Source: a virus. From it: a stretch of DNA of 64,000 nt. The stretch's first letter is position 1, and each line of letters opens with the position of its first letter. The position numbers were made by a program, and so were the translations under genes. The notes under the pieces are model-generated. The model had not been told where the DNA came from. It did no database searches and saw only the letters and a program-made list of their open reading frames with translations. The DNA lies in IMG/VR virus record IMGVR_UViG_3300007513_000009. One strand, written 5' to 3'. This document shows, in pieces, positions 1 through 64,000 of the stretch.

Positions 1-1
1 A

Positions 2-790
2 TTTGGGATAAGTTATCCAATATTAGATGGTGGTACAAGTGGTGGTGAAGCTTGGACACTTTATGGAGATGGATACATACCACATAATGTAGTATTAGAT
101 CATAACTACGAAGTTCTCTATACAGCTTCAGGATATTCTGAAGGTGCTATATTGGCTGCTATAGAATTAGGATTATCTTATATACCGAGAGATTTAGACC
201 AAGATGGTATACTGGATTCTATAGATAATTGCATAGACATACAGAACTATGACCAACTAGATACTGATGGGGATGGTATGGGTGACGCGTGTGATCAATG
301 TGACAATTTAGTATTTACAGGTGGGAATGTAGATGGTAATGGTACTATAGATATTTTAGATGTGATGTTTTTAGTAGATATGTTGTTGGGAACTGATACA
401 TATATTTGTGCAGAAGAAGCAGGAGACATAACACAAGATGGTTATTTGAATGTATTGGATGTCATAGGTTTGGTTCAAATTATATTAGGTGGTAATCAGC
501 AACAAGCTATGCAATACTTACAACAGATATTGGATCCAATTCAATTCAAACAATTGACACAAGAATTATTTATGGTAGAGGCACCCAAAGTACTTGTGTG
601 GCCTAATCCATCAAATAGTGTTATGAATATTACTGGTTATGGACATGTTCAGATATATGATATGTTAGGTAGAGAAGTATATAATAATCATTTAAATGGG
701 CATCATATTTGGGATACTCGTAAATTATCAAGTGGTATGTATGCTTTGGTTAATTATGGTGAGGTAGTTATAGTTACTTTATTAAAATAA
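2..790 (+). CDS. Secreted modular protein, 5' truncated: redoxin/thioredoxin-like C-terminal part + TSP3 Ca-binding repeats + dockerin-like domain + T9SS/Por-type C-terminal domain
   Basis: Frame is open from base 2 (FGISYPILD...YIPHNVVLDHNYEVLYT, redoxin-like). Then DLDQDGILDSIDNC/DTDGDGMGDACD (TSP3), paired GNVDGNGTIDILD / GDITQDGYLNVLD (dockerin), and VWPNPS...IYDMLGREV...LSSGMY (CTD). Confidence 0.75.
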   Translation, partial: FGISYPILDGGTSGGEAWTLYGDGYIPHNVVLDHNYEVLYTASGYSEGAILAAIELGLSYIPRDLDQDGILDSIDNCIDIQNYDQLDTDGDGMGDACDQCDNLVFTGGNVDGNGTIDILDVMFLVDMLLGTDTYICAEEAGDITQDGYLNVLDVIGLVQIILGGNQQQAMQYLQQILDPIQFKQLTQELFMVEAPKVLVWPNPSNSVMNITGYGHVQIYDMLGREVYNNHLNGHHIWDTRKLSSGMYALVNYGEVVIVTLLK

Positions 791-792
791 TC

Positions 793-822
793 TTGACTTA
801 TATAGGGTTTTATTGTTATATT
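793..822 (+). promoter_or_regulatory. sigma70-like promoter upstream of DNA polymerase
   Basis: TTGACT-18bp-TATATT; same motif recurs through the window. Confidence 0.7.
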
Positions 823-854
823 TACATATCGAAAATGGGGATTTTATAATCTAA

Positions 855-3389
855 ATGTATCAGAATATTTGGTCTGAGAAAAGAGCGAATAATCAAGTTG
901 AAGTTCACTTATGGGATGATGTAGCTGGTTATCAGAATTTTATATTTAAGAATTATGCCTATGTAAAAGATGGAGGTGGTCAATATCGCTCCATTTATGG
1001 TGATAAGTTAAAAAAAATAAATTATTGGTCAGAAGAAGATTTTAAAACCGGTAAAGTTTTTGAGTCTGATATACCATTGGATACTCGCATTTTAATGGAT
1101 AGATATCCTGATTCTGATGAACCATCCAAAGATCATGTTGAATTATATTTTGATATTGAGGTTGAAGTTACAGATGGATTTCCCCTGCCGGAGGAAGCAA
1201 AGAATAAAATTACTTCTGTCGCACTTTATAATAACATTGATGAAGAATATAAAGTTTATGTATTAGGAAACACACAAGACTTCAGGAGTGAAGCTAAAAA
1301 TTTATCGATTTCAAAAAACAATGTAAGAATTTTTGATTCGGAGTATGAATTATTACAAGCATTGTTGAAGTATTGGGTTGAAATAAAACCAACAATAATT
1401 ACGGGGTGGAATATAGATAAATTTGATGTTCCTTATCTATATAATAGGATGACTCAGTTTTTGGGAATGGATATGGCTAATGCTCTTTCACCAATAGGTA
1501 AAGTTGTTTATAATCAGAATAAAAAGAGATATAGGATAGCTGGTGTTAGTTCGTTAGATTATTTGGAGTTGTATAAGAAATTTACTTTTATAAGTCGATC
1601 TAGTTATCGATTGGATTATATAGGTCAGATAGAAGTTGGTATGGGTAAGGTTGAGTATGAAGGTACATTAGACCAATTGTTAGAAAATAACATTGAAAAG
1701 TTTATTGAATATAACTTAGTTGATGTTAAGATTATTGTAGCATTAGAGAAGAAGTTAAAATTAATTGATTTGGCTAAAGCTGTATCTCATATGGGTAGAA
1801 TACCATATGAAGAAGTATATTTTAGTTCTCGATATATTGAAGGTGCCATGTTAACCTATTTGAAAAGTCTCAACTTAGTTGCTCCAAGTAAAAGATATGA
1901 TGTGAGTTATGATAATTCTCGCGTTGGGTTTAGTGGTGCTTATGTGAAGGATCCTAATCCTGGTAAATATGAATGGGTGTTTGATTTGGATTTAACTTCT
2001 ATGTATCCATCTGTTATTATGTCATTGAATATATCACCTGAAACAAAAATTGGAAGATTAAATGGTTGGGATGCTGAAGAATTTTTGAGAGGGGATGAAA
2101 AAACTTATACAGTAAAAAAGGGGAAGAAAGTCATTCGTAGATTTAGTACTGGTGAGTTGAAAGATTTTTTAAATAAGAATAAGGTATCAATTTCTTCTAA
2201 TGGAGTGTTATATCATTTAGATAGAAAAGGTGTTATACCAGCAATACTTGAAAAGTGGTTTAATGAAAGAGTTGAATACAGAGGATTGGTTAAGAAATAT
2301 AGTAAAGATGGTAATAATGAATTACATGATTATTTTGATAGAAGGCAATATGTCCAAAAGATTCTTTTGAATAGTTTTTATGGTGTATTGGGGTTACCAG
2401 TATTTAGATTTTATGATATTGATAATGCTGAAGCTACTACTACAACTGGTGTTACATTGATTCAATTTACAGAGAAAATAGCTAATTATTATTATAATAA
2501 AATTTTAAAAACAAATGAAGATTATTGTATATATACTGATACAGATTCGGTTTTTTATTCTGCTATTCCATTGATTAACAAAAGATTTCCTGATGCTGAT
2601 TTTGGTGATGTAAAGTTTATGACAAAACAGATTTTGGATATCGCTAGTGAAGTGCAAGATTATATTAATAAATCTTATGATTATTTTTCAAGTAAATTTT
2701 TGAATATTAAGGAAGAACATCGGTTTGACATTAAACAAGAGGTTATTGCTAAGAGTGCTTTTTGGGTAACTAAAAAACGATACGGTCAATGGATTATCAA
2801 TGATGGTGGTACTACATGTGAGAAACTTGATGTAAAGGGATTAGATATTGTTAGAAGTTCTTTCCCACCAGCATTTCAGAAGTTTATGACAAATATATTG
2901 AAAGCTATTCTTCATGATATTGATAAGGAAAAGATTGATAATTTCATATTAGGTTTTAAGAAGAAGTTAGATACTAATGAAATTATTGACATATCGTTAC
3001 CAAGTGGTGTAAAGGGGATTAAGAAGTATTCTTATAAATCAAATAAAGGTGATATCTTTACAAAGATGAAATCTGGAGCTCCAGTACATGTAAAAGCATC
3101 GGTATCTTATAATGATTTATTGAGACATTTTAATGCTAATCATTTGGAACCAATTAGAAATCATAGTAAAATTAAATGGGTATATTTAAAAAGTAATCCA
3201 TTTCATTTAGATACTATTGCATATAAGGGGTATGATGATCCAGATGAGATTATGGATTTTATATCTAAATATATAGATAGGGATAAATTATTTGATAGGG
3301 CATTAACAAAGAAAATAAAAATGTTTTACGATGCTTTGAAGTGGGATATGCCCGTAGATAAACAAAATACAGTAGAAAGATTTTTTTAG
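855..3389 (+). CDS. Family B DNA polymerase (T4 gp43-like)
   Basis: Exonuclease motifs FDIE, GWNIDKFD, YNLVD; polymerase motifs DLTSMYPS, KILLNSFYG, YTDTDS, KKRY; C-terminal PIP-box QNTVERFF. Confidence 0.97.
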   Translation: MYQNIWSEKRANNQVEVHLWDDVAGYQNFIFKNYAYVKDGGGQYRSIYGDKLKKINYWSEEDFKTGKVFESDIPLDTRILMDRYPDSDEPSKDHVELYFDIEVEVTDGFPLPEEAKNKITSVALYNNIDEEYKVYVLGNTQDFRSEAKNLSISKNNVRIFDSEYELLQALLKYWVEIKPTIITGWNIDKFDVPYLYNRMTQFLGMDMANALSPIGKVVYNQNKKRYRIAGVSSLDYLELYKKFTFISRSSYRLDYIGQIEVGMGKVEYEGTLDQLLENNIEKFIEYNLVDVKIIVALEKKLKLIDLAKAVSHMGRIPYEEVYFSSRYIEGAMLTYLKSLNLVAPSKRYDVSYDNSRVGFSGAYVKDPNPGKYEWVFDLDLTSMYPSVIMSLNISPETKIGRLNGWDAEEFLRGDEKTYTVKKGKKVIRRFSTGELKDFLNKNKVSISSNGVLYHLDRKGVIPAILEKWFNERVEYRGLVKKYSKDGNNELHDYFDRRQYVQKILLNSFYGVLGLPVFRFYDIDNAEATTTTGVTLIQFTEKIANYYYNKILKTNEDYCIYTDTDSVFYSAIPLINKRFPDADFGDVKFMTKQILDIASEVQDYINKSYDYFSSKFLNIKEEHRFDIKQEVIAKSAFWVTKKRYGQWIINDGGTTCEKLDVKGLDIVRSSFPPAFQKFMTNILKAILHDIDKEKIDNFILGFKKKLDTNEIIDISLPSGVKGIKKYSYKSNKGDIFTKMKSGAPVHVKASVSYNDLLRHFNANHLEPIRNHSKIKWVYLKSNPFHLDTIAYKGYDDPDEIMDFISKYIDRDKLFDRALTKKIKMFYDALKWDMPVDKQNTVERFF

Positions 3390-3418
3390 TTGACAAATTG
3401 AAAAAAAATGTGTAAATT
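3390..3418 (+). promoter_or_regulatory. sigma70-like promoter upstream of sliding clamp
   Basis: TTGACA-17bp-TAAATT, followed by AGGAG RBS. Confidence 0.55.
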
Positions 3419-3447
3419 AAACAATAATATAAATCATAGGAGATTAT

Positions 3448-4161
3448 ATGAATAAACTATCATTAAATGCTTTTATTCAGAAATACCATCTTGGTGGTAA
3501 TGTAAATTCAGTTACATGGAATTCTGATGGAACGACATTAGCTACTAGATTCATTTCAGGTGATAAGAGTTTGCTTGGTGAACTTTCTTTAGCTAAACAA
3601 AAATTACCAGAATTCGAAGTTGGGGTGTATGACACCACTTTGTTATTTAAAATGCTATCCACACTTTCAGATAAGGTGGATTTTAAAGTTAACGAAGTGG
3701 ATAATCAGCCGGTTAATTTTAATTTTACAGATACAACACTTTCTGTTGATTATGTTTTAGCTGCTACAGGGGTTATACCTGATGTGCCGGAAATGAAAAA
3801 GATACCTGAGTTTGGTACTTCGTTGAATTTAAATTCACAATTTATTACTTCTTTCATTCGTGGAAAAGGTGCTTTGGCTGATGTAGAAACTTTTGCAATT
3901 ACTCCTGTTAGTGGTGGGGTTGAATTCACAATTGGATATTCAGATATGAATTCTAATAGGATTAGTATTGCTGTACAAAGTGGTGCTGTTGATTTAGAAA
4001 ATCCTGTTATATTTAATGCTGATTTATTTAAAGAAGTGTTAAGTGCTAATAAAGAATGTTCTAAAGCTACTCTTAAAGTATCTTCTAAAGGTCTTGCTTA
4101 TATAGAGTTTAAGATAGATAATTTTGTTGCAAAATACTATTTAGTATCACAACAGACTTGA
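3448..4161 (+). CDS. DNA sliding clamp (gp45/PCNA-like)
   Basis: 237 aa, lies between PolB and clamp loader; C-terminal LKVSSKGLAYIEF...AKYYLV pattern of clamps. Confidence 0.8.
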   Translation: MNKLSLNAFIQKYHLGGNVNSVTWNSDGTTLATRFISGDKSLLGELSLAKQKLPEFEVGVYDTTLLFKMLSTLSDKVDFKVNEVDNQPVNFNFTDTTLSVDYVLAATGVIPDVPEMKKIPEFGTSLNLNSQFITSFIRGKGALADVETFAITPVSGGVEFTIGYSDMNSNRISIAVQSGAVDLENPVIFNADLFKEVLSANKECSKATLKVSSKGLAYIEFKIDNFVAKYYLVSQQT

Positions 4162-4162
4162 T

Positions 4163-5071
4163 ATGAAATCACATGGATTATGGGTTGAAAAATATCGCCC
4201 TCAAGACCTATCAACTTATGTAGGTAATGACAATTTAAAAGTTAAGGTTGCTAGATTTATAGAGGAGCAAAATGTACCACAATTGCTTCTTTATGGAAAG
4301 GCTGGTGGTGGTAAAACCACACTTGCTAAAATTATTGTTAATAATGTTGAGTGTGATTATCTTTATATTAATGCATCGGATGAAAGAAACATAGATTTGG
4401 TTCGAGACAAGTTGAAGACATTTGCTTCTTCAATTGGTTTTAAACCAAATAAGATTGTTATTTTGGATGAGGCTGATTACCTAAATCCCAATTCTGCTCA
4501 ACCAGCTCTTCGTAATTTAATGGAAACATTTTCTGTTCATTGTCGATTTATATTGACTTGTAATTATGTTGAAAAAATTATCGATCCATTACAAAGTAGA
4601 TGTCAGACTTATAAGATAATACCACCATCAAAGAAAGAGGTGGCACTTCATGTAAAAGGCATTTTAGAAAAAGAAAATATTGATTTTGATTTGGATGATT
4701 TAGCATTAATAGTAACTGCTGGTTATCCAGATTTGAGAAAAATCATCAATGATTTACAAAGACAATGTATTGATGGTGAGTTGAAAGTTGATAAACAAGG
4801 AATGTTGAATAATGAATTTAAATTATTGTTTATTGAATCATTAAAAAATCGTGATGATATACGGACAATTAGACAGTTGGTGGCTAATAATAATTTTACT
4901 GATTTTACAGAATTATTTAGGTTGATGTATGATGAAGTAGAAAATTTTGCTGATGATAGAATCGCTGAAGCCATAGCAGAGATTTCAAATGGCCTTTATC
5001 AAGATATTTTAGTGCCCGATAAAGAGATAAATTTTATAGCAACAATTTCAAATATGTTAAGGAAAATATAA
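4163..5071 (+). CDS. Clamp loader AAA+ subunit (gp44/RFC small subunit-like)
   Basis: LWVEKYRP, Walker A GKAGGGKTT, INASDER, ILDEAD, SRC motif. Confidence 0.95.
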   Translation: MKSHGLWVEKYRPQDLSTYVGNDNLKVKVARFIEEQNVPQLLLYGKAGGGKTTLAKIIVNNVECDYLYINASDERNIDLVRDKLKTFASSIGFKPNKIVILDEADYLNPNSAQPALRNLMETFSVHCRFILTCNYVEKIIDPLQSRCQTYKIIPPSKKEVALHVKGILEKENIDFDLDDLALIVTAGYPDLRKIINDLQRQCIDGELKVDKQGMLNNEFKLLFIESLKNRDDIRTIRQLVANNNFTDFTELFRLMYDEVENFADDRIAEAIAEISNGLYQDILVPDKEINFIATISNMLRKI

Positions 5072-5319
5072 TGAATATGAAAGCACAAAAACCAATAAAA
5101 CAACCACAACAACAAGTACAAGTTGATTTAACAACTGCTGAAACTATGACATGTGCTGAGTGTGAAAATAAAATTTTTATACAAGGTTATGTGGTAAAAA
5201 GAATATCGGCTATAGTTTCACCTACCGGAAAAGAAGTCATTGCTCCAGTTCAAGTTTTTAATTGTGGAAACTGTGGTGAGATATTAAATATTGGTGGGGA
5301 AATGGATGAACTTATTTAA
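5071..5319 (+). CDS. Small zinc-ribbon protein
   Basis: CAEC...CGNC. Confidence 0.6.
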   Translation: MNMKAQKPIKQPQQQVQVDLTTAETMTCAECENKIFIQGYVVKRISAIVSPTGKEVIAPVQVFNCGNCGEILNIGGEMDELI

Positions 5320-5725
5320 GTGGATTAACGAATTATTTGTTGGAAAGAGGGATTGGAATACATTTACCGATGATGATAAAAAAACCTTTAGTCCATTTAT
5401 GATTAATCGATATTTAAGTATGAAGGAAGATTATTTACCAATAGTCAATCATTTTCAGAAATTTACAATTCTAACGATGCCACATAGTGCTGTGTATCGT
5501 TTCTACTGTAATCTTTTGCCAAAGCAAAAGGTTTATTTAAAATATATGAGTGGTAATAAAAGAAAAGTGAATAAAGATTTGATTGGCTATTTGGTAGATT
5601 ATTTTGAAGTAAGTACTCGCCAAGCTTTAGATTATTATGATTTATTTAACAATAGTGATTTAAAATCTATATTGAGGGAATATGGAAAATCTAAAAAAGA
5701 AATGAAAACAATGGGATTAAAATGA
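5306..5725 (+). CDS. Clamp loader small subunit (gp62-like)
   Basis: FSPFMINRYLS motif; located next to gp44-like gene. Confidence 0.75.
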   Translation: MNLFKWINELFVGKRDWNTFTDDDKKTFSPFMINRYLSMKEDYLPIVNHFQKFTILTMPHSAVYRFYCNLLPKQKVYLKYMSGNKRKVNKDLIGYLVDYFEVSTRQALDYYDLFNNSDLKSILREYGKSKKEMKTMGLK

Positions 5726-6621
5726 AGTGTTTAGTTACAGGTGGTGCTGGATTTATTGGTTCTAACTTAATTAAGCGATTGGTAAGTGATGGGCACAAGG
5801 TTGTATCATTGGATAATTATTCTACTGGTAAGAAAGAAAATGAAGTGGATGGTTGTCAATATTTTGAAGTCGATTTATCAGAGGTAAAGTATTATTCGTT
5901 TTTTCAAGACAAACCTTCTGTGATTTTTCATTTAGCTGCATTGTCTCGTATTCAACCATCGTTTGATGATCCAGAACAAACATTTAAATCTAATATATAT
6001 TCTACTGTTAATATAATGGAAGATGCGAGACGAAATCAAATACCTGTTGTATATGCTGGAACATCATCTGTGCATGGTGATAAATATATTAATCCATATA
6101 CATTTACAAAGTGGCAAGCTGAAGAGATAGTAAAAATGTATAGCGAGTTATTTGATATACCAAGTTGTATTTGTAGATTTTATAATGTTTATGGGCCAGG
6201 GCAGACTACTGAAGGGGCTTATTGTAATGTTCTTGGAGTCTTTGAAAAACAATATAGAGAAGGTAAGCCATTAACTATTACGAGTGATGGAGAACAAAGA
6301 CGAGATTTTATTCATGTTGAAGATGTAGTAGATGGGATGGTAAGGTGTATGCAGGCTATGCATGGTGTTGTGGATAGGAGATTTTCTGGTTGGTCATTTG
6401 AGTTAGGGTCTGGAAAAAATTATTCAATTAATGAAATAGCTAAGGCGTTTTCAATCATAACGCCTATGGGTAGTGGTGAATATCCAACTAAATATATTGA
6501 TGCTAAATCAGGAGAGATGAGAGAAACTTTATGCACAGATGGTACAGCTAATGAGATATTAGATTGGAATCCTAAAGGTGATATAATAGAATATATAAGA
6601 GAGGAGTTGGTAAATGAGTAA
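5722..6621 (+). CDS. NAD-dependent sugar epimerase/dehydratase
   Basis: TGGAGFIGS, YTFTK (YxxxK), RFYNVYGP, RDFIHVED. Confidence 0.92.
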   Translation: MKCLVTGGAGFIGSNLIKRLVSDGHKVVSLDNYSTGKKENEVDGCQYFEVDLSEVKYYSFFQDKPSVIFHLAALSRIQPSFDDPEQTFKSNIYSTVNIMEDARRNQIPVVYAGTSSVHGDKYINPYTFTKWQAEEIVKMYSELFDIPSCICRFYNVYGPGQTTEGAYCNVLGVFEKQYREGKPLTITSDGEQRRDFIHVEDVVDGMVRCMQAMHGVVDRRFSGWSFELGSGKNYSINEIAKAFSIITPMGSGEYPTKYIDAKSGEMRETLCTDGTANEILDWNPKGDIIEYIREELVNE

Positions 6622-6970
6622 ATTGTTATATGCTCTTATTGCATGTTTTTTTGCTAATATAATAGCATTTGTGCAATTACAAGGACATTATGTTTGGCCT
6701 AATATTAAGTGGTTTAAAGAACAATGGTTTGTTATATTCTTGAGTGCTTTTATTGCCCCAGCTCTTTGGTATTCAACAAAATGGTCTTTTGAACATTTTG
6801 GATTTTTTTGGAATTTTAGATTAATTGGTTTTGGTATAGGAACTATAGTTTTTGGACTATTGGCTTGGCTTTATTTAGATGAGATACCTACAATGAAAAC
6901 TATTATTTCTTTAATATTAGCATTATGTATTATTTTAATACAACTTACTAATTTAGAACAAATAAAATGA
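6614..6970 (+). CDS. Small 4-TM membrane protein (DMT/SMR-like)
   Basis: Four hydrophobic segments in 118 aa. Confidence 0.5.
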   Translation: MSKLLYALIACFFANIIAFVQLQGHYVWPNIKWFKEQWFVIFLSAFIAPALWYSTKWSFEHFGFFWNFRLIGFGIGTIVFGLLAWLYLDEIPTMKTIISLILALCIILIQLTNLEQIK

Positions 6971-7597
6971 ATGTCGGTTACAGAATATACGGTTGAACAA
7001 ATACCAAGAAAAAGTATTGTTAAGTTTATTGAAAAACACCATTATTCACATAATGTAAATGGGGTTCAATCGTTATACCACTTTGGATTATTTAGAGAAG
7101 GTAACTTTGGTTTGCCAACAATGATAGGGGCTATGATGTATGCTTATCCGTCTATGCCAGCAACGGCAGCTAAGTATAATCCTATCAATCCTAATAAGTG
7201 CTTAGAATTAAGAAGATTAGTATGTGTAGACGACACATTTAAGAATACAGAGAGTTATTTTATTGGACAAACATTTAAGTGGTTAAAACAAAATACAGAT
7301 ATGGAGGTGGTAGTTTCTTTTGCTGATAAACATTATGGGCACACCGGTGTGATATATAGGGCTACAAATTTTGAATATTTAGGAGAAACTTCTAAAGGAA
7401 TTATATTGATGGTTGATGGTAAGGAAATGCATAGTAGATCTATGAATCAGAGGAAAAGGCCATATAGTAGAGAGATAAAAAGGCGCTATGATAGTGGCGA
7501 CAAAAATATCTTTTTTAAAGATAGAGATTCAAAAAATATATATGTGTATTATTTGAATAAAAAAATTAAGAGAAAAATAAAGTCTTTGAATAAATAA
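6971..7597 (+). CDS. Mom-family GNAT DNA (adenine) modification enzyme
   Basis: FIEKHHYSH, LELRRLV, NTESYFIG, VVSFADxxYGHTGVIYRATNF motifs. Confidence 0.85.
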   Translation: MSVTEYTVEQIPRKSIVKFIEKHHYSHNVNGVQSLYHFGLFREGNFGLPTMIGAMMYAYPSMPATAAKYNPINPNKCLELRRLVCVDDTFKNTESYFIGQTFKWLKQNTDMEVVVSFADKHYGHTGVIYRATNFEYLGETSKGIILMVDGKEMHSRSMNQRKRPYSREIKRRYDSGDKNIFFKDRDSKNIYVYYLNKKIKRKIKSLNK

Positions 7598-7613
7598 ATA
7601 TAGAGGTTATATT

Positions 7614-8009
7614 ATGGATATAAAAGAAACAGATTTAACAGATTATATGCCAAAAGAATTGAATCAAAAAAATCACATAGTTGAACAGATGGAAGAAGAA
7701 TGGCCAGAAATGACAAAGGAATTTAAGAAAATACAAAAAGAACAATATGTATTATTTTTACACAAACAACACGATTATGGTCCTGGTAACATTTCCGTAG
7801 GTACACAATTACAAACAGAAGATGAGGTTCATTTATCACTTACTGGATTATGGTTTAGGATGAATGATAAGATACAGAGATTAAAAAATTTGTTAATGAA
7901 TAACCGAGAATCAGCAGTTGAAGGTGAACCAATGGAAGATGCATATTTAGATGTATCGAATTATGGAATTATGGCAACAATTGTCAGTAGAGGAAAGTGG
8001 GGTAAATAA
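7614..8009 (+). CDS. Nucleotide-modification-associated domain protein (DUF1599-like)
   Basis: KQHDYG...RMNDKIQRL...DAYLDVSNYGIM. Confidence 0.75.
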   Translation: MDIKETDLTDYMPKELNQKNHIVEQMEEEWPEMTKEFKKIQKEQYVLFLHKQHDYGPGNISVGTQLQTEDEVHLSLTGLWFRMNDKIQRLKNLLMNNRESAVEGEPMEDAYLDVSNYGIMATIVSRGKWGK

Positions 8010-8617
8010 TGAATGAAAAATATTGGGGTGAAAAGAAACCACCTAAACCAAAAAGTGCACAACCAAATGGTAGTAAACCAGATAAATTTATATCAGTTCA
8101 TGAGAATAAGATTTATTATTATGCTAATGTAAATAGAGAAAGTGCAGTAGAACTCAATAAAAAGGTAGGTGAGTTAGAATCTAAAAGTTTAACGATGTCA
8201 AAAACTTTAGATGTGGACACACCATCTGTAAAAGTATTGATAAATTCAGGAGGTGGTTCAATTACTGCTGGTATTTCATCTATGGATACTATATTGAGGT
8301 GTAAAGTTCCAGTTGAAACATATGTGGATGGATTTTGTGCGAGTGCTGCCACATTTATTTCTGTGGTGGGTGATGGTCGGTTTATGAGTAGAAATTCTTA
8401 TATGTTGATTCATCAGTTAAGTAGTAATTTTTGGGGAACATATGCTAACTTTGAAGATGAGAAACAGAATCTTGATTTGATGATGAAAACTATAAAAAAT
8501 GTATATAAGAAATATACAAAAGTTCCAATGAAAAAAATTGATGAAATATTGAAACATGATTTAATGTGGGATGCAGAGACTTGTTTGAATTATGGGATGA
8601 TTGACGAGATAGTATGA
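8009..8617 (+). CDS. clpP: ClpP-family serine protease
   Basis: INSGGGS, CASAAT (catalytic Ser), MLIHQ (His), YGMIDEI. Confidence 0.88.
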   Translation: MNEKYWGEKKPPKPKSAQPNGSKPDKFISVHENKIYYYANVNRESAVELNKKVGELESKSLTMSKTLDVDTPSVKVLINSGGGSITAGISSMDTILRCKVPVETYVDGFCASAATFISVVGDGRFMSRNSYMLIHQLSSNFWGTYANFEDEKQNLDLMMKTIKNVYKKYTKVPMKKIDEILKHDLMWDAETCLNYGMIDEIV

Positions 8618-9483
8618 GTTTAAAATCAATATCACATTCACAGTTTACATCCTATAACGAATGTAACCTAAAGTGGAAACTTCGTTATATAGATGAATTG
8701 AGTATAGGTAGTGGTAACATTTACACTATATTTGGTTCTGCTATGCATTCTGTTATACAAAGTTATCTTACTGAATTTTATAATAATACTATAAAAGATG
8801 CTGAAAAATTACCATTGGATTTGATGTTGAAGAATGAGATGATAAAAGAATTCACTAAAATTAGAGAAGAGCATAATGTTGATGTTTGTAGTCAAGATGA
8901 TATGGTGGAGTTTTATCAAGATGGGGTTGAGATAATTAAAGATTTTAAGAAGCATAGAGCCAAATATTTTATGAAAAATAATTATGAATTAGTTGGTATA
9001 GAACTTCCTATATTTACAAAGTTGCAGCCTGGAGTAGAGTTTAGAAGTTTTCTTGATGTGGTGATAAAGAATAAGATTAATGATAATATAAAGATTATAG
9101 ATTTAAAAACTGCTACTCGTGGTTGGGTGCATTATCAGAAGAAGAATTTTTATAAGACATCACAATTAATTCTATATAAACAATTTTATTCAGATAAATT
9201 TGATGTTCCATTAGATAAGATAAATGTGGAGTTTTTAATTCTTAAAAGAAAGATACCGAAAGATCCTGATTGGCCTGTTAGTAGGATGCAGAGATTTGAA
9301 CCTTCACATGGAAGTGTTACTCTTAATAAAGTTAATAAGGCATTTCATGAATTTCGTGAATTGATATTTGATTCAAAGGGAAATTATAGAATAGATAGAA
9401 ATTATCCAGCAAAACCAGGTAGTGCTTGTAAATTTTGTGAGTTCTATGATACGGAGCATTGTGAATGGGGAAAGATACTTTAA
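8614..9483 (+). CDS. PD-(D/E)XK nuclease (RecB/Cas4-like, with Cys cluster)
   Basis: SHSQ...C, FGSAMH, LDVV, IIDLKT, QLILY, CKFCEFYDTEHC. Confidence 0.85.
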   Translation: MSLKSISHSQFTSYNECNLKWKLRYIDELSIGSGNIYTIFGSAMHSVIQSYLTEFYNNTIKDAEKLPLDLMLKNEMIKEFTKIREEHNVDVCSQDDMVEFYQDGVEIIKDFKKHRAKYFMKNNYELVGIELPIFTKLQPGVEFRSFLDVVIKNKINDNIKIIDLKTATRGWVHYQKKNFYKTSQLILYKQFYSDKFDVPLDKINVEFLILKRKIPKDPDWPVSRMQRFEPSHGSVTLNKVNKAFHEFRELIFDSKGNYRIDRNYPAKPGSACKFCEFYDTEHCEWGKIL

Positions 9484-9881
9484 AAGTAGGAATAGTAGGT
9501 AGTCGTAAATACGAAAACCGACAGAAGATTAAAGAGTTTATATTTAAACTGAAGAATGATAAGGGCACTGATACAGTAATTGTAAGTGGTGGGTGTCCAC
9601 AAGGTGCCGATTTTTATGCTAAGAAATATGCTTTAGAGTTGGGTTTACAATATGAAGAATATCCACCAGCACACACATCACATAATCTATATTGTCCATT
9701 ACATGAAAGAAATTATGGAAAACCATATAGTGTAAGGAATTTCTTTGCCCGTAATAAACAGATTGCAATTCATTCAGAGTATGTTGTGGCATTTATTCCA
9801 AGAGGAGTTAAATCGAATGGTTCGATGTCTACTATAAATTATGCTAAAAAATTTGGTAAAAAAACTCTTATTATTGAATAA
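9465..9881 (+). CDS. SLOG-superfamily (YspA/DprA-like) protein
   Basis: IVGSR, VSGGCPQGAD, ARNKQI, GSMSTINYAKK. Confidence 0.8.
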   Translation: MGKDTLKVGIVGSRKYENRQKIKEFIFKLKNDKGTDTVIVSGGCPQGADFYAKKYALELGLQYEEYPPAHTSHNLYCPLHERNYGKPYSVRNFFARNKQIAIHSEYVVAFIPRGVKSNGSMSTINYAKKFGKKTLIIE

Positions 9882-9919
9882 TATATATATATTTATATAT
9901 ACATAATGGGAGTTATATA

Positions 9920-10120
9920 ATGGAAGATACGAAAGTAAAACTTACATCCGTGAAGGTTATAGAAAGTCTATATAGAGATTTTAAAACAAAGACTGTTAAT
10001 TCTACAATGAATTTACAAAAATTGGTAAATAGATCAATGCATATGTATCTAAGAGAAAATATTATAAAAGAAAATTTTGAAACTTATGATGCATTATATA
10101 TAAGTGGGAGTAGATTCTAA
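9920..10120 (+). CDS. Small protein, possibly ribbon-helix-helix DNA-binding
   Basis: LTSVKV strand followed by two predicted helices; RBS GGGAG. Confidence 0.4.
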   Translation: MEDTKVKLTSVKVIESLYRDFKTKTVNSTMNLQKLVNRSMHMYLRENIIKENFETYDALYISGSRF

Positions 10121-10282
10121 TGAGGGCTACAGGAATGGGAACTAGATCTGATGATAGAATTTTGAAAGAAATACGAGATATATTAAAACGGATGGAAGAG
10201 CGGCTAAACGCTATTGAAAAGAATTTTAAAAAAGAAAAATCAAAAAAACAGTTATTGAATGATTAGAGTTAAGTGAGGTTAT

Positions 10283-11644
10283 ATGTCTAAAAAGAAGATT
10301 TTGTTGATGTCGGATGATTTAAGAATGCATAGTGGTATAGCTACTGTATCTAAAGATATTGTAGTTGAAACTTTACATAAATATGATTGGGTTCAATTGG
10401 CTGGTGCTATAAAACATCCTGAAGAAGGTAAGGTGGTGAATATGGATGCGGCAATAGCAGACATATCAGGGGTAAATGATGCAAAATTGACAATTTATCC
10501 AACAAGTGGATATGGTAATCCAGAAGTAGTAAGAGAAATATTAGTTAGAGAAAAACCAGATGCAATACTACACTATACTGATCCAAGATTTTGGATTTGG
10601 TTTTATGAGATGGAAGCGGAAATTCGTAGAGAGATTCCAATTTTTTATTATAACATTTGGGATGATTTACCAGATCCACAATACAATACAAATTATTATA
10701 GAAGTTCTAATTTGTTAATGGCAATATCAAAACAGACTTATGGTATAAATAAACGATTGTTACCAGATTATGAAGATTGGCAAGTAACTTATGTTCCACA
10801 TGGTATTTCATCTCGTAGGTTTTATAAAATTGATGATGCTGATAATGAACTTTTGGAATTTAATGATAAATTTGGAATATCGGATAAAAAATTTAGAGTA
10901 TTATATAGTAATAGAAATATTAGAAGAAAACAACCAGGCGATGTTATGTTGGCATATAAATACTTTATGGATGAGTTAACTCCTGAACAACGAGATGAAT
11001 GTGTATTGATATACCATTGTGCTCCAGTAGATGATAATGGAACTGATTTGCCAAGGATGTGTAGACATTTGATGCCAGATTATGATGTATGTTACACACA
11101 TCATATGGGCGGAACATTTGAAGATAAAGAAATGAATTTATTATTTAATTCATCTGATGTCTATATTAACCTTGCTAGTAATGAGGGTTTTGGTTTAGGT
11201 AGTGCTGAAGCACTTACAGTTGAGACACCCATTATTGTAAATGTTACAGGTGGTTTACAAGATCAATGTGGATTTAGAAATGAAGATGGGGAACTGTTGA
11301 TACCAGATGATTATGTTGAGTTGGGTAGTAACCATAGGGGTAAATACAAAAATCACGGTGAATGGGTAAAACCTGTTTATCCAGCGAGTCGTTCATTACA
11401 AGGTTCTCCACCCACACCATATATTTGGGATGATAGATGTAATCCAGAAGATGCTGCACCATTACTTCGTGAGTTCTATGATATGGGTAGAGAAGAAAGA
11501 AAAAGACTTGGTTCATTGGGAGCTCAGTTCTGTAAAGACAATCAAATGACATCTGAAGAAATGGGTGCCAACTTTATTAAGTCTATGGATGGGGCATTTA
11601 AAAATTGGAAACCAGCAAAAAGATATACGGTGGAGAAGATATGA
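10283..11644 (+). CDS. GT-B (GT4-like) glycosyltransferase
   Basis: VPHGI, NRNIRRK, NEGFGLGSAEA. Confidence 0.9.
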   Translation: MSKKKILLMSDDLRMHSGIATVSKDIVVETLHKYDWVQLAGAIKHPEEGKVVNMDAAIADISGVNDAKLTIYPTSGYGNPEVVREILVREKPDAILHYTDPRFWIWFYEMEAEIRREIPIFYYNIWDDLPDPQYNTNYYRSSNLLMAISKQTYGINKRLLPDYEDWQVTYVPHGISSRRFYKIDDADNELLEFNDKFGISDKKFRVLYSNRNIRRKQPGDVMLAYKYFMDELTPEQRDECVLIYHCAPVDDNGTDLPRMCRHLMPDYDVCYTHHMGGTFEDKEMNLLFNSSDVYINLASNEGFGLGSAEALTVETPIIVNVTGGLQDQCGFRNEDGELLIPDDYVELGSNHRGKYKNHGEWVKPVYPASRSLQGSPPTPYIWDDRCNPEDAAPLLREFYDMGREERKRLGSLGAQFCKDNQMTSEEMGANFIKSMDGAFKNWKPAKRYTVEKI

Positions 11645-12996
11645 AAACTAAAGTAGTTATGACAGCACCTTTTAATACTCGTAGTGGATATGGAGATCAT
11701 GCTAGGTCTATTTTTTATTCGATTATGGATAGGGATGATATTGATATAACATGTGTTGATACTAAGTGGGGAGAAACTCCAAGAAATCATTTAAATCTTA
11801 AAGTACCAAGGCATAAAAAATTGTTAGATGTTTTAACTGTAGATACCAATTTAGATTTTCAACCAGATGTTTATATTGATATTCGAATTCCAAATGAATT
11901 TGCTCAAGTAGGAAAATATAATTTAGGAATTACTGCTGGGGTTGAAACTGATATAGTTTCTCCTGAATTTATAGAAGGTGCTAATAAAATGAATCTGAAT
12001 ATAGTACCATCAGAGTTTACTCAAAAAACATTTCTTAATACAGTTTATGATAAGTCGGAAGGGGCGGGTGATGAAAAGAAAAAAGTTGGAGAACATAGAT
12101 TACAGAAGCCAGTATTAGTTTTATCTGAGGGAATTGATGTTGATGTATATAAACCATTTGATACTACTAAAATAAAATCTAATTTTAAAGATGAAATGGA
12201 AGAAATCTTGAAAGATGAATCCATTGTTTATCTTCATGTCGGTTTGTGGGGTAAAGGTGCATATGGTGAGGATAGAAAAAATATATCTTTAATGATTAAA
12301 ACTTTTTATGAGGCTTTTGCAAATGATCCTAAAGAACCCACACCGGCTTTATTAATAAAAACTAATGGGTCTAATTTTTCAGTTTTAGATAGATATAGTA
12401 CTGTTAAGAGAATAAAAGAAATAAAAAAGAAGTTTGGGGGTATTGATAAATTACCTAATGTTTATTTATTACATGGGGATTTGACAATAGAACAAATGGC
12501 TATTTTATATAATTTACCTAAGATAAAAGCTTTTTTAACTTGTACTCATGGTGAGGGGTTTGGACGACCAATGTTAGAAGCTAGTTGTTGTGATTTACCA
12601 GTTATTGCTTCTAATTGGAGTGGGCATTTAGACTTTCTTAATTCTTCCGAATCATTATTAATTCAAGGAAAATTAAAGAAAGTTCCAGAAGCAATGGTTT
12701 GGAAACCAATAATTGAAGCACAGTCTAAATGGTATGATGTTGGTGAGGGCGATGTTAAAAGAAAATTGCGGTTGTTTTATAATAATGTTAAAGGAATTAC
12801 TGGTAGGGCAAAATCTCTTGGTAAGAAAAATAGAAAAAAGTTTTCTTTAGAAAAAATGGCTTTTGATTTTAATAAAATATTGGATGATATAATAAAAAAT
12901 ATTCCACAACAAGTATCTTTGAAATTACCTAAATTAAAAAAAGTTGGTAGTACAAAATCAAATAGATTAAAATTACCAAAATTGAAAAAACAATGA
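11641..12996 (+). CDS. GT-B (GT4-like) glycosyltransferase
   Basis: SGYGDHAR, DRKNI, GEGFGRPMLEA, WSGHLDF. Confidence 0.9.
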   Translation: MKTKVVMTAPFNTRSGYGDHARSIFYSIMDRDDIDITCVDTKWGETPRNHLNLKVPRHKKLLDVLTVDTNLDFQPDVYIDIRIPNEFAQVGKYNLGITAGVETDIVSPEFIEGANKMNLNIVPSEFTQKTFLNTVYDKSEGAGDEKKKVGEHRLQKPVLVLSEGIDVDVYKPFDTTKIKSNFKDEMEEILKDESIVYLHVGLWGKGAYGEDRKNISLMIKTFYEAFANDPKEPTPALLIKTNGSNFSVLDRYSTVKRIKEIKKKFGGIDKLPNVYLLHGDLTIEQMAILYNLPKIKAFLTCTHGEGFGRPMLEASCCDLPVIASNWSGHLDFLNSSESLLIQGKLKKVPEAMVWKPIIEAQSKWYDVGEGDVKRKLRLFYNNVKGITGRAKSLGKKNRKKFSLEKMAFDFNKILDDIIKNIPQQVSLKLPKLKKVGSTKSNRLKLPKLKKQ

Positions 12997-13394
12997 GCTA
13001 CGAAGATTTAAGATTAAAGGTTAAATGTCCTTGTTGTATTTTAGAGTATGGGGATGTTGAAGAAGAGACATTGATTTTAATAGGAGATGAGAGACAAAGT
13101 ATGCAATGTATGCATTGTGGTTATGCGTCAAGTAGTGAGTATAAAGATAAATTGGCTGATGATGTGGATGTTAAATTTAAAGAGGTATGTAAGAATATTA
13201 ATGGAAGGAATTGGCTTCCTGGAGTTTTTACAAGTGATAATTATTATATAACTCCTGATGTTAAAGAAGGGGAGTTGATATGGTATATATTAACTAAATT
13301 GGAAACAGAGGCAACTAAAGTTGAAATGCCCCATTATAGTGATGCTTTCAATATAGTAAAAACAATGGAAAAAAATCATGTCAACGAGGTATAA
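12993..13394 (+). CDS. Hypothetical Zn-binding protein
   Basis: CPCC and CMHCG. Confidence 0.45.
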   Translation: MSYEDLRLKVKCPCCILEYGDVEEETLILIGDERQSMQCMHCGYASSSEYKDKLADDVDVKFKEVCKNINGRNWLPGVFTSDNYYITPDVKEGELIWYILTKLETEATKVEMPHYSDAFNIVKTMEKNHVNEV

Positions 13395-13857
13395 TAATCG
13401 AAAGATAATTACAGAACAACAGACATTACCTATTGGTAAGTTATTGCCTGGAATGATAGTCACTTTTAATTACGCTCAACCTGGGGTAACTGATCCCAGA
13501 CCAATTCTTTTATTTTTATATCATAATAAAAAATCAAAAGTTATAGAGGGTTTAAATATAAATTATATTAATCCTGCAAAGATTAAAAAATTCTTTAATT
13601 ATATTGATTTTAAAAAGGGGTCAACTGGTATGGAGAATTTGATAGCATTAAAGGAAGATTATTTTAGGATACAGATATCAACTTCAAAAGATCCAACATT
13701 TTTGACAAGCGAACGATTTTATTCGGATGTCATTAGTGCTGATAATGTATTTAAACAAGCATATCGTAGTTATAAAGTTGATATGTTATCATCTTTAAAA
13801 GTAACCAGTATAATTGAAGATTTGATTCATATACCAGGAGGAGATCCTTCTACCTAA
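13378..13857 (+). CDS. Putative T4 gp2-like DNA end protector
   Basis: PGMIVTFNY...DPRPILLFL...GLNINYI...AYRSY resembles gp2-family motifs. Confidence 0.45.
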   Translation: MSTRYNNRKIITEQQTLPIGKLLPGMIVTFNYAQPGVTDPRPILLFLYHNKKSKVIEGLNINYINPAKIKKFFNYIDFKKGSTGMENLIALKEDYFRIQISTSKDPTFLTSERFYSDVISADNVFKQAYRSYKVDMLSSLKVTSIIEDLIHIPGGDPST

Positions 13858-14478
13858 ATGAAAATTAGTTATTCTATATTGACTCATAATGAAACAGATT
13901 CATTAGAAAAATTATTAAGATTTTTAGTCAAGTGGAAACAACCACAAGACGAGATTGTGATTCTTGATGATTATTCTGATGATGAAAAGACTAAACAGAT
14001 ATTGGATTTCTATGTGTCTACTCACGACATAGTATTTGAACAAAGAAATTTATTGGGTGATTTTGCTGCACAAAAAAATTATTTAAAGTCGATATGTAAT
14101 GGTGACTATAGTTTTAATTTGGATGCTGACGAGGCGATAAGTAGATGGATGATGAAAAATATTCATACAATTATTGAAGATAATCCAACAATCGATTTAT
14201 TTTGGGTGCCAAGAATTAATACAGTAGAGGGTATGACGCCGGAGCATGCCAGGATGTGGAGATATAATGTTAATGAAGAGGGGTGGATAAACTTTCCAGA
14301 TTGGCAGGGAAGAATATTTAAAAATAGACCTAATATTCGTTGGGAGAAAAAGGTTCATGAAATGATAACAGGATACAAAACTTATTCTACTCTTCCAGAA
14401 GATAAACCATTTTGTATATTACATCCAAAAGATGTCGATAAACAAACTGAACAAAATAATTTTTATAGTAGAATTTGA
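13858..14478 (+). CDS. GT2 glycosyltransferase
   Basis: ILDDYSDD, NLDADE, PDWQGRIF, VHE. Confidence 0.9.
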   Translation: MKISYSILTHNETDSLEKLLRFLVKWKQPQDEIVILDDYSDDEKTKQILDFYVSTHDIVFEQRNLLGDFAAQKNYLKSICNGDYSFNLDADEAISRWMMKNIHTIIEDNPTIDLFWVPRINTVEGMTPEHARMWRYNVNEEGWINFPDWQGRIFKNRPNIRWEKKVHEMITGYKTYSTLPEDKPFCILHPKDVDKQTEQNNFYSRI

Positions 14479-14479
14479 T

Positions 14480-15301
14480 ATGCAAGATATGAAAGGTTAT
14501 AGAGAAGAATTTATTGGAGTTTTGAAAGAAACCAATAATCATTATGGTACAGAGGTTATTGATTTAAATTTATTGAATTATAATATAAAATATCATAGAT
14601 GGTTACACCCCTTTCAAGGAGATTGGGAATTAACAGAATTGTTTACGGAAGATAAACTTAATAATCTTTCTAAAATAATAACTCCCAACACTACAGTTAT
14701 CGATATAGGAGCCCAGAGTGGTAATATGTCTGTAGCTTATTCTTTATTTGCTGATAAAGTTATTTCATTTGAATGTAATCCTGCTGCTTATGAGATTTTG
14801 GAAAAAAATGTAGAAGTGAATTCTAATATAGTACCATTTAATTATGCTGTTTCTGATGAAGAAGGTCCATTGGAATTTCATTATTCGGATGATGGGCTTT
14901 GTAATGGTGGATATGCACAAAGAACTGATTTCGGTGTGGGTAATACTGGTCATAGAATTCCAATAGATGTTTGGGCTGTTAAATTGGAAGATTTTTTAGA
15001 GTGGGATAATGATAAAATTTCTTTAATAAAAATAGATACAGAAGGGCATGATAAAGAAATATTGAAAACTATTGGTAATATAGTGGAAGAGCATAGGCCT
15101 GTTATTATAACAGAAATTTATAATGGATTGAGTGAGAATGAAATTAATGATTTAATTAATACGATACATTCTTTAGGTTATAAAGCTTATGATGAAGAAA
15201 TAAATAAGTTAGATATCGATGATTTGGGTAAAGAGATAAAGTCTTTTGGTGATATCAACCCAACTTCGGGTCATAATTTGGTATGTGTTTATGATTCCTA
15301 A
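14480..15301 (+). CDS. FkbM-family methyltransferase
   Basis: IDIGAQSG, SFECNP, IKIDTEG. Confidence 0.88.
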   Translation: MQDMKGYREEFIGVLKETNNHYGTEVIDLNLLNYNIKYHRWLHPFQGDWELTELFTEDKLNNLSKIITPNTTVIDIGAQSGNMSVAYSLFADKVISFECNPAAYEILEKNVEVNSNIVPFNYAVSDEEGPLEFHYSDDGLCNGGYAQRTDFGVGNTGHRIPIDVWAVKLEDFLEWDNDKISLIKIDTEGHDKEILKTIGNIVEEHRPVIITEIYNGLSENEINDLINTIHSLGYKAYDEEINKLDIDDLGKEIKSFGDINPTSGHNLVCVYDS

Positions 15302-16061
15302 TGTTTTTCAATATGTTTATTTAACACATGATGGTAATAAACATCCAATGTATCAGAGCTTTCATTTGGTGCATTATTTGTGTATTAAATCGGCTATTGA
15401 GGTCAACAATCCAGAAGCAGTAAAATTTTATTGTAATCAGGAACCAAGGGGAGAGTGGTGGAGTGAGATAAGAGATTTGGTTGATGTTATTATGGTTAAA
15501 CCACCAACTGAGATATTTGGTATACCAATAACTGAATTGGCACATATGTCAGATGTTATTAGATTACAGGTTTTGATAGATGAGGGCGGAATTTATACTG
15601 ATATGGATACCATTTGTGTAAAACCTTATACAGATTTATTGAAAAATAATTTTGTTATGGGAGAGCAAGGTGTTGGTGGTATTGAGGGTTTATGTCCTGC
15701 TGTTATTCTATCGGAAAAGAATTCGCAATTTGGAATAAATTGGTTGGGTGGTTTCAAAGATACATTTAGAGGTGGGGCTCCAGGAACAGATGGTTGGTGT
15801 ACTCATTCGGTATATTATCCATTGAGGTTAGCAAAAGAGATACCCAATGATATACACATAGAGCCATACACAAGTTTCTTTTATCCATCTTATCATCAAA
15901 AATCTTTAAGGGATATGTTTGAAAATATTGTTGAATTTTCAGATGCATACTCACATCATCTTTGGGAGACTTGTTCTATGGAATGGTTAGAAAATATAAC
16001 TGTTGATGAAATAAAGAATAATGATACTACATTTAATTTAATTGCGAGAAAATTATTATGA
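15291..16061 (+). CDS. GT32/OCH1-like DxD glycosyltransferase
   Basis: MIPN, SDVIRL, GGIYTDMD, YSHHLW. Confidence 0.88.
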   Translation: MIPNVFQYVYLTHDGNKHPMYQSFHLVHYLCIKSAIEVNNPEAVKFYCNQEPRGEWWSEIRDLVDVIMVKPPTEIFGIPITELAHMSDVIRLQVLIDEGGIYTDMDTICVKPYTDLLKNNFVMGEQGVGGIEGLCPAVILSEKNSQFGINWLGGFKDTFRGGAPGTDGWCTHSVYYPLRLAKEIPNDIHIEPYTSFFYPSYHQKSLRDMFENIVEFSDAYSHHLWETCSMEWLENITVDEIKNNDTTFNLIARKLL

Positions 16062-16678
16062 CTGGGGATTATATAATTGAAGTTTTAAAGAAATATGCAA
16101 ATTTTAAGCCAGATATACATGTTGCTTTATCTAAACTTAAAGTGGAAAGATTGTGTGAGATTGGTGTGAGGCGTGGTATAAATTTTAGTAATTTAATTAA
16201 GTGTAAACCTAAATTAGCTGTTGCTGTGGATTGTTGGGAAGAAGTTCCTGGCAAACCAGAATATAATGATCTTGGAGAGTCTCAGCAACAATTAGATGGT
16301 GAGTACAATAGTTTTATGATGGAGTTTGGAGTGTTGCCAAACGTAAGGGTTGTCAGAGAATTTTCAATAGAGGCTGCTAAAATGTTTCCTGATGGGTATT
16401 TTGATTTTGTTTATATTGATGCTGCACATACATATGAAGAGGTTTTATTAGATTGTAAAGCGTGGTATCCAAAGATTAAGAAGAATGGAATTTTGGCTGG
16501 GCATGATTATTTTCCAGATGAGAGAATTTGGAGAGGGCTTCCATGTGGGGTTTATCAAGCAGTTAACGAGTTCGTGAAGGAAAAGAGAATGAAAGTAGAC
16601 CACATAACAGATGTCAATCGTGAGGGTGGTCCAGGAGTTGCTTGTACAAGTTTCTTTTGTGTAAAAAGTAATGGATAA
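16058..16678 (+). CDS. Class I SAM methyltransferase (Methyltransf_24-like)
   Basis: EIGVRRG, FVYIDAAHTYE, LAGHDY. Confidence 0.88.
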   Translation: MTGDYIIEVLKKYANFKPDIHVALSKLKVERLCEIGVRRGINFSNLIKCKPKLAVAVDCWEEVPGKPEYNDLGESQQQLDGEYNSFMMEFGVLPNVRVVREFSIEAAKMFPDGYFDFVYIDAAHTYEEVLLDCKAWYPKIKKNGILAGHDYFPDERIWRGLPCGVYQAVNEFVKEKRMKVDHITDVNREGGPGVACTSFFCVKSNG

Positions 16679-17504
16679 AAATCAACAATTATTAAGTAAG
16701 GTTACGGTTACTAATTCGAAGAGTTTAATTTCAATAACAAATTGTCTCAGAGAATATGGAATTTGCATTTTACCAAATTATATTTCAGATGAAATTTGTG
16801 ATTCTGTTAGAAATTCCTGTATGACGAGGGCTGAAGTTGGTGATGATTTGGATTTTGAGGATGGTTCTTATAGAAGATATGATGGTCCCAAAACAACTAA
16901 ACCATTACAAGATAAAAGAGTATATCATATAGATTGTTTTAATGAAGATATGTTAAAATTTAAGGATGATAGTTTCTTAAAAATGATATGTAAAAGATAT
17001 TATGGAGATGTAAATGATTATTCAGTTCATGTACAAATGTATGATAGGCAACAATTTAATAATTTTCCCACAAGAGGACTTCATATCGATTCATTTCAAA
17101 CTTCAACATTTAAGGCTATGTTGTATTTGAATGATGTTGAGGAAAAAGATGGTCCTACTTCTTATATAATTAAAACTCATAAAGATTATGAATTAAGAAG
17201 ATTAAAAAAAGATGTTTGGGGGCCTGGATATGAATTTGAAGATACTGAACATAAAGAAAAACATCCAACTAATTTTAGTAAATCGGAGCTTGGGGAGGAT
17301 AGATTGAATAATTATGTGAAAGTGATTGCTAAAAAAGGTTCATTAATACTTTTTGATACTTGGGGAGTTCATTGTGGGACTGAGGTTAAAGTTGATGGTG
17401 ATAGGCATATAGTGGTTAACTATTATAACGAAGGGAAAAATTTAAAAAGATCTAATTTTGGATATGATTCAGTACAAGATTTAAAAAATAGTGGGAATAT
17501 TTAA
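16671..17504 (+). CDS. PhyH-like Fe(II)/2OG dioxygenase
   Basis: LHID, LYLNDV..DGP, GSLILFDTWGVHCG, distal Arg. Confidence 0.85.
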   Translation: MDKNQQLLSKVTVTNSKSLISITNCLREYGICILPNYISDEICDSVRNSCMTRAEVGDDLDFEDGSYRRYDGPKTTKPLQDKRVYHIDCFNEDMLKFKDDSFLKMICKRYYGDVNDYSVHVQMYDRQQFNNFPTRGLHIDSFQTSTFKAMLYLNDVEEKDGPTSYIIKTHKDYELRRLKKDVWGPGYEFEDTEHKEKHPTNFSKSELGEDRLNNYVKVIAKKGSLILFDTWGVHCGTEVKVDGDRHIVVNYYNEGKNLKRSNFGYDSVQDLKNSGNI

Positions 17505-17505
17505 T

Positions 17506-18747
17506 ATGAATATACTTTTATTTGCGTCAGACAAAAAATATGTGAACTATTTGAAAAATGTTCATAACGAATTACTTAGTAGGAATCATAATTCATTTTT
17601 TTTATATACAGAATCGGAAATTACTAGTACTGATTTATCTCAATATTCTTATGATTATAAAGAGGAAGTTGACTTATCTAAGGGGATATTATCAAAATCA
17701 TTATTCAATATACATTTACCATTTGTGCCAGAAATTCTTTTTTTGGCAAGGGAGAGATGGGAACCTGAGCAAAGTATAATAAAAGAGTTTAAGGAGATTT
17801 TTAATACAAAGGTTGTTTTACTTGAATTAAATACTAATTTGTTTCAAACATATGAAAGTGTTTTAGAGATGTATTCTAGAAATCAATACCCACAAAATAT
17901 GTGTGATGTTTATATGGAACATAGCGATTTTGTTTTAAATAACAGAATTAATAATGGTTTTGAAAATAGTGATAAAAGTATTATAGTTGGAAATCCCAAA
18001 TACGATAATTTAAATGATTTTAAACCATATCTAGAATCAACATTACTTTTTAATAAAAAATATAATTTAGACCCTAACAAAGAAAAAATATTGTGGTTTG
18101 CCAATATAAATTTGGCGGGGGACGAATGTATGGATTTATTGAGAAAATTTGCAAAAAAGTGTGGAGATGAATATGAGATATTATATAAAGCTTTGCCTGG
18201 AGAACCATATAATCCACGGTATTCAAAATATTTCAATATTAAAAATGGTGATATTGAGTTTACGATACCAAAAGTTAAGTTGCTATGGGAAGATACAGAT
18301 TTATTTTATGCTGTTCATCTGTGTAATACTCATATTGGAATTATTACAAGTGCATCATATTTTTCTTTGATTTTGAATAAAAAATATGTAAATCTATATA
18401 GCACAATTAGTATGGATACATTTACTGATTTAGATAATTTATTTGTTAAAAATACTGACATAGCTAGTGGGGAAACTGGGATAGCTGCTGAGTTTTGGAT
18501 GAGAGTTTTTAGTTTAAATTCAGAAGATGAATTAATTAAAATAATTGATAAAGATAGAATGATAAAATTTAAAGAACATAACAATAAAATTTTAAGTATT
18601 GTTGAGAGAAACACTTTAAGTTGGGATGATAATTTTGATTTTTTAACAAAAGAAAATCCAAATAATAAGGAGTTATTGGGTATGTATGATGAATACAATG
18701 ATGGAAGGGCATCTGAAAGAATTGTAAATGAAATGGAAAAATTATGA
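17506..18747 (+). CDS. GT-B fold protein (NeuC/TagF/nonulosonate transferase-like)
   Basis: IVGNPKYD; C-terminal DGRASERIV. Confidence 0.6.
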   Translation: MNILLFASDKKYVNYLKNVHNELLSRNHNSFFLYTESEITSTDLSQYSYDYKEEVDLSKGILSKSLFNIHLPFVPEILFLARERWEPEQSIIKEFKEIFNTKVVLLELNTNLFQTYESVLEMYSRNQYPQNMCDVYMEHSDFVLNNRINNGFENSDKSIIVGNPKYDNLNDFKPYLESTLLFNKKYNLDPNKEKILWFANINLAGDECMDLLRKFAKKCGDEYEILYKALPGEPYNPRYSKYFNIKNGDIEFTIPKVKLLWEDTDLFYAVHLCNTHIGIITSASYFSLILNKKYVNLYSTISMDTFTDLDNLFVKNTDIASGETGIAAEFWMRVFSLNSEDELIKIIDKDRMIKFKEHNNKILSIVERNTLSWDDNFDFLTKENPNNKELLGMYDEYNDGRASERIVNEMEKL

Positions 18748-19532
18748 AGTACAACATACATGATGGGGGAACAGGTATTGTTTATTACATAAACCATCAA
18801 ATTTATAATCGTTTTATTCGACATATTATTCATTCTAATTTATTAACCTTTTTTAATCCTGAGCGACAGATTGCTAAACGGTATGAACAGACTCTTCCTA
18901 TTATTGAGAAAGATGAATTTTATAAAGTTGGAAATTATTATTTATCTAACAAATATTCTTTATCTAATGATTCTATTGTTTATTCTCTTGGAGTGTTAAA
19001 TGACACAAATTTTGACCAGAAAGTGAGTGATGAGTATGGTTGTAATATTTTTATGTTTGATCCTTCAATTATTGCTACTGAACATATTAAAAAAATAAAT
19101 AATCCAAAATTCATTTTTCGTGAGGTAGCGGTTTGGATTGAAAAAACAACTATGAGATTTTCTTCTCCTTTGTATGGTGGTTCACCTTCAATGTTTTTAA
19201 AACATAGAGGTAAAGTGTTTGAATCCTCTTGTGAACAATTGAGTTCATTGATGGATAGTAATAACCATAATCATATTGATGTATTAAAAATGGATATAGA
19301 AGGTGCTGCTCCACCCATATTAAATGATATGTTAGATAATGAAATTTATCCTAACCAAATTATTGCAGAATTTGAAAGACCCAATAGTGCTTGTGTAGAA
19401 GAATTTTTTGATTATTATCAAAAATTAAGAAAACTAATTAATAGATTAAAATCTACGGGGTATAAAATGAGGGTTATGCCAAGAGAAAAATTTAAATATT
19501 ATGCACTTGAATTAATATTTGTAAAAGAATAG
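18744..19532 (+). CDS. FkbM/Methyltransf_22-like methyltransferase
   Basis: VYSLGV, MFDP, LKMDIEG. Confidence 0.82.
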   Translation: MKYNIHDGGTGIVYYINHQIYNRFIRHIIHSNLLTFFNPERQIAKRYEQTLPIIEKDEFYKVGNYYLSNKYSLSNDSIVYSLGVLNDTNFDQKVSDEYGCNIFMFDPSIIATEHIKKINNPKFIFREVAVWIEKTTMRFSSPLYGGSPSMFLKHRGKVFESSCEQLSSLMDSNNHNHIDVLKMDIEGAAPPILNDMLDNEIYPNQIIAEFERPNSACVEEFFDYYQKLRKLINRLKSTGYKMRVMPREKFKYYALELIFVKE

Positions 19533-19540
19533 GAGAAGTT

Positions 19541-20518
19541 ATGATTGATTTTTATAAAGATAAAAAAATATTGATAACTGGTGGTACTGGTTCACTTGGT
19601 AAAGCTCTTATAAAAAGATTAAAAGAAGTTGATTGCCAGTTAATAGTTTATAGTAGAGATGAAGCAAAACAAGCATTATTATTTGGTAATGATTCAAGCA
19701 TTATTAGAGTGATTGGTGATATTAGAGATTTAGCTAAACTTAATGTTACAATGAAAAGACACAAACCTGATTATGTTATTCATACTGGAGCATTAAAAAG
19801 AGTTGATGATATGGAGTTTAATCCAGAAGAATGTGTTAAGACAAATATTCTAGGCTCAGAAAATGTAGCTATAGCATCACAGAACAATGAAGTGAAAAAA
19901 TGTATTATAATTTCAACAGATAAGGCTTGTCAACCTGTAAATGTATATGGTTCTAGTAAATTTATAGCAGAGAGAATATTTACTAATTATGATTATAATT
20001 CAGATTATACGATATTTGCTTCAGTAAGATATGGAAATGTTATTGCTAGTAGAGGTTCATTTATACCAGGATGGATGAATTTAATATCTCAGAATAAAAA
20101 GATAAAAGTTACATCAATGGATTGCACAAGGTTTTTGTTTACTTTAAGTGATGCAGTCGATACTGTGTTAAGTTCATTATACTTTGCTCAAGGTGGGGAA
20201 GTGTTTATTCCAAAGATAAATTCATTTAAAATGGAAATTGTTATCGAAGCGATAAAAAAAATATCTAAATTGGATTCAATTGAATATGATATAATTGGAA
20301 TGAGACCGGGCGAAAAATTTCATGAGGATATGTTGTGCAAAACAGAGCTAGAATTTACAATGCAACCATCGGATAAACTATTGTGTGTTTTGCCACAATA
20401 TACTCATAAGAAACATAATTACGATAAAAAATACGAAGGATTAGAATTTAATTCATCATTACATACGAATGATAATGTAGATGAATTGGTGACAATAATA
20501 AGAAGAGGATTAGAATGA
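19541..20518 (+). CDS. pseB: UDP-GlcNAc 4,6-dehydratase (PseB-like)
   Basis: TGGTGSLG, YSRDEAKQ, STDKA, YGSSK, VRYGNV.ASRGS, GMRPGEKFHE. Confidence 0.85.
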   Translation: MIDFYKDKKILITGGTGSLGKALIKRLKEVDCQLIVYSRDEAKQALLFGNDSSIIRVIGDIRDLAKLNVTMKRHKPDYVIHTGALKRVDDMEFNPEECVKTNILGSENVAIASQNNEVKKCIIISTDKACQPVNVYGSSKFIAERIFTNYDYNSDYTIFASVRYGNVIASRGSFIPGWMNLISQNKKIKVTSMDCTRFLFTLSDAVDTVLSSLYFAQGGEVFIPKINSFKMEIVIEAIKKISKLDSIEYDIIGMRPGEKFHEDMLCKTELEFTMQPSDKLLCVLPQYTHKKHNYDKKYEGLEFNSSLHTNDNVDELVTIIRRGLE

Positions 20519-21864
20519 AGTTAACACATTTACTTTCAGCAACAGTTTTAATAGAACATAAAAATACCAAAATTTTATGTGACCCTTGGTTAGAGGGTAA
20601 AGAGTATTATGGTTCTTGGAATGCCGGTGATCCGATCATTGGAGAGAAATTAGATATTGATTACAGTATGTTTGATGATGTTGATTACATCTACATATCA
20701 CATATTCATCCAGACCATATGAGTAAAACAACTTTGGATAAAATAAATAAAGATATACCTGTTTTGATTCATGAATATGATGAACAATTCGTTAAAAGTA
20801 ATTTGGAAAGGTGGGGTAGAAAAGTAATTGAATTAAAGCATGGAGAAAAGTTTCATTGTGGAGATGATTTAAATGTACATATTTTTGCGGCTGATGATTG
20901 TAATCCAGAAGTTTGTTTTAATTTTTTTGGTTGTGGTAAATCTAAAAGTATTGATGGGGGATCCACTGGAATAGATACAATGGCTGTGATAGAGAATGGT
21001 GAAAATTATATTTTGAATGTTAATGATTGTCCATATGAGTTATCTAAGTTGTGTTTGGATAGGGTGGTAAATCAATTTAATAAAATAGATTTACTTTTAG
21101 TTGGATATGCTGGTGCTGGTTCATATCCACAATGTTGGCATTATAGTGATGATGATAAGTTAAATAAATATGGAATGGATAAAAAGAATCATTTTTTAAA
21201 TATGGGGTTAGACTATATAAATCACACCAAACCAAAATATTATATGCCTTTTGCTGGGACTTATGTTTTAGGTGGTAAGTTCGCAAAGTTGGAGAGATTT
21301 AGAGTTGTTCCTACATTGGATGATGCTTTGAATTTTTATAAAAATAGGTGTGATGATTCTTTTGGTTTTTTATTAAATCCACTAAGTTATTTTGATTTAG
21401 ACACAAAAAAGACTTCATCAGAATATGTTCCAATTGATAGAGAGGAACAGATTAAATATTGCGAAGAGATTTTGATACATGACAAATATGATTACGAATA
21501 TGATGAAGAGCCAGAAGTTGGTCAGATAATGGAATTGATTCCTAAAGCTTACAAAAGATATGACCAAAAAAGAAAAGAACTTAGTTTTTCTACTGATACA
21601 AATATATATCTTTACCTTCCAAACAATAAAATGTTAAAAATATCTGCGGATGGTAGTGGTTACGATTTATTAGATAAAAGTGATTTTGATGATGAAAAGT
21701 ATGTTACATATAAAGTTGATTCAAAATTACTATATAGAATTTTAAGGGGGCCTAACTATGCACATTGGAATAATGCTGAGATAGGTTCTCATATACAATT
21801 TTCTAGAAAACCAGAGATATATGAAAGAAAACTATATTATTCAATGAACTTTTTCCATGGGTAA
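20515..21864 (+). CDS. Metallo-beta-lactamase-fold protein resembling the CMP-Neu5Ac hydroxylase (CMAH) catalytic domain, without Rieske domain
   Basis: DPWLEG...GSW, YIYISHIHPDH, ILNVNDC, PKYYMPFAG. Confidence 0.72.
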   Translation: MKLTHLLSATVLIEHKNTKILCDPWLEGKEYYGSWNAGDPIIGEKLDIDYSMFDDVDYIYISHIHPDHMSKTTLDKINKDIPVLIHEYDEQFVKSNLERWGRKVIELKHGEKFHCGDDLNVHIFAADDCNPEVCFNFFGCGKSKSIDGGSTGIDTMAVIENGENYILNVNDCPYELSKLCLDRVVNQFNKIDLLLVGYAGAGSYPQCWHYSDDDKLNKYGMDKKNHFLNMGLDYINHTKPKYYMPFAGTYVLGGKFAKLERFRVVPTLDDALNFYKNRCDDSFGFLLNPLSYFDLDTKKTSSEYVPIDREEQIKYCEEILIHDKYDYEYDEEPEVGQIMELIPKAYKRYDQKRKELSFSTDTNIYLYLPNNKMLKISADGSGYDLLDKSDFDDEKYVTYKVDSKLLYRILRGPNYAHWNNAEIGSHIQFSRKPEIYERKLYYSMNFFHG

Positions 21865-21867
21865 ATT

Positions 21868-22938
21868 ATGAAAGCATTCCAACCTACCATAACTAATAAA
21901 GATATACAATCTGTAACTGATGTATTAGCTGAAGGAAATATTGCCTTCGGTTCAAATGTAAATGTTTTTGAAGAGAGATTTTCTGAATATTCTAATAAAA
22001 AATATAACATAGGTTTAAATTCAGCATCATCTGCGTCTTATTGTTTGTTTGCTTATCTATATGATAAGTATGGTTCTTGTGATGTATATACACCATCAAT
22101 AGGTTTTACTTCACCTGCATGGGCTGCTAAAAAGAATAATCATAATGTATATTTTATTGATGTTGATGATAATTTGTTAGTTGATTATGAATCTTATTGG
22201 AATGTTAGAAAGTGGCATTTGGAGAGACAATTTAATAGTACATTTAATAAATCTGTCTTTATGCCTGTATTGTATGGTGGTGTAAGTAATATAGATGGTT
22301 TGATTAAAAGAGTTAGGGATACTAATTGGGGTGATATAATAGTAGTGGATTCTGCTCATTGTATTGAACCAACGATAGAATCAGATTACATATTTTTTTC
22401 ATTCCATCCAGTAAAACCATTGTCTATGAGTAGTGGTGGGATGTTGTCAACTGATGATATGGGTGCTTATGATTATATTTCTAAGTATAGAAATTTTGGC
22501 AGAGAGAATGTCGGTGATTCATATAATATAGTAGATAATGGATTTAAATTTTATATGGATAATTTAAATGCTACATTGGGTATATCACAACTTGATACTT
22601 GTTTTGAAAATATAAAAATTAGAAAAAAGAACTTGAATTATTTAAAGAAAAATATTAAAGTGGGGGTTGGTTTTTTTACAAAACATGATGAAAAATCTTC
22701 TTATTATTTGGGAACTTTAATTCTTCAAATTAGCTCAAAGGATTTGAGAAAGAGATTGCGAGATAATGGGTGTGCCGCTGATTTTGCTTATCCATTTTTA
22801 CATAAAACAAAATTTTGGGGAGGTAAACAACAATTATCTAATACTGAAAGTTTATATGATAGAATAATAAATTTACCAATTCATCAAAATTTAACTAAAG
22901 ATGATTTAGATAAAATAATAGAGGTTGTTAATGGATAG
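21868..22938 (+). CDS. pseC: PLP-dependent sugar aminotransferase (PseC/DegT-like)
   Basis: VDSAH, FFSFHPVK (PLP Lys), INLPIH. Confidence 0.8.
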   Translation: MKAFQPTITNKDIQSVTDVLAEGNIAFGSNVNVFEERFSEYSNKKYNIGLNSASSASYCLFAYLYDKYGSCDVYTPSIGFTSPAWAAKKNNHNVYFIDVDDNLLVDYESYWNVRKWHLERQFNSTFNKSVFMPVLYGGVSNIDGLIKRVRDTNWGDIIVVDSAHCIEPTIESDYIFFSFHPVKPLSMSSGGMLSTDDMGAYDYISKYRNFGRENVGDSYNIVDNGFKFYMDNLNATLGISQLDTCFENIKIRKKNLNYLKKNIKVGVGFFTKHDEKSSYYLGTLILQISSKDLRKRLRDNGCAADFAYPFLHKTKFWGGKQQLSNTESLYDRIINLPIHQNLTKDDLDKIIEVVNG

Positions 22939-23995
22939 AACATTTATTGTAGCAGATGTTGGTGCTAATCATAACAGAGATTTGGTTCAGGCCATGAGAC
23001 TTATAGATGTGGCTGTTGATGCAAAGGTTGATGCTGTAAAGTTTCAGACTTATTCTTCGGAAACATTATATTCTAAATATACTCCTGATTTTGCTGGATA
23101 TGAAAATATTACTAAATTAATAAAAGATATAGAGATGCCAAGGGATTGGCATAAAGTGTTAAAGTCTAAATGTGACGATAGTGGAATTGAATTTATGTCA
23201 ACACCATTTGATGAGAAAGCTGTAGATGAATTGTTTGAGTTGGGGGTGAAAAGATTTAAGATAGCTGGATTTGAATGCACTGATCCAAGATTTGTAAAAT
23301 ATGTTGCATCTACAAAATTACCACTTATTATTTCATTGGGTATCGGAACTAATGTAGATACTTTATTTAAAATTCAAAGGTGGATATTAGATTTGGATGA
23401 GGTGTTGGAAGTGCATTTAGGTACTTATGATTTTAGTGATAATCCAGATATAACTTACTTACATTGTAATAACGCTTATCCTACACCAATGGAAGATATA
23501 AATCTTGGACAAATGAAATCTATGAAATCTTATTGTGATTATCATAAGTGGTTTGCTAATACCAAAATTGGTTTGTCTGATCATACTGAGGGTATATTGA
23601 TACCACCTATTGCTGTATCTATGGGTGCAGAAGTTATTGAAAAACATTTTACTTTAGATAGAAGTTTATCAGGTCCAGACCATTCTTTTGCTATAGAGCC
23701 AAATGAATTAAAAGAGATGGTTAGGAATATCAGATTAGTTGAATCATCGATGGGTGAGAAAAAAACAAAGTATACGGATAGTGAAGAGGATTTTAGTATG
23801 GCTAGAAGATCTGTTGTGGCTAAAAGGGATATTCTTATGGGTAGTGTATTAACGGAAGAAAATATAACTACTAAAAGACCTTTACTTAAAAATTCAATTT
23901 CGGCAACGAAATATTTTGACATAATCGGAAAACAAATTAATGTTGATGTCAAAGAAGATGAAATAATATTAAAGGATATGATTTATTATGGTTAG
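22931..23995 (+). CDS. pseI: Nonulosonic acid synthase (PseI/NeuB) with SAF domain
   Basis: GANHN, AVKFQ, STPFD, LHC...YP, GLSDHT, IEKHFTLD, RRSVV. Confidence 0.9.
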   Translation: MDRTFIVADVGANHNRDLVQAMRLIDVAVDAKVDAVKFQTYSSETLYSKYTPDFAGYENITKLIKDIEMPRDWHKVLKSKCDDSGIEFMSTPFDEKAVDELFELGVKRFKIAGFECTDPRFVKYVASTKLPLIISLGIGTNVDTLFKIQRWILDLDEVLEVHLGTYDFSDNPDITYLHCNNAYPTPMEDINLGQMKSMKSYCDYHKWFANTKIGLSDHTEGILIPPIAVSMGAEVIEKHFTLDRSLSGPDHSFAIEPNELKEMVRNIRLVESSMGEKKTKYTDSEEDFSMARRSVVAKRDILMGSVLTEENITTKRPLLKNSISATKYFDIIGKQINVDVKEDEIILKDMIYYG

Positions 23996-24521
23996 AGGAA
24001 AGAAAGTATATCTCTCATCACTTGAAAGAGAGAATCTTGAGCAATTAAGACAATGGAGAAATTTACCAGAACTTAGAAAATACTTTAGAGAGTACAAAGA
24101 GATAGCAAAAGAAAATCAATCTAAGTGGTATGAAAATAGAGTTTTGAATAACAATGAGCAAGTTGATTTTGAAATTCATGATAATGAAACTGGCAAGCTG
24201 ATTGGACATTGTGGTTTATATTATATAGAGTGGTTACATAGTTACGCTGAATTCGGCATTTATATTGGTGACGATGATTTTCGTGGTGGTGGATATGGTT
24301 CTGATACTTTACGAGCATTGATTGGTTATGGATTTAATGATTTAAACTTAAATAAAATTTGGTGTGAGGTTTATGATAATAATGAGGCATTGGAAATGTA
24401 TAAGCATGTTGGTTTTGTTTATGAGGGTAAGATGAGGCAAAATTATTTTAATGAAGGCCGCTATTGGGATTCACACATACTTAGCATGTTAAGAGATGAG
24501 TATTATGAAAAATATAAATGA
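23988..24521 (+). CDS. pseH: GNAT N-acetyltransferase (PseH/RimJ-like)
   Basis: LRQWRN, RGGGYG, NNEALEMYKHVGF; located within the pse cluster. Confidence 0.7.
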   Translation: MVRGKKVYLSSLERENLEQLRQWRNLPELRKYFREYKEIAKENQSKWYENRVLNNNEQVDFEIHDNETGKLIGHCGLYYIEWLHSYAEFGIYIGDDDFRGGGYGSDTLRALIGYGFNDLNLNKIWCEVYDNNEALEMYKHVGFVYEGKMRQNYFNEGRYWDSHILSMLRDEYYEKYK

Positions 24522-25200
24522 TGTTTGTGTCATAGTGCAAGCTAGATTAGGTTCTCAAAGGATACCAAAGAAGATGATTAAACCATTTGCTGGTTCTACA
24601 TTGTTGGATATATTATTTGAGAAGTTAAATAAATCTAAAGTTATACCAAAAAGTAATATTCATTTTTCGGTGTATGATGATGAGCTGGAAGAGATTGGCA
24701 GAAAACATAAATTAAACATATATCATCGTTCAGAAAAATCTGCTAAATCGGAAGGTGATCCTCTTTATGAAATATTTGAATGGTTTGATGAATTGCCATA
24801 TAAGTATTTTATAATTGTTAGTGCATGTAATCCTTTGTTGAGGATAGAGACAATTGATAACTTTTTTACTAAGTTTATAGAATCCGATAAAGAAGGTTGT
24901 TTTGGTGTGTTTGAGAAAAAAACTTATTATTGGAATAAAGATGGCAAAGCTATAACTGATTGGAAAGGTTCTACAAGATTAAACAGTAAATTTATAGATC
25001 CGATATTTGAAGCGGCACATTGTCTATATGCTAGTAGAATGGATATAGTAGGTGACAATTTTTATATGGATACTAAATCACCTATAGAGCCAGAATTATT
25101 TGTTATGGATGAGTTAGAAACATTTGACATTGACTATCAATGGCAATTTGAAATAGGAGAGGTTATGTATGGAAAAGATAACATTTTGTATACCGAGTAA
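24496..25200 (+). CDS. pseF: CMP-nonulosonate synthetase (PseF/NeuA cytidylyltransferase)
   Basis: QARLGSQRIPKKMIKPF, NPLL, DIDYQWQF. Confidence 0.82.
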   Translation: MSIMKNINDVCVIVQARLGSQRIPKKMIKPFAGSTLLDILFEKLNKSKVIPKSNIHFSVYDDELEEIGRKHKLNIYHRSEKSAKSEGDPLYEIFEWFDELPYKYFIIVSACNPLLRIETIDNFFTKFIESDKEGCFGVFEKKTYYWNKDGKAITDWKGSTRLNSKFIDPIFEAAHCLYASRMDIVGDNFYMDTKSPIEPELFVMDELETFDIDYQWQFEIGEVMYGKDNILYTE

Positions 25201-26359
25201 GTCTAACTTACGGTATTTAAAGACTTGTATTCCATCTATAAGGAAAAATGCTTATAGAGATGATCATGATATAATTGTATTTGTTGATGAAGATAATGAT
25301 GGAACTATAGAGTGGCTGGATTCGGTAAAAGATGAATATAATTTTACTTATTCAGTAAATAATACAGATGGGTTATATGGAATAGGTAGAGCTTATGATT
25401 TTTGTGTAGAGAATTCCACCACAGATATATTTATGATATTTCATGCAGATATGATGTTAGGGAAATATGCGGACTTAAAGGCTTTTAACCACCTGAAGAA
25501 AAAGACTGTGGTTTGTTCAACTCGCATAGAGCCACCAATTCATCCAAATGCTGGAGAAAAGATTTTGGAAGATTTTGGGATGTGGCCAGAGGAGTTCAAA
25601 GAGACTGAGTTTGATGAGTATGTGACTGAACATTTGGAAGATGATAAGATAACTAATGGTATCTTTGCACCTTGGATGATGTACAAAGATGAGTTCCTTA
25701 AGATAGGTGGTCATGATTATATGTTTCGCTCGGCAAGAGAAGATAGTGATGTATTCAATAGACTGTATTTGGCTGGTTTTGAGTTCATACAGCCCTGGAA
25801 TAGTTTGGTTTATCATTTAACTGGTAGGGGTGGACAATTTCAACATGGTAAGATAACTCAGGAACATTCACAAAAAAGTGAAGAGTGGCAAAAGTTAATG
25901 AATAATTCAACAAAGGAGTTTATTCGTAAGTGGGGAACACAAGTTAAACACACACCATTGATGTTACCAATTGTTGCACCAAAGTACGACATTGGTTTTA
26001 AAGCTATGAATTGTAATATGGAGTTATTGAGAGCATTAGAACCGTGGTGTAGTAAGATATATTTAGATACTGGTTCAGATTATATGCATGATTATAAAAA
26101 AGAAGAACAACCTAATAGTGATTTTGATATAGATGAAAAAATAAAATTGTATGGAAATGCTGATTTAACAAAATATCATGATATTGTGGTAGAATTTGAT
26201 TGTAGAGAATTGACTAATGAAAAATTTCAAATTTTAACTAATCTATCTGAAATGCTGAAAGATTCTGGAGAAATTGGTGAAATGGAATATGATATTTTTA
26301 AATTTAAAATTAAGTCGTTAGACACATATGAAAAAGATTATGTTGTTTATGTAGAATAG
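25169..26359 (+). CDS. GT2 glycosyltransferase
   Basis: DEDNDGT, HADM, IGG.D, REDSD, VYHL. Confidence 0.85.
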   Translation: MEKITFCIPSKSNLRYLKTCIPSIRKNAYRDDHDIIVFVDEDNDGTIEWLDSVKDEYNFTYSVNNTDGLYGIGRAYDFCVENSTTDIFMIFHADMMLGKYADLKAFNHLKKKTVVCSTRIEPPIHPNAGEKILEDFGMWPEEFKETEFDEYVTEHLEDDKITNGIFAPWMMYKDEFLKIGGHDYMFRSAREDSDVFNRLYLAGFEFIQPWNSLVYHLTGRGGQFQHGKITQEHSQKSEEWQKLMNNSTKEFIRKWGTQVKHTPLMLPIVAPKYDIGFKAMNCNMELLRALEPWCSKIYLDTGSDYMHDYKKEEQPNSDFDIDEKIKLYGNADLTKYHDIVVEFDCRELTNEKFQILTNLSEMLKDSGEIGEMEYDIFKFKIKSLDTYEKDYVVYVE

Positions 26360-27000
26360 GTTATATTTATAAGTGTAATAGGAGTTATAATGGACAAATT
26401 AGGTTTATATATTAATAATTTAATGATGACAATTGTAGACAAAGAAGAGAAGTTTTTTTTAAGAAAACTTGCCTTTGAAGAATTGTTTAAATTAAAATCG
26501 GATACATCGGATTTTTTGGCAAGATATGTTGATGAGTTTGATGGGATACCCGATGAATTAAAAAGGGAAGAAAACAAAAAACAATTATTGTTTGAATTTG
26601 GAGAAAATAAAGAATGAAAGAACAATTAGATAAAATCAGAAAAGCTGTTGATGGAATATATGATGTGTTGAATGTAACATTATATAAAAAATCTGGTGGG
26701 AATACCAGTAAAGATGCCGTTAATCCATCTGAATTAGTAACACCTTATTTACAGGATATTGCAAATAAATTGAGACAATTAGAGGAGATGGGACAATGAA
26801 TGATCCAGCACAAGATAGATATGATCCGCCACCCCTGGGAAGTGATTGGGAAGAGGATTTCTTTTCAGAAATAAATACTGGTGTTATTTTTAGATTATTT
26901 CCTAATAGTCGAGATAAGCAATATCGTAAAAGTAGTGATAATTTTGCGACTGATTTGAAAGAGCAAGTTGAAGTACAATTTCCTTCACAGGAAAAAGTAT

Positions 27001-27504
27001 ATGTCAAGTCGTAGTTTTGAAAAACCAGTTAGAATACCGGGCAAGAAATTAGCCATAACAAAAAAAATGATTGAGGATGCTCAATCACAAACAAAATCAA
27101 ATTCAGCTGCTTCCCGATGGTTGGGTATAAATTATTTAACTTTTAGAAAATATGCTAAGATTTATGGATTATGGGAAGCTAATTTAAATCCACATGGATT
27201 TGGTATAAAGAAAGGTTATGGTAAATATCGAAAACCTTTGGATGAGATACTTGCAAAGAAAAATCGGAAGAATAGATTGAGCTCAAAGTATTTGAAAAAT
27301 AGGCTGATAGGAGAAAAGTGGGTTGAAGAAGAATGTACTTCTTGTGCTTATAATGAGATGGTGTTGGGTAAAGATCATGTTTATTTGCGTTTGGATTTTG
27401 CTGATGGTGATAGGGATAATTATGATATGTCAAATTTGAGATTATTATGCCCAAATTGTTTTTTATCATTTAATGGATGGTTTCCATCTGGGAAGAATTT
27501 TTGA
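27001..27504 (+). CDS. HTH + degenerate HNH-like Zn domain protein
   Basis: SAASRWLGINYLTFRKYAK (HTH); CTSC...DGDRDN...NLRLLCPNC lacking the His residues. Confidence 0.65.
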   Translation: MSSRSFEKPVRIPGKKLAITKKMIEDAQSQTKSNSAASRWLGINYLTFRKYAKIYGLWEANLNPHGFGIKKGYGKYRKPLDEILAKKNRKNRLSSKYLKNRLIGEKWVEEECTSCAYNEMVLGKDHVYLRLDFADGDRDNYDMSNLRLLCPNCFLSFNGWFPSGKNF

Positions 27505-27855
27505 TGAAGAGAAAAAAACTAATTTTATTAAAAGATCATTTTACTTCAGATGGAGCTCTATATAAAGATGAAATTGTATATTTACATTCGGATGATGAAA
27601 CAAATAAAAAATATAGAGTTGAATCTAAAATGGGTAAATTTTATACAATTGAACAAAATAAAGTAAAGGTATTAGAATGAAACAAGAGAAGGGTATTGTT
27701 GAAAAGGAAATTGCTCGTCCTGATGGTGTCATACATAAAACACAAATAGTTACTATTTTGCATGAGACAGCTATGAGTTATGCTGTTGAGTTGGATGGAA
27801 AGGTATTTCATAATATACCAAAACATTGTGTAAGGAAATTAGATCCAAAAATTAC

Positions 27856-27884
27856 TTGACATTTATCTTTTTTATATGTAAGTT
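27856..27884 (+). promoter_or_regulatory. sigma70-like promoter upstream of def
   Basis: TTGACA-17bp-TAAGTT. Confidence 0.55.
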
Positions 27885-27890
27885 AATCAT

Positions 27891-28511
27891 ATGAAAGAGA
27901 TGATTAGATTTTCATATCATCAACATGAAATAATAAATTGTTTCAAAGAGAATAATCCAGTTATAAACAAGAAACTGAGGGAGGTATCAGTAGATGAAGG
28001 ATTACATATCGCAAAAGATTTATTCAACATACTCACGGAAAGGAAAGATGGCATTGGGTTGGCTGCTAATCAAGTTGGGATCAATGCTAGTGTTGCTGTA
28101 CTTAATGTCCGCGAGCCAATTATCTTAATCAATCCTGTTATCGAAGAACAATGGGATGAGATTGATTATTATGAAGGATGTTTAAGTTATCCTGGAAAAG
28201 GAATCCACACTAAACGATATAAAAACATTATCGTTAAGACGGAACAAGAAGAAAGTGGATGGTATTTTAGTGGAACTGAATCTTCTACAGAAGCTAAGGG
28301 GACTTGGGAAAAGGAAGGAAAGAATCATGACCAAGAACAAAGGTTATTAGAAGCAATATGTGTTCAACATGAAATTGATCATTTAAATGGAATGACTATC
28401 CACGATAGGAAAATCGATACTACTATTAGAAACGAAAATAAAATTGGAAGAAATGAACCTTGTCATTGTGGTAGTGGTAAAAAATATAAAAAATGTTGTG
28501 AGAGAAAATGA
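27891..28511 (+). CDS. def: Peptide deformylase with C-terminal SEC-C motif
   Basis: [24 protein letters not shown]; [18 protein letters not shown]. Confidence 0.93.
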
Positions 28512-28951
28512 AAATAGATACAAATGATTTATCAGTTATGAAAGGATTTATGTCAAGTTATGGTTGGGTAAAAGGTAAGACAAGAACATCTATAGATTAC
28601 AAATCAGTACCAGACCATATATGTAAGGATTTTGATGATGATTGTATTGACATTCCGCGAACATATTGGGAATGTTGGGAATATGATTCAGAGTGTGGCG
28701 TATGTCCTTTTCTTATACAAGAAGTTACAGAAGAAATGAATAAATAATAATGGAAAAAAGTGAATTAAATAAAATAATAAAAGAAGTAAATAAATTAATG
28801 AAAAAATACTTAGGTGAAGGTAAATTAGAAGATAAAATAGAAAAATTACTTAAAGATGGAATTGTAGAAATTATAGGTTGTGATGATGTTGGTTTTCCTA
28901 TAGTTAAACCAACCGAAAAGGGTATGCAAATATTTAGGGATAATTACATTA

Positions 28952-29392
28952 GTGTTTGATAAAACAATAAAACTTACAGGCGAATATCCTAGTGATTGGA
29001 AACCACCAAATACTATTGTTGATATACAAAAAACATTTGCAGCATTTGATTTCTATGATGGTAGAATGATAGGTGGGTCTAAGTGGCAATATTCAGAACT
29101 TCATCCGAAGGATTTGGTTGTATACAATGCAAATGTATTGATGCCTGATTATGGTAAAGTGTGGTATGGTGATTTAAATCTTACAGAAGATTATTTAACA
29201 TTGAGAGAAATTGCTCAAATATTAAATACAGATTTATATATTTTGTGGGAAAGTGATGGAAGATTTGGTGAAGAAAATAACCCAATAGATGAATTGATGG
29301 AGAAGGCTGTTTGGAATACTAAAGAAGATATGCCAACTTTAGATTGGTTAAGTAAAAAAAGAAAGGCTAAATACGATGAAAGAACCACTTGA
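28952..29392 (+). CDS. Hypothetical phage protein
   Basis: 146 aa ORF in a run of overlapping ORFs. Confidence 0.5.
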   Translation: MFDKTIKLTGEYPSDWKPPNTIVDIQKTFAAFDFYDGRMIGGSKWQYSELHPKDLVVYNANVLMPDYGKVWYGDLNLTEDYLTLREIAQILNTDLYILWESDGRFGEENNPIDELMEKAVWNTKEDMPTLDWLSKKRKAKYDERTT

Positions 29393-29643
29393 TTTGAGTA
29401 AAAAAAGACCTGGACCGTGGGACAATGAAAAATTAAAATTGATTGATGAAAAATCTGGTGAAACATTATTGGAATGTAAAATTGGTGATAAGTATCATCA
29501 GTTACTTTTGGAAATTGGATTGAATGTGATATTGGAAAGGGCAGTATCTGAGTATGAGAGTGGTGGTGATTTTTTGGAGTATGTAAAGAACAGGCCTATG
29601 CAAGAATGGGAATCAAAATTAGATAAAGAGTGGACACCATTAG

Positions 29644-30159
29644 ATGAGTAAAGAATATCCAGATATAGTTGATTGGGAAGATTGTATTGAAGAGTGGGAT
29701 TCTTATTATGAGAAATGGTATGTCAAGTATATCATTGGACCCATCGGTACTGCGTATAGGTGGTTGAGAGAGTGGCCGTATCGTATCAAATATTATATGC
29801 AGCGTGGTCGTAGATGTTGGTCTGACCAAGATGCTTGGGCAATAGATTATTGGTTAGTAAGTGGTCTTATTCCAATGGTGGAGCGATTGAAGAAGGAGAA
29901 ATTGGGAGTACCATCGTCAATGTATAAAGATGAAGATAGCGTTAATGCAGTTTCAGTTCCAACTGATTTTGCTGATGTATTGGCAGAGCAACGATGGGAT
30001 AATATATTGGGCGAAATAATTTATGGTTTGAAGTGTGCTAAGAAACTTCAAGATCTTGATTTTGATTACGAAGATGAGGAATTGGGAATGAGGTTATCAA
30101 AGAGTTCTCAGCGCTCACTTGAATTGATAGGAGAACATTTATTTGCCTTATGGGATTAA
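29644..30159 (+). CDS. Conserved-type phage hypothetical protein
   Basis: YYMQRGRRCWSDQDAWAIDYWL...HLFALWD pattern often seen in phage ORFs. Confidence 0.5.
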   Translation: MSKEYPDIVDWEDCIEEWDSYYEKWYVKYIIGPIGTAYRWLREWPYRIKYYMQRGRRCWSDQDAWAIDYWLVSGLIPMVERLKKEKLGVPSSMYKDEDSVNAVSVPTDFADVLAEQRWDNILGEIIYGLKCAKKLQDLDFDYEDEELGMRLSKSSQRSLELIGEHLFALWD

Positions 30160-30552
30160 AAAATGAAACAAAAGATATACCTGTATCCAATAAAGATACT
30201 GTCAAAGATTTCAACCAGGTGGCCACTAAGAAGCCCGATGGTCAAGACAACGTGGTGGAAAAATCTAAATCTAAATCTAAATCCGAAGCTGGAAAAGGTG
30301 ATAAACTCAGACGAGGAATCTCACAGAACAAGTGGGGGGAAAAGTGGGAAAAAATTTTTGGAGTCGGAAAACATAGGAAAGAAAAAAAATGAAATCGCAA
30401 TTAAAAGTAATAAAAGAGTTGGTGAATAAATATCCTAATGATATGCAATTGGGAGCAGCTGTTAGAAGTTATCTGAATGAAAATTATTGGAGGTTAGAAA
30501 TGAAGAAAAAAACATCACCTAAAAGTAAATGGGAAAGAGAGCTTGATAAGAT

Positions 30553-31131
30553 ATGAAACAATTGATAAAAGATATATTGAAAGATGTGTCTAAAGGTCAA
30601 CCTAATTTAGAATCTGAAGCTGCTAGAGAGGTGGTATCTAATTTAATTATGGCTGGTATAAAATCTAAAGGTTGGTATTTGAATTTAAATACAATTAATG
30701 GTGATTCCCAAATCGATGTTTGTAGGCATGGAAATTCATTAAACAGTAATTGTTCTGAATGTGATGAAGAGCAGGCTAGAGAATCTTGGGTATGTGAAAT
30801 TTGTGGTAAATCTACATATGATGTTGATTATGATTATGTGGGTAGTGGAACTAACCACTTGGGATGTGAGTTAAAAATAGAAATAGATAATAAAGCCGGC
30901 ATTAATCCAAATGATGATTCTGATTATTATACAGGACCTGATGGTAGTTATGAAGTAGCAAAAGTATTAGGACATATGGATGAAGATGGAGAATTTATCA
31001 CAGAAAAAGAAACATATTCAGTAGTTGAAAATTTGGGTTGGGATGCTAAAGATAAGAAACAGAAAAAGATTGGCACGATTACTAAGGATGAATATGATAA
31101 ATTATATCCTTGGCATGAAGAAGAGGGGTAA
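30553..31131 (+). CDS. Hypothetical protein with Cys/His motifs
   Basis: CRHG...CSEC, CEICG...HLGC. Confidence 0.45.
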   Translation: MKQLIKDILKDVSKGQPNLESEAAREVVSNLIMAGIKSKGWYLNLNTINGDSQIDVCRHGNSLNSNCSECDEEQARESWVCEICGKSTYDVDYDYVGSGTNHLGCELKIEIDNKAGINPNDDSDYYTGPDGSYEVAKVLGHMDEDGEFITEKETYSVVENLGWDAKDKKQKKIGTITKDEYDKLYPWHEEEG

Positions 31132-31686
31132 TATGGATTATAAAAAAGAAAGAGATTTGCATTGGTTTAAGAGTGATTTTAGAATTAATTGGTTAAACTT
31201 TTTTGCATGGATAGTGTTTGTGCCAGTATTTGCTTTTTTTAGTTGGTATGGTTTATATAAATTAGTGATGTGGATGATGTATGGCTAGAGATATATTTGG
31301 AAATAGAAGAGTAACTAAAGAAGATTTGTATACCAAAAAAAGAGTAACTCATGCTGATGTGCGGGGTGAATATGTTAAAATGGTCATATGGATTTTAGCT
31401 GGGTATTTGTTTTTTCATTTTATAGTAATGGGGTGGGAGATATGAAACATAAAGATTATATGAAATTAATGAAGACACCATTTGAAGAACTATCGTTAGA
31501 AGACCAAAGAAAACGGACTACTGAATTTCAAAGACGAATGAAGATAGCAACAAAGTTTATGAGCGGTCTTAGAGATGGTAAGATAGATGAAGAATTTGTA
31601 GACTTGATGGAAGATGATGATCCGATGAAAGAAACGATAGAAACAATAAAAATAAAAATGAATGATAATTTAGAGGCAGAAGCGTA

Positions 31687-31932
31687 GTGGATAAATTACA
31701 AGAATTAATGACAATCACAATGGAAGAATGTGGTGAGTTGATTCAACAATGTAGTAAAGCTATTCGATGTAGCCATTATTACGGCAACGAAAATTTGGTA
31801 GAAGAAGTTGGTGATGTTATGTGTATGATTGATATGTTACACGAATACGATATCATCAGTTGGACAGATGTAGATAATAGAGTATTAGAGAAGAAAAAGA
31901 AATTAATGAAGTGGAGTAGTTTGCTTGATTAA
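31687..31932 (+). CDS. MazG-like nucleotide pyrophosphohydrolase
   Basis: MEECGELIQ...EEVGDV (ExxE...ExxD). Confidence 0.8.
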   Translation: MDKLQELMTITMEECGELIQQCSKAIRCSHYYGNENLVEEVGDVMCMIDMLHEYDIISWTDVDNRVLEKKKKLMKWSSLLD

Positions 31933-31933
31933 T

Positions 31934-33142
31934 ATGAAAACTTATTTGACATATGATGATGTAAACATAGTTCCAAAATATTCGGAATTGGAATCTCGTG
32001 ATAAAGTAGATTTAACTACAAGGTTTACCAAGAATACGGTATTATCTATTCCAATAGTTGCGTCACCGATGGATACCATTTGTGAAGAAGATATGGCAAA
32101 GGAAATGATGGATTGGGGTGGAGTTGGTGTCATACATAGGTTTCAGAGTATTAAGGATCAAGCTCGTATGATGAGATCATTACATTATGAATGGGATAAA
32201 TACTTTACACCTTTGAGTGGTAATGATAACGAAGAAGAAAGAACTATAGATAAAGAATGGGATGAATGGTATAAGAGTGTAAAACATTGGAATCATCCAC
32301 CTACTAAATCAGATTGGAAAGATTTAAAGGATAGATTTTATTGGACGGATTCTTTGATTCGTGATGAAAAGATTTGGTCTAAACGACCACTATGTGCAGC
32401 CATAGGAGTTACGGGTGATTATAAAGAGAGAGCTCAGGAGTTAGTTAAGAATGGATGTAATGTATTATTTATAGATATAGCACATGGACACCATTTGTTA
32501 TTAAAAAATGTTGTTAAGGAGTTAAAGAATGAATTTGGACGAGATGTTGAAGTCATCGGGGGTTCGATTGCGACACCGGAAGCTGCCAGAGCATTATGTG
32601 AATGGGGGGTGGATGGCATTCGAGTCGGCATCGGTAACGGATCATTATGTGAAACGAGAATCAGAACTGGGGTGGGACTTCCTCAGATTACTGTTTTGTC
32701 TGATGTGTGTTCCGTTGCTGACAATTATAGTGTTCCTTGCATCGCTGATGGTGGCGTTAGGTATGTGGGTGATGTGGCTAAAGGACTTGGGGCAGGGGCT
32801 GATTCGGTTATGCTCGGCTCTATTATTGCTGGGACGAAAGAAACGCCAGGTGAAATTATAAAACAAGGAGAATGGCCTAATGAAAAGCTATACAAGAAAT
32901 ATAGAGGAAGTGCTTCTCTCGATAGTAAAGCTGACAGAGGAGAATCTAAAAATGTGGAAGGAAATTCTAAAATCATTCCATATAAAGGTAAAGTCATCCG
33001 CATTATATCTGATATTCGTGATGGTCTTGGCTCATCTTTTTCTTATGTTGGCGCGAGTGATGTATTGGATTTTCAATCGAGGTGCGAATTTGTTAGGGTT
33101 ACATCCGCTGGAACGATAGAAGCAAAACCACATTTACTATGA
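31934..33142 (+). CDS. guaC: IMPDH/GMP reductase family enzyme, more likely GMP reductase
   Basis: ASPMDT, DIAHGH, GIGNGSLCETR, IADGG, YRGSAS...KNVEG; no flap RY dyad as in IMPDH. Confidence 0.75.
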   Translation: MKTYLTYDDVNIVPKYSELESRDKVDLTTRFTKNTVLSIPIVASPMDTICEEDMAKEMMDWGGVGVIHRFQSIKDQARMMRSLHYEWDKYFTPLSGNDNEEERTIDKEWDEWYKSVKHWNHPPTKSDWKDLKDRFYWTDSLIRDEKIWSKRPLCAAIGVTGDYKERAQELVKNGCNVLFIDIAHGHHLLLKNVVKELKNEFGRDVEVIGGSIATPEAARALCEWGVDGIRVGIGNGSLCETRIRTGVGLPQITVLSDVCSVADNYSVPCIADGGVRYVGDVAKGLGAGADSVMLGSIIAGTKETPGEIIKQGEWPNEKLYKKYRGSASLDSKADRGESKNVEGNSKIIPYKGKVIRIISDIRDGLGSSFSYVGASDVLDFQSRCEFVRVTSAGTIEAKPHLL

Positions 33143-33680
33143 AAAAAAAGACTTAACAGGTTATAATTTGATAATTATAGACAGAACATAGTTGGAGATT
33201 TTTTTATGAAATTTATTATAGACTATTCCACAATACCAAGCGTTACATATACAGACGTTTGCCTGCAATGGGTGACCGATACTTCATATTCAATAGAAGT
33301 AGTATACGGAGATTAAAATAATGGGACAAAAATCATGGCCTGAAGAAAGGTCAGAGATAGCTATATGGCTTTCTGGCTTTTTGGGAACTTATAAAAAATG
33401 GGTTGATAAAATTTTAGACAATGATGATCATGAGGTAACTAAGAATAAAATAATCGATTTGTTGTCAGAGTGGATAGCTAAGTTAGAAGAAGAAAGAACA
33501 AAAATTATGAGAATGTCCGATACATCACCTGAAGAAGAAACAACTTCTGCTAATGTACATGGTGATGATGATTATGCAGTTCCGCAAGATTAAGATTTCA
33601 CATACAAGATACAAGTAAGGAGGACAGGTTAATGGGTTCTACCTATTCAAAAGAATCTATAACACAATAGGAGTGACGCG

Positions 33681-34457
33681 ATGAATACACTAAAATCAAT
33701 CCTAACTACTATCTTCTTTTTGGGTGGAATTACTTTCGCACAAGAAGAAACTCAAGCACCTGCTTGGGGTGGTGAATTCAGTACTGATATTACTTTTGGT
33801 GATACAGTATCTTTCACTACACCATATACAGGTCTTTCGTATAGTGGTGAAGGGTGGAAACTTACATCGCATCTGTCAGAAGGTGGCGTGAATGTAGAAG
33901 AAGCATATTACAATGTAGATGCTAAAGTTACTTCCGTTACACTTGGACAACAGAGGGTTCCTTTTGGTATTGCCAATCCTTGGCACAGACCATCAGGTAA
34001 TCCATTCGTTAGTGAACCAAGTTCTCAGGCTTATGCCGTTGGACTTGGAGCATCTACCGAATTTGCAGGTGTAGGTATTGCTGGATTTTACGGCGATAAC
34101 CAATCATATTCCATGAGAACATCTTATGGTTTAGCTGGTCATACTGCTGGGGTTTCTATCAATAGTGATGAAGCACGTCTATTGGACGCAAGTGGAACAT
34201 TTTCATATGATTCATTTGGTTCAATTGCATCTTATTTTGAGTATGATCTTAGTGAAGAAACGAGTGGGGACTTATGGTATAGAGCCGTAATCTCGCCGTC
34301 CTTTACTAAAGGTATCACTGCCCTTATAGGATATTCATCTGTTGATGATGAAACCGAAACCATGTATGGTGTCGGTTATCATTATGGCAATTCTTACATT
34401 CGTTCAGAATTGTCCGCAGATGGAGATGTTTCAGTACGAGTAAGTTATACCTTTTAA
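33681..34457 (+). CDS. Porin-like outer-membrane beta-barrel
   Basis: Signal peptide (ITFA|QEE), EAYY...TLGQQRVPFG, alternating beta pattern, C-terminal VSVRVSYTF (terminal Phe). Confidence 0.78.
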   Translation: MNTLKSILTTIFFLGGITFAQEETQAPAWGGEFSTDITFGDTVSFTTPYTGLSYSGEGWKLTSHLSEGGVNVEEAYYNVDAKVTSVTLGQQRVPFGIANPWHRPSGNPFVSEPSSQAYAVGLGASTEFAGVGIAGFYGDNQSYSMRTSYGLAGHTAGVSINSDEARLLDASGTFSYDSFGSIASYFEYDLSEETSGDLWYRAVISPSFTKGITALIGYSSVDDETETMYGVGYHYGNSYIRSELSADGDVSVRVSYTF

Positions 34458-34467
34458 GTAAGGATAA

Positions 34468-34516
34468 TAGGGCGGGAGGCTATAGGCCGTGAGTGTCAAA
34501 ACTTACCCGCCCACTA
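34468..34516 (+). terminator. GC-rich branched hairpin after porin (terminator or stabiliser)
   Basis: GGGCGGG/CCCGCCC outer stem enclosing two sub-hairpins. Confidence 0.5.
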
Positions 34517-34534
34517 AAAAAGTGAAAATAAAGC

Positions 34535-34564
34535 TTGACTTATATTGCATTTCTTTGTTATATT
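34535..34564 (+). promoter_or_regulatory. sigma70-like promoter cassette
   Basis: AAAAGTGAAAATAAAGC-TTGACT-18bp-TATATT, related to the 48181/48450 repeats. Confidence 0.7.
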
Positions 34565-34667
34565 TAGGTATGGAAATGATGGTTACACTAACAATGATAT
34601 TTTTGTACTTCTATTTTTTTATGGGGTACGCTGTAATAATTAAAAAAGGAACATATAAGGAAATAAA

Positions 34668-35099
34668 ATGAAAAGGTTATTTTTAATAGTAGGAATGCTA
34701 GTTATTGGTTGTTCAGAAAACCCAATGTATTCTGAATTTGTTGAAGATTGTGAATGTGATTTGAATATTTCAAGCACATTACCATATTCTGATGGGAGTT
34801 ATAAATTAGAGTTTAATGCAGATTTAGCACAAACTTATACGATGTTGGATGCTTCAACTAATTGTGGATGGTCTCAACATCTTTCTTGGCAATCTGATTA
34901 TGAATATAGAATTGAAAATGATTGGGTTAATTTAGTTAATCCATCAAGTATGACAGATGAAAATGGAAATGCTCATGTAATGTTTGCTGCGTGGGAAAAT
35001 TTTATTGACTATACTGTTGCGGTTTATTGTGGATATACTGATGATGATGGACATCATTATATGGATACTTTATATATTGAAATAGTTGATAACGAATAG
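34668..35099 (+). CDS. Lipoprotein
   Basis: MKR + hydrophobic stretch + lipobox VIGC. Confidence 0.65.
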   Translation: MKRLFLIVGMLVIGCSENPMYSEFVEDCECDLNISSTLPYSDGSYKLEFNADLAQTYTMLDASTNCGWSQHLSWQSDYEYRIENDWVNLVNPSSMTDENGNAHVMFAAWENFIDYTVAVYCGYTDDDGHHYMDTLYIEIVDNE

Positions 35100-35476
35100 G
35101 GGATTAGTAATGAAGTATGTTCTTGTTGATAGATTTGATAATATAGTCGATACCAAAGATTTATCATCTGATGTTGGTGTCAAGGGGGCAACAACTTATT
35201 TTGTAAAGAGAAAACAAATTTCATATGAAAATTTTACACAAATATGGAGAGTAATGACAGAAGACAGGTATTATGAAATATCGGAATCTTGTACAAGAAA
35301 ATCATCAGAAGGGGAATTTGGGGATTGGATTGACATAGAAAAATCTTAATAGTTTGTCATTTTGTCATATACTTATAAGTGGTATAGATATTGTATATAT
35401 TATATCGAATACCATCGCCAAATAAATGGGATGGTAAATTAAGTTAGACGAAAGTTAACTACATAGGAGAAATAAA

Positions 35477-35953
35477 ATGACTAAATTAGTTTTTAATCCA
35501 CACGGTATCCCACATTTCGACAGGGATAATTTTTTAACCCCATTTGATAAAATGTTTGACTCAATGATGGAAGCACAATTTCCTGAGATTGAACAACAGG
35601 TTGGTGTCAAACCATATCAAGGTTCAGCATATCCAAAAGTCAATGTATATGAATACGATGATAAAGTTGGTGTAGTTGCTGAGATTCCAGGTCTCGATAA
35701 GAAACAACTCAATGTAGAAGTTGAAGAGGGTGTATTAACCATCTCAGGTGATAAACATGGAGTTTTAGAAGAAGAAGGTGCTAAAGTAATTCGTAGAGAG
35801 TTAAAGGCTTCTTCATTCAGACGTTCTTTCGAACTTGGTGAATTACTTGATGGTGACAATATCAAAGCTAAGTTCATAGATGGGGTATTAACAATAGATA
35901 TTCCGAAGACCGCGCCCGAAAAGCCCAAAAAACACTCAATTAAGATTGGGTGA
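35477..35953 (+). CDS. Small heat-shock protein Hsp20
   Basis: PKVNVYE, AEIPG, LTISG, FRRSF, DGVLTIDIPK. Confidence 0.95.
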   Translation: MTKLVFNPHGIPHFDRDNFLTPFDKMFDSMMEAQFPEIEQQVGVKPYQGSAYPKVNVYEYDDKVGVVAEIPGLDKKQLNVEVEEGVLTISGDKHGVLEEEGAKVIRRELKASSFRRSFELGELLDGDNIKAKFIDGVLTIDIPKTAPEKPKKHSIKIG

Positions 35954-36136
35954 AAAAAATCATCCATATAAATGATGATTGTTATATGATACTCGGAGAG
36001 GTGTCAGCCGATACTAAATTGGATAATGATGAATTGAAATCACAATATAGATTGGCTGACACCATTTTAAGAAATGGTAATAAACTTTTTATTTGTTCAA
36101 AAGTAATAGAAGCAGAATTTGAAATGATTTAATGTC

Positions 36137-36166
36137 TTGACTTATATAGTTATATTTAACTATATT
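36137..36166 (+). promoter_or_regulatory. sigma70-like promoter
   Basis: TTGACT-18bp-TATATT. Confidence 0.65.
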
Positions 36167-36182
36167 AGAGGATGTTAAGGTT

Positions 36183-36629
36183 GTGAAAAAAATTGATTAT
36201 CCAGAATACACAGAAAAAGGAGTTAGATATATGATGTGCTCATCTCATTATTATATGAAATGCGATTGCGGGGAATATGTTGCTGTAGGTGAAGATGCAG
36301 TTTCAGTAAGATGTTCAACCGATGTTACGAGGTCAATGTTTAGAATGTTTCCTCTTGAAGAACCAAAGGGATACAAACCAACAGGACGACCAGCCGGTTG
36401 GCATTGGATGACAGAGTTTGTAGACAAAGATGGTAATGTATTTCATAAAGGTAAAGAACAACCCAAATTGAAGGGAACTTTGAAACCCACAAAAGTGAAA
36501 GCTAAAAGTAAAAATAAAAGGAAAAGAAGAACTAAGGAACAGATACTTATAGATAGACACAATGAGAAAAAGATGGAAGTGAAAAAAGCAATAAAAGAAA
36601 GAGATGATTATTTAAATCATCGATTGTAA
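36183..36629 (+). CDS. Basic hypothetical protein with Cys motif
   Basis: CDCG...RC; GRPAGWHWM.EFVD..GNVFHKG; Lys/Arg-rich tail. Confidence 0.5.
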   Translation: MKKIDYPEYTEKGVRYMMCSSHYYMKCDCGEYVAVGEDAVSVRCSTDVTRSMFRMFPLEEPKGYKPTGRPAGWHWMTEFVDKDGNVFHKGKEQPKLKGTLKPTKVKAKSKNKRKRRTKEQILIDRHNEKKMEVKKAIKERDDYLNHRL

Positions 36630-36641
36630 CGGAGAAAGTAG

Positions 36642-37028
36642 GTGGGCAAACAAGTTAAGAAGCATGGATATAGTTGTAAGTTAGTCAGAGTTGTCGATGG
36701 AGATACTGCAGACGCTATGGTTGATTTAGGATTTAATGTGTGGCATAAGGTGAGAATAAGATTTTATGGTGTTGATACTTGGGAAAGTAGAACTCGTAAT
36801 TTAGACGAAAAGAAAAAGGGTTTAGCAGCAAAAGCTTATGTAAAGGACCTTTTAGAAAATTCTGATGATGGTAAATTTTCAATTATATCACATGGTGTTG
36901 GTAAGTATGGTAGAGTTCTTGGTGAGCTGTTTGTTAAAGGACATGATACTTCGGTAAATGAATTATTAAAAGAGAACGGACACGCATATGAGTATCACGG
37001 TGAAAAGAAAAAAGTATTTGGAAGTTAG
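36642..37028 (+). CDS. Thermonuclease (SNase) family nuclease
   Basis: RVVDGDT, RFYGVDTWE, GKYGRVLG, VNELL..GHA. Confidence 0.9.
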   Translation: MGKQVKKHGYSCKLVRVVDGDTADAMVDLGFNVWHKVRIRFYGVDTWESRTRNLDEKKKGLAAKAYVKDLLENSDDGKFSIISHGVGKYGRVLGELFVKGHDTSVNELLKENGHAYEYHGEKKKVFGS

Positions 37029-37112
37029 AGATAAATTGTGGGTGGAGGAATTGGTCCACGTAAACCATTGGTTATAGTTGAGAAAGAAATAACAATTATT
37101 GAGGAAATTATA

Positions 37113-37292
37113 ATGAGTAGCATGGAAATATTTATTCAGATGAAAGAACAATGGGATGCGTTTGAAGTCGATCACCATAAGTTCGTAGAGAAAGGTAACA
37201 AAGCCGCTGGTGGTAGAGCAAGAAAATCTATTGGTGAAATCAAAAAGTTAGTTACTGAGTATCGTAAAGCATCTGTAGCAGAATCAAAGTAA
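37113..37292 (+). CDS. Histone H1-like Hc1-family nucleoid protein
   Basis: KGNKAAGGRARK...YRKASV; RBS GAGGA upstream of ATG 37113. Confidence 0.75.
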   Translation: MSSMEIFIQMKEQWDAFEVDHHKFVEKGNKAAGGRARKSIGEIKKLVTEYRKASVAESK

Positions 37293-37301
37293 AAAAAAAG
37301 C

Positions 37302-37330
37302 TTGACATTTTGAATAAAAAGTGTTAAGTT
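37302..37330 (+). promoter_or_regulatory. sigma70-like promoter for the DUF4338 block
   Basis: TTGACA-17bp-TAAGTT. Confidence 0.55.
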
Positions 37331-37361
37331 AAAATATGGTTATATTTCAAATAAAAAGGTT

Positions 37362-38561
37362 TTGATGGCGTTCAACGATTTTTTTGACGATCCCGATGAG
37401 TTTAATTACGATCGGGAGCGGGATAACTTTATCGATAATATGAATATGTTGAAGGCTATGTCGGTTGAAGAGATTACTTTATATAAAAAGTGGCAAGAGT
37501 TGAACAAAGATGCCTATAAAATGGTAAAGAAGGCAAATAAGTTTTTCAATGTTGGTTATATGTTATGGAGTCCTACAGATATAAACAATAAACAACAGAC
37601 TATTAAAGAGATAGAAGAGTTAGACCCTTATGTGGAATATATTGAGCAGGGAAATGTTAAGTCCACAGATACTTGGGTTTCAGTAAGGAAGTTGATTCAT
37701 AGTATGGAGTTTACTGCTAATCCAGGTAGGAATTTAAAATTCTTTATTAAAGATAGGAATACAGATAAAGTCTTAGGTGTTGTTTGTTTAGGGTCTGATG
37801 TTGTGTCAATTGGTGTTAGAGATAAACATATTGGTTGGACAAAAGAAGATAAGTTGACTGATGGTAAATTGAGGCACACTTCTATTGCTACCACTATATG
37901 TTGTACTCAACCATTAGGTTTTAATTTTTTGGGTGGTAAGTTGGTTGCTGCTATGACAACTAGTTCGGTTATAAGGAATAAATGGGAAGAACTTTATGAT
38001 GAAACTTTAGTAGGCATAACCACTACTGCTCTCTATGGTGTTCATTCAATGTACAATGGCATTCCACATTGGAAAACTCTTGGGGAATCTGTAGGTAGAA
38101 TTTCTTTGAAGCCGGATGATTCAACTTATGAAGTGTGGCATGATTGGTTGAAAGAGAATAAGAGAGATGAGTATTTAGAAAAAACTGTACAAAAAGAGGG
38201 AGTTGCTGGTCCAAGGACTGGGGTGAAGAGTATCATTATTCATATGATGTTTAAGGAATTGGGTATAAGAGCTTCAAATTATGAGCATGGTTTTAAAAGA
38301 GGTGTTTATTATTCAGATATATATGAAAATGGTAAAGAGTTTTTACAGAATGAGATACATGAAGATGAACTTATTATGAAGAAGAAGTTTACTGGTGATG
38401 TTGATTATATAAATAATTGGTGGAAACCTAAGGCTATCAGAAGGTATACTAAGTTATTTGATGAGGGTAGATTAAAACCTGATAGATTATTTTATGCTGA
38501 TGTTGTTGGTAAGACATGGGAACAAACAAAGGCAAAGTATTTAAATGAGGTGGGTAGATAG
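37362..38561 (+). CDS. DUF4338 / Druantia DruA-like protein
   Basis: PGRNLKFFIKD..TDKVLG, RDKHIGW, LGGKLVA, ITTTALYG..SMYN. Confidence 0.75.
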   Translation: MMAFNDFFDDPDEFNYDRERDNFIDNMNMLKAMSVEEITLYKKWQELNKDAYKMVKKANKFFNVGYMLWSPTDINNKQQTIKEIEELDPYVEYIEQGNVKSTDTWVSVRKLIHSMEFTANPGRNLKFFIKDRNTDKVLGVVCLGSDVVSIGVRDKHIGWTKEDKLTDGKLRHTSIATTICCTQPLGFNFLGGKLVAAMTTSSVIRNKWEELYDETLVGITTTALYGVHSMYNGIPHWKTLGESVGRISLKPDDSTYEVWHDWLKENKRDEYLEKTVQKEGVAGPRTGVKSIIIHMMFKELGIRASNYEHGFKRGVYYSDIYENGKEFLQNEIHEDELIMKKKFTGDVDYINNWWKPKAIRRYTKLFDEGRLKPDRLFYADVVGKTWEQTKAKYLNEVGR

Positions 38562-40159
38562 TGCTAATGTTAAAAAAATCATTTGGTGAAACTTTATACA
38601 CAAGAGATGTAAAGTTTACAAAGAGAGGTAAAGATAGTTTAGGTGCAAGTCATTACACCATTCATACAGCTATAAAAGAGATAGTCAATAACTTTATTGT
38701 TGGTCTGACTTTTTTCCAAAGATATAACAGACTTGTAAAAGGTCAAGTAGTTATTGATACTACAAATATGAAATTATATGTAATAGATGATATGACGGGT
38801 TGGGATGAAACAAGAATGACTGAAGCTATGGATATGGGAGTAAGTCTCCCAACACCTGCTATTATGTCTCGTTATGGAATGGGAATAAAATATTTCATTC
38901 CTTATCTTGGAGAACTTGATGAAATTAGAACTTGTCGTGATGCTGATGTTAAGGATTACTTTTCAATGATAGTCGATGATACTTCTGACTATGTTGGACA
39001 TAGAGTTGTAAAAAGCAATGAACCACTAAAACGATTTAATGTTGAAACTCAAGATTGGGAAAAGTTTGATGGTGTTGGTTCAATGATAACCATTGATTTA
39101 AAGTCGAAACACTTCTTTAAAGATAAACGTATCCCAAAAAATCTTATTGAAAAATTTCAAGATTGTTATAAAAAATATTTAGGTAAAACAATATCACTTG
39201 AAGTGATTTGGTTGAAAGACGATAAAGTTGTATTTCATAAACATTGTCGAAAACATACACCACTAAAATCTGCTGAGAGAGTTGTTTTTGAGAAAGTTAT
39301 TAATCCAGAGACAAATAAACCTTATGAGCATATCGACAAAGCAAGAGTGATAGGGCCTGATGTTTGGGAACTTGATGAAATGTATAAATGTCCTAAGACT
39401 GGTTATATTGTGGACTTACAAATAGGTTTTGTTCCACACCCAAAAAATCTGCTCAAACATTATGAAGAAACTAACGACCCTAAATATTGTCCTGATACTT
39501 ACAAAGATAATATTTACAGATATGGTGGTCAGTTTTGTGGATTGACTTACACTCAAGAAGGCGTCGGAATCTCAGGTGGAGAATTTTCTATGGATAGAAA
39601 AGCTGGTATCTATGGAACTATCGACATAATAAAAGGTATAGAAACTACAAGTGATAAAACTTCGATTGAAAGAACATTAGAACTTGATATCTTTGAAGAC
39701 GAACTTACTGAGTTTCTTCGTAGTAAGAAAATATTAGTTCGTTCCACAGCGACTGCAAATCGTTATGATGAAGATGAGATGGAAGAACAACTAATGGAAA
39801 GATTAAGAGACTCATCTAAACTTAGAGAATATTTGGGTGTTGATGGATACACCTTTGATAATCAATACTCAGGTTGTACAAGTGGTATACCTGATATAGT
39901 TGCTCTTGATGGACTAAAGGTAGAAAAAGTCTTTGAGTTAAAAAAAGAGGGTGGTAAAGACTTACCATCAGCTCATTGGCAAGGTGCTTCATATTGTGTG
40001 GAGTTAGATAAAAAAGAGTTGATTATAGTTGCACAAGACCAAGAACTACCATCAGAACAAAAAATTAAAGTAGACATTTGGAATGCTAAAGGTTGGAACA
40101 TTAGATATGAACAATGGCAAACATTAGTTTCGGAATCAGTATTCCCAAAAGATAAATGA
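38561..40159 (+). CDS. Divergent GHKL (MORC-like) ATPase fused to a C-terminal PD-(D/E)XK nuclease
   Basis: AIKEIVNN, VIDDMTG, SRYGMGIK; C-terminal PDIVA...FELKK...QGASY. Confidence 0.65.
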   Translation: MLMLKKSFGETLYTRDVKFTKRGKDSLGASHYTIHTAIKEIVNNFIVGLTFFQRYNRLVKGQVVIDTTNMKLYVIDDMTGWDETRMTEAMDMGVSLPTPAIMSRYGMGIKYFIPYLGELDEIRTCRDADVKDYFSMIVDDTSDYVGHRVVKSNEPLKRFNVETQDWEKFDGVGSMITIDLKSKHFFKDKRIPKNLIEKFQDCYKKYLGKTISLEVIWLKDDKVVFHKHCRKHTPLKSAERVVFEKVINPETNKPYEHIDKARVIGPDVWELDEMYKCPKTGYIVDLQIGFVPHPKNLLKHYEETNDPKYCPDTYKDNIYRYGGQFCGLTYTQEGVGISGGEFSMDRKAGIYGTIDIIKGIETTSDKTSIERTLELDIFEDELTEFLRSKKILVRSTATANRYDEDEMEEQLMERLRDSSKLREYLGVDGYTFDNQYSGCTSGIPDIVALDGLKVEKVFELKKEGGKDLPSAHWQGASYCVELDKKELIIVAQDQELPSEQKIKVDIWNAKGWNIRYEQWQTLVSESVFPKDK

Positions 40160-40941
40160 AAATATACATTCCAACTTTCAAAAGAGTACATAAACAAATA
40201 ACATTTGTTAATTTACCAAATGATATGCAAAAGAATGTTATTTTAGTAGTACAAGAGCAAGAGAGAGATGAGTATGATTATAATTGTGAATATTTGGTTG
40301 TTCCAAATAATATAGGTATTGCTAAAACAAGAGAATATATTTATAAACACGCTAAAGACTCTAGATTTTGTATGTGTGATGATGATGTTAAATTCATAAG
40401 AAGAAATGCTAAGTATTATGGTAAAGAATCCAATATGGAAAAGTCAAATAGATTGATGACAACCAAAGACTTTAATGATATGTTTTCTTTGTTTAATTCT
40501 TGGATGGATGATGGAGTGCCACAGATAGGTAATAATGTTACTGCATTACCACCATCAGGTAAAGAATATACTGAGTTCACACCATTTAATTCAGTTCATT
40601 GTTTGGATGGGGCTGTATTGGAAAAGGAAGATATAGATCATGAGTTTGTACAGGTGGGTGAGGATTACCATTTGATGTTGGAATTACTTACGAGAGGATA
40701 TAAGATTAGACGAAGTGATGAGTTTGTAATTACTGTAGATGAGGATTATGCGAGTGGGGGGTGTTCCACATTTAGAACTGCAGCATTACAATATGAAGAA
40801 CATATTAAATTAATGGGGAAGTTTCCAGGTTTTGTCTATATGGCGGAGGAACTTTTTATAAATGATAAAAAAATTAGAAATTTTAGATATAGGTTAAAAG
40901 ATGCCTATAAATCTTCAAAATATATGAATGAGTTTTTTTAG
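40156..40941 (+). CDS. TAGT/GREB1-like GT-A glycosyltransferase (DNA base glycosylation type)
   Basis: IYIPTFKR, GIAKTREYI, MCDDD, EDYHLMLELL, GGCSTFRT. Confidence 0.78.
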   Translation: MKIYIPTFKRVHKQITFVNLPNDMQKNVILVVQEQERDEYDYNCEYLVVPNNIGIAKTREYIYKHAKDSRFCMCDDDVKFIRRNAKYYGKESNMEKSNRLMTTKDFNDMFSLFNSWMDDGVPQIGNNVTALPPSGKEYTEFTPFNSVHCLDGAVLEKEDIDHEFVQVGEDYHLMLELLTRGYKIRRSDEFVITVDEDYASGGCSTFRTAALQYEEHIKLMGKFPGFVYMAEELFINDKKIRNFRYRLKDAYKSSKYMNEFF

Positions 40942-40949
40942 AGGATAAT

Positions 40950-42311
40950 ATGATAAGAGATATAAATGATTATTTAGATGATAGATATGAACATGAACAA
41001 TATGATTATAAGATATTGCTTTATGGGAACTATACTTATCGTGATAATTTGGAGGCTGATAGTTTGGTGGAGGTGTTACGGCATGTTCTACCTTATATGA
41101 GTAAACGATGGAATATACACTTCACACTTCTTATACCAGAATTTGTTAAGTCTTTGAATTTTCCAAATGTTGAACAGAGAATGTACACACTACCGACATA
41201 TATCAATACAATGAGACAGCATTTTGATACAAAACAATTTATGTCACATGTTGATTGGAAGAGAAATGATTTTGACATAGTGTATTCACATTTGCCAGAA
41301 CATACACTTCAGATGGCTAATTGCTTATACAATAATTCAAATCTCAAACCTAAATTTATTGGTTATTCACATTGGTTTGAGGTACCTGAAAATGCACCAT
41401 ACGGTGATAGGGCTGGAGTTCATAAGGATTTTCCTGCTAGAGCATTGTACGAAAGTGTGGCTGGTCTACTTATGATGGATGAATGTGGAGTAAATAGTAA
41501 TTGGTTAAAACAGAAAACGATTGAAAATGCAGCTCATCATTGGAATGATAAAGTTATTAATAGATTACATGAGATTATTCAACCACATTATTTGGGTGTA
41601 GATAGAATTAATGTAAGAGATAAGTATGAGGATAAAACAGTAGTGTTCAATCATAGAGGTGCTGGATATACTGGATGGGAATGGTTCGTTAAAGTGGTTG
41701 ATGAAATTTGGGAACAAAGGCAAGATTTTAAAGTCTATACTACATTAACACAAGTAGATAGACCTTGGAATAAAAAAGTTAACTGTGAAACAAGAAATGA
41801 GTATATGGATTTTTTATCTAATGTTAAATTTGGAGTGGGAACATTCCAGACTTATTCTGCTTGGAGTATTTCTACCACAGATGGATTCTCTGTAGGAGTT
41901 CCTTATTTGTTACCGAATAAATTATGTTATCCTGAAATGACGAGTGTGGTAAAAGATCCTTATCCTTTCTTATATGATGATAGAAAAGATTTTAAGAATA
42001 AATTCAATACAATGTTAGATGGTGAGATAGATTACGATACTACTACATTAGCTAAAAATATGATGTGGGAAGAGCGTATATCAAAGTGGTTTAATAATTG
42101 GGATAATGTATTTAACTTAGATGCGGTACGTGAAACTGAAAGCGTATTGAAAATTAGGGATTTCATAGAGAGAAAGAGATTCGTAACTAAAAAAGAAATA
42201 TTGGAATACCTTGGATGGGGTGTTAGAATAGGTTTTAATGGTTATAGGAATGCTCTCAGAAAGTATGATGAAATCAAATTTACAAAACATGGATATGAAT
42301 GGAGAGATTAA
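40950..42311 (+). CDS. GT-B glycosyltransferase, possibly DNA-modifying
   Basis: DIVYSHLPEH, VFNHR, WSISTTDGFSVGVPY...YPEM. Confidence 0.7.
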   Translation: MIRDINDYLDDRYEHEQYDYKILLYGNYTYRDNLEADSLVEVLRHVLPYMSKRWNIHFTLLIPEFVKSLNFPNVEQRMYTLPTYINTMRQHFDTKQFMSHVDWKRNDFDIVYSHLPEHTLQMANCLYNNSNLKPKFIGYSHWFEVPENAPYGDRAGVHKDFPARALYESVAGLLMMDECGVNSNWLKQKTIENAAHHWNDKVINRLHEIIQPHYLGVDRINVRDKYEDKTVVFNHRGAGYTGWEWFVKVVDEIWEQRQDFKVYTTLTQVDRPWNKKVNCETRNEYMDFLSNVKFGVGTFQTYSAWSISTTDGFSVGVPYLLPNKLCYPEMTSVVKDPYPFLYDDRKDFKNKFNTMLDGEIDYDTTTLAKNMMWEERISKWFNNWDNVFNLDAVRETESVLKIRDFIERKRFVTKKEILEYLGWGVRIGFNGYRNALRKYDEIKFTKHGYEWRD

Positions 42312-42464
42312 AATGAACAATTTTATGAAGGCAATGGATACTCTTAAAAGCTGGATAGGAAGTTATGAGAGTTTAGATAATAAAAAAGTGCGGGAGCCCA
42401 AATGGGCACCAGCATCAGAGTTTGGTGCTCGTAAAAAACGTAAATATACAAGGAAAAAGAAGTA

Positions 42465-43061
42465 ATGGTATTAGATAGTTTATTAACAGGAGTAATGTTA
42501 TTCACTTCGTTTGCGGTGAGAACACCAAATGTACAACCAAATCCAGATGATTATGAGGTTAGTATTGGGGTGAGTCATCCTGCGTATTACTTTAATCGTC
42601 AATGGGAGCGAGAACTTGGTGAACCTTATATTGATGATTTGGTTTGGTTGAAGTTAGATGCTAATAATCTTTATTTTAAACCAGAGTATATGGATAAACA
42701 AAGTCAGAAAATTAAGTATATGAAGATGGACTGGCGTAGAACTTGGATTGGTGCTACATGGGGATTTACTACTCGTTCCACTAATGATGCATTGGATGAG
42801 TATGAAACATTTGCTTCAGTTGGTATAAGTAAGAATAAGAAATATAGTAGTGATGTTATAGAAGTTGAAATATCATTTGATGGGTATCTACCACCTGATG
42901 AAAATGGTGAAACATATATTGAGAATTTTGAATACGAAGATAAATTCAGAATATCTTGGAAACTTACAGAAAAAGTTAGGCTCTACAATAGTGGTGAAGT
43001 TGCCAAGCTTAAAGGTAAAGATTATTATAAAGCTAAAATAGGGATAGAAGTATCGTTATGA
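42465..43061 (+). CDS. Putative outer-membrane beta-barrel protein
   Basis: Hydrophobic N-terminus, alternating beta strands, C-terminal YKAKIGIEVSL. Confidence 0.45.
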   Translation: MVLDSLLTGVMLFTSFAVRTPNVQPNPDDYEVSIGVSHPAYYFNRQWERELGEPYIDDLVWLKLDANNLYFKPEYMDKQSQKIKYMKMDWRRTWIGATWGFTTRSTNDALDEYETFASVGISKNKKYSSDVIEVEISFDGYLPPDENGETYIENFEYEDKFRISWKLTEKVRLYNSGEVAKLKGKDYYKAKIGIEVSL

Positions 43062-43708
43062 GTCAACCCGTAAATGTTATGCAATATCCAGATTATTTAA
43101 ATGAAGGGTTGGGTCTAGTTGAACCTATAAGATTAAGCAACCCATTAGTTTTTAAATCTCATTATGATGGGGATTTAAAACCTATGATGGATGAAGTTGA
43201 TATATTATTTAATCAGATTGAATATGGGAATATAGGTTTAGAGACTGGCAAAGCTAAAAGTACAGTAGACTTGGATAATCAATTACATATTAATCCAAAA
43301 TTTGCAGATTATTTTAAATGGAGTCTACCAAGAATAAAAGATGTTTTATCAATGTGGTCTTATGAAGTTAATGAATCATATGGCGTTGGTTGGGATTTTA
43401 AGAAAACTTGGGCTAATGAGCATTTAAAAGGTGGAGAAACCCTTGAACATCATCATGGGACAACAACTTTAGTTTTAACCATGTACCTAAACAAAGATAA
43501 TAATTCTGGAGATATATGGTTTATGGATCCTGAATTTATGATAAGAGCTAATGAGTATAATTCATTAGCTGCAGTAGGATGGAAAGCAATACCATGTAAG
43601 ATTGGGGATGTCTTTATGTTTCCTGGTTGGTTATTACATAGGTCGGGAATGAACTTTTCTGATAGTAGGAGAGTGGTTTTAACATCAAACATTGAAATAA
43701 TAAGGTAA
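43058..43708 (+). CDS. 2OG-Fe(II) oxygenase (phage TIGR02466-like)
   Basis: WAN...EHHH, SGDIWF.DP, GDVFMFPGWLLH, RVVLTSN. Confidence 0.85.
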   Translation: MSQPVNVMQYPDYLNEGLGLVEPIRLSNPLVFKSHYDGDLKPMMDEVDILFNQIEYGNIGLETGKAKSTVDLDNQLHINPKFADYFKWSLPRIKDVLSMWSYEVNESYGVGWDFKKTWANEHLKGGETLEHHHGTTTLVLTMYLNKDNNSGDIWFMDPEFMIRANEYNSLAAVGWKAIPCKIGDVFMFPGWLLHRSGMNFSDSRRVVLTSNIEIIR

Positions 43709-43712
43709 TAAA

Positions 43713-44456
43713 ATGATAAAAGAATTAACAGCAGAACAACTTGAAAATAATTGGGATAAACTTATTGATTTAATCAATACTACATTTGAAGGCGAGAGAT
43801 TAACAAATATGTTGGAGATGTATGATTATTTTGAAGAACGAATGGCTTTAGCACCTGCCAGTGGTAGAGAACATTATCATAGTGCCTATGCTGGTGGTTA
43901 TGTTGAGCATGTTTTGAATGTTACAGAATTTGCTATTCAATTGGCTGGGGTATGGAAGACAAATGGTGCTACTATAAATTTTACTCATGAAGAATTGGTG
44001 TTTGCTGCTCTACATCATGATTTGGGTAAGGTTGGTGATTTGGGTGAAGATTATTATATTATAAATGATTCAGATTGGCATCGTAAGAACCAAGGGTTAA
44101 TCTATAAACATAATCCTAACTTACAGTATATGACTGTAACTGATAGATCTATTTGGTTATTACAACACTTTAATATCAAAATGACAGATAATGAGTATAT
44201 TGGGTTAAGATTGACAGATGGGCTTTATGAAGAAGCTAATAAAAGTTATTATATAGGTTGGACACCAGAGAGATCATTAAGAACCAATATAGCTTATATA
44301 TTACATCAGGCTGATAGTATGGCGACTCATATTGAATTTGATATGTGGAAAAGGGGTGATTGGAATACACCACCACAAAAACCAAAAGTAAAAGAGGAAG
44401 TTACAGAGAAGTCTAAGAAGGCTAACGAATTATTTAAAGAATTATTTGATGATTGA
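43713..44456 (+). CDS. HD-domain phosphohydrolase (YhaM-like)
   Basis: HSAYAGGYVEH, LHHDLGK, LHQAD. Confidence 0.85.
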   Translation: MIKELTAEQLENNWDKLIDLINTTFEGERLTNMLEMYDYFEERMALAPASGREHYHSAYAGGYVEHVLNVTEFAIQLAGVWKTNGATINFTHEELVFAALHHDLGKVGDLGEDYYIINDSDWHRKNQGLIYKHNPNLQYMTVTDRSIWLLQHFNIKMTDNEYIGLRLTDGLYEEANKSYYIGWTPERSLRTNIAYILHQADSMATHIEFDMWKRGDWNTPPQKPKVKEEVTEKSKKANELFKELFDD

Positions 44457-44970
44457 TAAGGATTTAGAGAAAAAAAAATTAAATGCTGAATACAAATATT
44501 TAAAGGCAGAGTTGGAATATCAACAATCAATTTTTGATTCAGCACGAGGTAATTTTGATGATTACTTTAGAGATAAGTTAGATGCGGTGATGACAGGACA
44601 GGCTGCAGAAAAAGCTAAATCTGAAAAACCTAAATTGGAGAGGAAAGAAGAGGTTGATGTCATATATAAAAAGTTAGCACAAAAAGTTCATCCTGATAAA
44701 AAGACTGGGAACCATAAAGATTTCCAAAAATTAAAGGATAATGTTGATAGCTATGATTTGGATGGTTTAATTGATATGGCTCAGAAATATGATATTGATA
44801 TTGAAGAAGAGATAGATGAAATATCTTATTTATCTGTACAGATTCAAATGATAAAAGAACAACTTGATACTATGATGAAATCTCTTGTGTTACAATGGCA
44901 TAATACTTCTGAAGAAAAGAAACCACAACTTGAACAGATGATAATGTTTCAGTTTGGAAAAAAAGTTTAA
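44446..44970 (+). CDS. J-domain-like protein
   Basis: YKKLAQKVHPDK..G...FQKL. Confidence 0.7.
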   Translation: MMIDKDLEKKKLNAEYKYLKAELEYQQSIFDSARGNFDDYFRDKLDAVMTGQAAEKAKSEKPKLERKEEVDVIYKKLAQKVHPDKKTGNHKDFQKLKDNVDSYDLDGLIDMAQKYDIDIEEEIDEISYLSVQIQMIKEQLDTMMKSLVLQWHNTSEEKKPQLEQMIMFQFGKKV

Positions 44971-45035
44971 TTGTTTTGTATTTTCCGTGGTGGAAAATAT
45001 GATGGTATATGTAATATATTATATTTATTATTGAT

Positions 45036-45287
45036 ATGAACGGACAAGATAAGAAAGATTTAAATGTGATATTAGAAAGAATGGACCAAGCCGATAAGGA
45101 TAGAGATAAGATTCATCAAGACATTAAGTTCATTAAAGAGAATTTATTCAATCCACACAAAGGATTATGGACAGAGACTAAAATGAATTCCCAATTTAGA
45201 GAGAATACCGGTAAGTGGAGAAATGTATTAGGTGCTGGATTTTTTGCTTTATTGATTGATAGGGTATGGAGTTATATTGGTTCTTAA
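45036..45287 (+). CDS. Coiled-coil + C-terminal TM small protein (XhlA/holin-like architecture)
   Basis: Soluble helix followed by VLGAGFFALLI. Confidence 0.4.
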   Translation: MNGQDKKDLNVILERMDQADKDRDKIHQDIKFIKENLFNPHKGLWTETKMNSQFRENTGKWRNVLGAGFFALLIDRVWSYIGS

Positions 45288-45967
45288 TAAAAGTTTTATT
45301 TAAAATAAGTAAAGGGTTATATTGTGGCATTTTTTAATAAGAAAAAGAAAAAATCAATTTTACGGGGTGATAGAAGAAATCCTTGTAAAATATACATAAA
45401 TCAATATACTGATCTTGGGTTGGTGAGAAGAGAAACATTCGGTTTTGTGCAAGAAAGAAACAATAAGGCTCAAATGTATTATGTTATGACTGGCAACGAT
45501 GGTGATAAGCTGTGGTATCCATATAGTGATATAGAATTAATTAAAGGTCATTGGACAAATAAAAAAAGAAAAACTGAAGAGGATGATGTGGATGAACAAA
45601 AATAATATAGTTGATGTTTTAACTTTTTTTTATTTATTGTTAGCTCTGATAATTCTTTTGGTTTTGGCTCATGGATGTGTTAGTAATTTGACATATAAAG
45701 GTGATACTGTAAGTGGTGTAGTTCGTGTTCCCACAAAGGTAACGAGTTTTCCTTTAAAAGATCATAAAGGTGAGTTACATAAATACAAAGATAACATTGA
45801 TAGTTTTATATTTCCACGAGATAGTAAGAAACTTACTCAATATTGTGCATTTCATTTTGAGTGGGAAGATATTAGAGCGGTTTATAAAAAGGATAAGTAC
45901 GGTGAATGGGGTTATTCGTATATAGTAAAGAAAAATAAAAAAAGTTGGAAGTGATTTCAAAAAGATC

Positions 45968-45997
45968 TTGACTTGTATGGTGTTTTGTTGTTAAGTT
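45968..45997 (+). promoter_or_regulatory. sigma70-like promoter
   Basis: TTGACT-18bp-TAAGTT. Confidence 0.6.
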
Positions 45998-46015
45998 TAT
46001 GAAAATGAGTTAATA

Positions 46016-46471
46016 ATGAAAAATACAGTTATATTCGATTTGGATGGTACACTTGCCATCATAGATAAAAGACGTGAGTTGTCTCGTAAATTTAATGGTA
46101 AGATTGATTTTAAGATATTACACGATCCGTCTAACATACATTTGGATGAACCAAATGAGCCTGTGATTAAAATGGCACAGATGTTTGCGGAAGATGGTTT
46201 TAATATCTTTATATTTTCAGGTCGTTCAGATAAAACTATGTTTACTACTAAGTCTTGGTTAACTCATAATAAAGTACCATTTCATAAGTTGGTGATGAGA
46301 CCACATAAAACAATGAACTTTATTCCTGATGAAATATTGAAAAGAGATATGTTGGATACTCATGCAGATATTGATGATGTATTTTTAGTGGTAGATGATA
46401 GACAGAAAGTGGTTGATATGTGGAGAAATCTGGGACTTACGGTATTTCAGGTAGCTCCGGGAGACTTTTAA
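46016..46471 (+). CDS. HAD phosphatase, PNKP (PseT) 3'-phosphatase-like
   Basis: IFDLDGTL, SGR, LVMRP, DEILK, VDDRQKVVDMWR. Confidence 0.88.
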   Translation: MKNTVIFDLDGTLAIIDKRRELSRKFNGKIDFKILHDPSNIHLDEPNEPVIKMAQMFAEDGFNIFIFSGRSDKTMFTTKSWLTHNKVPFHKLVMRPHKTMNFIPDEILKRDMLDTHADIDDVFLVVDDRQKVVDMWRNLGLTVFQVAPGDF

Positions 46472-46475
46472 ATAT

Positions 46476-46546
46476 GCGGGTGTTGTATAATGGTATTACC
46501 CCAGCCTTCCAAGCTGGTGATGTCGGTCCGATTCCGACCATCCGCT
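46476..46546 (+). tRNA. tRNA-Gly(TCC), CCA not encoded
   Basis: Acceptor GCGGGTG/CATCCGC, anticodon arm CCAGC-CT-TCC-AA-GCTGG, T arm GTCGG-TCCGATT-CCGAC, U discriminator. Confidence 0.92.
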
Positions 46547-46574
46547 CAAAAATATATTTGTATTTAGGATTTTT

Positions 46575-47057
46575 ATGGATGTTTTAGTTCCTGATAGAGA
46601 ATCTATATTGTTACGATTGGGTAGATTGCGTGATTTGTGTGTAGAAACAGAGAGGGATAATCCTACAGATTCTCATTTATTTAGTAATCAATATGTAAAT
46701 GTTGAGGAGATGATAGATGAAGTAAGAGAGATACATACTGGTAGGAAAGCTCTGGATGTGGATAGCGAAAGAAAATTGATGATTGATATTATGAAAAGGG
46801 CAAATAAAATATGGAAGATTAGAAATAAAGTTAAAAATGGTGAAATTAAAGATTTAGATTTATTAGAGGTACATGAAACAGTAGAAGAGTTTTTATCTGA
46901 ACCAGATGTTCAAAAAATAAATGCCATTAAATATTATAGAGAAGTGATGACAACACATTTTGATGAAAAGGTTGGGTTGAAAGAAGCAAAAGATTATGTA
47001 GATGCTGTTCATAATGATATGAAGAATAGGCGGATTGCTAATGAGCCTAGGCTGTAA
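46575..47057 (+). CDS. Protein with C-terminal ribosomal L7/L12-CTD-like domain
   Basis: KINAIKYYRE...VGLKEAKDYVD. Confidence 0.65.
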   Translation: MDVLVPDRESILLRLGRLRDLCVETERDNPTDSHLFSNQYVNVEEMIDEVREIHTGRKALDVDSERKLMIDIMKRANKIWKIRNKVKNGEIKDLDLLEVHETVEEFLSEPDVQKINAIKYYREVMTTHFDEKVGLKEAKDYVDAVHNDMKNRRIANEPRL

Positions 47058-48180
47058 GTGGTACACAACAAAGAGTTAGCCAAGTATTTACGGAAACGGA
47101 TGGAAACACAAGACCAAGTAAATACTATATTTCATTTGATTAAAGTTCCAACCGAATCTGAGTTGGAGTTTTGGATACAACAATTTAAGACAAAAGATTG
47201 TTGCGGACATTCAGAATGGTCGGAAACATTTCAGAGAAATATTTGGATTAAAGATGAAGAAGATTAAATGGACATGGGAAGAGATTTATAAGTTGGGTAG
47301 AAACTCATATGATGCTGGTGTACGAATGGAATGTGAGAGATTAGCAGTTAAGATAGTAAAAGGTATACCATTAATAGAGAATGACATTAGATATTTAAAT
47401 AGAATAAATGATAATATTCTATCCAAAACTACCTAATGGAAATATACTGTGGAGTTGTGATAACTGCGATAACACAGCGGAAGTATCAGCGCCGGATACC
47501 AACGCTGTAGCATTAATATGTATGTGTGATGGTAAGGTTCATCCAGAATGTAACAACGATTGGTATTATAAAGGATTGTATTGGAATAGAATTCCAATGG
47601 AAAATAGAGAAAGATATAGAAAGGATAGGTAACATATGAAGATGGATAGAGCATACTTTAAGGAGAAGCATACAGGGAAGAAAGCGGGGGCACAGATGAC
47701 AAAGTGTTGTAATCAGTCTCGTGATAGGGATATTTTAAATAAGAAGAATCCAGAAGATTGGGAATTGATGGAAGCGTATTGTGAGAAGAGTCTATCACAA
47801 TCTTCAGGAACAGAATCTATTGAAATTGTGTGTTGTAAGAAATGTGGTAGGTTAATGAAGTATGTAAGTATCTTAAGATCGGAATATAGAGCATATGAAT
47901 AAATATTTAAAAAAATTAAGACATTTACAACACACTATGATTCATTGGGCGGAGGAAAATAAGATTCGTAAGAATAAAGGGAAATTCCAAATACCAAATC
48001 GTAAAGATGATATGGAATGGAAAGATGATTTTAAATATGTTAATAAGTTAGAGATGGATTTAAATGATGATATGCCACACCCATCAAGATTAAATAATGA
48101 TGAAATGAAAATGTGTAATGAGTTGTATAGGTTTTATAGTCAAGTATATATACCAAAACGAACATTTATTAAAGATATGT

Positions 48181-48255
48181 TAAAAAAGTGAAAATAAAGC
48201 TTGACTCGTATTGCATTTCTTTTGTATCTTCATATATGAAAAAAAGAGGAAAAAC
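48181..48255 (+). repeat. 75-bp direct repeat, copy 1 (promoter + RBS cassette)
   Basis: Identical to 48450-48524; contains TTGACT-18bp-TATCTT and AGAGG. Confidence 0.92.
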
Positions 48256-48256
48256 G

Positions 48257-48460
48257 ATGGAAAGGCAAATGGATATATTTGATTTACCCTCTGAATGGCA
48301 CGATGTGTTTAACTCAACTCCCACTCCTTATCCTTATAAATATGCAAATAACATATCTTTAGATGCTTATGTAAGAATGATAACCTGTGGTAAGGGATAT
48401 CCAAATGGTAAAATACCATCAGAAGTAGTTGAAAGATATAATAAATGCATAAAAAAGTGA
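48257..48460 (+). CDS. Small hypothetical protein flanked by direct repeats
   Basis: ATG right after the cassette RBS; stop codon lies within repeat copy 2. Confidence 0.6.
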   Translation: MERQMDIFDLPSEWHDVFNSTPTPYPYKYANNISLDAYVRMITCGKGYPNGKIPSEVVERYNKCIKK

Positions 48461-48524
48461 AAATAAAGCTTGACTCGTATTGCATTTCTTTTGTATCTTC
48501 ATATATGAAAAAAAGAGGAAAAAC
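48450..48524 (+). repeat. 75-bp direct repeat, copy 2 (promoter + RBS cassette)
   Basis: Identical to 48181-48255. Confidence 0.92.
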
Positions 48525-48530
48525 AATCAA

Positions 48531-50483
48531 ATGAAAAATTACTCCCCATATTCTTCTTTTTGGTTTGATAAAAAAGATACTGACATTGATGAATTGTTAG
48601 GTATTGAAAAGGAAAAACCAAAGAAGAATTATATTCAGATGGCTTCAAATCAAAGGGCTATCGCTAATTTTGTTCGTATCGTAAGTGGTAAGAATATTCC
48701 TGTCAACTATACAACTCGTGGAGATTCTTATACAGATGGGAAAAATGTTACTATTTCAGGTAATGTGAATGAGAAGAGTTTCGACCACATTGTTGGTCTT
48801 GCACTTCATGAAGGTAGTCATATTGCTTTTAGTGATTTTGAGGTTTTGAAGGATGCAATCAGAGGAGTTCCTGATAGTTGGAGTTATGAAGAAGCATCAT
48901 TTTTCAAAAATATGATTAATTTTGTTGAAGATAGAAGAATTGATACTAAGGTATTTAAATCTTCTCCTGGATATAAAGGTTACTACCATAGTCTTTATAA
49001 AAAGTATTTTCAAAATAATGCGATTAAAAAAGGGTTGAAATCAGGTGAGTTTCGTGAGTTGGATATCGAAAGTTATGAATTTCGTATCTTAGGTTTTATG
49101 GTAAAGGAATCAGATTTAGATGCACTACCAAAACTTCGTGAAATCTACAATATGATTGATTTGAGAAATATATCGAGATTAGATGGTAAACAAGATGTTG
49201 TTAATCTTGCTCTTGATATATGTAGTTTGGTTTTTCCAATGATTCCTAAAGGTGAAGGAAATTCTAACGGTTTACCAGAAGATGGTTCAGAAGAGTCAGA
49301 AAGTCCAGAAGGTGATGGTTCTCCTAAAGGTAGTGGTGATGGTACTGAGGTTGATACTGGTGATGCTGAAATGGTTCCTGATGATGGAAACTCTTCTGAT
49401 GAAACCATTGAATATGAAGAACTTAATGAAGCTCAGAAAAAATCACTTCATAAGGCTATTGAAAAAATGAAAGATTTATTGGATGGAAAAGCACCAAAAA
49501 GTAAACTTACTAAAAAAGATGCTCAGATGGTTAATTCGATGGCAAAGAGTGGTGCTGAGTTAGTTGAAGTTGGTGATAAGGGTTCATTAGGTACAACAAA
49601 ATGTGTTGTTATTCCTAATTATACTCAAGATATGATTGATTCAAATGCTTTTGATTTTTGTCAGAAACCTTGGATGTACAATAAAGAGAGTATTTCTGAG
49701 AGTAGATATGGAAAACCTATTTATGAAGGTCTTCGATTAGGAACTGTTTTGGGTAAAAAACTTAAAGTTCGTGGGGAAGAAAGAGATTTGATTTTCACTC
49801 GGCAGGATACAGGAAGGATTGATAAAAGACTTATCTCTGAGTTGGGTTTTGATAATGAAAGAGTATTTTCACAGACTTTTACGGAAAGATATAATAAAGC
49901 TAATCTTCATATTAGTATTGATGGGTCTGGTTCAATGAGTGGTCAGAAGTGGACTGATGCTATCACTTCTACGGTAGCTATTGTAAAGGCTGCTGAAATG
50001 GCTGGAAATATTAGAGTTGTTGTTAGTTTCAGATATACAGATGATAGACATCCTGTTTTGTTGATTGGTTATGATTCTAATAAAGATAAGATAAGTAAAA
50101 TAAAGAAATTGTGGCCATCACTTAGGGTTTGTGGAACAACTCCTGAGTCACTTTGTTATGAAGCTATGATGAAACATTTCTTAAGTCTTTCGAATAGTGA
50201 TGATAATTACTTCATCAATTATTCAGATGGGGCACCTTGGTTTGGTAATGATGATGTACATTATTCTGGTGGGGATGCGATTAGACATTGTAATAAAATG
50301 CTAAAAGTGATTCGTAATAATGGAATCAAAGTATTAAGTTATTTCATTAGTGAAGGTAATTACCATAGTGATTCGGATAGAACAACTTTTAATAAGATGT
50401 ATGGTAAGGATGCAGCTTTCATCAATACTAAAAATATGATGGAAGTAGCCAAAACAATGAATAATATGTTTCTGGCGAAATGA
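48531..50483 (+). CDS. HExxH metallopeptidase-like + acidic linker + vWA (MIDAS) protein (CobT-like)
   Basis: ALHEGSH, NFVEDRRI; DGSGSM, GTTPE, SDGAP. Confidence 0.85.
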   Translation: MKNYSPYSSFWFDKKDTDIDELLGIEKEKPKKNYIQMASNQRAIANFVRIVSGKNIPVNYTTRGDSYTDGKNVTISGNVNEKSFDHIVGLALHEGSHIAFSDFEVLKDAIRGVPDSWSYEEASFFKNMINFVEDRRIDTKVFKSSPGYKGYYHSLYKKYFQNNAIKKGLKSGEFRELDIESYEFRILGFMVKESDLDALPKLREIYNMIDLRNISRLDGKQDVVNLALDICSLVFPMIPKGEGNSNGLPEDGSEESESPEGDGSPKGSGDGTEVDTGDAEMVPDDGNSSDETIEYEELNEAQKKSLHKAIEKMKDLLDGKAPKSKLTKKDAQMVNSMAKSGAELVEVGDKGSLGTTKCVVIPNYTQDMIDSNAFDFCQKPWMYNKESISESRYGKPIYEGLRLGTVLGKKLKVRGEERDLIFTRQDTGRIDKRLISELGFDNERVFSQTFTERYNKANLHISIDGSGSMSGQKWTDAITSTVAIVKAAEMAGNIRVVVSFRYTDDRHPVLLIGYDSNKDKISKIKKLWPSLRVCGTTPESLCYEAMMKHFLSLSNSDDNYFINYSDGAPWFGNDDVHYSGGDAIRHCNKMLKVIRNNGIKVLSYFISEGNYHSDSDRTTFNKMYGKDAAFINTKNMMEVAKTMNNMFLAK

Positions 50484-51086
50484 AGAGGCATGTTCCATTA
50501 AAACAAATTTGGGATACATTTAATATAACACCAATGTCTGCGGACGAATTTAAAGCAAGAAGAAAACCACAAGTGAGACATACACATGTAGGTAAATTGA
50601 AGATACTTCAAATGCAGATGGAGAATTGGGCTTGGGATATGAATGAACGAGGATATTATTATTCACAAGATGATAAATTTAAAAATGATTATAAATGGGT
50701 TGAAGATTTGATAGATGATTTGCATGAAAGAGGTAAGAACGGAACTAAATTATCAGAACGGATAATTGCAAATCAAATGTGGAATAGCTATGATGGGAAA
50801 AAGTCTTCTATATGAGTCAGTTTGAAGAAATTAGTTGTAAGGTGTTGGGAATTATAATTTTTATATTGTTTGTGATTATTTTAGTGAGAATATATTGATA
50901 AAGTGGTTAGTTAAAAAATGGTATAAACATAGTCCAGAATGTCATTGTGGTTGGACTATGAAACCATTTGAAAAATATACTGATAGACATCAATGGAAAT
51001 GTATATGGAAAGATTGTAGCTGGGAAGCATTTGAAGATTCTAATGGCAAATTACATTGGTGGAAAAGGATAAAATGAGGTAATTAA

Positions 51087-51509
51087 ATGATTATACAACG
51101 AATGGAAAAAGTAGCAGGTAAGGTAACGAAAAATTGGCCACCGGTGGGAACTAACTATGTTTATCGATTGGATTGGGATGATTGGAAAGGTCGTAAATAT
51201 TATTATTTTGGAGAAAGTTATAAACCACAACAGAGATTGAAACGACACCAACAGCTGTTAAAACATAAGTGCTTCGGCACTATTAAGATGACTATATTGA
51301 AAACATATAAAGGTCCGGATTGTCATGCTAAGTCTATACATATGGAGAATAAATTGATATGGTCACACCATTGGAATAAAAAAGGTTGGGAGTGGCGTGA
51401 CGGAGATAAAAAGACTGACATTCCACGGATGTATAATAAATGGACATTGACTCATCAAGGTTGGATTAAAAAAAATAAACCGAAGGTGTATGAGGCGTGT
51501 TTCAAATGA
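51087..51509 (+). CDS. GIY-YIG-like endonuclease
   Basis: YVYRL...YYFGES..PQQRLKRH...E. Confidence 0.6.
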   Translation: MIIQRMEKVAGKVTKNWPPVGTNYVYRLDWDDWKGRKYYYFGESYKPQQRLKRHQQLLKHKCFGTIKMTILKTYKGPDCHAKSIHMENKLIWSHHWNKKGWEWRDGDKKTDIPRMYNKWTLTHQGWIKKNKPKVYEACFK

Positions 51510-52868
51510 GAGAGTGGAGCCAAAATTTGTTGGGGCACTATATATATTAAATCGTTAACTTAAATGGGAAGATATTTATTATTGAAATGGAAAATACACT
51601 AACAAATCCAAAAATAAACACTATTAGATTAGCTACCGTGGTAGATAGATTGATAGAATTGATTGTAGAGGATCCTACTATTGATGAAAGAACAAAAGAT
51701 TCATTAGAATGTATTACGGAAGATTTAGTGGATGTTATCAGTAGAGCTCAGTTGTTTGAACATAATGAAGAAGAATTGGAAGCATTGAGTTTTGAGGAAA
51801 TTAAAGAAATTCATATGATGAAACAAATTATGGATGATTTGATGAATGATAAGATTGGGCAAGCTTAACGAATGAAATAAAATGTTTAGTAATGAGTTTT
51901 ACGATGAACATTCATTTCCAAATGAAAATCATTATTTGGTAAATGGGAGTACAATGAATCAACTATTAATTGTTATTATGGGTTTAATTGAAGAGAGGCC
52001 CGAAATAAATGAAAAGTTTTTATTACCATTGGTGGAAAGATTAGTAGAAAGTGAAGAGATGAAAACATCAAGCAATTTGAATGAAATTTTAGATAGATGC
52101 GGATTAACCCTATATAATGGACAAGATGATGAAAGATAAACAAACCCATATAGTTAAGATGGATGATAAACAGGTTGACTTTTTGGTTAAATGTATTGAC
52201 ATAGCACAGGATACACAAAGTATTCATCCGGATTTAACGGAAAGTCAAATTATCAAACAACTAACCAATATATCACAAGCTCATGAAGATGATGAGTTAT
52301 CAGGATATGAATTAAAGTATGAATGAAATACTCAATATATTGATAATTCCAAATTATACACATTGGCACACCATAGTTGGGGTGTTGATTCTGATGGGGT
52401 TGATTGAATTGATAAATCATTGGTGGAACAATAGATTAAAATGAAGAAACCAATGAATTGGATTGAAGGTATGTCGTTGGAGTTAAAGGGAAAGAAAATA
52501 AAGGAAAGAATAAGATATTTAAGAAATGAATTAACTGCCGAGGGGCATTTGGATGGTTGGGTGTTAACAGGGTTAAAAAAAGAATATGAAGAACTTAAAA
52601 GACAAATTAAAATTTAAAAAAACTCTCCAAAGTCATACTCATCCTATAAAACCAAAAATGATTATAAAGAGTAAGTTGGATAAAGAGAAAGAAAGAAGAA
52701 ATCAAAAGATTAATTTGAGAAAAATGTTTGATGGATTGAATGACTTAAAATGAGTGAAGTTGAAGAGGCAAAATTAAGAGAAGAGATGATACTAATGTGG
52801 TGTCGTAATATAGGTAAACCATATATATTGAAAAGAATTTGGAAACGATTTATGGAGTGTATAGATAG

Positions 52869-53099
52869 ATGAATATTCATATTGAATATTGTGGGGAATG
52901 AAATTACAAACCAAGAGCCCTTAGTTTAAGGGAAGAGTTAAAGAGTAAGTTCGATATATTTAGATTTGAAATGATAGAAAGTGTCGGCGGAGTATTTGAA
53001 GTGAAGTTAAACGATCAATTGATTTTTAGTAAGAAGAATTTAAATAGATTTCCCAAAGATAATGAGATAATAGAGATTATCGAAGGAATGGATCAGTAG
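52869..53099 (+). CDS. SelW/SelT/SelH (Rdx-family) selenoprotein with in-frame UGA (CxxU)
   Basis: Translates as MNIHIEYCGE-U(TGA 52899-52901)-NYKPRALSL...GGVFEVKLNDQLIFSKKNLNRFP..., 76 aa. Rdx signatures lie on both sides of the UGA. Confidence 0.88.
52918..52932 (+). promoter_or_regulatory. Putative bacterial-type SECIS hairpin
   Basis: CCCTTA-GTT-TAAGGG stem-loop with loop G, starting 16 nt after the UGA. Confidence 0.6.
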
Positions 53100-54141
53100 C
53101 ATAATGGTTATGTTAGCAATACTATTTATACTTTGTTTACTATTTGGATATCTGATTGGTATAGAAAGTGAAAAGTATCCTAAATGAAGCAAGGAGAAAA
53201 AATGAAGGTTATTAAAAAGATAAAGAAGAAAAATATGAAGATTAATAAGATGGGATATGATAGTAGGAATCATTGGTGGTGGGTAACTAAAGGACATAAA
53301 TTATATATTAGAGATGAGAAAGCTAATTGGAATTTAGATAAAAATGGTGGAGAAGGATAATGAAAAAGAATAGCAAATTAGATAAATGTGTAGTATGTGG
53401 AGTGGATACACAATATAGAGTAGATGAACATATTGACTTCCGTATGGGTTATATTGAAGGATGTGGACAATTATGTTTAGATTGTTGGGATAAAATATAC
53501 TATAAACCGTTGATAGACAAATTGACAGAAACAGAAAAACAGAAAAACGGAATTGAGATTACAGTATGACATTCAAAGAATATAAAGATACATGGTTAAA
53601 AGAGAAGATATTTGTAGATGAGTATGGTAGAGACCACAACTTATCCGATACACCGATGACTATGATGAGTAGAAAAGATGCATATAATAAAAGAAAATTA
53701 TCAAATAAACAGATAAATAAAATATATAGTGATTGGATATTGAAAAACTATATGAAACACGCTGAGGTATAAAGTTATGAAAAAAAATAAATCTAAAGAA
53801 CCATTCCATATAGTGAATCGATATAAAAAGTACACTTCAACGGAAGGTTACTCATTTTGGGCAAAAAATGAAGAAGATGGTAAATTATATCTTCAACATA
53901 TGGGTTGGGGGTCAGATACATTGAAAGAAGTGAGTCCAAAATGATAGACTAAGATATACCTTATAAGAGTGGTACATATTCATTAATCACCACTCTTAAC
54001 CACAATTACCCACCTTATAATACTCTAATCATTACGATTAGGGTATTTTTTATATTATAATATAATCTCAAATATATATTGTCCACACACGCCGTGGTCG
54101 GAAAAAATCCCTAAGTTGAACAATATATGTAGATATAAAGC

Positions 54142-54659
54142 TTGACTTTATCAATAACTTTATGTATATTTCGTCCCTACCATAAGCTAGAGATTTGGAT
54201 TTAAAACCCAAATACTACGATAAAAGGGCAAAAAAGTTCCAAAATAATTAAAATAAAGCTTGACTTATATAGCTTTTTATGTGTATATTGAGGGGGGTAT
54301 ATATAAAAAAAAAGGTTAATTCATCACTATTGAGACTCGATATCGAGCGTGGTGTATATCTTTATATTGTTATAGTTAGAACTATTGAGATTGAGTCTCA
54401 ATAAGCCGTGGGGGGACTAACTTATGGTGTAATTATTTTAAAAAAAGTGAAGAAAAGTCTTGACTTATATGGTATTTCTTTAGTATATTCATATATGACA
54501 AAAGGAGAAAAAACGATGAACTTAGTGTCTCAAAGCCTGTCTGATTTATCAGATACCATAATGGGTGAAATAGTAGGAAAGGGCGTAAACCTATACGAAA
54601 TTTTTAATCCAATATATTTCAGAAATGTCTTGACTTATATTGCATTTTAGTTGTATTAT
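54142..54659 (+). promoter_or_regulatory. Cluster of four tandem sigma70-like promoters upstream of the AAA ATPase
   Basis: TTGACT at 54142, 54260, 54460, 54630, each with TATATT/TATTAT at 17-18 bp spacing. Confidence 0.75.
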
Positions 54660-54695
54660 TAGTTGTTCAAAAAAAGGAAAAAAAGGGAATTTTAA

Positions 54696-55844
54696 ATGAA
54701 TAAAACTATTGTAAAAATTGAGATGAGTGGGAATCGTTATAACGCGTACACTCAAAGTGGGGAGAAAGTCACTTCCCAAATTCTCACATCTACTCGAAAG
54801 TCTGCTTTCAATAAGGGTATGGCTTTGGAAAAAAGGGAAGGTAAAGGTGGAAGGGTTTATTGGTGGAAAGTACCAATGTCTGAATTCGATAATATAAGTA
54901 ATACTTTCGTTACACCACCATCTTCAGAAGTTGAAGTACCTACTGATCATGCTGAAGTGATGAATTTTATTTCTACTTCATATAGATTGAAACCTAAAGG
55001 TTTGGTAATGAGTGAACTTAAATGGAAGTATCTCATTAGGTCAGCCATTAGGGGTAAAAATATTATGATGACAGGGCAAGCTGGATGTGGTAAGACACTC
55101 GCGGCGAAGTCATTAATTAATTCACTCGATCGTCCATCATACTATTTCAATATGGGTGGGACACAAGATCCCCGATCTACTTTAATTGGGAACACTCATT
55201 ATAATAAAGAGAAAGGAACTTTCTTTTCTGAATCACTATTTGTAAAAGCTATTCAAACACCAAACTCTGTAATACTATTAGATGAGTTGACTCGGGCTCA
55301 CCCTGATGCGTGGAACATCTTAATGACAGTTTTGGATAGTGGACAGAGATATTTAAGGTTGGATGAAAAAGATGGAAGTGATACTATTAAGGTCGCAGAT
55401 GGTGTATGTTTCATAGCTACGGCAAACATAGGTAATGAATATACCTCCACAAGACAGTTGGATAAAGCTCTTATGGATAGGTTCACAGTAATCGAAATGG
55501 ACTTACTTAATGAAGAAGAAGAATTTGGATTACTTCGTTATATGTATCCATCAGTAGATGAAGGATTAATAACTGATGTATCTAAAATTGCCTATCTAAC
55601 GAGAAGTGAGTCAGAAAATGAAAATGCTAGAATAGGAAGTGGTATCTCTACTCGGACTTCGGTTGAAATAGTAGGATTACTTTTCGATGGTTTCTCACTT
55701 TTGGAATCCGCAGAAATCACCATCTATCCACAATATGATAATAGTGGTGGGGTAGATAGTGAAAGAACTTTCGTAAAGCAAATTGTTCAGAAATTTGTTA
55801 ATGACGAAAGTGGTGAAGAACTTTTTGATGAGGTAGAAGAATAA
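54696..55844 (+). CDS. MoxR/CbbQ-type AAA+ ATPase (CobS-like)
   Basis: GQAGCGKT, ILLDELTRA, ATANIG..Y, LDKALMDRF, ISTR. Confidence 0.9.
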   Translation: MNKTIVKIEMSGNRYNAYTQSGEKVTSQILTSTRKSAFNKGMALEKREGKGGRVYWWKVPMSEFDNISNTFVTPPSSEVEVPTDHAEVMNFISTSYRLKPKGLVMSELKWKYLIRSAIRGKNIMMTGQAGCGKTLAAKSLINSLDRPSYYFNMGGTQDPRSTLIGNTHYNKEKGTFFSESLFVKAIQTPNSVILLDELTRAHPDAWNILMTVLDSGQRYLRLDEKDGSDTIKVADGVCFIATANIGNEYTSTRQLDKALMDRFTVIEMDLLNEEEEFGLLRYMYPSVDEGLITDVSKIAYLTRSESENENARIGSGISTRTSVEIVGLLFDGFSLLESAEITIYPQYDNSGGVDSERTFVKQIVQKFVNDESGEELFDEVEE

Positions 55845-55888
55845 GTAGACATTAGTTTACTACGGTAAAATACCAACTACCCATCATC

Positions 55889-56260
55889 GGTGGGGACGGT
55901 TTCCTCCTTTTTCCTTCCCCACCATTTAATTTAAAGGAGACTTCCCCACCAAACCCCTAAGTGACACAATACATTGACTTATGGTTAGTGTATTGTATCG
56001 TCACGCCGACCCTAACCCCAATAACATCATTTACCACATATTTGTGGGTAATTGTCGTGTATAGAGAAGTGTAGTGGGGAATCTTCATTTGGTTGTCTGC
56101 AAGCTTGAAGTATCACTTTAACACGCTAAGCCTTCGTGAATAATATTCCTGGTTTTTCTAGCATAGCTTTTATATATTCATTATACTTAATAGTATGAAG
56201 AATAAATTCATTTATCTATAATGTTGAATCACAGTACAAAAGAAAAACTTTTTGTACTGT
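55889..56260 (+). ncRNA. Structured non-coding region (candidate ncRNA or cis-element)
   Basis: No ORF; several hairpins (55889-55923, 55961-56004, ~56031-56051, ~56232-56260), some with G-U pairs. Confidence 0.4.
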
Positions 56261-56352
56261 TCTTTATAATTGTTGTAGCCTTATCCTTTATCCTACATAT
56301 ACCATACTATATAGAAGTTTATTAACTATTTATTCTGTATATTTATCTATGT

Positions 56353-56598
56353 ATGGAAGAGTATTTTCTAAAAAATTCTAACTCTAATATTAAGTTTATT
56401 ATCAATATGTTAGGCCTGTTGGGTGCTATTGGTGGTGGTTGGTATAAGTTAGAGAACAGAGTATCTGCGTTGGAACAAGAATTACAACAACAAGATAAAG
56501 TAAAGACTATACAGGCAGAAATTGAATTAATGAAGAGAGACCAACAATTAGAAGAACTGAAGTGGCAATTCAAATTAGACTCTCTGAAGAGGTATTAA
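56353..56598 (+). CDS. TM + coiled-coil small protein
   Basis: IINMLGLLGAIGGGW followed by a heptad-rich segment. Confidence 0.5.
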   Translation: MEEYFLKNSNSNIKFIINMLGLLGAIGGGWYKLENRVSALEQELQQQDKVKTIQAEIELMKRDQQLEELKWQFKLDSLKRY

Positions 56599-56601
56599 GA
56601 T

Positions 56602-57273
56602 ATGATTAAGTTAAAAGATTTATTAAATGAAGCTATAACACCAAAGGGTTGGAATCAAAGTAAAAAGTTTATTAAAATCCTTGATAGAGAAACAAAAAAT
56701 CTAAAAAAATATCATAACCAACAAAATGATGAGGATTTTCTAGAAGTTGTAGATTACATGCAATTACAATTAGATATGATAAAAAAGAATATAAGAGAAT
56801 CCGTAAATGAAAAGGTAAATAAATCAGATTTAAAATATCAATTAGATATGTCTTTAGATAATCTTGGTATTGGTACAAAAGCTTTAATCGCTATGAAACC
56901 AAAAGGTAAAGATTTCTTTTTAAAAATGAAAAGTTATATGTATCAAGATAGTATGGGAGATGTATTAAAAGATGCAAATAAAAATTTAAATTCAAAACTA
57001 AAAATAAAAAATTTTAAAAAAACAAGAATGGGTACTGAATTTGTAATTGGTGAATCCGTAAATGAAGGTAAGTTCTCAAAAGAACAAATAGAGATTATGC
57101 GGCACGCATATAGTACTCTAAGTAAAATGAATCCATCTTCACCCACTTATAAGAAATTTGTTAAGTTTTTAGATAAGCTACCAAAAGATGAATTAAAACA
57201 ATTAGCCAATGCTAAAATAAAATTTGTATCTATATTAGCAAAGAATAGACTTAAACCTGTGCAAGAGAGATGA
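56602..57273 (+). CDS. MIKLKDLL-leader protein with internal ESVNE repeats
   Basis: MIKLKDLLNE; RESVNE and GESVNE divide it into three blocks. Confidence 0.6.
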   Translation: MIKLKDLLNEAITPKGWNQSKKFIKILDRETKNLKKYHNQQNDEDFLEVVDYMQLQLDMIKKNIRESVNEKVNKSDLKYQLDMSLDNLGIGTKALIAMKPKGKDFFLKMKSYMYQDSMGDVLKDANKNLNSKLKIKNFKKTRMGTEFVIGESVNEGKFSKEQIEIMRHAYSTLSKMNPSSPTYKKFVKFLDKLPKDELKQLANAKIKFVSILAKNRLKPVQER

Positions 57274-57323
57274 GGACATTCAGAACATCCGGCGGATGAT
57301 GATAGACATAAAGTGAAGAGATA

Positions 57324-57695
57324 ATGATTAAATTAAAAGAGTTATTGATTGAAGCAACAATAGCTTGTGGTGAGTGTCTTTCTTATGTTTGGAAAATGGG
57401 AATTATAAATCAAGATAATAAACAAGCAAATAAGAAGATGAAGATTACCTATGGTACTGTTCAGAATAAACATGTGTCTAATAATAAAAGATATAGGCAT
57501 GCTTGGGTAGAAGATGGCAATTTAGTAAAAGATTGGCAAACGATGGTGATGGGTGGAAGTAAATATGCTAAAAAGGGGTGGCCTAAAAAAGAGTATTATT
57601 CATTTTGGAAACCGAAGGTAGATAAAAAATTTACACCTGCTGAAGTAGCACATAATTGGAAAACTAAAAAAACTATAATGGGTTGGGATTGGTAA
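57324..57695 (+). CDS. MIKLKELL-leader protein with transglutaminase/papain-like Cys-His-Asp motif
   Basis: CGEC...YGTV...HAWVE...D. Confidence 0.6.
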   Translation: MIKLKELLIEATIACGECLSYVWKMGIINQDNKQANKKMKITYGTVQNKHVSNNKRYRHAWVEDGNLVKDWQTMVMGGSKYAKKGWPKKEYYSFWKPKVDKKFTPAEVAHNWKTKKTIMGWDW

Positions 57696-58015
57696 TGATA
57701 AAATTAAAAGATTTATTAAGAGAGGTTAATATAGGTGATACATATATTAGTTCAGATGGAAAATATGTAAATTTGGTATTTGATAAGTTTATGAAAGGTA
57801 AATGGCGTACAATAGGATTTGATTTGGGACCACGACATTTTATTAGAGATATTGGAACATCACCTGAACATTTACTTGGGATGTATGGTAAGTTAAAAAA
57901 ATTATCTTCATCACAAAAAAATGCAATTAAAAAGATTTTAAAAAATCCTGAAGATATTGATATGGTTAAAAGAGATGGTCAAAATGTAAATAAAGTGTTG
58001 AAGGCACTAAAATGA
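57695..58015 (+). CDS. MIKLKDLL-leader hypothetical protein
   Basis: MIKLKDLLRE; ATG overlaps the previous stop. Confidence 0.6.
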   Translation: MIKLKDLLREVNIGDTYISSDGKYVNLVFDKFMKGKWRTIGFDLGPRHFIRDIGTSPEHLLGMYGKLKKLSSSQKNAIKKILKNPEDIDMVKRDGQNVNKVLKALK

Positions 58016-58794
58016 TTAAATTAATAGATTTACTATTTGAACAATGGACTAAAAGGATGGGTAAACCTTTAACCAAGGCAGAGATTACTGCACTTAAAAA
58101 GAAACTAAAAGCACCTTCAGTTCGTAAAGGTCCAAAAAAACAATTGATGCCACCTAATCTTTCCGATAGAGAGAAACATCATATAATCTTTGTAATGTTG
58201 AAAAAGACAAGAGATAAGAATTTGAAAAAGTTTGGTGGTGGTATTCAAAAACATTGGACTAAAATGTCTAAAGCAGAAAAAGAAAAAATAGGTAAATTAG
58301 GTGAGATTGCAGCAAGAATCAAACCAACAAAATTTAAAGATATTTATAACGCATTGCCGATCGATTTAAAAAAAAGAGTTTACAATTTAAAAAAATATGA
58401 TCAAAGAAGGGATGCCCATCCTGAAGGTAATGTATTGAAACATACCATAGCTGTAACTAATAGAGCATTACAAACAGGTGATATAGATTTCGCACTTGCC
58501 GCATTATTTCATGATATAGGTAAAGATGAAACAGCGGCACTTCATCCAAAGAAAGGATTTTGGACACACTATGGGCATGAGCATGTTTCAGCTAAGTTGG
58601 TTAAGAAATATGCTAAGTGGATAAAATCAATGGGTGGTAATGCAGTTGATATTTACTTTATAGTTAAACAACATATGAGAATGAAAGTATTTGATAAGAT
58701 GAAATGGACTAAACAAGAAAAATTAAAGAAATTTAGAGCATATGATAAATTGAAAAAATTCTCAACAACAATGGATAAGGGTGGTAGAAAATGA
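58012..58794 (+). CDS. MIKLIDLL-leader protein with HD domain of CCA-adding-enzyme type
   Basis: HPEGNVLKHT, ALFHDIGK, HYGHEHVSA, QHM. Confidence 0.8.
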   Translation: MIKLIDLLFEQWTKRMGKPLTKAEITALKKKLKAPSVRKGPKKQLMPPNLSDREKHHIIFVMLKKTRDKNLKKFGGGIQKHWTKMSKAEKEKIGKLGEIAARIKPTKFKDIYNALPIDLKKRVYNLKKYDQRRDAHPEGNVLKHTIAVTNRALQTGDIDFALAALFHDIGKDETAALHPKKGFWTHYGHEHVSAKLVKKYAKWIKSMGGNAVDIYFIVKQHMRMKVFDKMKWTKQEKLKKFRAYDKLKKFSTTMDKGGRK

Positions 58795-59063
58795 ATAATA
58801 CTTTAACACTAACATTAAAAAAACAATTTTTTGATGAAATACTAAATGGTACTAAAACAATAGAGTATAGAGATATATCTGACTATTGGACACCACGATT
58901 AGAAAATAAAGACTATAATGTTATTGTATTTAGAAATGGATATAATTCAAATTCACCTACTATGAAAGTAGAATATAAAGAATTGACTATTGATAGGCAA
59001 TCTGTACCCAATAGATATGCGTTAGTATTGGGTGAAGTTTTAGAAACATCTAATATAAATTAA
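58791..59063 (+). CDS. ASCH/PUA-like domain protein
   Basis: FFDEILNGTKTIEYR...FRNGY. Confidence 0.85.
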   Translation: MNNTLTLTLKKQFFDEILNGTKTIEYRDISDYWTPRLENKDYNVIVFRNGYNSNSPTMKVEYKELTIDRQSVPNRYALVLGEVLETSNIN

Positions 59064-59314
59064 TAATTTAAAGGGGGCATATCACATGGGATTATTTGGG
59101 AACGACTATGAAGAAAGAATGAAATTAATTGAAGAAAAATTAATTCAACTTGAAAAAGATGTAGAAGCTTCATATTCGGAAATTAAAGAAGATATAAAAC
59201 GATTAAAACCAAGTTCTAAATCACCCCAAGATAATACAGAAACAATAACAAATTTGAATCAACGGCTTGAGACAATAGAAAAAAGGTTGATGATAGGAGG
59301 GTGGGCAGCAAAAT

Positions 59315-59352
59315 AAAAAAACCCCATTAAATAATATAATAGGGGTTTTTTT
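59315..59352. terminator. Bidirectional intrinsic terminator between convergent genes
   Basis: A-tract-CCCC...GGGG-T-tract. Confidence 0.8.
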
Positions 59353-59364
59353 AGTAGTATTGGA

Positions 59365-59559
59365 TTACTTAGAACCGAATACCTTTGAGAAAAAGCCTTT
59401 CTTCTTTTTCTTTCCTTTTCCAACTTTTTTCTTTTTCTTACTCTTCTTCTTTTTCTTCACTTCTTCCATACCTGCCATATTAAAATCTGCAGCATTAGCA
59501 GTTGGAACAGCACTAAAGAAGATAAATAAAGATAAGATTCCTGTCAATATATTTTTCAT
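59365..59559 (-). CDS. Secreted Lys-rich cationic peptide
   Basis: RBS GGAG, signal peptide ending ANA, 18 Lys in the 41-aa mature part; convergent terminator downstream. Confidence 0.7.
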   Translation of the reverse strand: MKNILTGILSLFIFFSAVPTANAADFNMAGMEEVKKKKKSKKKKKVGKGKKKKKGFFSKVFGSK

Positions 59560-59905
59560 AATTGAACTCCATTAATTAATGTTCTATTTATAAATATAAA
59601 ACACTTGTATTAATAAGTATTATTATGTATATTATGATATGGTAGATAAGCAACTTATAGAAACATTAAATGATCTAAAGGTGATAGATACATTACCTTC
59701 CGATATAACGATAGCATTACATTCATTTATAACGGCCTGTGAGGGTATGATGGAATATGATTTAGAACATGTTCCTACAGAATATTTTATTGGATTGATT
59801 GAAACTATGGGTAAGTATCCAAAATATAAAGTTATGGCAAATCATTTAGCAACAGTTGTGTTAAAAGATTTGGGTTATTTTGATAAGTGATATTAAAATA
59901 CCATT

Positions 59906-60517
59906 ATGAATTATAGAATGTTATATAACCCGGATCATCTGGGAAAACTACTAAAAATAAATATCCCAAATAGTGATGTTGTGGCAAATAATTGTAAATC
60001 ATTTATATTATCTGATGAGGGTAGAGAGATTATAAAAAGACCACATTGGGTAATGAATAATATTCAGTACAATGCTTTTCGATGGCCAGGCCCCTTTGCA
60101 AATTTATATTTTTGGATAAGAACAGAGTTTTTTAAATATGCGAAAGAAATTGATATTGATATGACTATACCATATTATATTCATGGATGGGTTAATATAT
60201 TTGAAAAGGGTGATTTCATTGATTGGCATAATCATATGGATAGATATACACCTAATACATATCATGGTGTATTTTGTGTAAATGCTCCAGAAGATTCATA
60301 TACTCTATATAGAAATGATAAAAATGAAATATATGATGAAGTAAAATCCGAAACAGGGAATTGTCATATAATTTGTGATATGATAACTTATCATAAATCT
60401 ACTGAGAATAAATCGGATGAGCCAAGAATTACATTAGCCTTTGATATAATAACACCATCAGAATATAATGGTACTTGGAAGCATGAAACTGGAAATCAAT
60501 TTATACCATTTATTTGA
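59906..60517 (+). CDS. 2OG-Fe(II) oxygenase
   Basis: GWVN...DWHNH...YHGVF...YHKS...RITLAFD. Confidence 0.8.
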   Translation: MNYRMLYNPDHLGKLLKINIPNSDVVANNCKSFILSDEGREIIKRPHWVMNNIQYNAFRWPGPFANLYFWIRTEFFKYAKEIDIDMTIPYYIHGWVNIFEKGDFIDWHNHMDRYTPNTYHGVFCVNAPEDSYTLYRNDKNEIYDEVKSETGNCHIICDMITYHKSTENKSDEPRITLAFDIITPSEYNGTWKHETGNQFIPFI

Positions 60518-60644
60518 TGAGAGATAAATGTGAAAGATGTAAAAGAAAACCAATAGATATAGCTAAAGGTTATACTATTTGTTTTAATTGTTTGATTGAA
60601 TTAGATATCAATCATAAAAATTATAAAAAATATAAAAAAAAGTC

Positions 60645-60674
60645 TTGACTCGTATTGCATTTCTTTTGTATCTT
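60645..60674 (+). promoter_or_regulatory. Promoter cassette, third copy of the 48181 repeat core
   Basis: CTTGACTCGTATTGCATTTCTTTTGTATCTTCATATATGAAAAAAA shared with the 48.2/48.5 kb copies. Confidence 0.85.
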
Positions 60675-60700
60675 CATATATGAAAAAAAAGGAAAACACA

Positions 60701-61039
60701 ATGAACTTAAAAGAATATTTGGAAAAAAATAAAGTAGAGTCTACCAATTCTATGGAATGGCTACCAAGTGTTGGTGCTGTTCTTAATACTGAGAATGGTG
60801 ATTTACTACCTGTTAATGAAGATAGTTCTATTGATTTTGACGAAGGTGTAATGAACAATTTAATGGATATGGATATTTCAGATGAATCTGAAGAGTGGTA
60901 TGAATCATTACATCCTGTTGATAAAAAGGTTGTTGATGAAACGATGGATGAATTGGGTTATCAAAGGACTATGGTTATTTTAGGTGTTGCACAAAAAGAA
61001 ACTGATCGTAGATTAACAGATTTAATGGAGGGGTTATAA
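60701..61039 (+). CDS. Acidic hypothetical protein (paralog of 61475-61672)
   Basis: LPSVGAVLNT..G...WYESLHPVD. Confidence 0.55.
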   Translation: MNLKEYLEKNKVESTNSMEWLPSVGAVLNTENGDLLPVNEDSSIDFDEGVMNNLMDMDISDESEEWYESLHPVDKKVVDETMDELGYQRTMVILGVAQKETDRRLTDLMEGL

Positions 61040-61418
61040 AATGGGAAATATAGCTGAAACAATAGTGTTTGAAAAATTGAAAGCTGATGAAGAAGAACTT
61101 TGGCGTTATGGACCATTTGATGTTGGTGAAGATGTGTTTGTTGATTCTACTAATTTGTGGAATTCAAATGGGGTGGAGGATAGACTACTTATTCTGAAGG
61201 AATTGAAGAAAGACAGTAAAATTATGAAAAAGATTGGACCCGATCCATATTGGGATGATATTGATCTTGTAGCAGATAATGATGAAGGTGATACTGTTGC
61301 TACACTTCATAGAAATATGACGTTTAAAGCTTTGAAACGAACTATATTAGAGTGGCAACGCTAATATATATATAGAAAATGGAAAGCAAAAATTTCTCAA
61401 GAAACTCTCAAAAAAGTC

Positions 61419-61447
61419 TTGACTTTTTCATTTATTCTTTGTATATT
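61419..61447 (+). promoter_or_regulatory. sigma70-like promoter cassette
   Basis: TTGACT-17bp-TATATT followed by CATATGACAAAAAAGGAAAAAAC leader. Confidence 0.7.
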
Positions 61448-61671
61448 CACATATGACAAAAAAGGAAAAAACGAATGATTGACTACATAAAAACTCTTGA
61501 TTCAGTAGGGTATGTATTTAACACATCATCAGGAATGCTAATGATGGTTGATGATGATGGAACTTTTAATCCAGATTATCCAATTCACATTTCTAATTTT
61601 AGTGATGTGTGGTTTAATAAATTATCACCCTGGGATTTAGAAACAGTTAACACTTATTTAAGGGGGGTGTA

Positions 61672-62043
61672 ATGAATTTGGGTAGTGTATTGGACGAAAG
61701 TTATCCATCAAAATATAAAAATGCGATAGATAATTTACTTGTCGGTATCAATGAAGATTATAGGAATTGGACTTCAAATTGGAGTGACGATCCTACAAAT
61801 TCAAGGAATAAGTTTAAGGATGGCTTATCAGTAAAACCTGGTAGAAAATTTGATAAAGTGTTACATGGTAATTCTGTTTGGGGATTTGTTGCTAAAAAGG
61901 ATGGTGTATTTAAAGGGGAAACCTATGTATGTGGAGATGTATTTAAAGCAGCTAGTTGGGCTGCTCCCGCTAAATGGGTAAGAGGTAGTATCTTTAATAA
62001 GAATACTGATTGGTTTCAATGGACTGGTCCAAACTATTTATAA
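61672..62043 (+). CDS. Conserved-type phage hypothetical protein
   Basis: GRKFDKV...SVWGFV...GDVFKAASWAAPAK.VRG pattern. Confidence 0.55.
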   Translation: MNLGSVLDESYPSKYKNAIDNLLVGINEDYRNWTSNWSDDPTNSRNKFKDGLSVKPGRKFDKVLHGNSVWGFVAKKDGVFKGETYVCGDVFKAASWAAPAKWVRGSIFNKNTDWFQWTGPNYL

Positions 62044-62572
62044 TAATAAAAAAAAGGAGTCAAAAATGACTTACAAAAGTGGAATGAAAATAAAAGTTGA
62101 AGCGGAACCTACTTTAATGAACCCAGAAGATGCCTTAAATGATATGGTAGATGATGGAGTTTCTGTAGAAGATGCTTTGAACTTTATAATAACTGAATCC
62201 ATAGTGGAATCTAAGGTTAATGAGTTGTTGAAAGATAATGATGACTTGTTTGGCGGTGAATTTGAGATATTGGATGATGGTATGGTTGAAGTTGTAATTA
62301 AAAGTTGGGATGATGTATAAATGTTAGATAAAATATAAAGAAGGAAAAATAAAATGACTTTAAAAGAAATAATAAATTTATTGGAAAATATAGAAGGTTC
62401 ATTAGATGACGCTTTCTATTCTATTCCAGAATATGATTGTAATAGTGATGGAAGGTCTTATGTAGACGGTGCTAGAGATGAATTATACAATCTTAAAGAT
62501 AATATTGAAAAGGCTTTATTTGCTGGTGCTGAATTAGCAGTACAATACGAAGAAACTTTAAATTAAAAATAT

Positions 62573-63034
62573 ATGCCAAGGATAAGAAAAACTCTTGGGA
62601 AAAAAACACGCAAATTTGATTATCACGAAAATGATTATCGCTATCCACCTAAACCAGATTCCTATTATGATGTAAAGGAAAGAGGTGTATGTAGGTGGTG
62701 TGGTGATGTTATTAATGATGAATATGGTAGAAGAAACAATAGAGCTAGTTGGCATCCTGATTGTAGTGAAAGATATCTTTTTATCTATAATCAAAAGCAT
62801 ATAAAGAAATACATAAAGAAGAGAGATTATTGTGAATGTGCTAATTGTGGTGAGTATGATTCAAAATGGCAATTAGATCACATCAAACCATTATATGAAC
62901 AAAAAGATTTATCAACCAATCAAATAGATTGGAGTTATTGGGAAGAAGGTAATCTACAGACTTTATGTAGAAAATGTCATAAAGAAAAAACTAAAAAAGA
63001 TATGAAACATAAAACAGGAGATAATAATGAATAA
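62573..63034 (+). CDS. HNH endonuclease
   Basis: CANCG...QLDHIKPL...NLQTLCRKCHKEKT. Confidence 0.9.
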   Translation: MPRIRKTLGKKTRKFDYHENDYRYPPKPDSYYDVKERGVCRWCGDVINDEYGRRNNRASWHPDCSERYLFIYNQKHIKKYIKKRDYCECANCGEYDSKWQLDHIKPLYEQKDLSTNQIDWSYWEEGNLQTLCRKCHKEKTKKDMKHKTGDNNE

Positions 63035-63608
63035 CCCCAGAGCAACTTTTATAATGGGAATACTTACCGCCTTTCTTGCAGTAGTTTTCTATATGGAAAA
63101 TATGTATGAAGTTCCAATAAGAACTGTAGTTCGTAAAATTGATAATCTAATTGAAGTAGAAAAAACCAAACCAAATTTTTTTGAAGATGCTGATATAATC
63201 AATTCATCATTAAATAAATCCAAACTAAAGCATGTATTGATTTATATTTACGCCTTATGTGATGAATATACTGTACCTTATGATCTGGCTAAATCAGTTA
63301 TAATGACCGAATCAAGTTGGAACCACAAAGCAATATCAAAGAGTGGTGCTATTGGATTAATGCAAATAAAACCTGAAACAGCATATGGTGAATTCAAAAC
63401 ACCTAAAGATGATTTATATGACCCATATGTTAATGTAACTGTTGGTATAATGTATCTATCTGATTTATATCATAACTCTGGCGATGATTGGTATTATGCT
63501 TTAACAAGCTATAGTCATGGTCCAACTATTACAAGAACATATAGTTATGCTTATATATCTGACAATTTTTATGTTAATAAGGTTTTAGGTTTATTTTCTA
63601 ATGACTAA
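63027..63608 (+). CDS. Lytic transglycosylase (SLT domain) with N-terminal TM anchor
   Basis: TESSWN, SGAIGLMQI, LYDPYVNV..G..YL. Confidence 0.9.
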   Translation: MNNPRATFIMGILTAFLAVVFYMENMYEVPIRTVVRKIDNLIEVEKTKPNFFEDADIINSSLNKSKLKHVLIYIYALCDEYTVPYDLAKSVIMTESSWNHKAISKSGAIGLMQIKPETAYGEFKTPKDDLYDPYVNVTVGIMYLSDLYHNSGDDWYYALTSYSHGPTITRTYSYAYISDNFYVNKVLGLFSND

Positions 63609-64000
63609 TAATTTAGTATTCGGTGGAAATCCATGGTTAATTGAAATAAATTTATCTGAAAAAATCACAGATGAATTTAATAAAATATTAACAATAGAAG
63701 CTATTGAAAGTGATACAAAAGAACGAGAATTATTAGATGCTTTTCATTATAATACACGTATGGTTGATACTGAAAATGTTAAGAAATTATATAAAATATT
63801 TAAAGATGAATGTTATGTATGGTTTAGAAATATAGATAAACATTTACCAAGGCCACAAAAAACCTTAGCTTGTTCTTATATATGTACTGGAAAAAGATAT
63901 GATTCTGTTTGGCATAGACACACATCAAAAACTACTATAAATGGAGTTTATTATACGCAAATACCTGATGATAGTGGTACTTTATCTATTATGGATGACG
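63601..64000 (+). CDS. 2OG-Fe(II) oxygenase, 3' truncated
   Basis: Open frame from ATG 63601: ...SVWHRH...INGVYYTQIPDDSGTL. Confidence 0.65.
   Translation, partial: MTNNLVFGGNPWLIEINLSEKITDEFNKILTIEAIESDTKERELLDAFHYNTRMVDTENVKKLYKIFKDECYVWFRNIDKHLPRPQKTLACSYICTGKRYDSVWHRHTSKTTINGVYYTQIPDDSGTLSIMDD

Follow-up and report, generated by a model that had tools for sequence, protein, structure and literature searches.

A putative composite DNA-modification and nuclease island in an uncultured marine T4-like myophage

Bacterial fusions of GHKL-type ATPases to nucleases are proven anti-phage nucleases, in which both active sites are required (VcSduA, PMC12137116; Tiamat, 10.64898/2026.09.30.754977). 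VcSduA of Vibrio cholerae, a paraMORC3 or GHKL-type Shedu (type I-D) protein encoded by a stand-alone gene, is a single polypeptide of approximately 500-600 aa comprised of an N-terminal GHKL ATPase, a clamp-like S5 or middle domain and a C-terminal PD-(D/E)xK nuclease with E-D-ExK motifs, for which a dimeric clamp is predicted (PMC12137116, PMC2292703). Similarly, Tiamat combines a GHL ATPase with a PD-(D/E)xK DNase, and is often encoded beside helicases, nucleases and methyltransferases (10.64898/2026.09.30.754977). ParaMORCs have also been found embedded in R-M operons (PMC2292703). Among phage DNA-modification systems, the T-even glucosylation set has GT-B enzymes (alpha-GT/beta-GT) side by side with the TAGT-family GT-A glycosyltransferase of T2/T6, and TAGT homologues in T6-like phages make di-glucosyl-hmC (PMC13390438). 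Mom of phage Mu is an experimentally shown DNA modifier that acts with Gly-tRNA (PMC13219725), and its GNAT fold is that described for DUF4338, the acyltransferase-like domain of Druantia type I DruA (PMC10853773).

The window analysed here is the whole 64,000 nt stretch of IMG/VR virus record IMGVR_UViG_3300007513_000009, and the locus of interest within it, from an uncultured marine T4-like myophage, is best explained as a composite DNA-modification and nuclease island (Table 1). Its core is formed by four tightly coupled ORFs on one strand, just as a preliminary description of the sequence had claimed. ORF1 most likely starts at the ATG at 37365, and its TAG stop codon (38559-38561) ends where the ORF2 reading frame (38561-40159, + strand) opens, the likely ORF2 start being the ATG at 38567. 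An ATGA overlap at 40156-40159 joins the stop of ORF2 to the start of ORF3, which is spaced by 8 nt from ORF4, the ATG of which is preceded by GAGGA. A promoter had been proposed at 37302: the 69 nt gap before ORF1 does carry a perfect TTGACA, but the best -10 at a spacing of 17 nt is the weak TAAGTT, and promoter-like sites in the region did not exceed those in shuffled sequences in a consensus scan (44 found, 49.4 expected).

Table 1. Features of the island and of related genes in the window
Feature	Position	Strand	Evidence
Mom-family (PF25680) DNA adenine modifier	6971..7597	+	PF25680
Hc1-family histone-H1-like DNA-binding protein, 84 aa, context gene	37038..37292	+	PF07432
-35-like TTGACA hexamer, weak -10	37302..37307	+	read from sequence
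ORF1, DruA/DUF4338-family (GNAT-fold) protein, backbone gene	37362..38561	+	PF14236, PADLOC, phrog_19197
ORF2 N-terminal module, MORC-type GHKL ATPase and S5 transducer, residues ~18-392	38561..39736	+	AF2, VIA, Foldseek
ORF2 C-terminal PD-(D/E)xK restriction-endonuclease-fold domain, residues ~400-532	39758..40159	+	VIA, invariant residues
ORF3, TAGT-family GT-A glycosyltransferase, DDD (DxD-type) motif	40156..40941	+	PF20691, phrog_842
ORF4, GT-B (GT4-like) glycosyltransferase, backbone gene	40950..42311	+	AF2, VIA
198-aa protein, no family match, second variable gap (GT-B to HD)	42465..43061	+	
2OG-Fe(II) oxygenase, PF13759 type, window-specific insert	43058..43708	+	PF13759, phrog_81
HD-domain phosphohydrolase, backbone gene closing the island	43713..44456	+	phrog_28876, phrog_5889, weak Pfam HD

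The N-terminal module of ORF2 (AF2 model pLDDT 84) has its best structural matches among eukaryotic MORC and SMCHD1 proteins and bacterial MutL (VIA: SMCHD1 Z 19.8, MORC3 Z 19.1, MORC2 Z 16.4, MutL Z 14.9), and Foldseek matches include Hsp90, MORC and GyrB; the C-terminal domain matches EcoT38I (Z 9.2), LlaBIII (Z 9.0), NucS (Z 8.9), McrC (Z 8.2) and FokI (Z 7.8). Across 16 family members, the ATPase residues E40, N43, N44, D76, G80, G106 and G108 are invariant, as are K366, the lysine of the S5 domain, the nuclease residues E404, E408, D445, E459, K461, Q474 and Y478 and the motif E..D..ExK..QxxxY. In 48 distant relatives of 14-22% identity, E40, N44, D76, G80, G106, G108, K110 and K366 remain invariant or at least 90% conserved, and the consensus keeps D..ExK..QxxxY. 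HATPase_c_3 is matched by 11 of the 16 family members and 46 of the 48 distant relatives, the latter also giving Morc6_S5 matches and, in some cases, NucS_C, Mrr_cat or PDDEXK_3. Fold searches and invariant catalytic residues thus agree on the MORC-type GHKL-REase fusion previously suggested. The accompanying view that the GHKL motifs are divergent, leaving ATPase activity uncertain, did not hold, as the motifs are not degenerate; because they and K366 are conserved even in remote relatives, the sequence makes ATPase activity likely.

ORF2 resembles VcSduA in its length and order of domains, but the nuclease of VcSduA is of the DUF4263/SduA_C type, matched by no ORF2 family member and none of the 48 distant relatives, and ORF2 belongs to a DNA-modification island of a lytic-type T4-like phage. 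It has the ATPase-nuclease clamp design of Tiamat, yet the latter has approximately double the length, contains TPR-like, 'Fold B' and metalloprotease-like insertions and carries a nuclease of the NOV_C/DUF3883 type, whereas in ORF2 the S5 domain is followed directly by the nuclease and there is no Pfam or PADLOC match to Tiamat-type domains. ORF2 shares the conserved Bergerat motifs and S5 lysine with MORC, SMCHD1 and MutL, although it has neither the CW, coiled-coil or hinge domains of the eukaryotic proteins nor the C-terminal endonuclease of MutL, in place of which stands a restriction-endonuclease-fold nuclease. PADLOC gave no defence-system match for ORF2. The family is small, encountered only in marine viral or metagenome contigs, and every ORF seen is intact (517-550 aa).

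ORF1 passes the DruA models of Pfam (PF14236, 5.5e-21) and PADLOC (1e-21), which bears out its assignment to the DUF4338 domain of DruA, but it is not part of a Druantia system: DruB-E partners are absent, and no other Dru protein is encoded nearby. Nor was a relationship between DruA and Mom reproduced at the sequence level. Of 80 related loci, 55 have a DruA homologue, and others are found in the Pelagibacter phages Mosig and HTVC008M and in approximately 25 Synechococcus myophages; in cultured myophages of these two hosts, ORF1-like genes stand alone. ORF3 is a true TAGT-family member, as it had been called (PF20691, 1e-18; phrog_842 'beta-glucosyl-HMC-alpha-glucosyltransferase', 5e-27), but it is only 23-27% identical to its homologues, which are spread over 688 phage records, most of them T-even-like with the gene adjoining gp42. 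The GT-B fold recognised in ORF4 is likewise confirmed (AF2 pLDDT 85; BshA Z 23.6, PglA Z 23.0, phage HY126 GT Z 19.3, T4 alpha-GT Z 16.9), although the enzyme is GT4-like rather than of the T-even alpha-GT or beta-GT family. In the model, its C-terminal tail (residues ~395-453, nt 42132-42308) consists of three helices and a beta-hairpin in a winged-helix-like arrangement. Homologues of ORF4 number more than 700 in marine metagenomes, and are found at 336 viral loci. The resemblance of its model to T4 alpha-GT and another phage glycosyltransferase was counted for the DNA-modification reading.

In the 80 related viral loci from IMG/VR used to compare synteny, the backbone genes run in the order DruA, GT-B, HD hydrolase, often immediately next to one another. 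DruA is directly adjacent to GT-B in 28, and in 21 the junction holds 0.25-2.9 kb of small ORFs or cargo genes. This junction is a swap-slot, occupied in the window by a 2.4 kb cassette of GHKL-REase and TAGT coupled through the ATGA overlap, and in relatives by GT_PLOD, TAGT or N6_N4 methylase genes, by the nucleases considered below and, in some, by proteins without assigned function. In the closest relative (L005), the GT-B of which is 93% identical, the slot is empty; together with the alternative cargo, this answers in the affirmative whether the GHKL-REase is an optional insert. Apart from the window, TAGT is present only in L065 among the 80 loci, and no locus but the window links it to the GHKL-REase, the relatives L090 and L093 having DruA-GHKL-REase-GT-B without TAGT. 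The four ORFs are therefore not one ancestral four-gene unit, contrary to the single module first proposed: DruA and GT-B are a widespread pair, with the GHKL-REase uncommon and TAGT even more so.

The context of the GHKL-REase was compared across 19 metagenome loci, L002 and L032/L075. Arrangements include DruA-GHKL (L096), GHKL-GT-B (L097), GT-B-like-GHKL-HD (L002, L099), GT-B-GHKL (L032/L075), GHKL-HD-methylase (L101, L105) and Mom-GHKL (L098), and genes of DNA-modification type (DruA, GT-B, Mom or N6/N4 methylase) adjoin it in 12 of approximately 17 informative loci, upholding a linkage between nuclease and modification genes in relatives. This adjacency could nevertheless stem from a hotspot for insertions and not from function, because the GHKL-REase also sits away from DruA and GT-B, between CobS-like and other genes, in L088 (81% identity) and L094/L095.

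The phage DNA is probably modified, as had been supposed, because the genome carries two Mom genes, one in the window (PF25680, E 6.8e-46) and a second copy approximately 1 kb past its end. The hydroxymethylated base that had been envisaged is not borne out: in T-even phages a gp42-type hydroxymethylase adjoins TAGT, whereas hydroxymethylase, thymidylate-synthase-like, ThyX and TET/JBP genes were all missing from the 131 kb searched (~70% of the genome), and the 2OG-Fe(II) oxygenase correctly noted near 43058 (PF13759, 3.7e-10) is not of the TET/JBP type. The leading explanation, albeit with slightly less than an even chance of being right, is an R-M-like island of the phage in which ORF2 is a nuclease that tells DNAs apart by their modification state. 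On the model of MORC, MutL and GHKL-type Shedu, ATP binding would lead the GHKL-REase to dimerise and clamp round duplex DNA, upon which DNA marked as non-self by its modification state would be cleaved; the target could be host or competitor DNA that is unmodified, or else differently modified DNA of a rival phage. Mom marks would protect the phage's own DNA, the DruA/GT-B pair probably adding to them, and TAGT would add or extend a sugar such that the self mark is diversified, with DNA the presumed substrate of DruA, GT-B and TAGT.

It is also conceivable, if rather unlikely, that the GHKL-REase is Type IV-like, cutting the modified DNA of competing phages that bear a different sugar or acyl mark, as a weapon of phage-versus-phage exclusion at co-infection interchangeable with GmrSD-like nucleases of the slot. 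Such cargo is found as GmrSD_N+HNH (GmrSD-like DUF262-HNH nucleases) in the closest relatives (L006-8 and L010), and as a GmrSD-like family of 515-557 aa in L053, L059, L063 and L026; enzymes of the GmrSD family are modification-dependent (PMC13390438, PMC12137116). Since no GmrSD_N gene was found in this genome as searched, the two kinds of nuclease seem to be alternatives, and variable accessory sugar and methyl enzymes beside the nucleases would suit an arms race over marks. However, ORF2 has no recognisable domain for reading modified bases (SRA, EVE, DUF262 or similar), its fold matches mix modification-dependent (AspBHI, McrC) and modification-blocked (EcoT38I, LlaBIII) enzymes at similar Z, and functional equivalence of the slot occupants is an assumption. 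Freestanding homing endonucleases of T-even phages leave the same signature, in which conserved genes are separated by a nuclease gene that varies. Less probable still is a selfish origin, in which the GHKL-REase and the GmrSD-like and HNH proteins are mobile nucleases that cut alleles without them and spread between co-infecting phage genomes, similarly to T-even seg/mob enzymes, their neighbours being incidental. The patchy GHKL-REase (16 clusters at 90% identity, whereas the adjoining GT-B has more than 700), its insertion exactly between the stop and start of conserved genes, its occurrence at at least two different genomic positions, the empty-site allele in L005 and the several unrelated nuclease types sharing the junction would all fit. 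Yet a protein of 530 aa with a conserved ATPase and S5 engine is unlike the known compact homing endonucleases, and very divergent GHKL-REases (22-90% identity) repeatedly adjoin modification genes; furthermore, the composition is fully ameliorated, and the coupling of ORF2 to TAGT in translation is what a cassette under joint selection would show.

About equally improbable is that the substrate of DruA, GT-B and TAGT is a protein, lipid or small molecule, for instance of the virion or host envelope, the nuclease being an unrelated enzyme of replication, recombination or host-DNA degradation and self and non-self marks playing no part. The acceptors of GT4-like and GT-A enzymes are usually non-DNA, and the top structural neighbours of ORF4 (BshA, PglA, PimA) act on small molecules, lipids and glycans; two further glycosyltransferase genes lie at 10283-12996 in the window, and the missing hydroxymethylase and TET point the same way. 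MutL-like GHKL nucleases, moreover, work in repair (PMC2292703). By contrast, characterised TAGT relatives act on DNA-linked sugars (PMC13390438), ORF4 possesses the winged-helix-like tail and the match to T4 alpha-GT, in relatives the slot mostly carries enzymes acting on DNA, namely methylases and nucleases of Type IV-like character, and Mom adjoins the GHKL-REase in L098.

The genes flanking the core differ in their distribution among relatives. The 2OG-Fe(II) oxygenase has no homologue among the 80 related loci, and the 198-aa protein, which has no Pfam, PHROG, PADLOC or NCBIfam match, has homologues only in the closest of them (L005-L007). The Hc1 gene directly upstream of ORF1 (E 1.9e-20, match at 37122-37289) has homologues upstream of DruA in L005-L007 and L026, and the HD phosphohydrolase gene, the product of which is 65% identical in L002, directly follows GT-B in most relatives.

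The four ORFs lie at the coordinates at which they had been preliminarily described, and together they form a composite locus. Synteny was compared across 80 loci fetched from the 336 in IMG/VR that harbour ORF4 homologues (handles beginning with L denote related viral or metagenome loci). The recurrent gene order is DruA, GT-B, then the HD hydrolase: DruA directly adjoins GT-B in 28 loci, is separated from it by 0.25-2.9 kb of small ORFs or cargo genes in 21, and is found approximately 7 kb downstream, beyond PolB, in six, while in most cases only a few bases separate HD from the preceding GT-B. In L005, the closest relative (GT-B 93% and DruA 89% identical), DruA directly adjoins GT-B, and therefore the 2.4 kb cassette encoding the GHKL-REase and TAGT is an insertion exactly at this junction, the swap-slot. 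Among the 80 loci, the GHKL-REase is limited to the window, L002 and L032/L075, and TAGT to the window and L065; the nuclease gene is thus an optional insert, with an empty junction in L005 and absence from most of the set. Recent horizontal acquisition of the insert was rejected, as its GC and GC3 are those of its flanks.

The alternative occupants of the slot are diverse. A GmrSD_N and HNH protein is found in L006-L008 and a GmrSD_N protein in L010; elsewhere the slot hosts GT_PLOD with a 556 aa protein (L053), an N6_N4 DNA methylase with a 232 aa protein (L070), or TAGT with a 402 aa protein (L065). A slot family of 515-557 aa (L053, L059, L063, L026) is similar to ESM Atlas clusters of GmrSD_N/HNH type (feature scores 0.94-0.96, TM 0.5-0.68). 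These GmrSD-like genes resemble Type IV restriction genes and are carried by T4-like phages of lytic type; DUF262-HNH genes have been noted in T4-like cyanophages, with function unassigned (PMC12284385). The L006 protein also matches the PADLOC Menshen NsnA model (2e-14). No family could be detected for the other occupants (193-691 aa), apart from a weak MTase_II match in the 402 aa protein, and they may represent additional nuclease or modification families; hhalign comparison of the 556, 402 and 691 aa proteins with the GHKL-REase and GT-B profiles found no relation. The GT-B|HD junction forms a second variable gap, in which the window's 198 aa gene is common only to its closest relatives among the 80 loci. 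In L005 this gap contains a class-3 lipase (PF01764, 3e-25), hence it also takes cargo unrelated to DNA.

Coordinates of features in the window and in related loci
Feature	Location	Coordinates	Strand
DNA polymerase	window	855-3389	
Mom-family gene	window	6971-7597	+
Glycosyltransferase (phrog_2170)	window	10283-11644	
Glycosyltransferase (phrog_2170)	window	11605-12996	
Hc1-family gene	window	37038-37292	+
ORF1, DruA/DUF4338	window	37362-38561	+
ORF2, GHKL-REase	window	38561-40159	+
ORF3, TAGT (GT-A)	window	40156-40941	+
ORF4, GT-B	window	40950-42311	+
2OG oxygenase	window	43058-43708	
HD phosphohydrolase	window	43713-44456	
tRNA-Gly (anticodon TCC)	window	46476-46547	+
Large peptidase homologue	window	48480-50483	
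CobS-like AAA protein	window	54696-55844	
GmrSD_N and HNH slot protein	L006	7637-8992	
GmrSD_N and HNH slot protein	L008	3334-4689	
GmrSD_N slot protein	L010	855-2309	
556 aa GmrSD-like slot protein	L053	1462-3132	
GmrSD-like slot protein (DUF262 with or without HNH)	L059	1141-2688	
GmrSD-like slot protein (DUF262 with or without HNH)	L026	10455-12128	
Slot protein without detectable family	L055	1306-2514	
Slot protein without detectable family (402 aa)	L065	1453-2661	
Slot protein without detectable family (232 aa)	L070	748-1446	
Slot protein without detectable family	L071	4414-4995	
Slot protein without detectable family	L073	7151-9004	
Slot protein without detectable family	L074	6929-9004	
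Slot protein without detectable family	L077	6954-8906	
Class-3 lipase, GT-B-to-HD gap	L005	6861-7622	
DruA-less island (IMGVR_UViG_3300032083_001414)	L002	3835-6191	

The window belongs to a 131 kb IMG/VR virus record, estimated to be ~70% complete, has a GC content of ~31%, carries almost every gene on one strand and encodes a T4-type DNA polymerase (phrog_262). ORF1 has its closest cultured relatives in the Pelagibacter phages Mosig and HTVC008M (Kyanoviridae), with many Synechococcus myophages coming next; in Mosig and HTVC008M, MazG or the peptidase follows DruA and there is no island. The CobS-like and peptidase genes downstream in the window are syntenic with these two phages. When 50,697 phage records were searched, neither megablast of the 6 kb region nor tblastn of ORF2 and of ORF4 returned a match, and these two ORFs are without cultured relatives in that set. 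The ORFs are closely spaced: the DruA stop codon occupies 38559-38561 and the probable ORF2 start is the ATG at 38567, matching the start in the relatives and in the ESM Atlas record; the stop codon of ORF2 and the start codon of ORF3 share an ATGA (40156-40159), and ORF4 starts 8 nt past the ORF3 stop, preceded by GAGGA. Of the single promoter proposed at 37302, a perfect TTGACA was confirmed (37302-37307), accompanied by only a weak -10, and a scan of the region for sigma-70 promoters and terminators found nothing above chance.

ORF2 itself has no match in Pfam, PHROG, PADLOC or NCBIfam, the latter two likewise returning nothing for ORF2 to ORF5, and searches of ORF2, ORF4 and their family profiles against the PDB gave noise only. 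Clustering at 90% identity divides its family into 16 groups, every one of them from marine metagenomes, and 300 relatives emerged when its profile was searched against 1.84 billion representatives. GHKL/MORC-type ATPases are defined by Bergerat motifs I-III (E..N, DxxxG, GxG) and an S5 domain with a conserved lysine, and these are found in ORF2 together with the corresponding fold. Residues E40, N43, N44, D76, G80, G106, G108 and K366 are invariant in the family alignment, and E40, N44, D76, G80, G106, G108, K110 and K366 are conserved across the 16 close and 48 distant full-length relatives; within the latter, seven ATPase-side residues are invariant and a further four reach 90% conservation or above. 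In the AlphaFold2 model (pLDDT 84), residues 18-392 match SMCHD1 (Z 19.8), MORC3 (Z 19.1), MORC2 and MutL, and Foldseek agrees on the ATPase fold. HATPase_c_3 (PF13589), absent from ORF2 itself, is weakly matched by 11 of the 16 family members and passes its cut-off in the homologues of L002 (34% identical, 4e-7) and L032 (23% identical, 9e-8); it likewise passes in 46 of the 48 distant relatives, and 11 of the 48 match Morc6_S5.

The C-terminal part of ORF2 has the PD-(D/E)xK restriction endonuclease fold, whose alpha-beta-beta-beta-alpha-beta core bears D...(D/E)xK. Over residues 400-532 the model matches EcoT38I (Z 9.2), LlaBIII (9.0), NucS (8.9), McrC (8.2) and FokI (7.8), and E404, E408, D445, E459, K461, Q474 and Y478 are invariant in the family; the consensus of the 48 distant relatives retains D..ExK..QxxxY, and some of these match NucS_C, Mrr_cat or PDDEXK_3. 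Fold matches, conserved residues and the Pfam matches of relatives therefore bear out the motif-based identification of ORF2 as a MORC-type GHKL-REase. The preliminary description had regarded the GHKL motifs as divergent and ATPase activity as uncertain; they prove to be conserved in close and distant relatives alike, and the site looks functional rather than degenerate, judging by this conservation. T4 rIIA is a GHKL protein with a variable C-terminus. Identity of ORF2 with rIIA was rejected for want of a PHROG match or of a tblastn match in the phage records, and the ORF2 family is rare rather than core.

The closest working analogues of ORF2 are bacterial GHKL-nuclease fusions. The paraMORC3 proteins, now Shedu type I-D, include VcSduA, which is predicted to form an entwined dimeric clamp and loses anti-phage activity on mutation of the ATPase glutamate or the nuclease lysine (PMC12137116); Tiamat is an ATPase and DNase (10.64898/2026.09.30.754977), and paraMORCs in general sit within R-M operons (PMC2292703). 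ORF2 shares with Shedu type I-D an overall GHKL-middle-nuclease architecture, but matches neither of the nuclease domains that define the two systems, SduA_C (DUF4263, PF14082) and NOV_C (DUF3883), and so is assigned to neither. PF14082 was not matched by the 16 family members at E<=1, nor by the 48 distant relatives; PADLOC found nothing in ORF2, and an SduA_C search of the phage's own genome found no match with its control silent. Tiamat, which combines a GHL ATPase, a TPR-like/Fold B core and NOV_C, was rejected as ORF2 has no Pfam or PADLOC match and is a 532 aa protein with the nuclease directly after S5.

Of the remaining ORFs, ORF1 passes PF14236 (DruA/DUF4338) with 75.4 bits against a cut-off of 27 (E 5.5e-21, residues 85-329) and matches PADLOC DruA at 1e-21. 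Druantia type I, in which DruA is found with DruB-DruE, including the large DruE helicase, in one locus, was rejected because PADLOC found no Dru match in the four downstream proteins; the neighbours of DruA in the window are instead the GHKL-REase, TAGT, GT-B, 2OG oxygenase and HD genes. ORF3 passes TAGT PF20691 (68.5 bits against a cut-off of 27.5, E 1e-18), matches phrog_842 at 5e-27 and contains a DDD run, corresponding to the DxD of GT-A enzymes. Its homologues, 23-27% identical, are found in 688 phage records, mostly T-even-like, where they adjoin gp42; in T6-type phages, a TAGT enzyme puts a second glucose on glucosyl-hmC (PMC13390438). The ORF4 model (pLDDT 85) has the two Rossmann-like domains of a GT-B enzyme and is GT4-like over residues 17-391, which match BshA (Z 23.6), PglA (Z 23.0), a phage GT (Z 19.3) and T4 alpha-GT (Z 16.9); a distant homologue matches Glyco_transf_4. 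The GT-B fold is followed by a confidently modelled tail of three helices and a beta-hairpin, which may be winged-helix-like, by topology only. ORF4 homologues are abundant, forming more than 700 protein clusters.

TAGT-type DNA glycosylation requires a hydroxylated-base source, either TET/JBP or, as T-even phages have, a thymidylate-synthase-like hydroxymethylase, in the same genome, and the hydroxymethylated bases envisaged earlier found no such source in PF00303 or PF12851 searches of 131 kb of a ~70% complete record (the TET control being silent); ThyX, GmrSD_N and N6_N4 methylase genes were likewise not found in this sequence. The 2OG oxygenase previously noted near the module is present, and is of the PF13759 type common in marine phages, three of which lie near DruA in Mosig, but it cannot be tied to the module; none of the 80 loci carries a homologue. 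Two genes of the Mom family (PF25680, E ~1e-45 each) were identified, one between the DNA polymerase and two glycosyltransferase genes, the other ~1 kb past the window end. Mom is experimentally established as an adenine modifier dependent on Gly-tRNA(Gly) (PMC13219725). A tRNA-Gly gene lies ~2 kb downstream of HD. DUF4338 has been termed a GNAT acyltransferase domain by the Aravind group (PMC10853773); neither a DruA profile search of the PDB nor hhalign against the phage's own Mom gave a significant link between DruA and Mom.

In a context set of 19 metagenome loci, L002 and L032/L075, the GHKL-REase occurs as DruA-GHKL-GT-B without TAGT (L090, L093), DruA-GHKL (L096), GHKL-GT-B (L097), GT-B-GHKL (L032/L075), PLP enzyme-GT-B-like-GHKL-HD (L002, L099), GHKL-GT-B-like-PolB-x-DruA (L102), GHKL-HD-N6_N4 methylase (L101, L105), Mom-GHKL (L098) and FEN-like exonuclease-GHKL (L100), and at a separate site as peptidase-CobS-161 aa-GHKL (L088, L094, L095). 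Across these loci no single DNA-modification-type gene is an obligatory partner of the GHKL-REase, and TAGT beside it is private to the window phage. Every GHKL-REase copy is intact.

We tentatively favour, as possible though somewhat short of probable, a reading in which ORF2 would be an ATP-gated clamp nuclease distinguishing DNA by modification state, with the phage's own DNA shielded by Mom- and DruA/GT-B(/TAGT)-dependent marks. A DNA-modification-type gene adjoins the GHKL-REase in 12 of ~17 informative loci, and its versions are only 22-90% identical. A strict definition of R-M requires the nuclease to be blocked (in Type IV, triggered) by the mark of the linked enzymes, the basis here being genomic linkage only. 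The ORF2 slot is hot-swapped, flanked by DNA-modification-type genes and alternates between ORF2 and GmrSD-like Type IV nucleases; this alternation suggests the unlikely alternative that ORF2 is a Type IV-like enzyme aimed at the marks of rival phages. That the gene is a selfish, homing-type nuclease is quite doubtful; equally doubtful is that the neighbourhood is incidental and the glycosyltransferases have substrates other than DNA. More speculative, and improbable in its entirety, is that marine T4-like phages share a swappable 'mark-and-cut' island: a Mom-like aminoacyl-tRNA-dependent GNAT of the DruA family would attach an acyl or aminoacyl moiety to a DNA base, a wHTH-tailed GT-B, and optionally TAGT or GT_PLOD, would glycosylate this moiety, producing a DNA hypermodification of an undescribed class, and interchangeable nucleases, either the phage-specific MORC-type GHKL-REase or GmrSD-like, would read the mark and destroy the DNA of the host or a co-infecting rival phage. 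Such an island would constitute a virus-encoded R-M-like system for phage-against-phage warfare.

Bacteria are known to use GHKL-nuclease fusions (paraMORC3/Shedu I-D, Tiamat) as anti-phage weapons, and ORF2 is a compact, sequence-distinct version found in a type of ocean phage that is abundant. Were the favoured discrimination by modification state correct, these phages would run restriction-like systems of their own, directed at the host chromosome or rival phages, with the variable sugar and methyl genes supplying matching marks; this would go some way towards explaining why DNA-modification genes turn over rapidly in marine T4-like phages, and ORF2 would also be a small MORC-like clamp nuclease tractable for biochemistry. 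New features are a MORC-type GHKL-REase carried by a phage and the concept of a slot that exchanges nucleases and accessory marks; a literature search found no paper describing the island or the DruA and GT-B pair, the latter a candidate for an undescribed DNA modification.

Directly upstream of DruA in the window lies an Hc1-family gene (chlamydial histone-H1-like, PF07432, E 1.9e-20), and this DNA-binding family is kept at the same position in the closest relatives (L005-L007 and L026); a phage histone-like protein adjoining DNA-modification genes is unusual. In L002, the island lacks DruA and has in its place, upstream of a divergent GT-B and the GHKL-REase, genes for a 249 aa PLP-dependent (PALP) enzyme and for a 535 aa protein that ends in an N6_N4 methylase domain. 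This island type, with which L099, L101 and L105 are grouped, may combine the same nuclease with another hypermodification chemistry.

Follow-up and report, generated by a model that had tools for sequence, protein, structure and literature searches.

The window analysed here, a stretch of 64,000 nucleotides from IMG/VR virus record IMGVR_UViG_3300007513_000009, contains on its plus strand a SelW-like (Rdx family) predicted selenoprotein gene at positions 52869..53099. The gene is a single 76-codon frame that runs from an ATG (52869-52871) to a TAG (53097-53099) and includes one lone in-frame TGA at 52899-52901. When this TGA is read through, the product is a protein of 76 residues, MNIHIEYCGE-U-NYKPRALSL...GGVFEV...IFSKK...RFP, with 65 sense codons located after the TGA. 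The TGA closes a redox motif C-G-E-U (52890..52901, plus strand), in which the cysteine is encoded by TGT at 52890-52892 and the TGA is predicted to encode selenocysteine (Sec). The initial annotation of this DNA had proposed a hidden gene of this family with the frame MNIHIEYCGE-TGA-NYKPRA starting at the ATG 52869, and we confirmed this frame letter by letter. It had also stated that the gene escapes the ORF track. Indeed, the standard ORF list gives only a 42-aa fragment at this locus (52971-53099), and the SelW-like gene is therefore hidden from ORF callers.

Immediately upstream on the plus strand, a 40-aa ORF (52750..52872) without any Pfam family match ends in a TGA of its own (52870-52872), which overlaps the start of the SelW-like gene as ATGA. 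Thus, an ordinary TGA stop is located just 27 nt before the TGA that appears to be recoded. By sequence inspection we found a GGAG at 52854..52857 (plus strand), 11 nt before the ATG, which is a possible weak Shine-Dalgarno sequence and is not kept in the closest relative (L007). The SelW-like gene is followed 1.6 kb downstream by a gene for an AAA_5 (MoxR/CobS-like) ATPase (54696-55841); the remaining neighbours between 48.5 and 54.6 kb are small ORFs in which no Pfam family was found.

The read-through product matched the Pfam family PF10262 (Rdx) with an E value of 2.8e-21 and 75.9 bits (cut-off 22.6), covering profile positions 1-73 of 74. Since this match spans the TGA, chance falls far short of explaining the reading frame. 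Two NCBIfam models were also matched above their cut-offs: NF041051 with 100 bits (cut-off 88) and TIGR02174 (CXXU_selWTH) with 70.2 bits (cut-off 34.2). The family motifs that had been pointed out from the letters, IxYCxx(C/U), G.FEV, SK and FP, are all present. In an alignment of 48 sequences, with the window protein as the first row, the residues G40, G41, F43, E44 and V45 (G-G-x-F-E-V), I52, F53, S54 and K55 (with the F-S-K motif), and F61 and P62 are invariant.

The AlphaFold model of the 76-residue product (pLDDT 94.7, pTM 0.83) begins with a strand and a helix, continues with three strands and ends with a helix, i.e., a thioredoxin-like beta-alpha-beta-beta-beta-alpha fold, and its C8-G-E-U11 loop leads from strand 1 (residues 2-8) into helix 1 (residues 14-27). 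The top Foldseek matches were exclusively SelW-related structures (TM 0.84-0.91), with TM 0.88-0.91 to 2fa8, 2obk and 2ojl; mouse SelW gave 0.77. The model superposes on Atu0228 of A. tumefaciens (2fa8), the proteins of V. cholerae (2p0g) and P. fluorescens (2obk), mouse SelW (2npb) and human MIEN1 (2ljk) with TM 0.77-0.91 and an rmsd of 1.1-2.5 A. A profile built from the relatives retrieved mouse SelW, MIEN1 and the SelW-related proteins of known structure with a cysteine aligned at the TGA position, and this alignment covers residues 2-72 of the phage protein. The solved bacterial SelW-related structures are all CxxC forms, whereas the phage gene encodes a CxxU form. We conclude from sequence, motif and fold that the protein is a member of the SelW-like/Rdx family. 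To our knowledge, no bacterial SelW-like protein has an established biochemical function or a defined substrate, and the fold therefore does not reveal the substrate of the phage protein.

A search of 5.8 billion proteins yielded 73 relatives. Nearly all of the database entries inspected either have a tryptophan at the TGA site or start just past it, and in every relative for which DNA was retrieved, this tryptophan corresponded to a TGA in the nucleotide sequence. The tryptophans are thus gene-caller artefacts that result from applying code 4 to short contigs. In two longer bacterial contigs, the gene ends at the TGA and carries the JGI annotation selenoprotein W-related. As a consequence of such calls, the catalytic residue is incorrect in about 70 of the 73 database entries, because the Sec codon was translated as Trp or the gene was cut at the TGA.

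We combined the relatives with retrieved DNA with the best 80 loci from a collection of bacterial genomes with one genome per species. In all 93 of these loci, phage and bacterial, the CxxU codon is TGA, and a Cys form was present in none (0/93). Neither a sequencing error nor a private nonsense mutation can therefore explain the TGA. A sequencing error had been named in the initial annotation as an explanation that would speak against a selenoprotein, together with a pseudogene whose close relatives all carry cysteine with other inactivating lesions. The same TGA was present in 17 IMG/VR contigs (10 distinct sequences around the UGA), and the homologues have neither Cys forms nor other lesions.

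The SECIS-like hairpin CCCTTA-GTT-TAAGGG that had been noticed 16 nt after the TGA was found at exactly this position, within the coding sequence (52918..52932, plus strand). Its 6-bp stem is formed by CCCUUA (52918-52923) and UAAGGG (52927-52932), and its loop is GUU (52924-52926). The stem begins 16 nt and the loop G is located 22 nt past the UGA, at the same position in 65 aligned homologues. In bacteria, SelB recognises a hairpin at such a distance with a conserved apical G-U, as in the E. coli fdhF SECIS, and the bSECISearch model allows a spacing of about 16-37 nt between the UGA and the apical loop.

The isolated hairpin folds at -6.3 kcal/mol (z -1.5), and the fold energies of the 65-nt and 23-nt segments are likewise unremarkable (z -1.3 to -1.5). 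The case for a SECIS is therefore based on covariation and not on stability. We aligned 65 distinct sequences without gaps from 6 nt before to 45 nt after the UGA. In the six column pairs of the stem, 92.8% of the cells were paired compared to 72.1% in shuffled alignments (0 of 500 as high), and pairing fell to 26-49% when the partner columns were slid by 1-3 positions. Five of the six stem pairs changed on both sides (77 double-sided cells), and the covariation score was 0.654 versus 0.255 in the shuffles and at most 0.26 after sliding. The loop columns G32 and T33 were conserved to at least 90%. When the 14 distinct phage-type sequences were analysed alone, 96.4% of the cells were paired, three pairs had changed on both sides, G32 was invariant and T33 was conserved to at least 90%. 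Many of the compensatory changes affect synonymous third positions (CTT/TTA to CTC/TTG, GCC/AGG to GCT/AGA), and these changes are unexplained by protein constraints. Judged by this covariation, the hairpin at 52918-52932 is the conserved predicted SECIS of the family with its G-U loop.

Compared to the Marinimicrobia hairpin (-13.4 kcal/mol), those of the phages are short and weak, with -4.2 to -6.5 kcal/mol and z about -1.4, so decoding efficiency may be low. A search of positions 52700-53200 with Rfam 15 matched no family even at E values up to 10; since a hairpin of 15 nt carries too little information, this result tells little.

For an in-frame TGA, the use of this codon in the rest of the genome has to be considered. 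The source IMG/VR record has 131 kb, an estimated completeness of about 70% and nearly all of its genes on one strand. Read with code 11, the ORFs of at least 80 aa on the coding strand span 120.8 of the 131 kb (92% coding density), and TGA terminates 38 of these 150 ORFs (25%). The statement of the initial annotation that TGA ends many other genes and that no global recoding occurs was therefore upheld, and code 4 or 25 was rejected on stop-codon usage and coding density. The tRNAs detected in the 131-kb record are two tRNA-Gly(UCC), one at window positions 46476-46547 and the other about 0.9 kb past the window end (G000:C1:34254-34326); the scan revealed nothing else and no suppressor tRNA.

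The contig belongs to a distant, uncultured marine T4-like (Straboviridae-type) phage, as shown by its T4-type family B polymerase and its large co-directional genome. The DNA polymerase (phrog_262, E 2.9e-190) is encoded about 50 kb upstream of the SelW-like gene on the same strand. Among deposited sequences, the polymerase of Microcystis phage Mel-JY01 is closest to it (45% identity), and those of T4-like cyanophages and vibriophages come next; the best matches in INPHARED were 31-45% identical and came from T4-like cyanophages. Blastn of the SelW locus and tblastn of the protein against INPHARED both gave zero matches, and thus no deposited phage genome there has a close relative of the SelW-like gene.

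The gene is nevertheless not confined to this record. An exact-motif scan for IEYCxx-TGA-NY over 2.9 million viral contigs gave 19 matches, 17 of which were full-length SelW-like genes with TGA and hairpin on contigs of up to 216 kb; these 17 contigs include duplicates of one another or of loci found earlier. Repeating the scan with TGA replaced by TGY gave 16 matches, none of them an Rdx homologue, so no viral Cys form was found with this motif. The neighbours of the related phage loci encode gp32, UvsX/RecA, RNaseH, a 5'-3' exonuclease, NUDIX and ThyX proteins in combinations that differ between loci: Fe-S assembly genes in L098 and L115, ThyX and a PRTase in L116 and L011, and NUDIX, gp32 and UvsX in L106. 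We found no conserved gene neighbourhood among the phage loci, and synteny therefore offers no functional clue.

In two of the viral contigs, of 216 kb and 82 kb (L098:737-4508 and L115:7056-10827), the SelW-like gene follows a cluster for an IscS/NifS-like cysteine desulfurase, NifU/IscU and a DUF59 protein, and is itself followed by a glutamine-synthetase-like gene. Selenocysteine could be a further substrate of a class-V aminotransferase of this type.

In a maximum-likelihood tree, the phage-type sequences formed one clade (SH-aLRT 95) separate from all 80 bacterial loci. This tree was built on 80 columns and most of its deep forks are poorly resolved; at this resolution, the phage clade was not nested in the Marinimicrobia. 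The phage copies have diverged down to 59% amino acid identity. Among the phages, the dN/dS ratio of the codons after the UGA was 0.08-0.5 where dS was unsaturated, indicating protein-level selection within phages past the 'stop'.

The same genome carries another predicted selenoprotein gene, whose C-terminal 262 codons occupy window positions 1..790 on the plus strand. In full length, the gene comprises 385 codons, and its start lies 367 nt ahead of the window (L097:253-1410, on the minus strand there); its TGA is located 134-136 nt before window position 1 in the motif F-T-S-W-U-P-S-C. The predicted product consists of a signal peptide, a redoxin domain of the AhpC/TSA type encoded across the TGA, TSP3/dockerin-like repeats and a C-terminal sorting domain of the type 9 secretion system (T9SS). 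Its homologues in four Marinimicrobia-type genomes (G001-G004) are 63-68% identical over about 270 residues, and each of the four has one TGA at the same W-U-P-S-C motif. Between the phage and the bacteria, the hairpin of this gene shows a compensatory change from C-G to U-A. The identity to the homologue in G005 was 44%. In 80 other genomes across the phylum, it reached at most 32-48% over partial matches (best match 32%, E 5e-42), and in five other Sec-using genomes of the FCB type the best match was 29% identical. A scan of the 131 kb for further in-frame TGA codons near a cysteine revealed nothing with convincing context beyond these two genes.

Directly upstream of the second selenoprotein gene and outside the window lies a 663-aa ORF (G000:C1:99798-100640, minus strand). 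It gave weak split matches to the C domain of the ribonucleotide reductase (RNR) large subunit and probably encodes a divergent RNR.

As suggested in the initial annotation, we looked for the Sec machinery in both the phage and its candidate host. SelB (PF09107), SelA (PF03841), SelD (TIGR00476) and tRNA-Sec were searched for in the 131-kb record and none was found; the contig is about 70% complete, and phage-borne Sec genes may lie in the other 30% or so of the genome. One apparent tRNA-Sec match in the phage (25 bits, cut-off 47) was really an ordinary tRNA-Gly(UCC). Among the five bacterial genomes whose cellular SelW-like genes are closest (G001-G005) are a Marinimicrobia single-cell genome, TMED46 and a Neomarinimicrobiota MAG. 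All five possess a tRNA-Sec above the Rfam cut-off, and SelB was found in four of them. The local GC content of these Marinimicrobia genomes (about 36%) is compatible with that of the phage (31.8%). It is moderately likely, judging from the sequence comparisons, that the phage infects, or has recently swapped genes with, a narrow Sec-decoding lineage of SAR406; this assignment is derived mostly from one shared gene, the second selenoprotein, and from the compatible GC content.

Several other explanations for the in-frame TGA have to be weighed. One of the standard amino acids Trp, Cys and Gly might be inserted at the UGA, be it through near-cognate or suppressor decoding or because the host uses code 4 or 25; the result would be a CxxW, CxxC or CxxG protein. 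The translation of about 70 homologues with W by public gene callers and the two tRNA-Gly genes of the phage could be taken in this sense, but the W calls on short contigs are caller artefacts and both tRNAs have the anticodon UCC, not UCA. Moreover, TGA ends a quarter of the long ORFs in a genome with 92% coding density under code 11, the family has its catalytic Sec or Cys at this site, and general read-through would not need a covarying hairpin of the SelB type with a G-U loop. We consider decoding as a standard amino acid very unlikely. Still less probable, and in our view barely credible, is that the contig is a chimera or mis-binned bacterial DNA and the gene is bacterial rather than viral. 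The record is metagenome-assembled (IMG/VR), and marine bacteria commonly carry SelW-like genes (PMC2398784). However, the gene is embedded well within a co-directional T4-like genome of 131 kb whose polymerase gene lies on the same strand about 50 kb upstream, 17 other viral contigs carry it next to genes such as gp32, UvsX, RNaseH or ThyX, and none of the 80 bacterial loci falls within the phage clade.

The gene could also be a decaying or silent passenger acquired from a Sec-using bacterium; the host would fail to decode it, and translation would end after 10 residues. The missing Sec machinery in the phage record, the weakness of the phage hairpin and a host that is only deduced speak for this reading. 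Against it, the phage copies constitute an old clade that has diverged to 59% amino acid identity, and no copy has lost the UGA, the open frame or the hairpin, which is maintained via compensatory changes. The dN/dS ratio after the UGA is well under 1, and a second selenoprotein gene has been retained in the same genome. We therefore regard a silent passenger as unlikely.

Taken together, positions 52869-53099 very probably contain a functional SelW-like CxxU gene that is decoded with Sec by the host machinery, as judged from the sequence evidence. The proposal in the initial annotation that the phage uses the host SelAB system to make a redox selenoprotein is thus supported by the HMM matches, the conserved TGA, the covarying hairpin, the stop codon usage and the tRNA-Sec and SelB of the candidate host lineage. 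During infection, a complex of host SelB, GTP and Sec-tRNA(Sec) would bind the hairpin 16-30 nt downstream of the UGA at 52899-52901, with the conserved apical G-U as the predicted SelB contact. Selenocysteine would then be delivered to the ribosome at the UGA and replace termination. In this scheme, the phage would contribute the mRNA signal alone, and SelA, SelB, SelD and tRNA-Sec would come from the host, which most likely belongs to a narrow Marinimicrobia (SAR406) lineage. We infer Sec insertion, the identity of the host and the physiological role of the protein from sequence and model evidence.

The protein probably acts as a cytoplasmic CxxU thiol/selenol-disulfide oxidoreductase that aids phage metabolism or redox balance. 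Since the gene neighbourhoods vary between the phages, its physiological role is a conjecture. Thioredoxin/glutaredoxin of the NrdC type in T4 is the electron donor for the phage RNR. Like NrdC, the SelW-like protein is a small thioredoxin-fold protein of the dithiol type, and both occur in early or DNA-metabolism regions of T4-like phages, an analogy that would fit a similar task. In contrast to NrdC, to which it has no sequence relationship, the phage SelW-like gene has no conserved linkage to RNR genes. A glutaredoxin (PF00462) was not found in the 131 kb (about 70% of the genome), and an RNR-like gene is present. A reductant role resembling that of NrdC is possible by analogy, but the variable synteny lends it no support.

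The phage gene shares with the bacterial SelW-like genes (PF10262, TIGR02174, NF041051) the fold, the C-x-x-U motif after strand 1, a length of about 75 aa and, within the ORF and at the same codons, a SECIS hairpin whose loop has a G-U. It differs from them in being carried by a T4-like phage and belonging to a separate phage-only clade, in its AT-rich and weaker hairpin, and in that no Sec machinery was found in the 131-kb record of its carrier. The viral selenoproteins listed in a review on recoding are only two glutathione peroxidase (GPx) genes of poxviruses, MC066L of molluscum contagiosum virus (a GPx1 homologue) and the GPx4 homologue of fowlpox virus (PMC8310308). Common to these and the phage gene are the capture of a cellular redox selenoprotein gene and full reliance, predicted in the case of the phage, on Sec insertion by the host, and in fowlpox virus the SECIS is also within the coding region. 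The poxviruses, however, are eukaryotic viruses with eukaryotic SECIS elements (SBP2/eEFSec) and proteins of the GPx family, whereas the phage gene has a bacterial SelB-type hairpin right after the UGA and belongs to the SelW family.

SelW-like proteins form the selenoprotein family of highest abundance in marine metagenomes, with 427 Sec and 56 Cys forms in the GOS data, and phages go unmentioned in that survey (PMC2398784). In a later survey, the metalloprotein and selenoprotein families examined lacked viral sequences or had very few of them, except for RNR II, plastocyanin and Cu-Zn SOD (PMC9402790). The initial annotation had described such genes as rarely reported for phages. A full-text literature search revealed no report of phage-encoded selenoproteins at all; its coverage is incomplete, and 'unpublished' is therefore provisional. 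The protein family and its SECIS were already known; what appears to be new is the carrier, a phage clade with Sec-only copies that rely on recoding by the host. There is a good likelihood that a clade of marine T4-like phages encodes selenoproteins decoded by host SelB, and that this phage, with a probable host among the SAR406/Marinimicrobia, has two such genes, for a cytoplasmic SelW-like protein with CxxU and for a secreted, T9SS-tagged redoxin with UxxC.

If this is true, bacteriophages are a previously unrecognised reservoir of selenoprotein genes, part of the most abundant selenoprotein family of the ocean (SelW-like) is viral, and the success of an infection is tied to the selenium status of the host. 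A phage gene whose function requires SelA, SelB, SelD and tRNA-Sec of the host would represent an unusual dependence, and as only Sec users could serve as hosts, the gene would provide a built-in marker of host range. Marine surveys credit SelW-like genes to bacteria, and estimates of microbial selenium use would need revision if many of these genes are viral. For annotation, it matters that gene callers truncate such genes or render the UGA as Trp. The second selenoprotein would link the phage to uncultured SAR406, a group with scarce phage-host links. Furthermore, the phage hairpin of 15 nt is a naturally small predicted SECIS that would be suited to recoding assays.

In two of the Marinimicrobia-type genomes, we also observed clusters of paralogous genes similar to redoxins and the 'Omp28-related selenoprotein' (G003:C8:9146-25843 and G004:C37:99422-116404), several of them with one in-frame TGA. 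This suggests a selenoprotein-rich locus of the SAR406 lineage.

Follow-up and report, generated by a model that had tools for sequence, protein, structure and literature searches.

A ten-residue leader shared by unrelated proteins of a marine T4-like phage is a probable capsid-targeting propeptide

Four neighbouring plus-strand genes at positions 56602-58794 in the sequence of an uncultured marine T4-like phage (IMG/VR record IMGVR_UViG_3300007513_000009; the window is the whole stretch of 64,000 nucleotides analysed) open with a common leader, MIKL[KI][DE]LLxE, and have nothing in common beyond it. From comparisons of this leader across genomes, we conclude that, in a marine T4-like lineage, MIKLKDLLxE quite probably plays the part that the capsid-targeting sequence (CTS) plays in phage T4, that of a propeptide for capsid targeting. 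The unrelated cargoes that follow the leader would probably be packed into the capsid and delivered together with the DNA.

The CTS of T4 internal proteins was reportedly described by Mullaney & Black in 1996 and by Repoila et al. in 1994. It is carried by the internal proteins IPI, IPII and IPIII and by Alt, and is removed by the prohead protease gp21 (reviewed in PMC9026906 and PMC3012670). It is 10 residues long, with positions 4 and 7 acting in targeting, positions 8 and 10 in processing, and cleavage following L/I-x-E (PMC9026906). Among the papers searched, none contained the leader motif or connected a sequence for capsid targeting with T4-like phages of marine origin.

RESULTS

A leader common to four adjacent genes

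The leaders of the four genes and the features discussed below are listed in Table 1. That four consecutive ORFs share a leader and then diverge was the starting point of the original prediction, and it was confirmed by reading the ORFs and by the whole-genome scan that had been proposed with it. When all six frames of the entire 131,241-bp genome were scanned, MIKL..LL.E matched exactly four times, always within 56602-58794. The chance expectation is 0.0013 matches per genome, and 200 triplet shuffles gave 0 matches. When N-termini were clustered without reference to any motif, the leader family was the largest in the genome. The four DNA copies of the leader are 67-76% identical over 42 nt, and their likeness stops past the leader.

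Table 1. Features of the leader gene cluster and its upstream neighbour (window positions)
Feature	Position	Strand	Description
81-aa gene	56353..56598	+	Transmembrane segment and coiled coil; directly upstream of the leader cluster
ORF1, 223 aa	56602..57273	+	Leader, then modules A (11-70), B (71-155) and C (156-223)
Leader 1, MIKLKDLLNE	56602..56631	+	ORF1; L-N-E at positions 8-10; predicted cut after E10, before Ala
ESVNE junction 1, end residue 70	56797..56811	+	Predicted protease site separating module A from module B
ESVNE junction 2, end residue 155	57052..57066	+	Predicted protease site before module C
Module C (KFSKEQIEIM...)	57067..57270	+	Widespread module, predicted four-helix domain, last in ORF1
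ORF2, 123 aa	57324..57695	+	MIKLKELLIE and a small candidate Cys-His-Asp (papain-like or transglutaminase-like) enzyme
ORF3, 106 aa from ATG	57695..58015	+	MIKLKDLLRE and cargo without family match
ORF4, 260 aa	58012..58794	+	MIKLIDLLFE, basic N-module (11-98), HD phosphohydrolase module (99-260)
K95-L96-G97-E98 of ORF4	58294..58305	+	Predicted junction before the HD module (between E98 and I99)
HD domain core, ORF4 residues 141-226	58432..58689	+	Pfam PF01966

The leader is conserved as a peptide

In IMG/VR, at least 157 leader-bearing ORFs were found in at least 95 unrelated cargo clusters. L4, [LI]7, L8 and E10 are fixed among these ORFs, a set that was itself chosen by the motif pattern; the same four positions are also fixed in the ORF2 family, which was gathered without reference to the motif. 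Positions 5, 6 and 9 drift, with position 9 being free. Conservation at the nucleotide level had been named in advance as an outcome that would speak against a peptide signal. The at least 157 leaders gave the opposite result, as their synonymous codons vary freely: Ile2 is encoded by ATT, ATA and ATC in 77, 70 and 8 cases, Leu4 by five codons, and Asp6 by GAT and GAC in 62 and 52 cases. In the same set, the 30 nt upstream of the ATG display no conservation, and information content collapses past codon 10. The serine of ES[VI]NE, a motif internal to some of the proteins, is likewise encoded by both TCN and AGY codons. Conservation of the leader is thus at the protein level.

Internal junctions coincide with module boundaries

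ESVNE occurs twice in ORF1, and both copies are the exact 15-mer GAATCCGTAAATGAA, confirming the pair of motifs with its DNA repeat that had been noticed from the sequence. These motifs had been read as polyprotein cleavage sites, and this reading gains support from dozens of relatives in which module boundaries fall at the motifs. The boundary at the first junction is the gene-call start in some relatives, and homologues of ORF1 each match one module only. ORF1, described earlier as helical blocks, has three modules, of which the last is a predicted four-helix domain. Homologues of this last module, module C, number about 90 and occur in varied contexts; in relatives it directly follows the LLNE of the leader, one of the motifs ESVNE, ESINE and PINE, or a bare Met. 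A trailing GESVNE is present in at least 90% of these homologues and is missing in the ORF1 copy because module C is the last module there. In Rhizobium phage RHph_N46 a homologue is encoded within the structural region, and a comparison with BFVD returned uncharacterised homologues only.

The HD module of ORF4 behaves in the same way. Its homologues align from IA[AV]R.KP.KF onward, immediately after an E, and are preceded directly by a leader, by a bare Met, or by an internal [LIM]xE junction. In other lineages, the same HD module stands behind a T4-like MK[ST]F..[HY]I.E leader. Both module C and the HD module therefore begin exactly past ...xE, be it E10 of a leader or an internal junction, or else at a bare Met. 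Enrichment of S[VI]NE in leader-bearing ORFs is only about 3-fold (8 sites versus 59), and it is small because many ESVNE polyproteins begin with other N-termini. The polyprotein reading was therefore based on module boundaries and not on enrichment. Together, the alignments support ESVNE as a marker of module junctions, at which cleavage is predicted.

Cargo of the four genes

ORF2 homologues carry the leader in about 58 of 62 cases, and C15, C18, H59, E63 and D70 are invariant among 35 sequences of the family. Its structural model has a pLDDT of 84, with the leader being the sole low-confidence segment and lying outside the fold. The top matches of this fold in VIA-align are nearly all papain-like or transglutaminase-like with modest scores, the best being LapG with a Z of 5.8. 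The Cys-His-Asp arrangement proposed for ORF2 is supported by the invariant C15, H59 and D70 and, more modestly, by this likeness in fold. Foldseek detected nothing significantly similar to ORF2 in PDB or BFVD, and no homologue was found among GenBank phages.

ORF1, ORF2 and ORF3 have no Pfam or PHROGs match. Homologues of ORF3 bearing the leader occur in two relatives' loci (L127 and L135). An alternative ORF3 start, an upstream TTG at 57683, appears in the program-made ORF list. The annotation "IpIV internal head protein" for ORF3 was set aside, as its atlas score of 0.75 is under the reliability level of the tool. The HD domain predicted for ORF4 was verified by a match to PF01966 (E 1.2e-8; 35.7 bits, the cut-off being 22), and the sequence contains the metal-binding motif H...HD (LKHT...FHDIGK). 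ORF4 also matches phrog_2244, the HD region of tRNA nucleotidyltransferase type, and HD phosphohydrolases are joined to nucleotidyltransferase modules in relatives. Identical copies of the ORF1 and ORF4 products are encoded on a 191-kb contig. The 81-aa gene stays with the leader cluster and is inverted together with it in the relative L003, where the inverted block has no flanking inverted repeats. This gene has a weak PHROG match to an Rz-like spanin (E 1.5e-4).

T4-type head genes in this genome and its relatives

The genome is T4-like and encodes a gp23 capsid protein (PF07068, E 2e-76). We compared the leader with the cleavage motifs of scaffold and capsid, as the original prediction had suggested. 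The capsid protein aligns with T4 gp23 from residue 83 and has I-S-E and L-L-E sites in its propeptide region. Upstream of and adjacent to gp23 is an acidic scaffold-like protein of 358 aa that starts with MSDLLKE followed by Ala, and in the T4 record gp22 starts with a similarly ending MLKEQLIAE followed by Ala. T4 gp24, the propeptide of which is removed by gp21, has in the same record the N-terminus MAKINELLRE, 10 residues that fit the leader pattern.

About 50 kb separate the leader cluster from the head genes, and the genes around it are non-structural. Matches to the T4 late-promoter consensus TATAAATA numbered 13 in the genome versus 18.6 expected, with none upstream of the leader cluster, and a scan for sigma-70-like promoters gave background level. 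Searches with PF03420 and phrog_207 detected no prohead protease on this contig, which is 70% complete; because it ends inside the head module, this miss amounts to missing data and is uninformative. No near relative of the 56602-58794 region was found among GenBank phages.

A Peptidase_S77 prohead protease was found in the relatives G001, G004, G008, G014, G020 and G024; that of G001 (95% complete) has an E value of 5e-30 and is 34% identical to T4 gp21, and leader genes lie directly downstream of it. Leader genes are placed between protease and scaffold or major capsid protein in both G001 and G014, as they are in 14 of the 23 head modules surveyed. Two sister leader types occur in the head modules of relatives, and both end with [LI]xE at positions 8-10. 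Both gp21 and gp23 are present in four of five near-complete leader-bearing genomes; in the complete 207-kb genome G011, which has one leader-bearing gene, neither was detected. Of the relatives' 80 anchored loci, only 4 (L003, L049, L054 and L077) have leader genes in the retrieved sequence flanking the anchor, and the closest relative has different cargo.

The capsid-targeting reading put forward at the outset is thus supported by the T4-like context, the fit to the CTS rules and conservation at the protein level, as well as by the position of leader genes in the head modules of relatives and the hypervariable cargo. The computational tests able to refute capsid targeting all point in its favour.

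Alternative explanations

The tag could be a propeptide removable by a protease without any capsid targeting, so that enzymes are kept inactive, or are activated or destroyed at a set time, and no packaging takes place. Both the L-x-E at positions 8-10 and the internal junctions show fit to protease specificity only, and the leader cluster is outside the head module with no late promoter upstream. We nevertheless find this unlikely. T4 gp21 is active inside the assembled prohead (PMC9026906), and only proteins that reach the core can therefore be its substrates. Positions 4 and 7, hydrophobic and conserved in the leader, are dispensable for cleavage in T4 and required for targeting there, and leader genes of relatives sit among core and scaffold genes. 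That the tag instead sends proteins elsewhere (membrane, phage actin-like filament or assembly site), its terminal Glu being incidental, seems quite improbable to us. An actin homologue is indeed encoded in the head module, and two L003 genes join MIKLK to hydrophobic signal-peptide-like segments; these two lack E10, so the first five codons can exist outside a capsid-targeting sequence. However, an invariant E10 next to a free position 9 is the signature of a cleavage site, the internal junctions repeat an x-N-E motif, and the propeptides of T4 match the tag in length and pattern. The tag is also too short and too charged for a signal peptide.

Two further readings were rejected. A nucleotide element without peptide signal, acting as an enhancer of translation initiation or as a joint for recombination, would suit the very AT-rich start region, the identity of both ESVNE 15-mers down to a rare TCC codon, and the clear shuffling of cargo at joints. 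It is made very unlikely by the variation at synonymous sites in the at least 157 leaders and the unconserved sequence upstream of their ATG, by the use of both serine codon types in ES[VI]NE, and by the limited DNA identity among the window leaders; shared DNA at the joints may well also help recombination. The four genes are adjacent and on the same strand, as would be expected of tandem paralogues that retained their N-termini only. This origin is hardly credible, given that the cargoes differ in fold and family (HD domain, an alpha/beta fold with modest likeness to papain, and helical modules), the leader recurs on at least 95 unrelated clusters, and the same HD cargo is found behind different leaders.

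DISCUSSION

Capsid targeting by the leader would proceed as follows. Late in infection, the tag, as an amphipathic helix with hydrophobic positions 4, 7 and 8, would attach to the scaffolding core while the prohead assembles, and tagged proteins would thereby become part of the prohead. A gp21-type protease would then cut after Glu10 of L-x-E and also at internal V/I/L-x-E junctions, such as ESVNE in ORF1 and KLGE in ORF4. These cuts would free separate modules inside the head, to be ejected along with the DNA when the next cell is infected. The predicted cargo here would comprise three small modules of ORF1, a small Cys-His-Asp enzyme, a 96-residue protein from ORF3, and an HD phosphohydrolase from ORF4 of the kind attached to CCA-adding enzymes.

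A broader proposal, in which our confidence is evenly balanced, is that aquatic T4-like phages use a plug-in grammar. A lineage-specific 10-residue leader and protease joints would carry large, shuffled and rapidly changing sets of co-injected enzymes, including HD phosphohydrolases, small cysteine hydrolases and Zeta-type kinases, that far exceed the three internal proteins of T4, and one cargo could exchange its leader between lineages. If the tag acts like the T4 CTS, abundant ocean phages would deliver dozens of proteins, enzymes included, at infection and before phage gene expression. Host takeover and counter-defence in the sea would then have a layer that is so far unexplored. Injected proteins would then be predictable from sequence alone by finding the leader and cutting at the joints, and the modular design of leader, joint and cargo could serve to bring foreign proteins into capsids.

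Capsid targeting as a concept is already established from T4; the novelty here is in the consensus, in the scale, in cargo that includes enzymes, and in the joints of the polyproteins. Like the T4 CTS, the leader is a 10-residue N-terminal tag on unrelated, fast-evolving proteins, with hydrophobic residues at 4 and 7 and [LI]-x-E at 8-10. Both systems have a T4-type scaffold and capsid, with a scaffold N-terminus resembling the tag, and a T4-type protease, which in the leader system was found in relatives; in both, some of the tagged genes are located away from the head module. They differ in consensus, MIKLKDLLxE here versus MKTYQEFIAE in T4, and capsid targeting by the leader is a prediction from sequence. 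In contrast to T4 internal proteins, with which Pfam and PHROGs reveal no cargo homology, the cargo here is far more varied (at least 95 clusters) and includes recognisable enzymes, and many members are multi-module proteins with fixed ESVNE joints, undescribed for the T4 proteins.

Multiple gp21 cuts at L/I-x-E in one polypeptide are also a feature of T4 gp22, gp67, gp68 and the gp24/gp23 propeptides. However, the T4 core proteins, gp24 and gp23 are essential structural or scaffold components conserved among T4-like phages, whereas the proteins described here are variable accessory cargo. In phiKZ, 201phi2-1 and SPN3US, many head proteins are similarly cut after Glu by a gp21-related protease, and some are ejected; yet their propeptides are long and share no common short tag, and their motif is S/A-x-E, a specificity that differs two residues before the Glu (PMC9026906, PMC5694885).

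A ten-residue leader shared by four adjacent genes

ORF1 to ORF4 are consecutive on the plus strand of the window, and each begins with the ten-residue leader MIKL[KI][DE]LLxE. The original prediction, that four adjacent ORFs share this start, held for all four. A six-frame scan of the 131,241-bp genome for MIKL..LL.E gave exactly four matches, all at ORF1 to ORF4, against an expectation of 0.0013 per genome from residue frequencies and no match in 200 triplet shuffles. Motif-free clustering of every ORF by its ten N-terminal residues also revealed the leader family as the largest N-terminal group in this genome and likewise in one relative, the same clustering on control windows giving about zero pairs. 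A repeat finder showed the leader DNA copies to be only 67-76% identical across 42 nt. It also confirmed the predicted repeat in ORF1, where the exact 15-mer GAATCCGTAAATGAA, at 56797 and 57052, encodes both ESVNE motifs.

Leader genes of the window and N-termini of T4 proteins compared with them
Feature	Coordinates	Strand	Length	N-terminus	Next residue	Basis
ORF1	56602-57273	+	223 aa	MIKLKDLLNE		
ORF2	57324-57695	+	123 aa	MIKLKELLIE		
ORF3	57695-58015	+	106 aa, counted from ATG	MIKLKDLLRE		
ORF4	58012-58794	+	260 aa	MIKLIDLLFE		
T4 IPII and IPIII				MKTYQEFIAE	A	T4 record
T4 gp22 scaffold				MLKEQLIAE	A	T4 record
T4 gp24				MAKINELLRE	S	T4 record
T4 alt.-1, Alt paralogue (annotated duplicate of alt start)				MELITE	L	T4 record

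The motif-free clustering returned another N-terminal pattern in three ORFs (MTKGEKTMNL, MKKKENTMNL and MEKRNKTMNL), located at 54495 (within ORF 54408-54650), at 60680-61039 and about 1.8 kb past the window end. Translation may in fact start at the inner MNL; the stretch in common would then lie upstream of the coding sequence, as a conserved element of translation or regulation. Around the cluster, an ASCH-domain gene (58791-59063) shares its first 4 nt with the end of ORF4 and accompanies the leader block in the closest relative, L003, too. A 64-aa minus-strand gene (59365-59559), whose product begins like a signal peptide and has a tail rich in Lys, is also kept in L003 and is the sole convincing minus-strand gene nearby. 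A weak 2OG-Fe(II) oxygenase-like gene follows downstream (59906-60517).

Conservation of the leader and of the ESVNE joints

Conservation at the nucleotide rather than the amino-acid level would make the leader a translation-initiation element and had been named as a ground for refuting the capsid-targeting reading. The codons vary synonymously, with Ile2 written as ATT, ATA or ATC (77, 70 and 8 cases), Leu4 by five codons, Asp6 as GAT or GAC (62 and 52) and Glu10 as GAA or GAG (122 and 33). Information content is about 0.2 bit per position in the 30 nt upstream and about 0.2-0.4 bit immediately past codon 10. As this set was chosen by the leader search pattern itself, two motif-independent sets carry more weight. 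Among ORF2 homologues found by whole-protein search, about 58 of 62 have the leader start while positions 5, 6 and 9 drift, and ES[VI]NE is written with both serine codon families. The leader is thus not conserved at the DNA level, and the reading withstands this attempt at refutation.

ESVNE had also been proposed to mark polyprotein cleavage sites. In ORF1 it ends modules A (residues 11-70) and B (71-155), and homologues of ORF1 align to single modules only. About 90 proteins contain module C (156-223), in one of three positions: immediately behind the leader (MIKLKDLLNE/AKFSKDQ..., a slash denoting the predicted cut after Glu), behind an internal ESVNE, ESINE or PINE, or behind nothing more than a Met. 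In at least 90% of aligned homologues GESVNE comes next after the module. Longer relatives, such as protein P0170, are chains of modules joined by GESVNE, ELSVNE or VESVNE, with four such joints at locus L210. The coincidence of module C borders with ESVNE thus supports a role for the motif as a putative polyprotein junction. In G001, a relative genome, a 502-aa protein adjoining the protease has a DUF3008 start and then the joints KLNE/K, KIKE/A, KLKE/G and KLTE/S.

ORF4 is built on the same principle, its HD module starting after K-L-G-E98. In homologues it follows the leader (MIKLKDLFNE/IAVRP), a bare Met (MNE/IAVRK) or an internal ...LGMNE/ or ...KKIKE/. Another leader, MK[ST]F..[HY]I.E, is found on 13 HD-module homologues; in 11 of the 13, [IL]xE falls at positions 8-10, and one leader, MMIQTFGEFQIAE/A, is near T4's own capsid-targeting sequence (CTS). 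No other comparative evidence argues as strongly that the tag would serve for addressing and cleavage rather than belong to the enzyme: one and the same cargo bears different lineage-specific ten-residue tags that end in [LI]xE.

Cargo of the leader genes

The HD domain predicted in ORF4 was recovered, and is of the kind that tRNA nucleotidyltransferases carry. Relatives have it fused to cytidylyltransferase-like and poly(A) polymerase/CCA-head modules, and we infer that it acts in RNA-end or nucleotide metabolism. For ORF2, predicted to be a Cys-His-Asp transglutaminase-like protein, the residues stood (C15, H59 and D70 are invariant, as are C18 and E63). The fold likeness was weak: the predicted model, itself confident (pLDDT 84, the leader being the sole disordered segment), has only papain-like or transglutaminase-like neighbours (LapG, Z 5.8; NTAQ1-like, Z 5.7; PeiW, TglA and cathepsins), which is consistent with such an enzyme but does not prove it. 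Module C is modelled with moderate confidence as a four-helix domain. A homologue forms the N-terminus of a 229-aa protein (6998-7687) encoded among the structural genes of Rhizobium phage RHph_N46 (MW980063), upstream of the tail sheath; this phage is in culture and offers a possible experimental handle.

Distribution of leader genes among relatives

All genes of the genome are on one strand, and their products include a major capsid protein of T4 type (PF07068, E 2e-76), an actin-like protein and ribosomal protein S21, reported as core to pelagimyophages (PMC7029224). Directly upstream of the capsid gene lies an acidic coiled-coil scaffold-like protein starting MSDLLKE/A. Neither portal nor prohead protease genes were found on the contig because the record, about 70% complete, ends inside the head module. 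G001 (95% complete, 168,793 bp) encodes a Peptidase_S77 prohead protease (E 5e-30; phrog_207, E 3e-54), 34% identical to T4 gp21 across the catalytic core. Leader genes immediately follow the protease gene of G001 and precede those for scaffold and capsid, with four more elsewhere in that genome.

Among 80 IMG/VR relatives fetched with the AAA ATPase that precedes the cluster as anchor, leader genes occurred near the anchor, within the fetched flanks, at only four loci (L003, L049, L054 and L077); the cluster is therefore a variable island. L003 has the block in inverted orientation, with different cargo on the leader genes. The inversion relative to the flanks (window 56353-59316, L003 10218-12571) comprises an 81-aa gene, the leader genes, the ASCH gene and a 76-aa gene, and no inverted repeats flank the block in the window. 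Two L003 minus-strand genes (11901-12086 and 11633-11953) start with MIKLK and continue as hydrophobic, signal-peptide-like MIKLKWILAIILLCGALEP... and MIKLKDLLITFFLLSTLNGQE..., without Glu10. They may have arisen by recombination at the leader, or the five initial codons may have a separate use there, and the pair counts as a weak point of the capsid-targeting reading.

Of 23 head modules surveyed with the actin-like gene as anchor, 14 had one or more strict leader genes between protease and actin gene. Two sister tags, M[AK]KLK[NSD][IL]LxE/[VI] on a conserved 190-250 aa gene and MK[IL][TS]KxQ[LI]KE/[IL], occur in almost all 23, both with [LI]-x-E at positions 8-10. The latter (e.g. MKITKSQLKEI) starts several small genes per module in this interval, for instance at L274, L280 and L295. 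An IMG/VR census with a degenerate DNA pattern gave at least 120 stretches. From all loci collected, at least 163 unique leader ORFs were extracted among the matches listed; once the leader was removed, the 157 that reach 58 aa or more formed 95 cargo clusters by blastp (E 1e-4).

Capsid protein gp23 and protease gp21 are both present in four of five near-complete leader-bearing genomes. The exception, G011 (207 kb, complete), has a single leader gene (104636-104665, minus strand), and neither a capsid protein nor a protease of T4 type was detected in it; the gene may have been acquired as transferred cargo, or the match may be due to chance. A 163-kb genome, G020, has six MIKFKDILxE sites (including 53718, 54163 and 87031-88414), and its Phe4 is nearer than Leu4 to the T4 CTS, which has an aromatic residue at position 4. 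In these genome scans the reversed-pattern controls had zero matches.

Comparison with capsid targeting in T4

Cleavage by gp21 occurs after the Glu of L/I-x-E, and the CTS, residues 1-10 of IPIII, targets mainly through residues 4 and 7 and is processed through 8 and 10 (PMC9026906). The leader likewise has ten residues, invariant at L4, [LI]7, L8 and E10 and unconstrained at position 9. T4's gp24 propeptide matches M-x-K-[IL]-x-[DE]-L-L-x-E, and the scaffold N-terminus resembles the tag (DLLKE/A compared with DLLNE/A), a likeness seen in T4 as well. Judged from these sequence features, the leader quite probably works by a T4-CTS-like mechanism, in which it would target cargo to the capsid and be removed by the prohead protease. 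No paper in the openly searchable literature contained the leader sequences or tied a CTS to pelagimyophages or marine T4-like phages. The reading is weakened by the missing protease gene of this contig, by the exception G011 and by the position of the cluster, which is distant from the head genes and has no late-promoter consensus upstream; the ip genes of T4 are likewise outside its head cluster (T4 record). Internal proteins of T-even phages are diverse and have the CTS as their sole common part, and the CTS has been proposed as a possibly general protein-loading route of T4-like phages (PMC3012670, PMC9026906).
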